Of a stretch of 32,163 nucleotides of DNA, positions 1-32,163 are shown piece by piece. The notes under the pieces were generated by a model, which was given only the letters and a program-made list of their open reading frames with translations, had not been told where the DNA came from and did not search any database. Made by a program: the position numbers and the translations under genes. The first letter of the stretch is position 1; each line of letters starts with the position of its first letter. Where the stretch lies: positions 1 through 32,163 of the forward strand of contig JBAQHK010000242.1 in assembly GCA_049288275.1 (NCBI GenBank), given 5' to 3'. The stretch is from a bacterium. GTDB taxonomy: Bacteria > Arandabacterota > Arandabacteria > Arandabacterales > Arandabacteraceae.

Positions 1-941
1 GTCTCAACCACCGGGACGTGCCTGGTAAGCACGTTGCTCGCGGACATGCGCCAGGCGCCCAGCGCGAGGAAGATGGTCAGGACCACAGGAAACTCCTCGG
101 GCAGCATGGCCATCGCAAGGGTTATGCCCGCCAGGAAGCCGTGAAGCCAATCGGCGCGAGTGAGCCCGTAGACCACGACCACTACCAGGCACAGCGTGAG
201 GCCCAGCAGCGCCAGGTCGCGCACCAGCCGCCCGGTTTCCCGCTGCAGCGGGGTGGCCTCCTGGGCGATCGCCGTGAGCGACTTGCCGATCTTGCCGACT
301 TCGGTCGCCTGGCCGGTGGCCCGCACCTGGGCGAATCCGTAGCCTTGCACCACCAGGGTGCTGGAATAGAGGCAGGGCTGATCCTCACCGCCGGGCCTCG
401 CCATTTCGCTGTCGGTCTTGCCCATGGCCTTTCGCACCGGAACCGACTCGCCGGTCAAGAGCGATTCGTCAACCATCATGTTGCCCGAGACCAAGAGCAC
501 GGCATCCGCTGGGACACGGTCTCCCTCGTGAACCACAAGGAGGTCGCCCCGGGCGACATCGCGGCCGGCGATGCGCTTCTCGGCGCCGCCCCGGATCACC
601 AGGGCCCGCGGGCTGGAGAGGTCGCGCAGGGCCTCGAGGGCGCGCTCGGTCTTGCGCTCCTGGTAGAGGGTGATCCCCATCACCACGAAGACGAAGCCTA
701 GGAGCATAGCGGCCTCCTGCTTGTCCCCGAGGATGAGGTAGAGGGCCCCGGCCGCCACCAGCAGCAGGAACATGGGCTCGCGCACAACGCCGTAGGCTAT
801 GGAGAAGATGCTGCGGCTTCTGGAGGAAGGCAGCTCGTTAGGCCCGTCCTCGGCTATCCGCCTGGCAGCCTCGGCCTCGGACAGGCTTGGAAGGTCGCCT
901 ATATTGAAATCTCTGCTGGTCTTGAGCTTTGCGGGATTCAA
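1..941 (-). CDS. P-type cation-transporting ATPase, N-terminal portion (gene continues past window start; partial)
   Basis: Minus-strand translation reads NPAKLKTSRDFNIGDLPSLSEAEAARRIAEDGPNELP...LSSPRALVIRGG...MMVDESLLTGESVPV...LAMAMLPEEFPVVLT. These are the N-terminal GPNEL segment, actuator-domain TGES motif and PEGL-like motif of P2-type ATPases. The ORF is open to position 1. The start is tentatively TTG at 941, preceded by GGGGGAG with 7 nt spacing. There is no in-frame ATG, so the start coordinate is uncertain. Confidence 0.7.
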   Translation of the reverse strand, partial: MNPAKLKTSRDFNIGDLPSLSEAEAARRIAEDGPNELPSSRSRSIFSIAYGVVREPMFLLLVAAGALYLILGDKQEAAMLLGFVFVVMGITLYQERKTERALEALRDLSSPRALVIRGGAEKRIAGRDVARGDLLVVHEGDRVPADAVLLVSGNMMVDESLLTGESVPVRKAMGKTDSEMARPGGEDQPCLYSSTLVVQGYGFAQVRATGQATEVGKIGKSLTAIAQEATPLQRETGRLVRDLALLGLTLCLVVVVVYGLTRADWLHGFLAGITLAMAMLPEEFPVVLTIFLALGAWRMSASNVLTRHVPVVE

Positions 942-1096
942 GGCCCAACTCCCCCCGCGGCGGCCCCGTGGCGGCTGCGCTGCCAGCCGATCGCCGCATA
1001 TCTTGGAGATGATAACCTACCCGCCGGGCTTAGTCAAAGCGCCTGACAGCACCCCAGCTGGGGCACAAGGCGGAAGGAGCAAAGGCACGGAATGGA

Positions 1097-1125
1097 CTTG
1101 ACCTCTCCCACTCCGCGTGGTATAC
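1097..1125 (+). promoter_or_regulatory. Candidate sigma70-type promoter for the OM beta-barrel gene (TTGACC-17-TATACG with TG at -15/-14)
   Basis: TTGACC at 1097-1102, a 17-nt spacer ending in TGG, and TATACG at 1120-1125. This implies a ~150-nt 5' UTR before ATG 1283. Confidence 0.3.
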
Positions 1126-1282
1126 GTCGGCCGATTCTGGCGAACTCCCCAGCATTATCCGATCGAGGATGAGCAGAAGCTGCGTCCGCCTTGGCTGTCT
1201 GTGTACCACAGTACGGTCGGCGGATCGAACAAGGCAGGTGTGACGGGCGGTGCCTACAACCGCGGAAAGGGGTGAAGCCACC

Positions 1283-1987
1283 ATGACCACCAAGGTGCTG
1301 ATCGCAGCCTTGTTGCTCGTAGCCATCGTGATGCCGGCTTACGCCGTGCCCAAGAGTCAGACAGGCGGGGGTCCGAAGGTCGGCCTTACGGTATCCAAGT
1401 GGTCCGGAGATGACGTGGATGAATTCGGGGACCTCCTTGCCTGGGGGATGAATCAGCAATCAGGCTTCGAGGGATGGCACTTCTCATCCAAGTACCGATA
1501 TGGCCTCTCCATCGGAGGATTCATCCGCCACGACGTCAGCCCGCGTTTCTCCATCCAGCCCGAGTTCCTGTACTCGTTCAAGGGCCACAAGTTCGACGGC
1601 GGTGGCTACTACGAAGGCTACCCGGTCGACATGACCATGACCTACAAGACCAACTACCTGGAGATTCCGGTGCTGGGCATACTGTCGACCGCCGACGCGA
1701 GGCGCAATGGCCTGGACCTGCTGCTCGGGCCGTACCTCGCGGTCAAGGTGAGCTCGAAGCTCAGCGTCAAGGCGGAGGTCCTCGGGCAGTCCGAGGAGGA
1801 ATCTACCGATCTTGACTACATCAAGAGCTTCGATCTTGGGCTGATCGTTGGCGCAGGTTTCCATCTGGCCTCCGGTGTCATTGCGGACGCCAGATACGGA
1901 CTGGGCTTGGTGACGGTGTTCGACCAGGAGGGTAGCCCCGAGGTCAAGAATCGGGGCTTCGTAGTCAGCGCGGGCTTCCGCTTCTGA
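1283..1987 (+). CDS. Outer-membrane beta-barrel protein (OmpA-like beta-barrel / porin family), signal peptide, C-terminal Phe
   Basis: ATG 1283 follows AAAGGGG with 9 nt spacing. N-terminus MTTKVLIAALLLVAIVMPAYA is a signal peptide. The protein has alternating hydrophobic beta-strand patterns, is Gly/Tyr-rich and ends ...SAGFRF, the C-terminal aromatic typical of BAM substrates. The ORF-track start at 1250 is probably too far upstream. Confidence 0.7.
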   Translation: MTTKVLIAALLLVAIVMPAYAVPKSQTGGGPKVGLTVSKWSGDDVDEFGDLLAWGMNQQSGFEGWHFSSKYRYGLSIGGFIRHDVSPRFSIQPEFLYSFKGHKFDGGGYYEGYPVDMTMTYKTNYLEIPVLGILSTADARRNGLDLLLGPYLAVKVSSKLSVKAEVLGQSEEESTDLDYIKSFDLGLIVGAGFHLASGVIADARYGLGLVTVFDQEGSPEVKNRGFVVSAGFRF

Positions 1988-2126
1988 CCTGCACCCGGAT
2001 TGATGCGGCAGACCGCTTGCCAGTATTCTGACGGCGGTCCAGGACTCGGCCCCTGCCGACTCTTGGGCCGCCGCCTCACCTTTCGCGCAGGGCGAGTGGT
2101 CCCGCATCGAATCGGCATTTGCGGGA

Positions 2127-2155
2127 TTGACAGACGGCGCCCCGCCTGGTAGGGT
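2127..2155 (+). promoter_or_regulatory. Candidate promoter TTGACA-17-TAGGGT upstream of the FN3/membrane protein gene; -35 embedded in the motif GGGATTGACA
   Basis: TTGACA at 2127-2132, a 17-nt spacer, and TAGGGT at 2150-2155. The 10-mer GGGATTGACA recurs at 6280-6289. Confidence 0.3.
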
Positions 2156-2178
2156 TACCTGTCACGTCAGCCTCCGGG

Positions 2179-3372
2179 GTGCAAGTGAGGAATAAAAGAT
2201 CCTGCTTGGGATCGCATCTGAAGTCATCCCTAGGGTCGATGGTCTTGGCCGCGCTCGTTCTAGCTGCAGCGTGGTCGCCTGCACTTTCCCAGGTCCCTCC
2301 AATGCCCGCAGAGTCGCCCCAGATCACAGGGCTTGCGGCCCACGATACCCCCAGCGATGCCGGCAACAGCATCTCCCTTGAGTGGACCGGCGCCGGCGCG
2401 GCCGCGAACGCGGGGTTAATGGTGCTCCGGGCGACCTCCCCCGAGGGACCCTACGAACTCGTGGGTGAGGCAACGGCCGCCGACCAGGCCTTCGATGACG
2501 CGACCGCCAAGGACGGCGCCAGCTACTACTACAGACTCGCGGCCGCCGGCGCCGACACCGTCTACACCCAGGCCGTGGGCCCGGTCGAGTCAAAGAGCAA
2601 CTGGATCAACCGGGGCAGGATAAACGCCCTGGTGCTCACCACCCTGATGTTCACCCTGGTGGTCGCCTACATCAGGATCGCGCGAGGCGGCAAGCAGCTT
2701 TTCATAAGAAGGATCGCCGGCTTGAGCGCCATCGACGAGGCCGTCGGGCGCGCCACCGAAATGGGCAAGAAGATGCTGTACATTCCCGGCATCATGAGCA
2801 TTAGCGAGATTCAGACCATCGCAAGCCTCTCGATCCTGACCTACGTCGCCAAGCGTGCGGCCATCTATGGGGCCACCCTCGAGGTCCCCAACACCGATCC
2901 CCTGACCTTCACCGCGGCCCGCGAAACCGTCAAGCAGGCCTACATGGAGGCCGGCAAGCCCGAGCAGTTCAAGGAGGACATGGTCACCTACATCACCTAC
3001 GACCAGTTCGCCTACGCGGCGTCGGTCTCCGGCAAGATGGTGAGAGAGCGTCCGGCCACCAACTTCCTCATAGGCTCCTTCTTCGCGGAGTCTCTGATCT
3101 TCGCCGAGACCGGCCAGGGGATTGGCGCCATACAGATCGCGGGGACCGCCGACGTGGTGCAGTTGCCCTTCTTCGTCACTTCATGCGACTACACCCTGAT
3201 GGGCGAGGAGCTTTACGCGGCCAGCGCCTACCTGTCGCACGAACCGGTGCTCCTGGGGAGCATAAAGGCTCAGGACATCGTGAAGGCCATTCTGCTAGCC
3301 GTGATAGGCGTGGGCATAGTGACCTACGCTTTCGGATGGGGCTTCGTGCGGGAAATGCTCAACGCCGTGTAG
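2179..3372 (+). CDS. Uncharacterized envelope protein: signal peptide, fibronectin type III-like domain, then a ~200-aa domain flanked by two transmembrane helices
   Basis: GTG 2179 gives n-region KRS followed by hydrophobic LAALVLAAAWSPALSQ. An alternative ATG lies at 2239. SISLEWTG...GPYELV...ASYYYRLAA is an FN3-like pattern. TM helices are INALVLTTLMFTLVVAYIRI and AILLAVIGVGIVTYAFGWGFV. No family was recognized for the central domain. Confidence 0.6.
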   Translation: MQVRNKRSCLGSHLKSSLGSMVLAALVLAAAWSPALSQVPPMPAESPQITGLAAHDTPSDAGNSISLEWTGAGAAANAGLMVLRATSPEGPYELVGEATAADQAFDDATAKDGASYYYRLAAAGADTVYTQAVGPVESKSNWINRGRINALVLTTLMFTLVVAYIRIARGGKQLFIRRIAGLSAIDEAVGRATEMGKKMLYIPGIMSISEIQTIASLSILTYVAKRAAIYGATLEVPNTDPLTFTAARETVKQAYMEAGKPEQFKEDMVTYITYDQFAYAASVSGKMVRERPATNFLIGSFFAESLIFAETGQGIGAIQIAGTADVVQLPFFVTSCDYTLMGEELYAASAYLSHEPVLLGSIKAQDIVKAILLAVIGVGIVTYAFGWGFVREMLNAV

Positions 3373-3396
3373 CCGCGCTCGCGCCGCCGGGAGAAC

Positions 3397-4002
3397 CTAC
3401 CAGCCGATCCCCGGTTTGGTCTCCATCTTCTTGGTCTCGAAATCTTCCGCCCACAGGACTTCGTTGGTCTCGATGTCGGTGAGCTTCATCGAGAGCCTGT
3501 AGTAGTTGATCGTGATTCTTCCCTCGGACTTGGTTATGCTTCCGAGTTCCCCGTAGAGGAAATAGTCGGCGCCCAGGGCCTTCCCGGCCGACTTGGCCTT
3601 GGCGGGATCGATCAGACCGCCCGCCGCTAGGTCGAACTCCGCGGACATGTCCCGTATGCGCGAACGGTCCACGAAGCGCAGGGACCCTGCCCGGAGAAGC
3701 TCTATCTGGAGCTTGTCCGATATCATGTCGGTGTCGATGTGCTCCGCGGTCTTGTTGCCGATCCTGAGCAGCGCCACTATTGCCGCCGGGGCATCTGCGC
3801 CCCTTATCGCAACAAGCCTGGCCTGAAGCGAGCTATACATCGACTGCGCCATCGCGCGCATGTCGGTGTCGCTGAAACTCGGGCCCAGTTGGGTGGGGTC
3901 TCCAGGCGAGACGTACACCGTCTTACTCGAGCAGCCCGCCGCAGCCGCAAGCAGACAAGAAAGCGCCAAGATCATCCATCTTCGGGCAAACGCTTCGCGC
4001 AT
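3397..4002 (-). CDS. Lipoprotein, LpoB-like (COG3417 penicillin-binding-protein activator family)
   Basis: Start ATG at 4002 is preceded by GGGAGGAGAG with 8 nt spacing. N-terminus MREAFARRWMILALSCLLAAAAGC carries a lipobox (LAAAAG-C). C-terminal YFLYGELGSI...RITINYYRLSMKLTDIETNEVLWA resembles the LpoB C-terminal domain. The ORF-track start at 4161 adds 53 aa lacking coding features. Confidence 0.65.
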   Translation of the reverse strand: MREAFARRWMILALSCLLAAAAGCSSKTVYVSPGDPTQLGPSFSDTDMRAMAQSMYSSLQARLVAIRGADAPAAIVALLRIGNKTAEHIDTDMISDKLQIELLRAGSLRFVDRSRIRDMSAEFDLAAGGLIDPAKAKSAGKALGADYFLYGELGSITKSEGRITINYYRLSMKLTDIETNEVLWAEDFETKKMETKPGIGW

Positions 4003-4144
4003 GATCGTCACTCTCCTCCCTCCTGAGAACCGACAGTTGGACACCCTTGCATTGTGGGCCCGGCGCCGACCCTTGTCAAGGCGGTTCGCGGCGTCAAGAC
4101 GGTTCACAGTGCGCCGGTCGGCCCACTGTGCTAACATCGCAGCC

Positions 4145-5230
4145 GTGCGAATCGTTTTCATCTTGCCGGGTTATCCCTGGCGGCCGGTCGGCGGTTTCAG
4201 GGTGGTCTATGAGTACGCCAACGGGCTCGTGGCGCGGGGCCACGACCTGGCGGTGGTCCACCCGCGCAACCTTCGCAACTGGTCGCCACCGCCCGCCCAC
4301 GGGTCCGCCAGACTGCGTCGGCTGGCAGGGCGCGCCCGGAACGCTCTCTTCAGGCCCGGCGTGCGTTGGAACCCCATCGACAGCCGGGTGAGAATGCTCT
4401 ACGTCGCCGACCCCGCGACCGAGCGCATCCCGGACGCCGACGCGGTGGTCGCCACCGCCTGGCAGACCGCCGAATACGTCGCCGGCTACCCCGCGAGCAA
4501 GGGCCGCAAGTTCTACCTCATTCAGCATTACGAGACCTGGAGCGGCCCGCGCGAGCGCGTGGACGCCACCTGGCGGGCGCCGATGAAGAAGATCGTGATC
4601 GCCAGGTGGCTCGCGGCCAAGGGACTCGAGCTGGGGGTGCCCGCCGAAGACATGGTTCACATCCCCAACGGCATCGACCACACCAGGTTCCGGCCGGTGC
4701 GCCCGCTGGACAGGAGGCCGTCCAGGGCGGCCATGCTGTGGAGTCCACTGGAATGGAAGGGCGCCGGACACGGTCTGAGAGCCATGGAACTGGCGAGGGC
4801 CGAAAGGCCGGGCCTCGAGGCAATCCTCTTCGGAACGGGCCCTACGCCTGGAGGCCTGCCTGCCTGGGCGCCCTACTTCCGCGATCCGCCCCAGCGGGAC
4901 CTGGTGGAGCGCATCTACAACGGCAGCGGCATCTACCTCTGCCCCAGCCTCGCCGAAGGATGGGCGCTGCCGCCCGCAGAGGCGATGGCGTGCGGATGCG
5001 CGCTCGTGGCAAGCGACATAGGCGGGGTCCGCGACTACGCCGACGACGAGGTCACGGCCCTGCTCTCTCCCGCCGGCCAGCCGGAAGCCATGGCAGCCAA
5101 CATCCTGCGCCTGACTGCGGATGACGGGTTGAGACGGCGGCTTGCAGAGGCCGGCCGGCAGAGGATCGCCGACTTCACCTGGCCGAAGAGCACCGATCTC
5201 CTGGAGGCCGAGCTCACAGCACTACGTTGA
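4145..5230 (+). CDS. Glycosyltransferase family 4 (GT-B fold, GT1 superfamily)
   Basis: GTG 4145 gives MRIVFILPGYPWRPVGGFRVVYEYANGL, a typical GT4 N-terminus. C-terminal EGWALPPAEAMACGCALVASDIGGVRDYADDEVTALL is the E-x7-E sugar-donor motif. The ORF-track N-terminal extension from 3860 overlaps the divergent lipoprotein gene and is rejected. Confidence 0.8.
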   Translation: MRIVFILPGYPWRPVGGFRVVYEYANGLVARGHDLAVVHPRNLRNWSPPPAHGSARLRRLAGRARNALFRPGVRWNPIDSRVRMLYVADPATERIPDADAVVATAWQTAEYVAGYPASKGRKFYLIQHYETWSGPRERVDATWRAPMKKIVIARWLAAKGLELGVPAEDMVHIPNGIDHTRFRPVRPLDRRPSRAAMLWSPLEWKGAGHGLRAMELARAERPGLEAILFGTGPTPGGLPAWAPYFRDPPQRDLVERIYNGSGIYLCPSLAEGWALPPAEAMACGCALVASDIGGVRDYADDEVTALLSPAGQPEAMAANILRLTADDGLRRRLAEAGRQRIADFTWPKSTDLLEAELTALR

Positions 5231-6248
5231 CCCGAGCCCCGCAGGTTCCGCAGCAAGCCCCTCCGGTGGCGCCAGCGGCTCGGGCAAGCCCGGTCTTCCA
5301 GGATGAGAAGCCCGACCGCGCTATGAGCTCCGCGCCGCACGCCGGGCAATAGGTGTTCTCGAACCTCCCGGCCGGGAGATTGCCCGCGTAGACGTACTTG
5401 AGCCCGCTGGCAAGACCGATCTCGGCTGCCCGGATCACGCCCTCCGATGACGTCCAGCTGGAGCCGCGGTGCCTGTAGTCCGGATGATACCTGGAGACAT
5501 GCCAGGGGATCTCCGGAGAAACGCCGGCTATAAACTCGGCGATCTGCCCCAGTTCCTCCGGGCGGTCGTTCTCCCCGGGTATCACCAGGGTGGTGATCTC
5601 AAGGAAGATGCCCTTCTCGTGCATCAACCGTATCGCCTCGAGCACCGGTGCGAGCCTGGCCCCGCAAAGCCTCTTGTAGAACTCGTCGCTGAACGACTTC
5701 AGGTCCACGTTCGCGGCGTCTATCACGCCCGCCATCTTCTCCACGGTCTCCGGGGTCTGGTAGCCGTTTGTGACGAAAACGTTCCGCAGACCCTCGCGAG
5801 CCGCCACAAGGGCGGTATCGTAGGCGAATTCGAAGAAGATCGTGGGCTCGGTGTAGGTGTAGGAGATGCTAGCGCACCCGGAGGACCCGGCCTCGGCCAC
5901 CACCTGCTCGGGCGTCCAATCCTCACCCGGAATCCCGGCGCCGTCCCGGACAGCCTGGGAAATCTGCCAGTTCTGGCAGAAGTCACAGCGGAAGTTGCAG
6001 CCCGCCGTGGCTATGGAGTAGGACCGAGTCCCGGGAAGAAAGTTGTAGAGCGGCTTCTTCTCGATCGGGTCCACCGCCGAGGATATCAGCTTGCCGTAGA
6101 CCAGCGACTGCAGCGCGCCCCCGGAGTTCAGGCGCACGTCGCACAGGCCTCGCTTGCCGTCCGAGATCTTGCAGCGGTGGGCGCAGAGCCGGCAAGCCAC
6201 CACGCCGTCCCGAGCCTCCCACAGCATCGCCTGCTTCATGGTTACCAT
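5214..6248 (-). CDS. AmmeMemoRadiSam-system radical SAM enzyme (TIGR04337-like; PflA-related)
   Basis: N-terminus MVTMKQAMLWEARDGVVACRLCAHRCKISDGKRGLC carries the CxxC..C zinc-ribbon-like cap. Radical SAM motif is SIATAGCNFRCDFCQN (CxxxCxxC). The start is at 6248 or 6239. Its 3' end overlaps the convergent GT4 gene by 17 nt. Confidence 0.85.
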   Translation of the reverse strand: MVTMKQAMLWEARDGVVACRLCAHRCKISDGKRGLCDVRLNSGGALQSLVYGKLISSAVDPIEKKPLYNFLPGTRSYSIATAGCNFRCDFCQNWQISQAVRDGAGIPGEDWTPEQVVAEAGSSGCASISYTYTEPTIFFEFAYDTALVAAREGLRNVFVTNGYQTPETVEKMAGVIDAANVDLKSFSDEFYKRLCGARLAPVLEAIRLMHEKGIFLEITTLVIPGENDRPEELGQIAEFIAGVSPEIPWHVSRYHPDYRHRGSSWTSSEGVIRAAEIGLASGLKYVYAGNLPAGRFENTYCPACGAELIARSGFSSWKTGLARAAGATGGACCGTCGARVNVVL

Positions 6249-6279
6249 GGTAGCGCTTCCCGCCCCGCACGGCAATCGT

Positions 6280-6311
6280 GGGATTGACAATCCCCGGGCT
6301 GTTAGTAAGAT
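6280..6311 (+). promoter_or_regulatory. Perfect 7-1-7 inverted repeat GGGATTG-A-CAATCCC centred on TTGACA, with downstream TAAGAT; candidate promoter/operator in the divergent rSAM / 6321 intergenic region
   Basis: GGGATTGACAATCCC at 6280-6294 is a perfect palindrome. TTGACA at 6284-6289, a 16-nt spacer and TAAGAT at 6306-6311 put the TSS within ~5 nt of ATG 6321, a possible leaderless transcript. Confidence 0.3.
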
Positions 6312-6320
6312 ACCGGTAGC

Positions 6321-6950
6321 ATGAACCCGAGATCCCGGATCCTCGCGGCTGCCGGCCTGATTGCCGTGGTTCTGGTCGCCGGCCGCGCCACCCCCACCCA
6401 CGCTGCAAGACGAGTCGGGCTCGAGGCCGGCCATCTTCACAGTTCCAGCGGATGGTACGGCTCCGGGCTGGTCTACGGCGCGACCATCATCGAGGGGACC
6501 GGCAACTTCGGCACCGGCCTCACCATGATGCGGGCCGCCACCTCCGAGGCATCAAGAACGGTCACCAAGACCGGCATCTTCAGGCACACCGACGACTACT
6601 CGGACTTTTGCGTGACCCTGCTGGGGACCTGGACGCGTGCCGACTCCACGCACAAGACCCTGTATTGGGCGGGGCTGGGCCCGCAAGTCCACATCATCTC
6701 CGCGACGCGGCAGCACACCGACGAAGGCTTCGCCGAGTCCGCCCGCGAGTCCCGCTTCGGCATAGGCCTGCTGGGCCGCTGCGAGCGCAAGATCGAGGCC
6801 TTCGGGAGCGTGGCCGTGGCATTGAGCGTGGCGTGCTCGTGGATGGAGTCCGGGATCGACACAAGCGCCGATCCCTATGCGCCCTTCGCGCCGCCCGCCG
6901 GCGCGGTGAGCTCGGTTGCGGTCACCGCGGGCCTATCGCTTCCCTTCTAG
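6321..6950 (+). CDS. Secreted protein, probable small outer-membrane beta-barrel (signal peptide, C-terminal Phe)
   Basis: MNPRSRILAAAGLIAVVLVAGRATPTHA is a signal peptide. The Gly/Thr/Ser-rich mature part has amphipathic beta-strand-like segments and ends ...LSLPF. No specific family was assigned. Confidence 0.5.
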   Translation: MNPRSRILAAAGLIAVVLVAGRATPTHAARRVGLEAGHLHSSSGWYGSGLVYGATIIEGTGNFGTGLTMMRAATSEASRTVTKTGIFRHTDDYSDFCVTLLGTWTRADSTHKTLYWAGLGPQVHIISATRQHTDEGFAESARESRFGIGLLGRCERKIEAFGSVAVALSVACSWMESGIDTSADPYAPFAPPAGAVSSVAVTAGLSLPF

Positions 6951-6970
6951 GTCGCGCCCCACGTGGCAGG

Positions 6971-8410
6971 CTAGCAATCCAGGTAGAGCTCTATCTCGTA
7001 GGGATGCGGATGCTGTCCCACCGGATAGACCTCCAGCCTGTACTTCATGTCGATCCAGGTCGAAATCAGATCCTCGGTGAAGACGTCTCCCGCCAGCAGA
7101 AAGTCGTGGTCCGCCCGCAGGGCCTCGAGCGCCTCGTGCAGGTCGAGGGGCATGCTCATAATGCCCTTGGCCGCAAGATCGGAGACCTTGAAGGCGTTCA
7201 AGTCGAAGGGGCCGAAGCCCTCCCGCTGGGGATCTATCTTGTGCCTGATGCCGTCCAGGCCCGCCATCAGCATCGCGGCGGTCGCCAGATAGGGGTTGGA
7301 GCTGCCGTCCGAGGGCCTGAACTCCACCCGGGCGTCCCGCTCGAGACCCATCCCCTTGGGGATGCGCACCGCGGCGCTTCGGTTGGCGATGGAATAGGTG
7401 AAGCAAACCGGGGCTTCAAACCCGGGAACAAGCCGCTTGTAAGAGTTGGTGCTCGGGCAGGTCAAGGCCAGGAGCGCCCTGCCGTGCTTCAAGAGGCCGC
7501 CGATGTAGTAGAGAGCCTCTCGGCTGAGGCTGCCGTATCCGCCCCTCTTGAAGAAGATGTTACGGCCTGCCTTCGCCAGGTGCTGATGGAAGTGCATGCC
7601 GTTTCCGGGCTGGCCAAAGATGGGCTTGGGTATGAAGGTGGCCACCAGGTTGTGCGCGGCGGCGAGATTCTTGATGAAGTACTTGGCCGTGATGATGTTG
7701 TCCGCCGTAGTCAAGAGCCCCGCAGGTCTGACTTCGATCTCGCACTGACCGGCCGAACCTCCCTCGTGGTGCGCGTACTTGACCTCTATGCCGGCCCGCC
7801 CGATCCTCTCGACCATCAGCGACCGCAGCCCCAGATGGCGATCCAACGGCGGCACGGCATGATAGCCCTTGCCGCTTATCCAAGGATAGGTCTTGCCGGC
7901 CCAGTCGGGCTCGATGCCCGCGGAGAGGGACTTGACGGTGTAGCCGGTAACAGCGGGCAACCCCAGGATCTTCACCTCGTCCAGCAGGTTGAACTCCAGC
8001 TCGGGCATGAAGTAGGCCCGGTCGGCGATTCCTGTCCGCATCAAGTACTTCTCGGCCTTGCTTGCCACCAGCCTGGGATCCCTCGCGAAGGGCTTCTTGG
8101 TGTCAGCCTCGACCACGTAGCAGATGAAGCTCGCCAGGGCGACCTCCGCCCCCGCGGGATCCTCGATGAAGTGGCTCGCCGGATCGGGGATCAGGCTCAG
8201 GTCGCCGCTTTCCAGCCTGGTGAACCCCGGCACACTCGAGCCGTCAAAGGCCACGCCCCGACTGAAGGTCTCCTCGTTGAAGTTCGAGACTGGAAGTACC
8301 ACCTGGTGCCAGCGGCCGGGGAGGTCAACGAATTTGAGACTGACCTCCCTGACCCCGGACTTCTTGACCCAGGTCAAGGCTTTGCTGATCACGCCAGTCC
8401 GTCCTGCCAT
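6971..8410 (-). CDS. glnA: Glutamine synthetase, type I
   Basis: KPIFGQPGNGMHFHQH and the C-terminal ...IDMKYRLEVYPVGQHPHPYEIELYLDC are GS signatures. The ~480-aa length matches GSI. Preferred start is ATG 8410 (GGCGAGG 7 nt upstream) rather than GTG 8419. Confidence 0.85.
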   Translation of the reverse strand: MAGRTGVISKALTWVKKSGVREVSLKFVDLPGRWHQVVLPVSNFNEETFSRGVAFDGSSVPGFTRLESGDLSLIPDPASHFIEDPAGAEVALASFICYVVEADTKKPFARDPRLVASKAEKYLMRTGIADRAYFMPELEFNLLDEVKILGLPAVTGYTVKSLSAGIEPDWAGKTYPWISGKGYHAVPPLDRHLGLRSLMVERIGRAGIEVKYAHHEGGSAGQCEIEVRPAGLLTTADNIITAKYFIKNLAAAHNLVATFIPKPIFGQPGNGMHFHQHLAKAGRNIFFKRGGYGSLSREALYYIGGLLKHGRALLALTCPSTNSYKRLVPGFEAPVCFTYSIANRSAAVRIPKGMGLERDARVEFRPSDGSSNPYLATAAMLMAGLDGIRHKIDPQREGFGPFDLNAFKVSDLAAKGIMSMPLDLHEALEALRADHDFLLAGDVFTEDLISTWIDMKYRLEVYPVGQHPHPYEIELYLDC

Positions 8411-8446
8411 ATCCCGCACCTCGCCTGTCTTGAGTTCCCTGCGCGT

Positions 8447-9682
8447 CTACAGGCCCAGGACCGAGACCATCGCGCGATTGAGATCGGTGTTGTCCTTGAA
8501 CCCCGAGAAACGCTCCTCACCCGGCCCCCGGGCGATAACCGGAACCATGGTGCCCGTGTGGCTGCCCGACAACCACTTGACAAAGCCGAAGCCCTCAGCC
8601 GTGAGGTTCGCAGCGTCCTCGACCGGCGGATAGCCCTTCTCGGTCGCCGTAAGAGCGGGGGCGCCGGTGTCGTGGTCGGCCGTGACCACTATGGTCAGCG
8701 TCGAGTCGCTCGACTGGTAATCCATGGCATGACCCAGAGCGGCGTCGAAGGCCAAGAGCTCGCCGAGCGCCACGCCCAGGAGGTTGTCGTGCTCGGCGTG
8801 ATCTATCCTGCCGCCTTCCACCACCAGCACAAACCCGTCGGGATCGGCGGTGAGCACCCTCAAGGCCGCCTTGAACATGTCCGACAGGGAAGGGGTCTCG
8901 AAGTCACGCCGGTCGCCCTCAAAGGGAATGTCCTGGGTCGCGAAGAGGCCCAGGATCTTCGTCCCCTCGGCGGCCCTCAGGCCTTCCTTGTCCCGAGCGA
9001 CATCAAAGCCCCGGTCCCGTGCCTCCTCGGTGAGGTCCCTGCCGTCGCTACGCAGGCCCTGTCCTTCGGGCAACCCCGCCGGCAGGAAGTAGGCGCTGCC
9101 GCCTCCCATCACCACCGACGCGCCCCCCTCCACGATCTGGGTGGCTATGTTGAACTCCGCGTCTCTCGAGGACGAGTGGGCCAGAAAGCCGGCCGGCGTG
9201 GCGTCGGTGACCGCCGTGGTTGTGACCACCCCGACGGACTTGCCCGCTCGGAGAGCCTTCTCGAAGAGGTTCTCGAGGCGCGAGCCGTCGGCAGCGATGC
9301 CCACCATGCCGTTGTTGGTCTTGGACCCGGTGGCAAGCGCCGTGGCCCCCGCGGCCGAGTCCGTGACCAGCTTGTTGTTGGAGTAAGTGGTGGCCATGCC
9401 CAGCCGGCCCGTCGCGGCAAGCGCAACCATGTTGAGCTCGACCTCGAGTGCCTTGTCCGAGTAGACCTTGGCCAGGCTCACGATCCCCGGTCCCATACCG
9501 TCGCCTATGAAGAGAATCAGGCTCCCGGCCCGCGTCCCGAGATGGGCCGCCGAAGGATTGGAGCCCTCGGGCCAGGGTTGGTTGCCGGCCGCCGGCCCAG
9601 CCACAGAACAGCCGGCAAAACACAGGGCCGCCAAGGCGGCAAGGCAGACAAGTCTATTCAAGGTCGCCTTAGGCAGTAACAT
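8447..9682 (-). CDS. Alkaline phosphatase (PhoA family), lipoprotein-type signal
   Basis: LVCLAALAALCFAGC is a signal/lipobox. TDSAAGATALATG is the active-site Ser motif, and DHAEHD and VTADHDTG/SGSHTG are metal-ligand motifs. ATG 9682 is preceded by GGGAGGA. Confidence 0.85.
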   Translation of the reverse strand: MLLPKATLNRLVCLAALAALCFAGCSVAGPAAGNQPWPEGSNPSAAHLGTRAGSLILFIGDGMGPGIVSLAKVYSDKALEVELNMVALAATGRLGMATTYSNNKLVTDSAAGATALATGSKTNNGMVGIAADGSRLENLFEKALRAGKSVGVVTTTAVTDATPAGFLAHSSSRDAEFNIATQIVEGGASVVMGGGSAYFLPAGLPEGQGLRSDGRDLTEEARDRGFDVARDKEGLRAAEGTKILGLFATQDIPFEGDRRDFETPSLSDMFKAALRVLTADPDGFVLVVEGGRIDHAEHDNLLGVALGELLAFDAALGHAMDYQSSDSTLTIVVTADHDTGAPALTATEKGYPPVEDAANLTAEGFGFVKWLSGSHTGTMVPVIARGPGEERFSGFKDNTDLNRAMVSVLGL

Positions 9683-9799
9683 ACGTCCTCCCTCGCTTGA
9701 GCTGTGGTCACAGGTGAAGATAACACATCGGCCCCCGATCTCAAAGCCTACAGCCCCGGGCGCGGCCGGACCCTGTGCTGACTCGCACGCCTCCCGCCC

Positions 9800-10336
9800 C
9801 TACTTGCCACACTGCTCGGGAGCAGCCTCGCCCCCCGGCGAGCCGGCGACCCGGTTTATGGCCTCGGCAAGCCTCCGAGCCGCTGCTTCGACCGCCGGAC
9901 CCATCGGACCGCCGAACTCGAGGCTCCCGGGCTGAATCGCGACGAAGAAGGTCTCGGCGTCGGTCCCGGCCTCCACGTAGTCGGTCAGAAGCACCAACCG
10001 GGCAGCGTGGGTCGATATCCCACCGCCGCCTATCTCGTCCCTGGCTATCGCGCGCACATCGCCCGGCGCGCCCCCGAAGTCCGCGGCGTCTATGACCACC
10101 ACCTTCTCCGGCCCGAGCCGCACGATCACACCGAGGTAGTTCTCGGGGGTCTCGCCGCAGTCCAGGACCGTGAGGCGCCCTGACGGCCTGATCAGGCGCC
10201 CCACAAAGGGGCCCACCCCGTCGTCGCCGCGCCATTCATTGCCCACGCAGGCCACGACCACACGGCCGGAGAGCATTCGCCTGAGGAGATTCCGATCCAG
10301 CATGGTTCCCGATCTTGACGTCGCGCCCTCGGCCAC
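9800..10336 (-). CDS. Hydrogenase maturation endopeptidase (HycI/HoxW family)
   Basis: VVACVGNEWRGDDGVGPFVGRL is the family signature. It is the last gene of the hydrogenase operon. GTG 10336 overlaps the stop of the upstream gene (TAGTG); an alternative ATG lies at 10303. Confidence 0.75.
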   Translation of the reverse strand: MAEGATSRSGTMLDRNLLRRMLSGRVVVACVGNEWRGDDGVGPFVGRLIRPSGRLTVLDCGETPENYLGVIVRLGPEKVVVIDAADFGGAPGDVRAIARDEIGGGGISTHAARLVLLTDYVEAGTDAETFFVAIQPGSLEFGGPMGPAVEAAARRLAEAINRVAGSPGGEAAPEQCGK

Positions 10337-10944
10337 TATGCCTTAAGCTGAACCTGACGACGGCACTTGGGGCAGAGGATCCTGACCACGTCCTGCCTGC
10401 CGACGTCCGCCTTCTGGTCGCGCGGGGGAGCGTCCTTGAGGAGGCTGGAGTCCTTGAGAGCCGTAAGAACGAGGGTCGGATTGGAGTAGGCCAGAGGACC
10501 GATCCTCTCGGCCACCCACTTTATGTGATCGGCGGCGCCCACGACGTCGCCGCACATCTCGCACAGCACCAGATCCTTCTCGACACCCGTCACGGCGTCG
10601 TTTCGGTTGAACCAGACGGTGTTGTAGTCGTCGGTCAGCTTGATGCCCTTCTTGGTAATGCAGTTGGCCTCGCACTGGCCGCACTGGATGCACTTGTCGT
10701 AGCGAAGCGTTATCTTGCGCTTCCTGGTCTTGGGATCGTCCTCCACCTGGATGTCGTTGGCGGGGCACACCAGGGCGCACGCTCCGCATCCCACGCAACC
10801 CTTCTCGTCATAAACCGCCTTGCCCCTGAATCGCTTGGCCGCCGGTGACGGTTTCTTGGGGAAAGGATGGGTGTACGGCCCCGTGAAGAGCGCGGTCAGA
10901 GCCTCTTTCAGGATCCTGCCCTGGAGTATCCCTGGAAGTTTCAT
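10336..10944 (-). CDS. Group 4 hydrogenase 2x[4Fe-4S] subunit (NuoI/HycF-like) with a C-terminal CxxC...CxxC extension
   Basis: CVGCGACALVCP and CIQCGQCEANC are two ferredoxin-type cluster motifs. The C-terminus carries CEMCGD...CPKCRR, which is zinc-ribbon-like. A 1-nt gap separates it from the upstream gene. Confidence 0.8.
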   Translation of the reverse strand: MKLPGILQGRILKEALTALFTGPYTHPFPKKPSPAAKRFRGKAVYDEKGCVGCGACALVCPANDIQVEDDPKTRKRKITLRYDKCIQCGQCEANCITKKGIKLTDDYNTVWFNRNDAVTGVEKDLVLCEMCGDVVGAADHIKWVAERIGPLAYSNPTLVLTALKDSSLLKDAPPRDQKADVGRQDVVRILCPKCRRQVQLKA

Positions 10945-10945
10945 C

Positions 10946-12424
10946 TCACATCCCCAGTATGTTGGCGCCGTAGGTGACGCCTTCCTGGATCACCTTGGCG
11001 GCGGACATGAAGAAGTCGGCTTGAATCCGCGGCAGCCACAGCAGCCCCATGGAGAAACAAAGGGCTGTCAGCACGACCGCCACGGCCTGCATCAAGGCCG
11101 GCACCGCGCGCCTGGTCTCCATGCCTTCCCTGGCCTGGTCGTGGAGCACGACCTTCTGGAACCTGGCCATGGAGGCGATGGTGAGGATGCTTCCCGCCAC
11201 CATCCACGCCGCGTATCCGTATCGCTCGGCCTGGACCACGGCAACCAGGATGAAGAGCTTGCTCCAGAACCCGCCGAATGGCGGAATGCCCGACAGCGAC
11301 AGAGCTCCTATGGTTGAGGTTGCGCCCACCACCGGCAGCTTGTGCTTCACGTCCCCCAGGCGATCGTAGGAGGTGCCGCCGGTCGCATGCTCGAGCGAGC
11401 CCGCGTTCATGAAGAGCAGCGTCTTGGCAACCGCGACGTTCATCATGTGAAAGAGCGCAGCCGCGATGCCCAAGCGGGTCCCCAGGCCCAAACCCAGCAG
11501 CACAAAGCCGGTCTCGCTTATGGTGTGATATGACAGCACTCGCTTGAGATCGTTCTGGGCAAGGGCCGCCAGCGCGCCGATGATAATCGAAAGCGCGCCG
11601 AGCACAAGCAGCAGGCTGAGGACCGTCGGGGTCGCCCCCAGGGCGTTGAAGAGAACCCTCATCATGGCGAAGACACCCACGGCCTTCATCAGCACGCCGC
11701 AGAGCGTCGCCGAGAAGGACGTCGGGGCGGAGTCCACAAGGCCGACCAGCCAGCCGTGGAACGGGAACATGCCCGCCTGGAGCCCAAGCCCCACCAGAAA
11801 GAGCGCCAGAGCCAGAAGATGCCACGTGGTCGGACCCGTTCCGACGGTCTTGGCCACCTGAGCCATGTTGACGCTGTGCGCCGAGCCGTAGGTCACCAGC
11901 ATCCCCGCCAGGACAAGCGCCACACCTATGCCGGCCGCGACGAGGTACTTCGAAGCGGCCCGGGCATCCGCGCCCGCGCCGCGATGGGCCAGCATCGCGT
12001 AAGCCGCCGCTGATACCATCGCGACCGCCACCAGGACCCCAACGAGATCGCCAGCCAGCACCGCCCAGTTGGCTCCTGCAAGACTCAGCATCAGCAGCGC
12101 ATGGTGCCTGACCTTCAGGGCCCGCTCGACATAGGCGATCGAGTACAGAGCCCCGGCCAACCCTATCAGGTTCGTGGTGATCAGCATCACAACCGCCGGC
12201 CCATCGAGCACCAGGCTCATGCCCGGAGTGCCCTGCGGGGGAACGCCACCGGTGATCCAAAGGATCCCGCTCTTGCCCACAGAGACAAGAGCCATCAACG
12301 AGAGCACGCCGGCAGCCAGGGTCGCCAGGGCGTCAGCCACGGCCGGGCTCCGCTTGCCCATGAGCGCGACCAGGACGCCCGCTACCAGAGGCACGAGCAG
12401 GAACAGGTAAAGAGCAGATGTCAT
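10946..12424 (-). CDS. Antiporter-like membrane subunit (NuoN/NuoM / Mrp D-like) of the hydrogenase complex
   Basis: Polytopic protein with the FPFHGWL and GIPPFGGFWSK motifs of complex I antiporter-like subunits. ATG 12424 lies 4 nt after the upstream stop. The ORF-track N-terminal extension is rejected. Confidence 0.8.
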   Translation of the reverse strand: MTSALYLFLLVPLVAGVLVALMGKRSPAVADALATLAAGVLSLMALVSVGKSGILWITGGVPPQGTPGMSLVLDGPAVVMLITTNLIGLAGALYSIAYVERALKVRHHALLMLSLAGANWAVLAGDLVGVLVAVAMVSAAAYAMLAHRGAGADARAASKYLVAAGIGVALVLAGMLVTYGSAHSVNMAQVAKTVGTGPTTWHLLALALFLVGLGLQAGMFPFHGWLVGLVDSAPTSFSATLCGVLMKAVGVFAMMRVLFNALGATPTVLSLLLVLGALSIIIGALAALAQNDLKRVLSYHTISETGFVLLGLGLGTRLGIAAALFHMMNVAVAKTLLFMNAGSLEHATGGTSYDRLGDVKHKLPVVGATSTIGALSLSGIPPFGGFWSKLFILVAVVQAERYGYAAWMVAGSILTIASMARFQKVVLHDQAREGMETRRAVPALMQAVAVVLTALCFSMGLLWLPRIQADFFMSAAKVIQEGVTYGANILGM

Positions 12425-12428
12425 AGTG

Positions 12429-14252
12429 TCACCGCACCAGCACGGCCAAGACCACAACCGCGCCCGCTATTAGCCAGACAAGGCCCCCGGCGAAGAAGCC
12501 GCTGTGCAAGACCTTGGCTCCCCTCGCGAGATACCCGACCAGGTCCCTGCCGTACTCATAGATGTCGAGGTTCTTGGCCCCGGCCCAGCGCTGGATCCTC
12601 TTGAAGCACGGCATGTCCGTGATGGTGTTGTAGAATTCCGTGCCGGTTACCCGCGCCTCGGCCGGAAGAATCTCGCCGCCGACGTAGGCCGAATCGCGCC
12701 TCACCGCCCTCGCCCGACCTGCGAGATATATCAGGAGCCCTATCCCCAGTCCCGCAAGTATCAGCAGCGTGGCAACGCCAAGGTTCCACCAATTGAGCCA
12801 GACGCCGCCACCGGGAACCCGGAGCGAGGGAACCGCGCTCACCGCCGGCACGATGAAGGCCTTGAGCGGCAGCGCGTAGGCGAACACTCCAAACACCAGC
12901 CCGACCACGCCAAGCAGAATCATCGGGAGCCACATGAGGATGCCGACTTCTTTGGGCCCCTGGCCGCCCCTCGCCCTTATCCCCAGAAAGACTCCGTGCA
13001 GGAGCTTGACGAAGCTGGCGAGCGTCAGGGCCGAGCCGAACATGGCCGCGACAAGCCAAATCACCCAGAGATGACCGCCGCCCTTGCCCAGATCGACGAT
13101 CCCCTGGTAGACCATCCATTTCGAGGCGAAGCCGCCGAAGGGCGGGACGCCGGATATGGCCAGCGCCGCCAGCAGGCAGGACGCGAAGGTCACAGGCATG
13201 AACCGCGCCAGGCCCCCAAGCTTGTCGAGGCTGGTTGTTCCCTCGCGCTTCTCCACCGCGCCGCCTGTGAGGAAGAGACATCCCTTGGCGATCGCGTTGT
13301 TGAGCATGTGGAAGAGCCCGCCGGCAACGCCGACGGGATTCAGGGTGCCTATGCCGATGACCATGTAGCCCACCTGGCTGACCGCGTGGTAGCCCAGCAA
13401 GCGCTTCATGTCGTGCTGAACCAGCGCCATCATCACGCCGCCCAGGAGCGTGACCGCGCCGACGACGAGCAGTATCAGCGCCATGGCGGGCGTCAGATTA
13501 AACAGGTGAAGCGATACCCGCGCCAGCAGATAGATCCCCAGGAGTTTGTCAAGGGACGCCGGCAGGAAGGCCACCGCGGAAGCGGGGCCGGCCTCGGCGG
13601 CCTCGGGCACCCACCCGTGGAAGGGCATGGCTCCTGCCTTGGCGAACGCGGCGCAGGCAAACAGTATGAAGGTCAGGCAGGCCAGCCCGGTGATCGTCGG
13701 TATGGCTTCCTGGGTAAGACTGGTGGAGCCGGTCATCAGCCAGAGGATCACCACCGCAAACGCAAGCAGCGCGTCGGTTCCGCCCACTATGATCGAGGTC
13801 TTCTTGACCGCGGCGGAGGCCGAGGCTCCGGCGACGTCTATCAGGAGATGGAGCATCAGGCCCAGGAATGCCCACATGGCCACCAAGAGGATCATGTCGT
13901 TGGCCAGGACCACCCCGCAGGCCGCCGCCAGGGACAGCAGTGAGTAGCCGTAGTACTCGCCCAGGCGGCTCCTGTCTTTCATGAAGCCCACCGAGTAGAG
14001 CATCATCAGGAATCCGAAGATGCCCACCCAGAGGAGGACAAACGACGAGAGGGCGTCCACCTTGAGCATGGCGACGCCGAAAACCTTGGCCTCGACCCAG
14101 CCCTGGCGGAAGAGCAGAATCGCGACGACCAGCGTCACGGCCGACGCCACCAGGGTGATCGTCTCACGCACGCCCTTCAGGGCCCCGGGGAGGACTCTCA
14201 CCAGTATCCCGGCAATAGCGGGCACCACAATCGTGTAGAGCGTTAGCTCCAT
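12429..14252 (-). CDS. NuoL/HycC-like antiporter-type membrane subunit (607 aa)
   Basis: MPFHGWVPEA, GYHAVSQVGYM and SGVPPFGGFASKW motifs. Size and architecture are those of HycC/HyfB/MbhH. Its start overlaps the large-subunit stop by 10 nt (ATGGAGCTAA). Confidence 0.85.
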   Translation of the reverse strand: MELTLYTIVVPAIAGILVRVLPGALKGVRETITLVASAVTLVVAILLFRQGWVEAKVFGVAMLKVDALSSFVLLWVGIFGFLMMLYSVGFMKDRSRLGEYYGYSLLSLAAACGVVLANDMILLVAMWAFLGLMLHLLIDVAGASASAAVKKTSIIVGGTDALLAFAVVILWLMTGSTSLTQEAIPTITGLACLTFILFACAAFAKAGAMPFHGWVPEAAEAGPASAVAFLPASLDKLLGIYLLARVSLHLFNLTPAMALILLVVGAVTLLGGVMMALVQHDMKRLLGYHAVSQVGYMVIGIGTLNPVGVAGGLFHMLNNAIAKGCLFLTGGAVEKREGTTSLDKLGGLARFMPVTFASCLLAALAISGVPPFGGFASKWMVYQGIVDLGKGGGHLWVIWLVAAMFGSALTLASFVKLLHGVFLGIRARGGQGPKEVGILMWLPMILLGVVGLVFGVFAYALPLKAFIVPAVSAVPSLRVPGGGVWLNWWNLGVATLLILAGLGIGLLIYLAGRARAVRRDSAYVGGEILPAEARVTGTEFYNTITDMPCFKRIQRWAGAKNLDIYEYGRDLVGYLARGAKVLHSGFFAGGLVWLIAGAVVVLAVLVR

Positions 14253-15463
14253 ATTCTGTCCATCCTCGACCCGTACTTCTCAATCAGGTTACGGGTCTTC
14301 TCGTGGGACATCCTCAGGAGATCCTTTCCTGTAGCGATCTTCCTTCCCGTCCCCGCTTCTACCACCATGGTCCGCTCGGTGCAACAGTAGCACGGGTCGA
14401 TGGCCGCCAGGGTGATTGTGGCGTCCGAGACCGTGTACCCCACGCAGGCCCGCTTGTTGGTGGGGACGTTCATGTAACTCGGAGCCCGTATCTTGTAACG
14501 CAGCGGCTTGTTGGTCCCGTCCGAGCGGGTGAAGTGAATCACCTCACCGCGCGGCGCCTCGTGAGTGCCAATGCCCTCGCCGGGCGGTATCTCGATGTAG
14601 TTGGCGTCTATGCCGTCCTTGACCTCGAGGATCTTCTGGACGCACTGCTTGCAGATGCCCACCGATTCCAGAATCTCAAGGACCCGCACCACCAGCTTGT
14701 CGAAGATGTCGCCGTTGGCGGTGGTTATCACGTTGAACTTCACCCTGTCGTAGGCCGCGTATGGGTGGTCCCTTCTGACGTCGATGTCGTAGCCCGAGGC
14801 CCGCGCCGTTGGGCCCAGCGCTCCCAGCTCCACGCAGTCCTGCTTCGAGAGAACGCCGACGTTCTTGGTCCGCGCCTGAAGCACCGGGTCCGAGAGCGCG
14901 ACGTCCCTGAACATCATGGTGGGCTTCACCAGGCCGTCCAGCGTCGCGAGCACCTGCCGCATGTCTTCGTCGGCGAAGTCCCGCCGCACTCCTCCGGGCT
15001 TCATCATCCCGTAGTGGTTGCGGTTGCCGGTCAGGAGCTCGAAGAGATCCAGCACCGGCTCCCGGTACTTCCAGGCCCACATCCACACCGTGTTGTAGCC
15101 CAGGAAGTGACCCGCAAGCCCCAGCCACAGGAGGTGCGAGTGGATTCGCTCCAGCTCTCCTATGAATGTCCTGATGTACTTCGCACGCTCCGGTATGTCC
15201 AGATTGGCGCAATCCTCTATCGCCTGGACGCAGGCGAAGGGATGCGACGACGAGCAGATGCCGCATATCCGCTCCACGAGGAAGGGAATCTGATCGTAGC
15301 TCAGGTTCTCGGCGAGCTTCTCGATCCCCCGGTGGTTGTAACCGATCTCGATCTCCAGTTCGACGACCTTCTCGCCCTCGACGTGGAGCTTGAAGAACTC
15401 CGGCTCCTCCTGAAGGGGATGATAGGGACCGATAGGTATGATGGTCTTACTTGTTCTTGCCAT
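14243..15463 (-). CDS. [NiFe] hydrogenase large subunit, group 4 (HycE/EchE/MbhL-like)
   Basis: N-terminal L1 motif RICGICSSSH and C-terminal L2 motif DPCYCCTER followed by a ~45-aa extension. ATG 15463 has GGAGAG 9 nt upstream and is preferred over GTG 15472. Confidence 0.9.
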   Translation of the reverse strand: MARTSKTIIPIGPYHPLQEEPEFFKLHVEGEKVVELEIEIGYNHRGIEKLAENLSYDQIPFLVERICGICSSSHPFACVQAIEDCANLDIPERAKYIRTFIGELERIHSHLLWLGLAGHFLGYNTVWMWAWKYREPVLDLFELLTGNRNHYGMMKPGGVRRDFADEDMRQVLATLDGLVKPTMMFRDVALSDPVLQARTKNVGVLSKQDCVELGALGPTARASGYDIDVRRDHPYAAYDRVKFNVITTANGDIFDKLVVRVLEILESVGICKQCVQKILEVKDGIDANYIEIPPGEGIGTHEAPRGEVIHFTRSDGTNKPLRYKIRAPSYMNVPTNKRACVGYTVSDATITLAAIDPCYCCTERTMVVEAGTGRKIATGKDLLRMSHEKTRNLIEKYGSRMDRIWS

Positions 15464-15914
15464 TGTCCCCACCTCTCCAGTCCTTCCAGTCCCTCCGCAA
15501 CGGCCAGTTGTCCTTTGGCCAGTCGTCGGTCAACAGCAGGTGCCTCATGTCGGGATGGCCCTTGAACTCGATGCCCAAGAGCTCGTTCATCTCGCGCTCG
15601 ATCCACTCCGCGGCCGGCACACGGGTCGCGATGGACCCGATCGAAGGCGCTTGGCTGTCAAGCACTACCCTGAGATTGACAAAGCGGCCGGCCTTGTCGT
15701 CGGCGAAGTGATACAGGATTTCCATCCCGTGGGCCATGTGCATGCCCGTGGCTATCGAGAAACGGCACCCCAGGTCCTTGTAAAGGTACTCAGCCATGTC
15801 CGGAAGCCGCTTCGGGTCCACGGTTATGAAGGTCCGCCTCGGGCTCTTCTCATAGACCTCGACGACCGCGCCGCCGAACTTCCCCTTGAGGCCCTGGACT
15901 ACCTCGTCCGCCAT
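15447..15914 (-). CDS. NuoC-like (30-kDa) subunit of group 4 hydrogenase (HycE N-domain/EchD/MbhK-like)
   Basis: Similar to the NuoC family (…EYLYKDLGCRFSIATGMH…HPDMRHLL…). AGGAGGG lies 8 nt upstream of ATG 15914. It overlaps the large-subunit start by 17 nt. Confidence 0.8.
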   Translation of the reverse strand: MADEVVQGLKGKFGGAVVEVYEKSPRRTFITVDPKRLPDMAEYLYKDLGCRFSIATGMHMAHGMEILYHFADDKAGRFVNLRVVLDSQAPSIGSIATRVPAAEWIEREMNELLGIEFKGHPDMRHLLLTDDWPKDNWPLRRDWKDWRGGDNGKNK

Positions 15915-15937
15915 CTGCCCACCCTCCTGTCTCCTGC

Positions 15938-16369
15938 CTATTTCTTGAGCGCCGCAAGCTTGGCCTCGACCAGCGCGACAACCGCCTGTATCATGGCCTC
16001 AGGCTTGGGCGGACAACCGGTGATGTACGCGTCAACGGGAATGACCGAATCCAGCGGTTTGGTCTCGTTGTAAGACGGGCCAAACATCTCCGTGGAGCAG
16101 GAGCAATTGCCCACGGCGATCACGAAGCACGGCTGCGCGGCCTGGGCGATCACCCGCTTGAGGCGCTCGCCGGACTTCCTGTTCATCGAGCCCGTGACCA
16201 GGATCGCGTCCGCGTGGCGAACGCTGCCCACCAGCTGTATCCCGAAACGCTCGAGGTCGAACCGCGGCGTAAGCGCATCCAGTATCTCGATGTCGCAGTT
16301 GTTGCAGGGGCTCGCCGCGAGATGGAAGACCCATATCGATTTGGTTAAGGCTTTCAGCTTCAGGCTCAT
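15938..16369 (-). CDS. [NiFe] hydrogenase small subunit, group 4 (NuoB/HycG-like)
   Basis: SPCNNCDIE, GNCSCS and GCPPKPE are the NuoB-family cluster-binding motifs. ATG 16369 is preceded by GAGGACAGGG. The upstream 17 aa of the ORF-track call are rejected. Confidence 0.85.
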   Translation of the reverse strand: MSLKLKALTKSIWVFHLAASPCNNCDIEILDALTPRFDLERFGIQLVGSVRHADAILVTGSMNRKSGERLKRVIAQAAQPCFVIAVGNCSCSTEMFGPSYNETKPLDSVIPVDAYITGCPPKPEAMIQAVVALVEAKLAALKK

Positions 16370-16379
16370 GCCCTGTCCT

Positions 16380-17330
16380 CTACAAACCCAGAAACGCCAG
16401 AACCACCGCCAGGACGCCAAAGGGCGCGACCCCGATCCAGAAGAACCTCATGATCTGGTCGATCCTCAGGCGCGGATTGGTGTTACGGATCAGCACCATA
16501 ACGAGCAGGATGCCGAAGTACTCCAGCACCGCCCAGAGTATATTGAGATAAGAGCCTCTCCAATTGATGCCGCCCAGGAAGAGCACCAGGAGCAGCAGGG
16601 GGACCGTGAACTGCATCATCCAGTTGGTCAGCTTGAACAGCGCCAGCGCGACCCCGGAATACTCGATGTAAGCCCCGCCCATGATCTCGGTCTCGGCCTC
16701 CGGAGCGTCGAAGGGCACCTTGGCCAACTTGGCCTGCATCACCAGGAGCGAGATCACGAGCGCGATCGCTCCCGAGAAAGACGCCACGAAGGGCCTGGCC
16801 GCGGCCTGGGCCAGCACGATCTCGCCAAGCCTCAGGGTCGAGCCGGCCTTGATGATCGCGACAACTACCGCCAGCAGGAAGGGCAGCTCGTAGGCCAGGA
16901 TCAGCTTGGTTTCCCTGGAACCTCCCAGGGAGGCCAGCGGATTGGCCGACGCGAACGCCCCCAGGATTACCGCCTGCGAGGGCACGGTCAGAAGGTAAAG
17001 CACCACGACGAGATCGCCGGCGAAGCCCTGCTCCGGGAATATCACCGCCCGAATCAGGAGAGCCGTCACCACACCGATCGCTGCGAAGCCGAACAAGGGC
17101 GCCGACAGGAACAGGAACTTGGAGGCTCCCTCCGGCACCACTACCTGCTTGCCCAGGAGCTTTACGAAGTCGTAGAGCGGCTGGAAGAAGGGCGGTCCCA
17201 CCCTCCACTGCACCCTGGCGGTTATCTTGCGGTCGAACCAGTGAGCGAACATGCCGACAACGGCGGCCACGACGAACCCGCCTACAAGAAAGCCCGCGGT
17301 CTCCAGCACGCCCGACACAGTTCCGTTCAT
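16380..17330 (-). CDS. NuoH/HycD-like membrane subunit
   Basis: Polytopic 316-aa protein with the NuoH-family RVQWRVGPPFFQPLYDFVKL and YIEYSG segments. Confidence 0.85.
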   Translation of the reverse strand: MNGTVSGVLETAGFLVGGFVVAAVVGMFAHWFDRKITARVQWRVGPPFFQPLYDFVKLLGKQVVVPEGASKFLFLSAPLFGFAAIGVVTALLIRAVIFPEQGFAGDLVVVLYLLTVPSQAVILGAFASANPLASLGGSRETKLILAYELPFLLAVVVAIIKAGSTLRLGEIVLAQAAARPFVASFSGAIALVISLLVMQAKLAKVPFDAPEAETEIMGGAYIEYSGVALALFKLTNWMMQFTVPLLLLVLFLGGINWRGSYLNILWAVLEYFGILLVMVLIRNTNPRLRIDQIMRFFWIGVAPFGVLAVVLAFLGL

Positions 17331-17339
17331 AGAATCATG

Positions 17340-17822
17340 CTACCTTTTCCAAACATCGCATCTGACTATCAGGTGATCGCTCACCTGGCGAAGCCGTTCG
17401 GCCTCGTTGGGTTCGATCTCGGTCCACCGGATTGCTCCCGCCGGGCAGGTCCTCACGCACAGCGGCTCCTCCGCGGGAGCGATCCGCCCGAGGCAGTAAT
17501 CGCATCGCGACAGCCCGTAGGGGATCAATTCCGGGTAGATGGTGCCGAAGGGACAGGCCAGGGAGCACGACTTGCAGCTTATGCACCTCATGTTGTGGCG
17601 CCTGAGCACGCCCTTGTCGTCCTTCTCCAGAGCCTCCTTGGGGCAGGCGTTGACGCAGTTGGCGAACTCGCACCGCCGGCATATCACCGCGTAGGCCGCC
17701 AGCTCCCTCAAGGACGTCACGCCGTCGTTGCCCGGATGATAGGGATAGCTGCACTTGGCAGGGCAGTCGCCCCGCTCGGCGCACCGGTCGCAGACGTCCA
17801 GATCAATGAACAGTCGCTTCAA
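17340..17822 (-). CDS. Polyferredoxin, HycB-like 4Fe-4S electron-transfer subunit
   Basis: 16 Cys in multiple Cx2Cx2-4Cx3CP-type motifs (CDRCAERGDCPAKC, CRRCEFANCVNACP, CISCKSCSLACP, CDYCLGRIA..CVRTCP). The start is TTG 17822 with no in-frame ATG nearby; GAGG lies 8 nt upstream. Confidence 0.75.
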   Translation of the reverse strand: MKRLFIDLDVCDRCAERGDCPAKCSYPYHPGNDGVTSLRELAAYAVICRRCEFANCVNACPKEALEKDDKGVLRRHNMRCISCKSCSLACPFGTIYPELIPYGLSRCDYCLGRIAPAEEPLCVRTCPAGAIRWTEIEPNEAERLRQVSDHLIVRCDVWKR

Positions 17823-17867
17823 TCCTCAAACCTCACTGCCTCGTTTCCGGCGACTAATCCATGGCGA

Positions 17868-18701
17868 TCAATCCCAGATCGCCGGCTTGCCCTTGACTTG
17901 CTCATAGGTGAGCACGGGGCCGTCCCTGCAAACCAGGTACTGGCCGAGCATGCAATGGCCGCACTTGCCTATGCCGCAACTCATGTTCTTTTCCATCGAA
18001 AGGTAGATCGCGCTGTCCGGGAAGCCCAGCTCCACAAGCCGCAGGGTTCCGAACTTCATCATGATCGGCGGCCCGCAGACCACCGCCACCGCGCTGGCAA
18101 CGTCCAACCCGAGGTCCTTCACGACGGTGGTCACGACTCCGACGTTGCCCTTCCACGTTGGGTCGCCCACGTCCACCGACAGCCGGAACTCGATCTTGCC
18201 GGGGCCGAGCTTCTGCCAGCTGTCCAGGATCAGGCCCTTGTATATGATGTCCGAGGGGCTCTTGGCGCCGTAACAGAAGATGATCTTCTTGAAGTCATCC
18301 AGCCTGTGCAAGAGCGCGAAGAACAGCGAACGCAGGGGAGCAAGTCCCACGCCGCCGCCGAGGATCAGGATCTCCCTGCCCTTGAAATGGTCCAGGGGAT
18401 AGCCCTTGCCCATCGGGCCGCGCACACCGACAGCGTCGCCCTTGCGCATGCCGTGGAGCACGCTGGTAACCTTGCCGGCGCGCATGATGGTGAAGTCCAG
18501 GGTCTCGGTAACCTTGGGGTCCGACGACGGGGTAAACGGCGCCTCGCCCAGGCCCGGCACGGTGACCTCCATGAACTGCCCGGCCTCGAAGGGTATGGGC
18601 CGGCTGGGCTTCAGGACGAAGGTCTTTATGGTCGGGCTCTCCTCTATGACCTCGAGGATCTCGGAGAGCACGGGTTTGTAGATGTCTGGTGTTACCGGCA
18701 T
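17868..18701 (-). CDS. FNR-like FAD/NAD(P)-binding [2Fe-2S] protein (AsrB/HydG/SudB/NfnA family; gamma subunit)
   Basis: RAGKVTSVLHG resembles the FAD-binding region. ILGGGVGLAPL is the NAD(P) Gly-rich loop. C-terminal CGIGKCGHC is the [2Fe-2S] motif. ATG 18701 with GAAGGA upstream overlaps the preceding gene by 10 nt. Confidence 0.8.
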   Translation of the reverse strand: MPVTPDIYKPVLSEILEVIEESPTIKTFVLKPSRPIPFEAGQFMEVTVPGLGEAPFTPSSDPKVTETLDFTIMRAGKVTSVLHGMRKGDAVGVRGPMGKGYPLDHFKGREILILGGGVGLAPLRSLFFALLHRLDDFKKIIFCYGAKSPSDIIYKGLILDSWQKLGPGKIEFRLSVDVGDPTWKGNVGVVTTVVKDLGLDVASAVAVVCGPPIMMKFGTLRLVELGFPDSAIYLSMEKNMSCGIGKCGHCMLGQYLVCRDGPVLTYEQVKGKPAIWD

Positions 18702-19711
18702 ACTTCCTTCAGCACCTTTCTCATGTCGATCTTGCCGGGGCAAGCCGCGATGCAGCGGCCGCAGCCCGTGCACCCGTCGAATCCGTAGTTCTTGGGGAAG
18801 TAATCCAGCTTGTGATAGTACCTGTGCTTGAAGCGTTCAACCAGATGCTTGCGCGGATTGGCGCCCCCCGCGACCTGCGCGAAGCGCTTGTAGGCGCAGG
18901 CATCCCAGGCCTTGAGCCGCTTGTACCTGTCGCCGGCCTTCTCGTCGTACAAGAGGAAGCACTGGCATGTGGGGCAGATGAACAGGCAAGCCCCGCACTC
19001 CACGCAGGTCTCCACGTTCTTGGCCCAAGTGGCGTCGTCGTAAGCCTTGGCCAGGAGATCCTGCCAGGTGGTGGGCGGCTTGAATTCCTTGGACTGCTTT
19101 TCTACTATCTCCAGGGTCTTCTGCCGCCGGGCTCGCCGCTCGTCCAGCCGAGCTTCGGCCGCGGGCTTGAAGATGGTCGCGTTGGCCTCGACAGCCTGCC
19201 TGCCCTTGTCGCTGCCCACCTCGACAACGTAGCCGCCGGTGACCTCGCTCAAGTTGAGATCGAAACCCTTCTCGGCATAGGGCTTGACGCCCACCAGCAC
19301 GCAGAAGCAGGTCTCCAGAGGCTCGGTGCAGTCGGCGCTGACGATGAAGCTCTTCTCCCGTCGATCTCGGTAGAAGGGATCCTGGAAATCGCCCTCGAGG
19401 AAGACACGGTCCAGGGCCTCTATGGCCCGAACGTCGCAGGCCGACGCGCCGACTATGGCGAAGGGCCTGGATTCCTTGAGCGAGGAGGCACTTGAAGGGT
19501 ATTCTGCGACCTCCTCGAGCATCGAGAAGAACAGGGGCTTCAAGGGTTGGAAGGACCTCACGCCCGGCCAGGAGAAGCCGCCGACTTCCGAGTAGGGCTT
19601 CATTCTCACCCGGCCCTGATCGTCCTTGTCGGCTACAAACAGGTCACCACGCTTATGAAGGTAGGATAGGAATGTAGCGAAGTCCGATCCCGTCACGTAG
19701 TAGGCAGTCAT
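18692..19711 (-). CDS. AsrA/HydB-like iron-sulfur protein (sulfhydrogenase beta / anaerobic sulfite reductase subunit A family)
   Basis: CVECGACLFICPTCQC and CTGCGRCIAACP are ferredoxin motifs, plus a CFCV motif. It pairs with the FNR-like gene as in HydBG/AsrAB. ATG 19711 is preceded by AGGAAGAAGG. The ORF-track 40-aa N-terminal extension is rejected. Confidence 0.75.
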   Translation of the reverse strand: MTAYYVTGSDFATFLSYLHKRGDLFVADKDDQGRVRMKPYSEVGGFSWPGVRSFQPLKPLFFSMLEEVAEYPSSASSLKESRPFAIVGASACDVRAIEALDRVFLEGDFQDPFYRDRREKSFIVSADCTEPLETCFCVLVGVKPYAEKGFDLNLSEVTGGYVVEVGSDKGRQAVEANATIFKPAAEARLDERRARRQKTLEIVEKQSKEFKPPTTWQDLLAKAYDDATWAKNVETCVECGACLFICPTCQCFLLYDEKAGDRYKRLKAWDACAYKRFAQVAGGANPRKHLVERFKHRYYHKLDYFPKNYGFDGCTGCGRCIAACPGKIDMRKVLKEVCR

Positions 19712-19778
19712 CCGCCTTCTTCCTGTCTGCTTACCGGCTGCCCCTGTGCCGCGCCGACCCCACCCCGTCGAATCGGCG

Positions 19779-19869
19779 AGGATATTGCCGCCGGAAGCCC
19801 TTGTCAAGCGAAACCGGCACTTGGAGCCCAAACTCGTTAATATTACTACAAGTGGGGCGGCAGTGCAAC
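19779..19869 (-). promoter_or_regulatory. Promoter region of the hydrogenase operon: two candidate sigma70-like hexamer pairs, including an AT-rich island unusual for this GC-rich DNA
   Basis: Read on the minus strand: TTGCAC (19868-19863), a 16-nt spacer, TAATAT (19846-19841). A second candidate is TTGACA (19808-19803), an 18-nt spacer, TATCCT (19784-19779). The AT-rich tract spans 19831-19854. Confidence 0.35.
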
Positions 19870-19892
19870 AGGTTTTGGCGGCTCGCCCGCGT

Positions 19893-20035
19893 GACGCCTC
19901 GTTGGCGAAAGCCCTTCGCTCAGAGTACTGATATTCGCTACGGGCAATTCGCCAACATCGGCGCCCTTCAGGGCGAGGCGAGGGAAGGGGATTGATGCGG
20001 AGGCGAATGGGGTTCTGAGCCGGAGCGCAATCCCC
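19893..20035. repeat. Copy 1 (one-ended/partial) of a MITE-like repeat family; contains one ~28-nt terminal repeat and internal hairpin GGGGATTG-N34-CAATCCCC
   Basis: 19923-20035 is the near-exact reverse complement of 24744-24857. 19896-19922 and 19944-19963 also match 24659-24684 and 24704-24724 in direct orientation. The element sits between the stop of the PAS gene and the hydrogenase promoter. Confidence 0.7.
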
Positions 20036-20051
20036 AACCGAGCGCTCGCTG

Positions 20052-20450
20052 CTACGAGCCGGCGGGGCGGGGCTGGCAGTGGTCTCGGACGTGGGTCATG
20101 TCCTGGGCGATCTCCAGACAGCCCAAGTAGCCGCCGCGCTCGTCCCTCAGGGCCAAGTACCTCACGTTGACCAGCCTGCCGTCGAGGTCCACCCACGCCT
20201 CCACCAAGTCCTTTACGCCGGATCTGAGGTCGGCGATCACCTTGTCGACGGCGGGCACGCTCTTGGCGGGATGACAGCTCTGAACGCTGGTGCCCAATAT
20301 GGCCTTGGTGCGGGTGAAGAGCCTGTGCCGGGGTTCATTGAAGTAGAGGATGGTGTCGTCCGGGCCCACGAAGGTCAGGTCCCCCGGCACGGCGTTCAGG
20401 ATTGCGAGCATAGTGTCGAGGTCGATCATGCCATGCCCAGTTTCAATCAC
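20052..20450 (-). CDS. PAS-domain protein (PAS_10 / DUF438-associated PAS type), stand-alone
   Basis: ILNAVPGDLTFVGPDDTILYFNE...RLFTRTKAILGTSVQSCHP...DLRSG...WVDLDGRLVNVRYLALRDERGGYLGCLEIAQDMT matches the PAS_10 pattern. GTG 20450 overlaps the upstream stop (GTGA); an alternative ATG lies at 20429. Confidence 0.65.
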   Translation of the reverse strand: MIETGHGMIDLDTMLAILNAVPGDLTFVGPDDTILYFNEPRHRLFTRTKAILGTSVQSCHPAKSVPAVDKVIADLRSGVKDLVEAWVDLDGRLVNVRYLALRDERGGYLGCLEIAQDMTHVRDHCQPRPAGS

Positions 20451-20689
20451 CGGTCCTGCTGGCGACGGTAAATCAGACGAGCGCGCAGCTTGGACAGGAG
20501 CTCGTCACGCGCCGCGGCCCCGTCGCCGGCTTCTCCCGTCGTGGCGACCTCGCCTCCTGCAAGACCGGTCTTGTAACGGTCGCAGTCGTGATACTCACCG
20601 AGGCAGAAGGCCCACGCCAGGTGCATCTTGTCCTCTTCGCGGGAGAAGACCTCGAAGCCAGCGCACCTCGTCGCAAAAGGACAGCTCAT
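20447..20689 (-). CDS. Small Cys-rich protein (80 aa), unknown function, translationally coupled to the PAS gene
   Basis: ATG 20689 with GGGAG 8 nt upstream. The N-terminal half has C-x6-C-x19-C-x4-H-x-C (MSCPFATRCAGF...AWAFCLGEYHDCDRY). A low-complexity Gly/Ala linker and a basic C-terminus follow. Confidence 0.5.
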   Translation of the reverse strand: MSCPFATRCAGFEVFSREEDKMHLAWAFCLGEYHDCDRYKTGLAGGEVATTGEAGDGAAARDELLSKLRARLIYRRQQDR

Positions 20690-20805
20690 GCCGTCCACTC
20701 CCGTGCCATTGCGGTCCCCTTTCGGCTCCGCCCGGGCCGCCCACGCCTACCGCGCCGACCCGAAATCGGTGGATAATGCGAAGCCCATGAGTTAACCTAA
20801 GCACC

Positions 20806-23595
20806 ATGTCGGTCTTTCGCAAGAGTGGACAGACGCGGCTCATCGTTGTCGCCGTGTGCGTCGCGATCGGCGCGGCCGCCGCCTTTACCCAGTACGTGCA
20901 CCGCGGCTACGTCGGGGCGATCGAGGCCGGCGGCTCGGTCAGGTTGCTGGACAGCGGCCTGCACTTGAGAGCGCCCTGGAACCGGGTGACCTTCTATCCT
21001 GTCCGGTGCTGGGACACCACGATCAAGTCGTCGACCGAAGGCCCCCAGGGCAGGGTCAACTTCGACCTCCTACTGAGACTCTCGGTGAGCCGCGACCAGG
21101 TGCCCTCGTTGCACACATCATACAAGGGCAGGTACGTCGAGATGCTGGTCGCGCCCCTCGTGGCGGATTTCCTGAAGCGGCGAGGGGACGCGTCGCTGGA
21201 CTCCTACGGATCCGGCGCGGTCGCCGTGGGCAAGGACCTGGTTGCCTATCTCAACTCCGCGCTGGCACCTTACGGCGTCACCGTCTTTGGCGCTGATATC
21301 CGTTCCTACGAGGTGGTCACCAATCCCGAGGACCAGAGGATCGCCGCCGAGGCGCGCGCCCTCGGCGGACAAGTGATCCTGCTGGGAATCGACGCCTTCG
21401 ACTGGCAGGTCTATAGGGAGGTCTCACGATCCAGGCGCCTGCCCAACATAGAGCGCCTGATATCCGAAGGGACAACCGGGGATCTTCTGTCCATGGAGCC
21501 CATAGTGTCGCCCATGATCTGGACCACCATGGCCACCGGGGTCGAGCCCCCGGTGCACGGCATTGTGGACTTCCTGATGAAGGACGCCGCCACCGGTGAG
21601 GACGTGCCCATAACCAGCTCCATGCGGCGAGTGCCCGCCCTGTGGAACATGGTCACACGCTACGGCGGGTCCGCCGGCTTCATAGGCTGGCTGGGCACCT
21701 TCCCCGCCGAACCCGTGAGGGGCTTCATGGTCTCCGACAGGGTCGGCTACCACATCTTCGACCCCAGATGGCAGAAGGGCGCCTCCTACGAGGCCGACGC
21801 GGAGCGCGCCAACCTGGCAGTCGAGGGGCTCACCTATCCGGACAGCCTGCTGGAGGAGATACGACCGCTGGTCAGGAGCGCCGAAGACATCCGCTACCAG
21901 ACGGTCTCCAAGTACATAGAGGTTCCGCCCGAGGATCTCGCCTCCGACGCCAAGACCTTCGATCCCCTGGACCTGCCGCGTAATCTCAGAGTGGCGCTGG
22001 CATCCAATGCCACCTACGAGGCCGTGGCTCAATTCACTTACGAGAAGTTCGGGCCCGACGTGTTCTCGGTCTACCTCGACCTCATCGACAACGCTTGCCA
22101 TCTCTTCATAAAGCACATGGCGCCCCACACGCCGGACGTCTCCGACCGGGACGCCGCCAGGTACGGGCAGGCTGTGGCACAGGCTTACGCGCACGTCGAC
22201 AGCGTGATCGGCTGGTGGCTCGACGCGATCGACTCCGAAACCACCTTGATGGTGATATCCGACCACGGCTTCAAGAGCGGCGACCTTCGCCCCGCGGCGC
22301 CCTCGGTGATCGGCGCTCCCGCGGCGACAGCCTGGCACAGGATGGCTGGAGCTATAGCGCTCTGGGGCAAGAACGTCAGGCGGGGCGCCACCCTGTCCGG
22401 GGCGCGCGTCATAGACGTGTGCCCGACGGTCCTCGCGCTGGCGGGCCTTCCCGGGGCCGAGGACATGCCCGGCGTGGTGCTCGAGGACGCCTTCGACCCG
22501 GAGTGGGTGACGTCCCGGGCGGCCATCGAGCCGATAGAGACCTACGGAGCCAGGACCGATATCGCGGCCTCCCCCCGGAACCGGGAGGAGGAGGCCGCGA
22601 TTCTGGAGCGGCTGAAGGCGCTGGGCTACGTGGGCAGCGGCCCGACCGACCTGTCCAAGCTCGCGCACTCGCACTTCATCAAGGGCGAGTTCGACAAGGC
22701 GATCGAGATATGGCGCGAGATGCTCTCCCGGGATCCCTCCAATCTTGATGTGATGGTGTCGCTGGCCAATGCTCTGATCCAGAAGGGCGACCTGGATCGC
22801 GCCTACACCGTGCTCCGGGATGCTTCCAAGCGGGATCCCGATCACCTGCCTTCCCAGAACATGCTGGCCCTATACCACATCAACGTCGGGCACCTGGATG
22901 AGGCGGCGCGGATTTCGGCCCAGGTGATCGCCAGGGATGCCAAGAACGCGGAGGCCTACTTCAACCTGGGGGTGACCTATGACCTCCAGGCAAGGTACGA
23001 TCAGGCGCTCTCAGCCTTCAAGCGGTCCGTCGAGCTGCGGGGGGATTTCGATCAGTCCAGGATCAACCTGGGCAACGCCTACCTTCGCAAGGGCAACACG
23101 ACGGAGGCGAGGGCGCAGTTCGAGAAGGCTCTCGAGGTAAACCCGGCCAGTACCCACGCGTGGTATTCACTGGGAAAGGTTTTGCACAGCACGGGGCAAC
23201 CCGACGAGGCCGCGCGAGCCTATCGGGAGGCGCTCAAGCACACCCCTGCCTTCAGCCCAGCGCGCATAAGCCTCGCGGTGACTCTGGTGTCATCGGGCCG
23301 AATGGCTGAGGCCAAGCGCGAGCTCGAGCAGGGCCTCGGGTACCCTTACGACCTCGCGGCCATCAACACCAACATGGGCATAATCGACCGCCAGATGGGC
23401 GACGACTCCTCCGCTGAGAGGCGCTTCCGTCAAGCGATCCAGGAAGACCCCGAGTATCTGCCTGCAAGGTTGGACCTCGCCCGACTGTACTTCGATCGAG
23501 GCGATAAGGCCAAGGCGCGCAAGGAGTTGGAGGCCGTCCTAAGACTGGACCCCGGTAATCGCGAAGCCAAGGCCGCCGTGGAAAGCCTGGAGTAA
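20806..23595 (+). CDS. Three-domain membrane-anchored protein: SPFH/band-7 domain + type I phosphodiesterase/nucleotide pyrophosphatase (alkaline-phosphatase superfamily) domain + C-terminal TPR repeats
   Basis: aa 1-190: TM anchor LIVVAVCVAIGAAAAF plus an HflC-like SPFH pattern (VRLLDSGLHLRAPWNRVTFYPVR...). aa ~190-600: VILLGIDAFDWQ...SPMIWTTMATG...ISDHGF, AlkP-core metal-ligand motifs. aa ~615-929: at least seven TPR-like repeats. Confidence 0.8.
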   Translation: MSVFRKSGQTRLIVVAVCVAIGAAAAFTQYVHRGYVGAIEAGGSVRLLDSGLHLRAPWNRVTFYPVRCWDTTIKSSTEGPQGRVNFDLLLRLSVSRDQVPSLHTSYKGRYVEMLVAPLVADFLKRRGDASLDSYGSGAVAVGKDLVAYLNSALAPYGVTVFGADIRSYEVVTNPEDQRIAAEARALGGQVILLGIDAFDWQVYREVSRSRRLPNIERLISEGTTGDLLSMEPIVSPMIWTTMATGVEPPVHGIVDFLMKDAATGEDVPITSSMRRVPALWNMVTRYGGSAGFIGWLGTFPAEPVRGFMVSDRVGYHIFDPRWQKGASYEADAERANLAVEGLTYPDSLLEEIRPLVRSAEDIRYQTVSKYIEVPPEDLASDAKTFDPLDLPRNLRVALASNATYEAVAQFTYEKFGPDVFSVYLDLIDNACHLFIKHMAPHTPDVSDRDAARYGQAVAQAYAHVDSVIGWWLDAIDSETTLMVISDHGFKSGDLRPAAPSVIGAPAATAWHRMAGAIALWGKNVRRGATLSGARVIDVCPTVLALAGLPGAEDMPGVVLEDAFDPEWVTSRAAIEPIETYGARTDIAASPRNREEEAAILERLKALGYVGSGPTDLSKLAHSHFIKGEFDKAIEIWREMLSRDPSNLDVMVSLANALIQKGDLDRAYTVLRDASKRDPDHLPSQNMLALYHINVGHLDEAARISAQVIARDAKNAEAYFNLGVTYDLQARYDQALSAFKRSVELRGDFDQSRINLGNAYLRKGNTTEARAQFEKALEVNPASTHAWYSLGKVLHSTGQPDEAARAYREALKHTPAFSPARISLAVTLVSSGRMAEAKRELEQGLGYPYDLAAINTNMGIIDRQMGDDSSAERRFRQAIQEDPEYLPARLDLARLYFDRGDKAKARKELEAVLRLDPGNREAKAAVESLE

Positions 23596-23614
23596 TTGCT
23601 GCTTCCTTCCGGTT

Positions 23615-23658
23615 TGCAACACATCCGTGTTGACAAACTGCGGGCCACCTAGTATTTT
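23615..23658 (+). promoter_or_regulatory. Integrase promoter TTGACA-17-TATTTT with overlapping inverted repeat CAACAC-ATCC-GTGTTG
   Basis: TTGACA at 23630-23635, a 17-nt spacer, TATTTT at 23653-23658. The inverted repeat at 23617-23632 overlaps the -35. AAGGAG lies 7 nt before ATG 23713. Confidence 0.4.
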
Positions 23659-23712
23659 CATCATCACAGCGGGACGTGTTAAGAGGGCACGATTCGTCGA
23701 AGGAGCGTCGAC

Positions 23713-24582
23713 ATGAATGCTGGCAAGCAGGCTTTGGCACCCCAGGATACTGTAAAAGTCTTCAAACAGGATTTGCTCGCACGCGGATACAGCGCGCGCA
23801 CGGCGGAGGTTTACGCCACGGCGGTCGCCGCCTTTCTCAAGTCAGTTCCCAACCCGGCCGGCCCCGCACCCGAGGACGCGGACAGGTACATTCGCGGAAT
23901 CCTCGACGGGACTTCGAAGGGCGGGGCGTCGCAGTCGTCGGTGGGAATTGCCGCCAGCGCGATCAAGCTGCTTTACAAGCACCAACTCGGCAGGCCGCTG
24001 GAGCTTTCCGTGGAGCTCAAGCGCAGAGCGCGGCCGATGCCCTCGATCCTCTCCAAGGACGAGATCCAGAAGATAGTCACGGTCACACGCAACGTGAGCC
24101 ACAGACTGATCTTTCAGCTGATGTACTCCTCAGGACTCAAGCTGGACGAGCTTCTGGGACTCAAGGTGAAGGACGTGGAGATCGAGCAGAAGCGGCTGAC
24201 GATCAGGGGCAACGCCAAGAGCGGCAGGAAGGCCAAGTCGTCCCGGGAAACCATTCTCTCGGACAAGATCGCTCCGATGCTGCATGCGTTTGTTTCCGAC
24301 AGGGACCCCGAGGACCATGTCTTCCCGGGCATCGAGGGCGGCCCCATGACCCCGAGGGCAGTGCAGAAGGCGTTCAAGCAGGCGCTGAAGAAGGCCGAGA
24401 TCAAGAAGCGCGCCAGCTGCAACTCGCTGAGGCATTCCTTCGCGGTTCATCTGCTGCAGAAGGGAACCGACATCAAGCACGTCAGGAGGCTCTTAGGCCA
24501 CGCCCGGACCGAGACCACCTCGATCTACAAGCGCTTCATCACCGAGGAGGTCGTGAAGATCAAGAGTCCGCTCGACCTGTAG
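23713..24582 (+). CDS. Tyrosine site-specific recombinase (XerC/XerD-like integrase family)
   Basis: C-terminal catalytic region SLRHSFAVHLLQKGTDIKHVRRLLGHARTETTSIY shows the R..HxxR..Y pattern of the tyrosine recombinase active site. An N-terminal SAM-like core-binding domain is present. Confidence 0.85.
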   Translation: MNAGKQALAPQDTVKVFKQDLLARGYSARTAEVYATAVAAFLKSVPNPAGPAPEDADRYIRGILDGTSKGGASQSSVGIAASAIKLLYKHQLGRPLELSVELKRRARPMPSILSKDEIQKIVTVTRNVSHRLIFQLMYSSGLKLDELLGLKVKDVEIEQKRLTIRGNAKSGRKAKSSRETILSDKIAPMLHAFVSDRDPEDHVFPGIEGGPMTPRAVQKAFKQALKKAEIKKRASCNSLRHSFAVHLLQKGTDIKHVRRLLGHARTETTSIYKRFITEEVVKIKSPLDL

Positions 24583-24610
24583 CCGCCCGTCGATCAGGCA
24601 GCAACACAGC

Positions 24611-24640
24611 GACCCCGCGAGTGCCCCTCGCGGGGTCTTC
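24611..24640 (+). terminator. Candidate intrinsic terminator after the recombinase gene (11-bp GC-rich stem, 5-nt loop, short U-run)
   Basis: GACCCCGCGAG-tgccc-CTCGCGGGGTC at 24611-24637, followed by TTC. The downstream U-tract is weak. Confidence 0.45.
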
Positions 24641-24656
24641 GCATTGGGACCCTCCA

Positions 24657-24887
24657 GGCGCCTCGTTGGCGAAAGCCCTTCGTTCAGCACTACATTCACT
24701 CCGCGCAATTCGCCAACATCGGCGTCACCCGCCGAGGCTTCGGTCGGGGATTGCGCTCCGGCTCAGAACCCCATTCGCCTCCGCATCAATCCCCTTCCCT
24801 CGCCTCTGCCGCACGTGGGCCGAGGAAGGGCCGATTGCCCGTAGCGAATATCAGTACTCTGAGCGAAGGGCTTCGGCCCGACGAGGC
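24657..24887. repeat. Copy 2 (complete) of the MITE-like repeat: ~230 bp bounded by imperfect ~28-bp terminal inverted repeats; no coding capacity
   Basis: Left end is GCGCCTCGTTGGCGAAAGCCCTTCGTTCAG (24657-24684). Right end 24859-24887 is its reverse complement at ~23/28 identity. The interior matches copy 1 in inverted orientation. A third partial direct copy of the terminal repeat plus GCAATTCGCCAACATCGGCG lies at 24657-24724. Confidence 0.7.
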
Positions 24888-24912
24888 CCCGACGCCGGCA
24901 GCCGGGCTGAGC

Positions 24913-24985
24913 TTGACTTGCCGCGCGGCCTCGCTTAGAGTGCAACGTGGCACGCTGCTTCAAGGCTCCCGGGTGATCCGATCAC
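24913..24985 (+). promoter_or_regulatory. Promoter of the hrb-fprA-rbr operon (TTGACT-17-TAGAGT) and downstream palindrome GTGATC-C-GATCAC (candidate operator in the 5' UTR)
   Basis: TTGACT at 24913-24918, a 17-nt spacer, TAGAGT at 24936-24941. The perfect 6-1-6 inverted repeat lies at 24973-24985. GGAGG lies 9 nt before ATG 25042. Confidence 0.4.
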
Positions 24986-25041
24986 GGAAAACCTGTGGAG
25001 CGATCGCGCATCACATGGGAAAGCCCCGGAGGTGGATGTAG

Positions 25042-25752
25042 ATGGACGCCAGAGCCTTGTGGCTGTGCAGCTACGGCCTGTACGTGGTCAGCTCTAAGAA
25101 GGGTGACAGGATGAACGGCCAGGTCGTCAACACGGTCTTTCAGGTCACCGCCGAGCCACCGACCATAGTGGTAAGCATCAACCGCTCCAATCTCACTCAT
25201 GAGTTCATCTCGGCGAGCAAGGTCTTCTCGGCCTCGATCCTCTCCACCGAGACCCCGATGCCCTTCATAGGCAAGTGGGGCTTCAAGTCCGGAAGGGAGA
25301 TAGACAAGTTCAAGGACACCGAGTTCAGGCTGGGCAAGACCGGAGCGCCGGTGGTTCTTGACCACTCCCTGGCTTTCATCGAGGCGGAGGTGATCTCCGG
25401 CCTCGATGTCGGCACGCACACGGTCTTCGTCGGCAAGGTCGTGGACTGCGGCGTGCTGCGCGAGGGCGAGCCCATGACCTACGCCTACTATCATCAGGTT
25501 AAGAAGGGCAAGACGCCCAAGGCGGCGGCGACATACCAGGAGGAGAAGCGGGAAGAGAAGAAGGCCGAGCCAAGAACGGAGGCGAAGACGATGAGAAAAT
25601 ACAGATGCACGGTGTGCGGCTACATTTACGACCCACAGGTCGGAGATCCCGACGGCGGCATCAAGCCCGGGACCGCGTTCGAGAACATCCCCGACGACTG
25701 GGCCTGCCCGGTGTGTGGCGTGGGCAAGGATCAGTTCGAACCTGCGGAGTAG
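25042..25752 (+). CDS. hrb: High-molecular-weight rubredoxin: flavin reductase-like (FMN-binding) domain fused to a C-terminal rubredoxin domain
   Basis: The N-terminal flavin-reductase-like fold begins [14 protein letters not shown]...VNTV...[13 protein letters not shown] Lys/Glu-rich linker follows. The C-terminus has rubredoxin Cys pairs [10 protein letters not shown] and [12 protein letters not shown]. The same architecture occurs in Moorella Hrb. Confidence 0.85.
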
Positions 25753-25781
25753 CGCAGTAGCGGCAGCGGAGGACGATGGGC

Positions 25782-26969
25782 ATGGCAGTGACCAAGATCA
25801 AGGAAGGCGTGTTCTACGTCGGCGCGATAGACTGGCAGCGGCGCCTTTTTGACGCCCTGATACCCCTGCCCGACGGCACCAGCTACAACTCCTACCTCGT
25901 CAAGGGCAGCGACAAGGTGGCCCTGATCGATACCGTCGATCCGTCCCGCGAGCAGGACCTGCTGTCCAATCTGGAGAGTCTCAAGATCACCAGCATAGAC
26001 TACATCGTGGCCAACCATGCCGAGCAGGATCACTCGGGGCTGGTGGGCAAGATGGCGGAGCGCTACGGCGGGGCCAAGATAGTGACCAACGCCAAGTGCA
26101 AGGACCTCCTCAAGGAGCACCTGCTCATACCGGAGGAGAGGTTTCTGGTGGTCGGCGACAACCAGACGCTCCCGTTGGGCGGCAAGACGCTGCAGTTCGT
26201 CCTGGCGCCGTGGGTGCACTGGCCCGAGACCATGTTCACCTACCTTGCCGAGGACAAGATGCTCTTTTCCTGCGATTTCCTCGGGGCTCACCTTGCCCCT
26301 CACAAGCTGCTGGTCGATGACCTTGCCGATTTCCGCCACGCGGCCAAGCGCTACTACGCCGAGATAATGATGCCCTTCAGGGTGAACGTGAAGAAGCACC
26401 TGGAGCGGCTGAAGGCGCTGGACATCGAGATCGTCGCGCCGAGCCACGGACCAATTCACATGCGACCCAAGTCAATCATCGGGGCCTATCAGGATTGGGC
26501 CTCCGACGGGGTCAAGAACGAGGCGGTCCTTCCCTACGTCTCGATGCACGGAAGCACCCAGAAGATGGTGGATCATCTGGTGGACGGGCTCATCGAGCGA
26601 GGGATCACGGTCAGGCCCTTCGACCTGGTCGTGACCGACCTGGGCGACCTGGCCGCCGCGCTGGTTGACGCCGCGACCCTGGTGATCGGCGCGCCCACCG
26701 TGCTGGTGGGGCCCCATCCACAGGCGGTCTATGCGGCCTTCCTCGCGAACGCGCTGCGACCCAAACTGCGGTTCGCGAGCATAATAGGATCCTACGGTTG
26801 GGGATCCAAGATGGTTGAGACCATCCAGGCGATGATACCCAACCTTAAGGTTGAAATCCTCACCCCGGTTGTTGTAAAAGGATACCCGAAGCCGGACGAT
26901 CTCAAGGCGCTCGACAGGCTGGCCGACGGGATTCTCGACAAGCACAGACAGGCCGGCCTGCTGGGATAG
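25782..26969 (+). CDS. fprA: Flavodiiron protein (A-type flavoprotein, O2/NO reductase)
   Basis: HAEQDHSG is the H-x-E-x-D-H di-iron motif in a metallo-beta-lactamase-like N-domain. The flavodoxin-like C-domain carries SMHGSTQKM. ATG 25782 with GGAGGA 8 nt upstream is preferred over 25776. Confidence 0.9.
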   Translation: MAVTKIKEGVFYVGAIDWQRRLFDALIPLPDGTSYNSYLVKGSDKVALIDTVDPSREQDLLSNLESLKITSIDYIVANHAEQDHSGLVGKMAERYGGAKIVTNAKCKDLLKEHLLIPEERFLVVGDNQTLPLGGKTLQFVLAPWVHWPETMFTYLAEDKMLFSCDFLGAHLAPHKLLVDDLADFRHAAKRYYAEIMMPFRVNVKKHLERLKALDIEIVAPSHGPIHMRPKSIIGAYQDWASDGVKNEAVLPYVSMHGSTQKMVDHLVDGLIERGITVRPFDLVVTDLGDLAAALVDAATLVIGAPTVLVGPHPQAVYAAFLANALRPKLRFASIIGSYGWGSKMVETIQAMIPNLKVEILTPVVVKGYPKPDDLKALDRLADGILDKHRQAGLLG

Positions 26970-26988
26970 GCGGTCAAGGAGGAAGCGA

Positions 26989-27462
26989 ATGAATGCCTTC
27001 AAGGCGGGCGAGATTCTTCAGGTTGCCGTCAGGATAGAGGAAAACGGCGAGAAGCTCTACCGGCACGCCAGGGGCCTTGCCGACGATCCGAAGCTGAAGG
27101 ACCTCTTCGGTTTCCTGGCCGGCGAAGAGGCCAAGCACAAGAAGACCTTCGCGGAGATGGCCTCCGAGCTCGAAGCCTACGAGCCACCCGAGACCTATCC
27201 CGGCGAGTACCTGGCCTACATGCGCGCCTACGCCGACAACCTGGTCTTCCCTGCCGACCTTATGGAAGAGGAGCTGGAGGACATGTATGATGTCGACGAG
27301 GCCGTCGAGTTCGCCCTCCAGCGCGAGATTGAATCCATTCTGTTCTACATCGAGGCCAAGGCGCTGGTACCCCAGGCCCAGGCCGACGCGCTCGACAAGA
27401 TAGTCGCCGAAGAGCGCAGGCATTACCTGAAGCTGGTCGAGGTGAAGAAGAGCCTGGACTGA
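26989..27462 (+). CDS. Rubrerythrin/ferritin-like diiron protein lacking a rubredoxin domain
   Basis: Two E-x2-H motifs (GEEAKHKK and EERRHYL) fall in four-helix-bundle spacing. AAGGAGGA lies 5 nt upstream. It is the third gene of the hrb-fprA cluster. Confidence 0.75.
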   Translation: MNAFKAGEILQVAVRIEENGEKLYRHARGLADDPKLKDLFGFLAGEEAKHKKTFAEMASELEAYEPPETYPGEYLAYMRAYADNLVFPADLMEEELEDMYDVDEAVEFALQREIESILFYIEAKALVPQAQADALDKIVAEERRHYLKLVEVKKSLD

Positions 27463-27492
27463 ACCGGGCGCGACCGTCCAGAGGAGACTCCG

Positions 27493-27933
27493 ATGGCGAC
27501 GAGGCCGCGAGTCTACACCGCCGCAGACGCGGCATGTGATGCCGGCACCAGCGAGGACTCCTATCTCACCAAAGTGGTGAAGTACATACCCGCGGAGATT
27601 GTCGCCGCCTACGTGGCAGCCGCGCGCGCCCTGGAGGGGGCCGGCGGCCAGGTTGACCTGGAAACCGCCCTGTGGGTTGTGGCCACGGTTCTCCTGGCCC
27701 TGACGCCGCTCTGGATCATCTTCGCCGCTTCGGAGCCGGGCAAGCCACGACCGGCCTTCCAGGCCGCAGCGGCCGCCTTCGCATTCGCCTGCTGGGTCTT
27801 CGCCCTCGGCGGGCCGTTCGAGTTCCTGGCCTGGTACAGACCGGTCTACGGCACCCTGATCCTGATCTTCGCCACGCTGGCGCTGCCTGTGGTCGAGAAG
27901 GCGTTGGTGCGCCCGCCGGCGCCGGCCCGCTGA
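27493..27933 (+). CDS. Small membrane protein, unknown function (3-4 predicted TM helices)
   Basis: AGGAG lies 6 nt upstream of ATG. Hydrophobic segments are ALWVVATVLLALTPLWIIFAA, AAAAAFAFACWVFALGG and LILIFATLALPVV. Codon usage is GC3-rich. Confidence 0.5.
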   Translation: MATRPRVYTAADAACDAGTSEDSYLTKVVKYIPAEIVAAYVAAARALEGAGGQVDLETALWVVATVLLALTPLWIIFAASEPGKPRPAFQAAAAAFAFACWVFALGGPFEFLAWYRPVYGTLILIFATLALPVVEKALVRPPAPAR

Positions 27934-27944
27934 GGCCGCGACCG

Positions 27945-28703
27945 GTGGCGATCTACGACGGCTTCGCGGCGCTTTACGCCCACGGGCCCTACCCCCGCTA
28001 CAGCAGGCGCATGGCCGAGGCGATGCCCACAGTGCTGAAGAGGCTGGGCGCCGCCCCGCGGACCCTGCTTGATGTTGCCTGCGGCGAGGGCACCTTCGCC
28101 GTGGCGATGGCCCAGGGGGGACTGGCGGTCACGGGGATCGATCAGTCGGCCCGGATGCTCGAGTGCGCCCGGCAGCGTGCCCGCGAGGCCGAGGCCGAAG
28201 TAGACTTCGTCCAGGCGGACATGCGATCGCCCGGCCTCGCAGGTAGATTCGATCTGGTCACTTGCTGGTACGACAGCCTCAACTACCTTCTGACCTCGGC
28301 CGATCTGCGTGCGGCCTTTCGGGAGATATCCGGTCTGCTGTCGCCGCAAGGCCTCTTCATCTTCGACATGAACACCATCTGTGGGCTTGCCGTGCTTTGG
28401 AAGTCGCACCCTTATTGCATCATCCAGGACGGGGATGACATCTTCGACGTTCACGCCAACTCCTACGACCACGAGACCGGTATCGCCACCAAGCGAATCG
28501 TGGGATTCGTCCGGCGCGGCGACGCCTGGATCCGGATCGAGGAGGAACACATCGAGCGTGGGCACAGCCTGGCTGAGATCAGAGCCTGTCTTGCGGCAGC
28601 CGGCCTGCGCGAGATCGCGTGTTGGGGGAGCATCGAGACCATGACCGAGCCCGGCCCCGACGCCGGCCGTGTCTGGCTTGTGGCAAAACCCGCGGATATC
28701 TGA
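27945..28703 (+). CDS. Class I SAM-dependent methyltransferase
   Basis: Motif I is LLDVACGEGTFAVAMA. The motif II acidic residue is in VDFVQADM. The post-I region is FDLVTCWYDSLNYL. Start is GTG 27945, directly after the stop of the upstream gene. The longer ORF-track call from 27672 overlaps 27493-27933 and is rejected; ATG 28011 is an alternative. Confidence 0.7.
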   Translation: MAIYDGFAALYAHGPYPRYSRRMAEAMPTVLKRLGAAPRTLLDVACGEGTFAVAMAQGGLAVTGIDQSARMLECARQRAREAEAEVDFVQADMRSPGLAGRFDLVTCWYDSLNYLLTSADLRAAFREISGLLSPQGLFIFDMNTICGLAVLWKSHPYCIIQDGDDIFDVHANSYDHETGIATKRIVGFVRRGDAWIRIEEEHIERGHSLAEIRACLAAAGLREIACWGSIETMTEPGPDAGRVWLVAKPADI

Positions 28704-28760
28704 TAACGTCGCCACCGCGGAGGCGCCGAGGCGCCAAGGGAATCCGGAGGGCCTTACACC

Positions 28761-30200
28761 ATGAAGCCTGGCAACGGTTCAAGGAGGCCGGCGGGAGCCG
28801 GCCCGGAGAGCCGCGGCAGGACCGCGACGATAGTGATTCTTGCGGTGCTCTTCGCGGCCGGAGCCTTTCATTGGATCTGGTTTCTCAACTACGGAAGGAT
28901 GGACTTCAAACCCTACGACTGGGGAAAGGAGTTCATCTACTACTCTGTTCTTCGCCAGGCCGTAAGCTCCGGCACCATGCCCTATCACATTTCCCTGGCC
29001 TTCCACGGGAGCAATCGCTTCCTCGCCCTGCCGGAGGTGAATCTGTCTCCCCAGATCTTCCTGCTGCCGGCGATGAGCGTGGGCACATTCGTGGTCTTCA
29101 ACACTTTGATTCTCTACTCCGCCGGCTTCGTCGGCAGCCTGCTCTTGAGGAGAAGATACCGGCTGTCTCTGGCGGCGTTTGCGATGTTCTTCCTCCTCTT
29201 CAACTTCAACGGCCACGTCACCGCCCACATGGGCGTGGGACACTCGATGTGGGCAGGCTACTTCCTGTTGCCGTTCCTGATGCTGTTCTTGCTGGAACTC
29301 CTCGACGGCGAACCCTGGCGCTCCACGTCCGTGAAGCTGGCTCTGGCTCTGTTCTTCATACTGCTCCAGGGCTCGTTCCACCTGTTCGTCTGGTGCCTGC
29401 TCTTCCTGGCGCTGATGCTGGCCTTCAATTGGAGACGGTACTACAAGCCCCTGGTCACGACCGTGGCGCTGAGCGCGGTGTTCTCCGCCCACAGGCTGCT
29501 GCCGGCCTTGTTCGCTCTGTGGGGCAAGAAGGAGAAGTTCATCTGGTCCTATCCGACCCCGCTGGAGCTCCTGGACGCCCTGACCTCAATCAGGGAACAC
29601 ACCCCGGACAGGTTGCGCCCCTGGGGCACCGCAGGATGGTGGGAGTACGACGCCTACATCGGGCTGGTCGGCCTGGCTGTCCTGGTCGGTTTTGGCGTCT
29701 GGCTGCGCTGGAGTAGGAATCCCGACCTCGACCGCTACAAGTACCCGCCTCTGGACCTTCCCCTGGCCGCCATGACGCTCTTGTCCATGAGCTACTTCCA
29801 CGCCTTCATAACCCGCATCCCGATTCCCCTGTTGAAGAGCGAACGGGTTGCCATGAGGTTCATAGTTGTGCCCCTGGTGGTACTCACCGTGCTGTCGGCG
29901 ATACGGATGGGGCCCACGCTGGCCCGCATCGGGCGGGGCTTCAAGTTCAGGTTTGTCGCGGTGGGCGCGCTGGTCCTGACGGCGCTTTCCTTCCTGGATC
30001 ACTCCTACCTGTGGTCGGTGGGCAGACTGGGCCGCCAGTTTGCCTCCAAGGACGTCGATCTCACCATCCCGCCGATCCAGAGCCAGGCCGACGGCTTCTA
30101 CAAGACCATGGTGGTCGCCTCGATCGCGGTCTCCGCCGCGGCGGTGGTCGCAGCGATCTACGCCGCCGTGAGACTCCGCGGCCGCGAGCGAAGCGCCTAG
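28761..30200 (+). CDS. Large polytopic integral membrane protein (>=10 TM helices), unknown function
   Basis: GGAGGG lies 9 nt upstream of ATG. The protein is highly hydrophobic with Trp/Tyr/Phe-rich loops. No family could be assigned confidently from sequence. Confidence 0.6.
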   Translation: MKPGNGSRRPAGAGPESRGRTATIVILAVLFAAGAFHWIWFLNYGRMDFKPYDWGKEFIYYSVLRQAVSSGTMPYHISLAFHGSNRFLALPEVNLSPQIFLLPAMSVGTFVVFNTLILYSAGFVGSLLLRRRYRLSLAAFAMFFLLFNFNGHVTAHMGVGHSMWAGYFLLPFLMLFLLELLDGEPWRSTSVKLALALFFILLQGSFHLFVWCLLFLALMLAFNWRRYYKPLVTTVALSAVFSAHRLLPALFALWGKKEKFIWSYPTPLELLDALTSIREHTPDRLRPWGTAGWWEYDAYIGLVGLAVLVGFGVWLRWSRNPDLDRYKYPPLDLPLAAMTLLSMSYFHAFITRIPIPLLKSERVAMRFIVVPLVVLTVLSAIRMGPTLARIGRGFKFRFVAVGALVLTALSFLDHSYLWSVGRLGRQFASKDVDLTIPPIQSQADGFYKTMVVASIAVSAAAVVAAIYAAVRLRGRERSA

Positions 30201-30204
30201 CCGG

Positions 30205-30921
30205 TCACTCCTTCCAGCCGCAGACCGGCAGTGACAAGTCCGACGAGCCGGCATCTTCGGCGCTGGCGCGCGACGACTTGTCGATGTCGATGATCTTCAT
30301 CCCGTCGAAGTACTCCCTGGTCTCGTACCGCGTGATCTGCTGCAGCTTCCCGGTGATCGCGGCCATCGCATCCGCCGCTTCCCTTATCTTCATCACCTTG
30401 CCGTAGAGGTGGCTGTTCCGGGCCATCTCCTTCAGGAGCAGCTCGGCGTAGCCCGAGATCACCTGCATCGGCTGATTGAACTCGTGGCAGGTCGCTCCGG
30501 CCATCTCCACAACGCCGCGCAACTTCTCCCTCTGGAGCAACTCCGCCTGCATCTCCAGAATCCGCCTGCCCGCGCGCACGCGGACATTGAGCTCGTGGGG
30601 ATGGAAGGGCTTGGTCACGTAGTCGTCGGCCCCGGCCTCGATGCCCTCGACTATGTCCTCCTTCTGATCGCGCGCAGTCAGGAGAATGATGTAGGCGTAG
30701 TCCTTCCGCTGGAGCTTCCTCACCTCGCGGCACACCTGGACCCCGTCCATCCCCGGCATCATCCAGTTGAGGATGGCAAGACTGGGGGAATCCTCCCTCT
30801 GCAGCACGCGCCAGGCTTCGGCGCCGTCGGCGCAGGTTATGACCTGATATCCCCACATCGCGAGTTTGCGTTCAAGCAGCCGCCTGGATACCGCGTCGTC
30901 TTCGGCTATCAGAATCCTCAT
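30205..30921 (-). CDS. Response regulator receiver domain fused to a HisKA-like dimerization/phosphoacceptor domain (no ATPase domain)
   Basis: The REC domain carries IAEDD...D-containing LNWMMPGMDG...T...K. The C-terminal H-box-like EMAGATCHEFNQPMQVISGYAELL is followed by ~80 aa with no HATPase motifs. ATGA overlaps the upstream gene. Confidence 0.8.
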   Translation of the reverse strand: MRILIAEDDAVSRRLLERKLAMWGYQVITCADGAEAWRVLQREDSPSLAILNWMMPGMDGVQVCREVRKLQRKDYAYIILLTARDQKEDIVEGIEAGADDYVTKPFHPHELNVRVRAGRRILEMQAELLQREKLRGVVEMAGATCHEFNQPMQVISGYAELLLKEMARNSHLYGKVMKIREAADAMAAITGKLQQITRYETREYFDGMKIIDIDKSSRASAEDAGSSDLSLPVCGWKE

Positions 30922-32163
30922 TGTGCCTCCCTTCCCAGCGCAAGCAAAGCGGGTTTCAGCCGTTCAAGTTCATTCTCGAGCATCGCCCTGGCCGCCTCAG
31001 CCTGGTCCAGCGAGCCGTCGCGCCCGATCTTCTCCAACCTCTGGGCGGCTTCGAAGGCCGCCTTCGCAGCGAAGTTGCCGACAGAGCCCTTGACCGTGTG
31101 GGCGGCCCGCTCGATCTGCACGGAGTCCTTCATTGCGACCGCTTCCCTCACGCGCGCCACCAGGCTGGGGCACTGCTCCAGAAACATCGCGGCGATTTCC
31201 CTTAAGAGCTCGACGTCGCCCTCAAGGTGGGCGATAGCGCCGAGCCAGTCGATCACGTTTTCGTCCTGCTGCGATTGGCCGGCCGGCACCGACGATCCGG
31301 CCTCCGGCGAGACCATCCTGTCCATGGTCTCCAGAAGATCCTGGGCGCGAATCGGCTTGGAAACGTAGCCGTCCATTCCAGCGTCCAGGCAGCGCTCGCG
31401 ATCGCCCTTCATAGCGTGAGCGGTCATCGCAGCGATGGGCACGTGCCCGCCGGTGGTCTTCTCGCGGGCGCGGATCTCGCGGGTGGCCTCGAAGCCGTCC
31501 ATCTCCGGCATCTCCACGTCCATCAGCACAAGATCGAACTTCTCCTTCTCCAGACAGGCCAGCGCCTCAAGCCCGTTGGAGGAGGACACGATGGTGTGGC
31601 CGCGCTTCTGCAGCATTCTGACCACCAGCTTGAGATTGACCGGGCTGTCCTCGGCCACCAGAATGTGCAGGCTCCTTCGATTCTCCCTCAGGGTGTGCTG
31701 TGTTATCAATTCAACCTCCCGGCCGTCCCTCGTCTTGTTTCCCAGGGTGAGCATTATCGCATCCCAGAGGTCGGCCTGCTTGATGGGCTTCACCAAATAG
31801 GCGGCAATCCCCAGCTCGCGGCATCTCGCGCCGTCGCCGCTCTTGCCGCCCGAAGTCAGCATTATCAACACGGTCCTGGAAAGATCCCGGTTTCCCTTGA
31901 CCAGCTCGGCAAGCTGGAAGCCGTCCATCTCCGGCATTCTGGCGTCTATCAGGGCCAGGGCGTACGGCTTGCCTGCCCTATGCGCGCCCTCCATTTCCCG
32001 AAGCGCGGCCTCACCGCCGTCTACCGACTTGGGCTTCATGTGCCAGTTGGTGAGGATCTCTTCCAGCAGACGCCTGCTCCTGGCGTTGTCGTCCACCACC
32101 AACGCCCTCAGCCCCTCGACGTTGACCAGATCGGCAAGCGGGGTCTTGGACATGGGCCCGCGC
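30918..32163 (-). CDS. Phosphorelay protein with two receiver domains and a C-terminal Hpt domain; may be the C-terminal part of a hybrid histidine kinase continuing beyond the window
   Basis: REC1 has LVVDDN...D and DARMPEMDG...K. REC2 has ILVAEDS...LMDVEMPEMDG...K. The Hpt domain is HTVKGSVGNFAAKAAFEAAQRLE. The frame is open from ATG 32153 to the window edge, so the 5' end is undetermined. Confidence 0.8.
   Translation of the reverse strand, partial: RGPMSKTPLADLVNVEGLRALVVDDNARSRRLLEEILTNWHMKPKSVDGGEAALREMEGAHRAGKPYALALIDARMPEMDGFQLAELVKGNRDLSRTVLIMLTSGGKSGDGARCRELGIAAYLVKPIKQADLWDAIMLTLGNKTRDGREVELITQHTLRENRRSLHILVAEDSPVNLKLVVRMLQKRGHTIVSSSNGLEALACLEKEKFDLVLMDVEMPEMDGFEATREIRAREKTTGGHVPIAAMTAHAMKGDRERCLDAGMDGYVSKPIRAQDLLETMDRMVSPEAGSSVPAGQSQQDENVIDWLGAIAHLEGDVELLREIAAMFLEQCPSLVARVREAVAMKDSVQIERAAHTVKGSVGNFAAKAAFEAAQRLEKIGRDGSLDQAEAARAMLENELERLKPALLALGREAQ

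Follow-up and report, generated by a model that had tools for sequence, protein, structure and literature searches.

Group 4 [NiFe] hydrogenases whose genes adjoin an AsrAB-like oxidoreductase module have been described several times. The best defined is Hun, known from metagenomes as a 16-subunit complex (hunA-P) with CGIC/CYCC large-subunit motifs (Glass et al. 2021, 10.1101/536078), which was initially recognised in Atribacteria, Omnitrophica, Elusimicrobia, Firmicutes, and Kosmotoga (10.1101/536078). Similar clusters were reported as an 'enigmatic' group 4 hydrogenase linked to cooF/asrA/asrB in Saganbacteria RX5A (Matheus Carnevali et al. 2019, PMC6349859) and as a 'Mbh-Mrp-oxidoreductase type' group 4 hydrogenase in Elusimicrobia (Meheust et al. 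2020, 10.1101/765248). In Atribacteria the hydrogenase and its adjoining oxidoreductase are reported to be co-transcribed (Bird et al., PMC6469976), and electron input 'from ferredoxin or NADH' has previously been suggested (PMC6469976). Group 4b clusters with homologues of sulfhydrogenase I (SHI) beta/gamma and Cys-less formate dehydrogenase (Fdh)-like proteins have also been described, with NADPH as a proposed substrate (PMC13582414).

The operon analysed here, located in a window of 32,163 nt (the whole stretch of DNA under study), shares with Hun both the metal motifs and the order of genes for AsrA-, AsrB-like, FeS, NuoH-, NuoB-, NuoC-like, large, MrpA-, MrpD-, and NuoI-like subunits (10.1101/536078). 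It differs in lacking 6 of the 16 subunits and in a HunL without the TM5 Glu and TM7 Lys. A sequence-only reading had presented this as a non-classical combination of modules, but the combination is already in the literature (PMC6349859, 10.1101/765248, 10.1101/536078); what is new is the minimal form itself, without the six small subunits and with the altered HunL. The Elusimicrobia and RX5A clusters likewise join an Mbh-like hydrogenase to an AsrA/AsrB/CooF-like module (10.1101/765248, PMC6349859), and their relatives in Omnitrophica and Elusimicrobia match the loci collected here, whereas their Mrp antiporter subunits, and the unclassifiable molybdopterin oxidoreductase of RX5A, are absent from this operon. 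On balance we favour, by a modest degree of confidence, the interpretation that the operon encodes a minimal Hun-family complex, i.e. an Mbh/Mrp-type group 4 [NiFe] hydrogenase that would be linked to NAD(P)H and whose ion coupling would be reduced or lost.

Table 1. Features of the hun operon and its flanks (window coordinates)
Feature	Description	Length (aa)	Position	Strand	Evidence
Terminator	weak terminator-like hairpin 3' of hycI; tentative		9727..9748	-	pattern scan
hycI	HycI-type large-subunit maturation endopeptidase		9800..10303	-	Pfam HycI 1.6e-15
hunP	HycF/NuoI/MbhN-like 2x[4Fe-4S] subunit	202	10336..10944	-	NCBIfam FHL complex iron-sulfur subunit 8.9e-28
hunL	divergent MrpD-like antiporter-type subunit	492	10946..12424	-	Pfam Proton_antipo_M 6.3e-46
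hunH	MrpA/NuoL-like antiporter-type subunit	607	12429..14252	-	Pfam Proton_antipo_M 2.3e-46
hunG	[NiFe] hydrogenase large subunit	about 406-409	14243..15463	-	Pfam NiFeSe_Hases + Complex1_49kDa
hunF	NuoC/MbhK-like subunit	155	15447..15914	-	Pfam Complex1_30kDa 5e-26
hunE	NuoB/MbhJ-like hydrogenase small subunit	143	15938..16369	-	Pfam Oxidored_q6 3.3e-27
hunD	NuoH/HycD/MbhM-like membrane anchor	316	16380..17330	-	Pfam NADHdh 9.7e-66
hunC	CooF/HycB/DmsB-class ferredoxin	160	17340..17822	-	Pfam Fer4_11 1.9e-12
hunB	SHI-gamma/AsrB-like FAD + NAD(P)-binding [2Fe-2S] flavoprotein	277	17868..18701	-	ATG at 18701
hunA	SHI-beta/AsrA-like multi-[4Fe-4S] protein	339	18692..19711	-	Pfam Fer4_22 5e-30
P1	proximal sigma70-like promoter candidate, TTGACA-17-TATCCT		19779..19807	-	consensus scan, 10/12 matches
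P2	distal sigma70-like promoter candidate, TTGCAC-17-TAATAT		19840..19868	-	sequence reading
PAS_10 gene	stand-alone PAS_10 protein, directly upstream of operon		20052..20450	-	Pfam PAS_10 2.4e-25

ORF calling places 11 co-directional, tightly packed genes on the minus strand at 9800-19711 (Table 1); with starts refined against relatives, adjacent genes either share 10-17 nt or lie 1-45 nt apart. The start of hunE is the ATG at 16369, and its relatives also encode 143 aa. The earlier gene list and the claim of a single operon hold: all 11 products are supported by Pfam, NCBIfam, and PDB homology, and pattern and consensus scans, together with folding against shuffled sequence, found neither a terminator nor a promoter in the hunB-hunC interval (17822-17868). 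A T-run is missing from the 45-nt gap at 17823-17867, shuffled sequence folds about as well as the gap does (z=-0.46), and the TTG start has a GAGG ribosome-binding site ahead of it. The hairpin 3' of hycI should be read with the fact that the number of terminator-like hairpins found does not exceed shuffle expectation.

The arrangement is conserved well beyond this window. In all 62 related loci with sufficient upstream flank, HunA, HunB, and HunC are encoded directly upstream of the hydrogenase genes and the gene order is unchanged, which is far beyond chance. These loci are spread over Eisenbacteria, Omnitrophota, Planctomycetota, Elusimicrobiota, Clostridia, FCPU426, Kiritimatiellia, Fibrobacterota, Nitrospirota, and Proteobacteria. 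In one locus (L059) a true group 3b operon adjoins hun, and the two are distinct paralogues (28-38% against 43-60% identity).

The hydrogenase core is Mbh/Mrp-like and not Hyc/FHL-like, contrary to the type first proposed. The large subunit is unfused and accompanied by a separate NuoC-like gene, a complete Mrp module is the norm in the family, and in the PDB ranking HunG is closest to MbhL of Pyrococcus furiosus MBH (group 4d; 6cfw_L, 1.8e-86), followed by HycE (7z0s_E, 5.8e-79). HunG displays the Hun signature CGIC/CYCC within its L1 (RICGICSSSH) and L2 (DPCYCCTER) motifs and has a 42-aa C-terminal extension; C70, C73, C361, Y362, C363, and C364 do not vary among 31 homologues. MBH (6CFW), the closest enzyme with a solved large subunit, likewise has separate NuoB-, NuoC-, NuoD-, NuoH-, and NuoI-like modules and MrpD-like subunits. 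Unlike the window operon, however, it is fed directly by ferredoxin without a beta/gamma/polyferredoxin cap, and it contains the small Mrp-like subunits MbhA-G and MbhI.

Escherichia coli FHL-1 (Hyc, group 4a, 7Z0S) resembles the locus in its HycB-, HycF-, HycD-, HycC-, and HycG-like subunits and HycI protease, and the minimal form is similar in that its membrane arm is short and has no small Mrp subunits. In FHL-1, though, HycE is a NuoC-NuoD fusion of ~570 aa where two separate genes are found here, electrons enter through FdhF instead of HunAB, and there is no counterpart of the second antiporter-like subunit. A conventional formate hydrogenlyase, in which an Fdh encoded elsewhere in the genome docks on HunC and HunAB forms an accessory side branch, is hard to reconcile with the unfused large subunit, and we judge it very unlikely. 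HunC is HycB-like and HunP HycF-like (with Fer4_7 and related Pfam families), and three Clostridia loci (L009-L011) carry Fdh, FdhD, and MobA genes immediately upstream of hunA. Nevertheless, Fdh adjoins the operon in only this minority of relatives, L083 and L086, both close relatives, have no Fdh gene within 10 kb, and the universally conserved partner is HunAB. The absence of formate dehydrogenase noted earlier stands for the window, where neither the domain scan of its ORFs nor tblastn with Fdh queries found a molybdopterin/Fdh gene; a distal fdh may still be present in this genome.

The identification of the first two products as a beta/gamma-like pair was also borne out: they are homologues of the NADPH-oxidising pair of P. 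furiosus SHI, and their cofactor motifs are kept across phyla. HunA matches the sulfhydrogenase beta subunit (9nez_B, 1.8e-43) with aligned Cys motifs, and HunB, with FAD_binding_6, NAD_binding_1, and DHODB_Fe-S_bind domains, matches 9nez_C (1e-46). In 63 homologues from many phyla the HunB motifs EAPFTPSS, GGGVGxAPLR, CGPPxMMK, and MSCGxGKCGHC...C[KR]DGPV are invariant or nearly so. HunC contributes 16 Cys, read from its translation as four CxxCx(n)Cx3C(P) groups. Compared with SHI itself (group 3b, 9NEZ), HunA and HunB are full-length homologues with aligned Cys, FAD, and NAD(P) motifs, but SHI beta/gamma dock on a cytoplasmic 3b small/large pair, whereas the partner here is a membrane-bound group 4 enzyme and the window contains no 3b alpha/delta genes. 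Homology to AsrA and AsrB could also indicate a complex that uses H2 to reduce sulfur, polysulfide, or sulfite, and Bird et al. raised possible sulfur-compound reduction (PMC6469976). We give this scant probability, as the AsrC/siroheme subunit is absent from the window and the hun loci examined, and the NCBIfam Asr and sulfhydrogenase scores (for HunA, ShyB 2.8e-56, HydB 3.4e-49, and AsrA 2.6e-34) are all far under the equivalog cut-offs.

Gene regulation in relatives also bears on the donor. A rex gene adjoins the hun operon in 11 loci, and a scan of 1.355 Mb of loci gave 32 Rex-box matches, 26 of them in the 29 kb of that sequence which precedes hunA or rex-hunA (p=4e-38, 25 loci); the same scan found no Rex box in the window. 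The genes and operators of this NADH-sensing repressor link hun expression to NADH/NAD+ in these relatives. Rex regulons also include ferredoxin-dependent hydrogenases, and Rex control therefore does not identify the substrate. In the window, the proximal promoter candidate precedes the hunA ATG by ~68 nt and its -35 TTGACA is invariant in 6/6 aligned relatives, while the hexamers of the putative distal promoter are recognisable in the same alignment columns of L083, L086, L001, and L003. In L083 the PAS_10 gene likewise precedes hunA, and in L086 it does so with a Zip gene between the two; the PAS_10 product is a candidate sensor and a possible member of the system.

The synteny in 62/62 loci, the conserved HunB cofactor motifs, and the Rex operators in relatives together make NAD(P)H coupling of the Hun hydrogenase plausible. 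This departs from the published prediction, made by analogy with AsrAB, in which ferredoxin and not NAD(P)H donates electrons to HunABC (10.1101/536078). A ferredoxin-driven, Mbh-type H2-evolving enzyme with HunABC as an iron-sulfur antenna only, and NAD(P)H as no substrate, would fit that prediction, the Group 4g 'ferredoxin-coupled (putative)' HydDB label on homologues (PMC8542988, PMC9324843), and the proximity of HunG to the ferredoxin-dependent MbhL. We consider it unlikely, since a flavin/NAD(P) site would be superfluous in a pure antenna, yet the HunB motifs are conserved and HunA/B are homologous over their full length to subunits that oxidise NADPH.

The four-cluster HunC might instead act as a branch point of a three-way, confurcating/bifurcating-like enzyme, in which electrons that HunAB delivers from NAD(P)H are joined at the [NiFe] site by those of a low-potential donor (ferredoxin, or an Fdh-like protein at HunC). 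Such a scheme was recently proposed for the Group 4b clusters, with AlphaFold models in which the FeS network has three branches (PMC13582414), and molybdopterin genes adjoin some hun operons (PMC6349859; 10.1101/536078; loci collected here). Those clusters (Front Microbiol 2026) share with ours a membrane-bound group 4 hydrogenase and SHI-beta/gamma homologues, but they are described as Hyf-like (HyfC-, HyfE-like) and have an Fdh-like third branch, neither of which occurs in the window, and the literature places the window's relatives in Group 4g. This option is distinctly unlikely: a third-branch protein is missing from the window and, in 59/62 loci, from the upstream flank covered, and Pfam and NCBIfam find no GltD/NfnB-type bifurcating flavoprotein domain in HunA or HunB. 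For the NAD(P)H-linked enzyme that we prefer, ferredoxin or a dehydrogenase encoded elsewhere could still serve as alternative donors to HunC.

The potential for ion pumping, also proposed from the sequence, is the weakest part of that proposal for this operon, because nowhere in the window is there a gene for any of the six small Mrp-like membrane subunits (HunI, J, K, M, N, and O), and the TM5 Glu is found in neither antiporter-like subunit. Alignments to MbhH, MrpA, NuoL, and relatives show that HunH retains the Lys of TM7, TM8, and TM12 but, as throughout the family, not the TM5 Glu. HunL has Ala in place of the TM5 Glu and Gln in place of the TM7 Lys, and both changes are common to all four minimal HunL proteins. 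This form occurs in four independent samples, with an identical gene layout in L085, L087, and L089, and L086 and L088 are intermediates in a gene-loss series. HunI/J/K/M/N/O were lost in the window's lineage from a family that normally has the complete Mrp module, although genes for the missing subunits could lie in another part of the genome. HunL is only 49% identical to its L083 orthologue, compared with 80-89% for the soluble subunits; its dN/dS against L085 is 0.19, and values of 0.06-0.24 across the operon genes indicate that purifying selection persists.

Judged from homology, the donor, direction, and coupling of electron transfer may be pictured as follows. NAD(P)H would be oxidised at the FAD of HunB, and electrons would pass from its [2Fe-2S] cluster through the [4Fe-4S] clusters of HunA to the four HunC clusters, and on through two HunP clusters and the single HunE cluster to the [NiFe] site of HunG, where protons would be reduced to H2 in a reaction expected to be reversible. 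Under standard conditions, producing H2 from NAD(P)H costs ~18 kJ/mol. In the canonical 16-subunit Hun this reaction, which lies near equilibrium, would be tied to H+/Na+ movement by the complete Mrp-like module, so that an ion gradient could drive H2 evolution from NAD(P)H or energy could be conserved in H2-dependent NAD(P)+ reduction. The loss of six subunits and of the HunL TM5 Glu and TM7 Lys therefore leads us to expect that in the minimal form ion coupling is reduced, with HunD and HunH as the only candidate ion paths, or lost altogether. If it is lost, the complex would be mainly a membrane-anchored NAD(P)H-linked hydrogenase that disposes of reductant at low H2 partial pressure.

The hydrogenase operon of the window is a new, reduced variant of the already known Hun family. 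A group 4 hydrogenase of Saganbacteria with Mrp subunits, cooF, asrA and asrB, and with relatives in Omnitrophica, was reported as 'enigmatic' by Matheus Carnevali et al. (PMC6349859); the version in Elusimicrobia was termed 'Mbh-Mrp-oxidoreductase type', of unknown function, by Meheust et al. (10.1101/765248); and a 16-subunit operon was named hunA-P by Glass et al. 2021 (10.1101/536078). The last authors list Atribacteria, Omnitrophica, Elusimicrobia, Bacteroidetes, Firmicutes and the cultured Kosmotoga as carriers, place HunG in Group 4g of HydDB yet distant from other 4g sequences, and give its metal motifs as CGIC/CYCC. The HunG of the window has exactly these motifs, whose residues are invariant in 31 homologues. 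A homologue from Ca. Tritonobacter lacicola (locus L053, 62% identity) has been reported as Group 4g and annotated as 'Mbh, Group 4g, plus Mrp', with ferredoxin assumed to drive it (Williams et al., PMC9324843). The combination of modules, which the sequence-only reading had called non-classical, is thus real but had been described in the three earlier studies.

The contig (32,163 bp, roughly 64% G+C) carries eleven co-directional ORFs on the minus strand between 19711 and 9800, which were assigned by comparison with Pfam, NCBIfam and PDB. Start codons were adjusted against relatives and against the lengths of the proteins at NCBI (P0001, 406 aa; P0121, 492 aa); adjoining genes then share 10-17 nt or leave 1-45 nt between them, confirming the packed operon seen at the outset. 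The HunG translation contains both nickel-binding pairs, RICGICSSSH (L1) and DPCYCCTER (L2), and a C-terminal extension of 42 residues, consistent with maturation by the operon's own HycI protease. Neither an ORF scan nor tblastn over the 32 kb found a molybdopterin or formate dehydrogenase gene anywhere in the window, so that the gene content and the missing formate dehydrogenase bear out the original observation.

Features of the window and of related genome loci, with their positions
Feature	Locus	Position	Strand	Basis or remark
hunA, sulfhydrogenase-beta/AsrA-like	window	18692-19711	-	Fer4_22; 9nez_B 1.8e-43
hunB, sulfhydrogenase-gamma/AsrB-like	window	17868-18701	-	FAD_binding_6, NAD_binding_1, DHODB_Fe-S_bind; 9nez_C 1e-46
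hunC, ferredoxin	window	17340-17822	-	Fer4_11; four Cys4 motifs
hunD, NuoH-like	window	16380-17330	-	Pfam/NCBIfam/PDB comparison
hunE, NuoB-like	window	15938-16369	-	Pfam/NCBIfam/PDB comparison
hunF, NuoC-like, 155 aa	window	15447-15914	-	Complex1_30kDa
hunG, [NiFe] large subunit, 406-409 aa	window	14243-15463	-	best PDB match 6cfw_L 1.8e-86
hunH, MrpA/NuoL-like	window	12429-14252	-	Pfam/NCBIfam/PDB comparison
hunL, MrpD-like	window	10946-12424	-	Pfam/NCBIfam/PDB comparison
hunP, HycF-like	window	10336-10944	-	NF009053 8.9e-28
HycI endopeptidase	window	9800-10303	-	PF01750
Promoter-like TTGACA-17-TATCCT	window	19807-19779		upstream of hunA; -35 hexamer invariant in six related loci
Conserved element TTGCAC-17-TAATAT	window	19868-19840		upstream of hunA
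Stand-alone PAS_10 protein, 132 aa	window	20052-20450	-	directly upstream of operon
Alkaline phosphatase	window	8447-9682	-	syntenic with L083
Glutamine-synthetase-like GlnA ORF	window	6971-8419	-	syntenic with L083
1075-aa ORF	window	6452-9679	+	no Pfam match; most likely spurious
Flavin reductase-rubredoxin fusion, flavodiiron-type protein (ODP/Lactamase_B + flavodoxin), rubrerythrin	window	25042-27462	+
Two adjoining response-regulator-domain proteins	window	30205-32153	-	two receivers + Hpt; receiver + HisKA
Membrane-arm series region	window	10946-14252
Membrane-arm series region	L083	13036-17073
Formate dehydrogenase-like molybdopterin gene, MobA, FdhD, Rex	L009	573-5720		before hun; extra HydB-like gene after Fdh-like gene
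Formate dehydrogenase-like molybdopterin gene, MobA, FdhD, Rex	L010	789-5780		before hun
Formate dehydrogenase-like molybdopterin gene, MobA, FdhD, Rex	L011	361-5505		before hun; extra HydB-like gene after Fdh-like gene
Complete group 3b operon (beta, gamma, delta, alpha, protease)	L059 (Planctomycetales)	410-4958		hun from 5030 onward

Comparison with known systems places the operon closer to Mbh/Mrp than to Hyc/FHL, the type to which it had been assigned from sequence, because the best solved match of the large subunit is MbhL of the Pyrococcus furiosus membrane-bound hydrogenase (MBH, group 4d), ahead of HycE, and because the NuoC- and NuoD-like parts are unfused. The HycE of formate hydrogenlyase (group 4a, Hyc/Hyf) unites NuoC and NuoD in one protein of about 570 aa, and electrons enter that complex through formate dehydrogenase H, whereas the window encodes a short large subunit with a separate Complex1_30kDa gene and no molybdopterin gene; HycB-like and HycF-like FeS subunits and the HycI endopeptidase are common to both. 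Unlike MBH, which has the small Mrp-derived subunits MbhA-G and MbhI beside MbhH and MbhM and takes electrons directly from ferredoxin at an MbhN-like subunit with no extra soluble input, the window lacks homologues of MbhD/E, MnhB, MrpC, MrpE, MrpF and MrpG, and its operon adds hunA, hunB and hunC. With the Hun complex it shares the AsrA-like HunA, AsrB-like HunB and FeS protein HunC at the 5' end of the operon, the L1 CGIC and L2 CYCC motifs of HunG, and the HunD/E/F/G/P module (NuoH-, NuoB-, NuoC-, NuoD- and NuoI-like), but six of the 16 Hun subunits, HunI, J and K (MbhD/E, MnhB, MrpC) and HunM, N and O (MrpE, F, G), are absent.

The input genes resemble the beta (multi-[4Fe-4S]) and gamma (FAD/NAD(P)/[2Fe-2S]) subunits of the group 3b sulfhydrogenases SHI and SHII. 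A true group 3b enzyme would also have alpha and delta subunits in the operon, and the hydrogenase subunits of the window are solely of the NuoB/NuoD (group 4) type, which excludes it. Likewise, no siroheme catalytic subunit AsrC occurs among the window ORFs scanned, ruling out an AsrABC sulfite reductase. The AsrA and AsrB profiles of NCBIfam score 119 and 201 bits, below their cut-offs of 323 and 289. For the group 3b subunits, too, the NCBIfam scores lie under the equivalog cut-offs, so that HunA and HunB are homologues, not orthologues, of group 3b beta and gamma. The Planctomycetales locus L059, with a 3b operon immediately upstream of hun, shows that 3b beta/gamma and HunA/B are distinct paralogues in one genome.

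Genomes were scanned at one per species, and large-subunit relatives were found to be encoded in at least 547 species-level genomes. Window proteins were then mapped onto the best 80 loci of these (60-79% large-subunit identity). Every one of the best 80 with enough flank encodes beta-like, gamma-like, ferredoxin, NuoH, NuoB, NuoC and large subunit in the same order, continuing through MrpA-like, MrpD-like and HycF-like genes, with others between them, and usually ending in HycI. A stricter count, limited to loci whose sequence extends 2.5 kb or more beyond the NuoH-like gene on its upstream side, found the three input genes in order in 62 of 62; the gene order for which the sequence-only reading had suggested a search is conserved. 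Represented among the loci are Eisenbacteria, Omnitrophota, Planctomycetota, Elusimicrobiota, Clostridia, FCPU426, Kiritimatiellia, Fibrobacterota, Nitrospirota, Margulisbacteria and some Proteobacteria. Fdh, FdhD and MobA stand upstream of hunA only in three Clostridia loci (L009-L011), which suggests a formate-linked elaboration in that lineage; molybdopterin genes inside some hun-type clusters have been noted before (Glass et al., 10.1101/536078; Matheus Carnevali et al., PMC6349859). The universal partner of hun is HunAB, not formate dehydrogenase; a distal fdh may still exist in this genome.

The input genes also appear to form one transcription unit with the hydrogenase. The only sizeable intergenic gap, 45 nt between hunB and hunC, has no T-run, its predicted fold is no better than that of shuffled sequence (z=-0.46), and a scan of it found no promoter-like or terminator-like site. 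An internal promoter or terminator was therefore rejected, and the separate unit that the sequence-only reading had named as a refutation is not borne out. A GAGG ribosome-binding site lies at the end of the gap before the TTG start of hunC, and the same gap is often just 2-20 nt in relatives. Two promoter-like elements were found upstream of hunA (table). For Atribacteria, Bird et al. (PMC6469976) reported, from metatranscriptomes of sediment, co-transcription of the hydrogenase with the oxidoreductase next to it.

The reduction of the membrane arm is best seen against L083, the closest long relative, whose large subunit is 87% identical to that of the window and whose flanks match (a TPR/phosphodiesterase gene, the PAS_10 gene, then alkaline phosphatase and glutamine synthetase). 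L083 has MbhD/E-like, MnhB-like and MrpC-like genes between its two antiporter-like genes and, ahead of the gene for the HycF-like subunit, three of MrpE-, MrpF- and MrpG-like type, which makes a full set of 16 subunits plus HycI, and such small subunits are present in nearly all of the best 80 loci. Searching all 32 kb of the window by tblastn with the L083 subunits returned none of the six, and there is no room for them between hunH, hunL and hunP. Identity to L083 is 80-89% for the soluble subunits, 67% for the MrpA-like HunH and 49% for the MrpD-like HunL.

It could be argued that faulty assembly explains the missing genes. Three more samples, each independent, nevertheless share this layout: L085, which stems from a separate metagenome, carries the 11 genes in identical arrangement, and in L087 and L089 HunH is followed directly by HunL and HunP. 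The genes are also under purifying selection, with dN/dS between the window and L085 of 0.19 for HunL and 0.06-0.15 for other complex subunits, low values indicating that the proteins are still selected. An artefact is thereby rejected, and the locus is read as a genuine reduced form. Two further loci, L086 and L088, are intermediates that retain a NuoK-like subunit and a protein of roughly 170 aa and lack MnhB and MrpEFG, so that one clade holds a graded series of gene loss from full through intermediate to minimal.

Residue losses in HunL run in parallel with this series. In the antiporter-like subunits of complex I and Mrp, a TM5 Glu paired with a TM7 Lys is characteristic of the proton path. 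In all four minimal HunL proteins the TM5 Glu is replaced by Ala and the TM7 Lys by Gln, and both residues are kept in the full and intermediate forms; in L088 the Lys of TM8 and that of TM12 are gone as well. Throughout the Hun family, full 16-subunit forms included, HunH is without the TM5 Glu (WE to WG, WA or WS) and keeps the TM7, TM8 and TM12 Lys. The dN against L083 is 0.42 for HunL and 0.05-0.14 for soluble subunits: evolution of the membrane arm was rapid along the branch on which the small subunits disappeared. Little or no ion coupling would be expected of the minimal form, and the absent subunits and replaced HunL residues speak against the ion pumping once suggested for this copy.

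Several lines of evidence point to NAD(P)H as the partner of the input module. The whole of HunB can be aligned with the gamma subunit of P. furiosus SHI, which binds NADPH, and HunA matches SHI-beta in its cysteine motifs. Across 63 HunB sequences from many phyla, the motifs EAPFTPSS, GxxT, RGPxG, GGGVGxAPLR, CGPPxMMK and MSCGxGKCGHC...C[KR]DGPV are invariant or near-invariant. A published reading treats the module as a 'ferredoxin antenna', and conservation of this kind, which is hard to explain if the flavin/nicotinamide site is unused, counts against it. An NAD(P)H-type module fused to the hydrogenase operon, as first proposed, is upheld by homology, motifs and gene order; coupling to NAD(P)H itself stands as a prediction from sequence. 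The motif YGA[RK][TS]PxD occurs in NADH-specific and NADPH-specific relatives alike and was therefore left out of any assignment between the two. Involvement of NADPH has been proposed in a 2026 paper (PMC13582414) for Group 4b clusters with SHI-beta/gamma homologues and Cys-less Fdh-like proteins.

Regulation is consistent with this partner. A rex gene directly precedes hunA in 11 loci, which belong to several phyla. Rex is a repressor that senses NADH/NAD+. Scanning 1.355 Mb of locus DNA for TTGTGAA-N4-TTCACAA with up to 2 mismatches gave 32 matches, 26 of them within 29 kb upstream of hunA or rex-hunA (binomial p=4e-38), a figure to be read with the fact that AT-rich intergenic DNA is somewhat likelier than coding DNA to match an AT-rich palindrome. 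Perfect or near-perfect operators precede hun in 25 of 60 loci (L006, L009-L013, L025, L026, L031, L032, L039, L043, L044, L051-L054, L058-L060, L064, L065, L069, L074, L080), usually 13-55 nt (2-90 nt overall) before the start of hunA or of an adjacent rex gene. In these organisms hun would be expected to be on when NADH accumulates, and such expression fits a reductant-disposing, H2-evolving role; it should be noted that Rex also controls ferredoxin-dependent hydrogenases. We found no report of Rex operators upstream of hun operons in the Hun literature consulted, and the enrichment is, as far as we have found, the first regulatory evidence tying hun to the NADH/NAD+ ratio. Upstream of the window's own hunA there is no Rex box, even at 4 mismatches; its clade likewise lacks the box and has a PAS_10 gene instead, whose product may be a sensor replacing Rex control. 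L083 has this gene at the corresponding place, as does L086, where a Zip gene intervenes.

Other genes of the window were also considered. The 1075-aa ORF lies on the strand opposite the genes for alkaline phosphatase and GlnA, overlapping both, and is dismissed as most likely spurious in high-GC DNA. The cluster around the flavodiiron-type protein is an oxygen/reactive-species defence set typical of anaerobes, found near hun in L081 and L083 as well, and the response-regulator pair is part of a phosphorelay unrelated to the hydrogenase operon.

From standard potentials, H2 formation from NAD(P)H is calculated at about +18 kJ/mol under standard conditions and as roughly thermoneutral at 1-10 Pa H2. 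Being near equilibrium, canonical Hun could either spend an ion gradient on H2 evolution or conserve energy by reducing NAD(P)+ with H2. We tentatively propose, as a possibility that we consider rather unlikely, that Hun is a reversible, Rex-controlled, ion-motive NAD(P)H:H+ oxidoreductase and that the window lineage forms a 'decoupling series' ending in a membrane-anchored NAD(P)H hydrogenase with weak coupling or none. Under this proposal the Na+/H+ module and the distal pump residues would have been shed from full to intermediate to minimal forms.

The window alone is of moderate value, as a reduced form of the family described but with a function read from sequence. Rnf links ferredoxin and NAD+, and Ech/Mbh link ferredoxin and H2; if the proposal is true, Hun would complement them by coupling the NAD(P)H pool to H2 at the membrane. 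The full, intermediate and minimal forms, with their matching loss of pump residues, also provide natural variants for asking which membrane subunits complex-I-like enzymes require to couple ions. Many of the at least 547 hun-type genomes are from poorly known anaerobic phyla, and metabolic reconstructions have annotated Hun homologues as ferredoxin-dependent 'Mbh, Group 4g' (PMC8542988, PMC9324843). If the flavoprotein module does couple to NAD(P)H, the H2 and redox balance of these carriers would have to be modelled anew, touching both NADH disposal by sediment and groundwater fermenters and the question of whether some conserve energy from H2-dependent NAD(P)+ reduction.

Follow-up and report, generated by a model that had tools for sequence, protein, structure and literature searches.

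Introduction

The known systems nearest to the repeats described here are the REP (PU) and BIME sequences of enterobacteria and the REPIN-RAYT system of Pseudomonas (PMC3116915, PMC3337134, PMC3479197). For the comparison we used the definition of REPINs as REP doublets that form hairpins (PMC3337134). Like REP, BIME and REPIN sequences, the units of the present family are short, non-coding, extragenic imperfect palindromes of several sequence subtypes, with inverted neighbours, poorly conserved spacers and a variable number of units per cluster. The hairpin is likewise kept while the sequence drifts, clusters often lie just past stop codons, and singlets, long palindromes and other by-products of rearrangement are found. 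The differences concern the design of the unit and its hosts. At 65-70 nt our units are 2-3 times longer than REPs (20-40 nt), and whereas a REP is a nearly fully paired palindrome, the most conserved part here is a largely unpaired core of 30-38 nt with a TTCGCT...TTCGCT repeat. The units lack the GTAG head of enterobacterial and Pseudomonas REPs and begin with GSCTCGG; no RAYT gene was seen in the ~150 kb that we examined; and the hosts are uncultured lineages.

After REP/BIME and REPIN-RAYT, the next-closest known systems are BOX and ERIC. BOX elements of Streptococcus pneumoniae are modular (boxA-boxB-boxC) and ERIC (IRU) elements of Enterobacteriaceae are imperfect palindromes of ~127 nt; both are intergenic, occur in either orientation, vary in module number and are predicted to form stable hairpins. 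Conservation across genera is unusually high for ERIC, and we know of no established mechanism for the mobilisation of BOX or ERIC. Neither has sequence similarity to our units. BOX modules, unlike our units, are not inverted homologues of each other, and ERIC is a single long palindrome whereas the organisation here is a doublet of units.

Here we describe, starting from a 32,163-nt stretch of bacterial DNA (hereafter the window), a family of non-coding palindromic units of ~65-70 nt that are dispersed, arranged in mosaics and organised as inverted doublets; their hairpins are under selection, and their structural turnover is rapid. The repeat family is previously undescribed; it is a kind of genomic ‘filler’ that is already known, and no new gene or switch. 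It widens the range of REP/BIME-type mosaic palindromic repeats by an uncultured and little-known group, and its unit design (a covarying stem, a long invariant core and three interconvertible subtypes) differs from that of textbook REPs.

Three copies in the window

An earlier note on this DNA had proposed a novel short repeat family present in two intergenic regions in opposite orientation. The repeat is genuine, and a third copy lies beside the second, bringing the content of the window to three units of type M1 and two of type M2:

19893-20045, + strand: copy A, a full doublet (M1, variable linker, M2), detected by repeat search, blastn, nhmmer and alignment
24739-24890, - strand: copy B, a full doublet with M1 at 24819-24890 and M2 at 24739-24803, detected by repeat search, nhmmer and alignment
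24657-24724, + strand: copy C, a partial solo M1 that abuts B, detected by repeat search, 23-mer and nhmmer

By blastn, A is 86% identical to B over 165 nt and 87% identical to C over 69 nt. The repeat search returned an inverted pair of 91 nt at 88% identity (19958-20048/24733-24823) and, adjacent to it, one of 50 nt at 92% (19904-19953/24829-24878), together with two direct-repeat pairs that link 19886-19963 to 24650-24724. In pairwise alignment, A and B share two long identical blocks, the first running from the M1 core (AGCCC..GGGCAA) and the second, of ~65 nt, from GAGGCGAGGGAAGGGGATTG to CAATCCCC. The description of a 113-bp segment as a near-perfect reverse complement therefore holds for these blocks and not for the whole, because a divergent stretch of ~25 nt, made up of the M1 3′ stem and the linker, separates them. 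A conserved terminus of ~28 nt had also been reported, and there are indeed exactly two occurrences of the 23-mer GCCTCGTTGGCGAAAGCCCTTCG, one at 19896 and one at 24660, each on the + strand, against 0 expected in 100 shuffles; the second belongs to copy C, which had not been recognised as separate. A 26-mer of the core likewise occurs exactly twice in the window, with none expected in 100 shuffles.

Copy C has A-type stems and a degenerate core with a 3-nt deletion plus substitutions. Since C is inverted relative to the M1 of B, C, M2 and the M1 of B together form an M1-M2-M1inv composite of 234 nt, and the same layout is seen in a metagenome locus, L015, at 233 nt. As the earlier note had said, spurious open reading frames on the two copies, 19801-19995 (+) and 24763-24963 (-), share the peptide KPFAQSTDIRYGQ; coding is ruled out because copies differ by one-nucleotide indels.

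Unit structure and covariation

Each unit consists of a terminal motif (GSCTCGG...CCTCGSC), a closing stem that changes provided that pairing is kept, and a near-invariant core of 30-38 nt. M1 (~70 nt) comprises a GCC/GGC stem on the outside, then an internal loop, a middle stem of 7-9 bp and an inner stem of 4 bp (GCCC/GGGC), and its core bears two TTCGCT repeats. In M2 (~67 nt), a stem of 7-8 bp and a core of 33 nt lie between the flanks GCGAGGGAG and GACCGAGCG. The linker between M1 and M2 is unconserved and variable. In copy A these parts are placed as follows, all on the + strand:

19894-19963: M1, long hairpin (nhmmer E=2e-19; folds, with DNA z=-5.1; covariation)
19895-19898/19960-19963: M1 outer stem
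19901-19909/19948-19956: M1 middle stem, GTTGGCGAA/TTCGCCAAC
19911-19914/19942-19945: M1 inner stem, GCCC/GGGC
19978-20044: M2, comprising flank GCGAGGGA, stem, core and flank AACCGAGCG (nhmmer E=5e-19)
19987-19994/20028-20035: M2 stem, GGGGATTG/CAATCCCC, enclosing a near-invariant core of 33 nt

The last of these is the 8-bp stem reported earlier, which is present and encloses 33 rather than 34 nt.

The stems change in a compensated manner around conserved cores. Between A and B the cores are identical and the M1 middle stem goes from GTTGGCGAA/TTCGCCAAC to GGGCCGA/TCGGCCC. Over the M1 copies, 96.7% of stem positions are paired and 5 of the 10 pairs show double changes, with an observed score that was reached in 0 of 500 shuffles; when the stems were slid as a control, pairing collapsed to 21-52%. 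In the 21 copies of M2, one stem pair is GC in 16, AU in four and CG in one, being unpaired in none, and two further stem pairs show one double change each. The M2 covariation score and the number of double-changed cells were reached in 0 of 500 shuffles, and the count of pairs with a double change in 21 of 500. The stems of a third subtype, M3, too differ with compensation. The idea that structure is under selection is thus upheld by compensatory changes in the M1 and M2 stems. The pattern first offered for it, conserved arms around a variable loop, is true of the A/C pair only, in which the stems GTTGGCGAA/TTCGCCAAC are identical (at 19901/19948 and 24665/24709) and the core differs; family-wide, it is the core that is conserved and the arms that covary.

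The three subtypes are related to one another. Global alignment of M1 with the reverse complement of M2 scores 15, against -5.7±4.3 for shuffles (0 of 1000 reaching it), and M1 with M3 scores 22 (0 of 1000); in the same orientation, the alignment of M1 with M2 is not significant. M1 and M3 therefore share an orientation, and M2 is their inverted, diverged homologue. A unit in locus L037 combines the stems and flanks of M2 with a centre resembling reverse-complemented M1, and is an intermediate between the two. Because M1 is homologous to the reverse complement of M2, what had been taken as one copy is in fact a doublet: two related palindromic units, inverted relative to each other. An outer stem joining the 5′ end of M1 to the 3′ end of M2 was also considered and rejected: its 4-6 pairs are all invariant and so supply no evidence of covariation, and a terminal motif shared by homologous units fits better.

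Copies in other genomes

About 20 further copies were found in one Candidatus Eisenbacteria MAG, JAZDEY01, and in metagenome contigs, all read in match-centred loci of 8 kb. A 20-mer of the M2 core matched three loci of the MAG, which together hold six M2 matches, one of them partial. A 19-mer matched 19 metagenome loci, 10 of which are true family members; the remainder, including a tRNA-SeC gene in three homologous loci, were judged to be chance matches, and their number (~6 independent ones) agrees with what we roughly estimate for a 19-mer, given how large the collection is. Scans of viral contigs with M2 and M1 patterns gave no matches. Searches of Rfam 15 at gathering thresholds and at E<=10, covering the window, the two sites and six other copy-bearing loci, returned nothing relevant, and a full-text literature search on ‘Eisenbacteria’ found no paper on repeats.

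With nhmmer profiles of the units, we read the arrangements M1-M2, M1-M2-M1inv, M1-M2-M3, M3-M2 and solo M2, as well as half-M1-M3-M2-M3 and M2-M1variant-M2-half-M1. The repeat had previously been regarded as a unitary MITE-like element of ~230 bp; it breaks instead into shuffled, truncated and inverted palindromic units of ~65-70 nt in three subtypes. Units vary between orthologous loci as well: a block of units of 189 nt distinguishes L012, L018 and L023, the number of units is unequal in L012 and L018, and in L023 the right flank is switched directly after M2.

All of the ~20 clusters are intergenic, one of them (L021) overlapping the last ~10 codons of a gene. They lie between convergent genes (L023b, L029), divergent genes (L010, L012, L018) or genes in tandem, in both orientations relative to local transcription, and several lie only a few nucleotides past a stop codon or extend into a gene end (window copy A, L012 at 7856, L015 and L021). 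The flanking genes are unrelated, encoding LpoB, an M6 peptidase, a radical SAM protein, an HflX-type GTPase, alkaline phosphatase, an MFS protein and, judged by eye, a TldD-like protein. In the ~150 kb examined we saw no transposase gene, whether RAYT, IS200-like or other, and tblastn of this DNA with an IS200 TnpA query, the only probe used and a weak one, gave nothing.

The lineage of the window (GC 0.64) and the Eisenbacteria-like lineage (GC ~0.60) are 69% identical in the sole protein pair that could be aligned. M1 never served as a search key and is ~85% identical between them. M2 is ~90% identical and contains an identical block of 34 nt, of which the search pattern had fixed 19. Such conservation is well in excess of what neutrality would predict. 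The intergenic DNA beside the units can no longer be aligned even where proteins are still 91-96% identical. As the cores are conserved while the flanks cannot be aligned, either the cores are under constraint or the family has moved horizontally; the very high conservation of the cores across lineages would fit a functional RNA or recent horizontal transfer as well.

Genomic setting and syntenic relatives

Genes around the copies were called from Pfam and NCBIfam searches. The two sites and their surroundings are laid out as follows:

17340-17822, - strand: 4Fe-4S protein
17868-18773, - strand: FAD/NAD oxidoreductase
18692-19711, - strand: AsrA/ShyB-like FeS protein
19779-19807, - strand: sigma70-like promoter (TTGACA-17-TATCCT) of the AsrA/ShyB-like operon
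20052-20450, - strand: PAS_10 protein, stop codon at 20052-20054
20806-23595, + strand: Band_7/phosphodiesterase/TPR protein
23713-24582, + strand: Xer-like tyrosine recombinase of 289 aa
24612-24638, + strand: G+C-rich hairpin GACCCCGCGAG..CTCGCGGGGTC, after the integrase gene and outside the element
24913-24941, + strand: sigma70-like promoter (TTGACT-17-TAGAGT) of the flavin reductase-rubredoxin/FprA/rubrerythrin operon
25042-25752, + strand: flavin reductase-rubredoxin
25776-26969, + strand: flavodiiron protein
26989-27462, + strand: rubrerythrin-like protein

Copy A lies between the stop codon of the PAS_10 gene and the promoter region of the AsrA/ShyB-like operon, whose conserved upstream region extends to ~19885, the element beginning just past it. 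Copies C and B lie between the terminator-like hairpin of the recombinase gene and the promoter of the flavin reductase operon. That hairpin is conserved whether or not a relative has the element, and it delimits a hypervariable insertion zone on the left, the zone starting directly after TTCGCATT; on the right the zone is delimited by the promoter at 24913-24941, likewise kept in relatives. Relative to the two operon promoters, both full copies lie upstream and in antisense, and hence are not leaders. A riboswitch or leader RNA was rejected on this ground and on context, other copies lying in convergent or 3′ positions beside unrelated genes.

Syntenic contigs were reached through homologues of the flavin reductase and of the recombinase. 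Four loci with an integrase at most 89% identical and a flavin reductase 78-82% identical to those of the window (L001, L005, L007 and L033) have the same gene order as the window, together with the terminator hairpin and promoters, and show no trace of units at either site. A search of these sites in L005, L007 and L001 gave no paired repeats; the sites are nearly empty in L005 and taken up by unrelated filler in L007. Since the recombinase is kept where the units are absent, it belongs to the resident genes and not to the element.

Units are present at both sites, in rearranged form, in two lineages with a recombinase 95-96% identical to that of the window. Site 1 of L034 is colinear with that of the window (87% over 472 nt). 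In L037 the M2 of site 1 is inverted (83% over 71 nt, reverse strand) and M1 is deleted save for its last 15 nt, at an identical junction. The window, L034 and L037 share this junction, between CGCCAACGAGGCGCC and ACGCGGGC, despite the flip of M2. At site 2, L034 has the block of C plus M2 (window 24657-24806) inverted, at 86.6% over 157 nt, and lacks the M1 of B; loci of the L037 type have only an M2 remnant of ~28 nt. Each arrangement recurs unchanged across three independent samples (L034=L035; L037=L038=L032); these are fixed differences rather than the outcome of fast switching. The genes between A and B follow one order in the window, L034 and L037, and the 4.7-kb segment that they occupy has thus not been flipped. 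Among the loci compared, no pair of cleanly filled and empty sites recorded a transposition event, and insertion boundaries are undefinable because both window sites are hypervariable. With inversion, deletion and decay at two sites across three lineages of 95-96% protein identity, the locus offers a compact natural example of intergenic remodelling.

Probable origin and spread of the units

We consider it probable, with moderate confidence, that the units are a REP/BIME/REPIN-like family of non-autonomous palindromic repeats that spread at the DNA level by means of an enzyme acting in trans. Each unit would be a stretch of non-autonomous DNA that folds into a hairpin when single-stranded, and its conserved core and terminal motif would be recognised by an enzyme encoded elsewhere in the genome, for which a RAYT-like HUH/Y1 transposase is the likeliest candidate. 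This enzyme is purely what we infer, since no transposase was seen and the IS200 TnpA probe is weak. Homologous recombination or template switching between inverted units may then invert, delete and reshuffle blocks. Copies would survive only where they are harmless, in positions that follow stop codons and terminators or precede promoter regions. Where hairpins are transcribed in a 3′ UTR or an intercistronic region they may incidentally stabilise or terminate transcripts, and the units would not be gene-specific regulators.

A bolder version, which we think unlikely, is that the units are substrates of a dedicated putative enzyme whose target would be a hairpin with a long unpaired core of specific sequence, its two TTCGCT half-sites being accompanied by a GATATTCGC segment reminiscent of HUH nick sites. 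This would amount to a partnership of host and element like REPIN-RAYT, of new architecture and in an uncultured lineage, in which M2 blocks would be flipped between inverted M1 arms through the activity of the enzyme; should there be a cognate enzyme at all, its recognition site is given by the invariant cores. Alternatively, and within the same low estimate, the near-invariant M2 core would be a functional multicopy RNA, such as a protein-binding decoy.

One competing account that must be weighed against REP-like spread is a classical MITE. The M1-M2-M1inv composite would then be a deletion derivative of a DDE-type IS with M1 as its terminal inverted repeats, moved by cut-and-paste, and the doublets and solo units would be decayed copies. 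In common with MITEs (Correia/NEMIS, RUP, Nezha), the copies are 100-250 nt long, non-coding and intergenic, and their presence varies among close and distant relatives. A composite with inverted M1 ends was found twice at near-equal size (234 nt in window B+C and 233 nt in L015), and independent insertions could explain why the same block sits at the same site in opposite orientation in the window and in L034. Inverted ends are present in this composite and lacking in doublets and solo units. The ends, however, are themselves 70-nt hairpins with exchangeable stems that are unlike at the two ends (A-type versus B-type). The target-site duplications that the earlier note had suggested looking for were absent from all 15 cluster boundaries inspected, as was any common target motif, and no parent or other IS element was found in the loci examined. 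Units occur alone and in many orders, and M3-M2, M2-M1v-M2 and half-M1-M3-M2-M3 are not derivable from one composite. The constancy of the CGCCAACGAGGCGCC/ACGCGGGC junction around a flipped M2 points to rearrangement in place rather than re-insertion. Taken together, these observations make the MITE reading improbable.

We are similarly doubtful that the units are a functional structured RNA, with M1 and/or M2 transcribed as a multicopy small RNA or protein sponge, for which M2 offers three GGA motifs and a GGAGG-N4-ATG mimic, or as a 3′-UTR stabiliser or terminator selected by the host. Such a role would be in keeping with stems that covary around invariant cores, with conservation across lineages far above that of flanking DNA, and with the several clusters that start just after a stop codon or overlap a gene end. 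One M2 pair alternates between U-A (15 copies) and U-G (six copies) on the given strand, the latter being an A.C mismatch on the other strand, and folding z-scores are -2.2 on the + strand and -4.7 on the - strand. Over all pairs, however, G-U and A-C combinations are about equally frequent (~6 vs 5), an absence of asymmetry that favours neither strand as the one that folds. Orientation is mixed, the window copies being antisense to read-through transcription and those of L012c, L015, L021 and L031 sense; no conserved promoter or intrinsic terminator was found flanking the units, and no Rfam family matches. Truncated, hybrid and inverted copies are common, and the closest relatives lose copies or let them decay without visible replacement, as at site 2 of the L037 type.

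A third possibility is that the repeats are recombination sites of the adjacent Xer-like recombinase, so that either the 4.7-kb A-B segment or an M2 flanked by M1 units would be invertible and would switch expression of the two redox operons. The inverted repeats A and B do bracket the gene (23713-24582), its best NCBIfam matches are XerA and integron-integrase models, and M2-containing blocks are inverted between close relatives at both sites. The recombinase nevertheless scores under every curated cut-off (156 against 265 for TIGR02249), and both it and the gene order are kept in the repeat-free loci L001, L005, L007 and L033, whereas copies of the Eisenbacteria-like lineage have no recombinase nearby. 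The A-B gene order is unchanged, the constancy of each arrangement across three independent samples argues against rapid phase variation, and M2 holds no promoter-like site in promoter scans or by eye. We therefore regard this reading as very unlikely, and an inverton was rejected on the same observations, namely an element without a promoter-like site, arrangements fixed across samples and a recombinase kept without repeats.

Integron attC sites (57-141 nt) invite comparison in this context, since they too are imperfect palindromes that act as folded single strands, and a tyrosine recombinase with an integron-integrase-like best match adjoins copy C. In attC, though, the stems (R and L boxes) are conserved and the loop is variable, and our units show the reverse. 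The GTT...AAC polarity of attC (boxes RYYYAAC...GTTRRRY) is reversed in A and C and absent in other copies, and the copies do not flank cassettes in one orientation as attC sites do. Identity with attC was rejected on this reversal of polarity and conservation pattern, the recombinase being a protein of 289 aa that is below cut-offs and kept where the repeats are absent.

Chance similarity or a collapsed or chimeric contig, for which nothing speaks beyond the window being a MAG contig, can safely be set aside, because independent assemblies, from NCBI and from several JGI samples, contain these units, with zero matches expected in shuffles and an orthologous copy in L034 colinear with the window over 472 nt. 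With further copies in other genomes and structural conservation among them, the family named in the earlier note stands as a real one.

Consequences for annotation

The units have practical consequences for the annotation of such genomes. They give rise to look-alike spurious open reading frames, of which those sharing KPFAQSTDIRYGQ are an example, and their long inverted repeats may be mistaken for invertible segments, attC sites or regulatory RNAs next to operons for redox functions and O2 detoxification.

Repeat units at rearranged loci and unit boundaries

Orthologous loci of an Eisenbacteria-like lineage that carry the palindromic intergenic units (M1; M2, which is the inverted homologue of M1; and M3) were compared, together with junctions between half-M1 and M3 units at other loci:

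L012:3950-4480, orthologous locus, compared with the next two
L018:812-1200, orthologous locus
L023:20-420, orthologous locus
L011:7383-7622, half-M1/M3 junction
L029:591-763, half-M1/M3 junction
L026:3099-3122, half-M1/M3 junction

The left flank and first M2 are common to all three orthologous loci. L012 has an additional 189-nt block, made up of an M1 variant, an M2 and half an M1, while in L023 the right flank changes, a few bases past M2, to another one carrying an HflX-type GTPase gene. Together, the additional block and the flank switch suggest that the units act as breakpoints of genome rearrangement. At the junctions, half-M1 units stop at GCTCAGAG/GCTCAGGA and are directly followed by a complete M3 beginning GCTCGG, the complement of the CCGAGC with which M2 ends. 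Almost every unit boundary carries a short GCTCNG/CCTCG motif, which is also found within the cores and could therefore be a site of cleavage or recombination.

In the lineage represented by L037, whose recombinase is 95–96% identical to that of the window, the element at site 2 is replaced by a filler (L032:300-390; likewise in L037 and L038) with a perfect 20-nt tandem duplication (CCCCCGTCGGCGCCACCCGC ×2), a small hairpin (GGTCGGCG..CGCCGACC) and an M2 remnant of ~28 nt (GCGCTCGGTCGG...).

A 19-mer shared by the M2 core and tRNA-SeC

The M2-core 19-mer GATGCGGAGGCGAATGGGG exactly matches the start of a tRNA-SeC gene, covering 14 bases of the gene and the 5 leader bases just before it, at three homologous metagenome loci:

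L019:3016-3118, tRNA-SeC
L024:4184-4285, tRNA-SeC
L030:4198-4299, tRNA-SeC

This identity is probably due to chance, since unrelated matches are about as numerous as roughly estimated for a 19-mer searched against a collection this large; less probably, the M2 core may derive from a tRNA.

Gene neighbourhood and promoter region

Many metagenomic lineages share a strongly conserved gene order, as seen when positions 14243-19711 and 20052-27462 of the window are set against L001, L005, L007 and L034. In sequence, it consists of NiFe-hydrogenase/complex-I-like genes, a 4Fe-4S protein, an FAD/NAD oxidoreductase, a ShyB/AsrA-like protein, PAS_10, a small ORF, Band_7 (with or without a phosphodiesterase-TPR protein), an Xer-like recombinase, a flavin reductase-rubredoxin, a flavodiiron protein, rubrerythrin and a methyltransferase. 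The recombinase (289 aa, scoring under every curated cut-off) is resident and fixed within this redox/O2-detoxification neighbourhood.

The promoter scan places a TTGACA/TATCCT promoter before the AsrA/ShyB-like operon; upstream of it, a second promoter-like pair was spotted by eye, falling under the threshold of the scan:

Window 19840-19868, − strand, TTGCAC-17-TAATAT

Conservation of the block CAAAAYCTGTTGCRC...TAGTAITAT...GGTTTCGCTTGACA in relatives L005, L007, L034 and L037 suggests tandem promoters or an operator upstream of this operon.

Other direct repeats

Two direct repeats were also observed, the first of which differs from the M1/M2/M3 units:

Relative L001 (GCA_964356335.1):5249-5292 and 7868-7911, 44-nt repeat GGCGGGCCCGCTCGCAGGCAACTGCAAGATACTGCCGCGCGAGA, copies 93% identical
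Window 22603-22624 and 26400-26421, exact 22-nt repeat CTGGAGCGGCTGAAGGCGCTGG

The 44-nt repeat has an intergenic copy upstream of the AsrA-like gene and a second copy within or beside a methyltransferase gene; it may represent another lineage-specific repeat family. The 22-nt repeat falls in two unrelated coding genes, for the TPR/phosphodiesterase and flavodiiron proteins, and translates in frame as LERLKAL in both. Chance resemblance between stretches of codon-biased sequence may account for it, or else a small tract of conversion.
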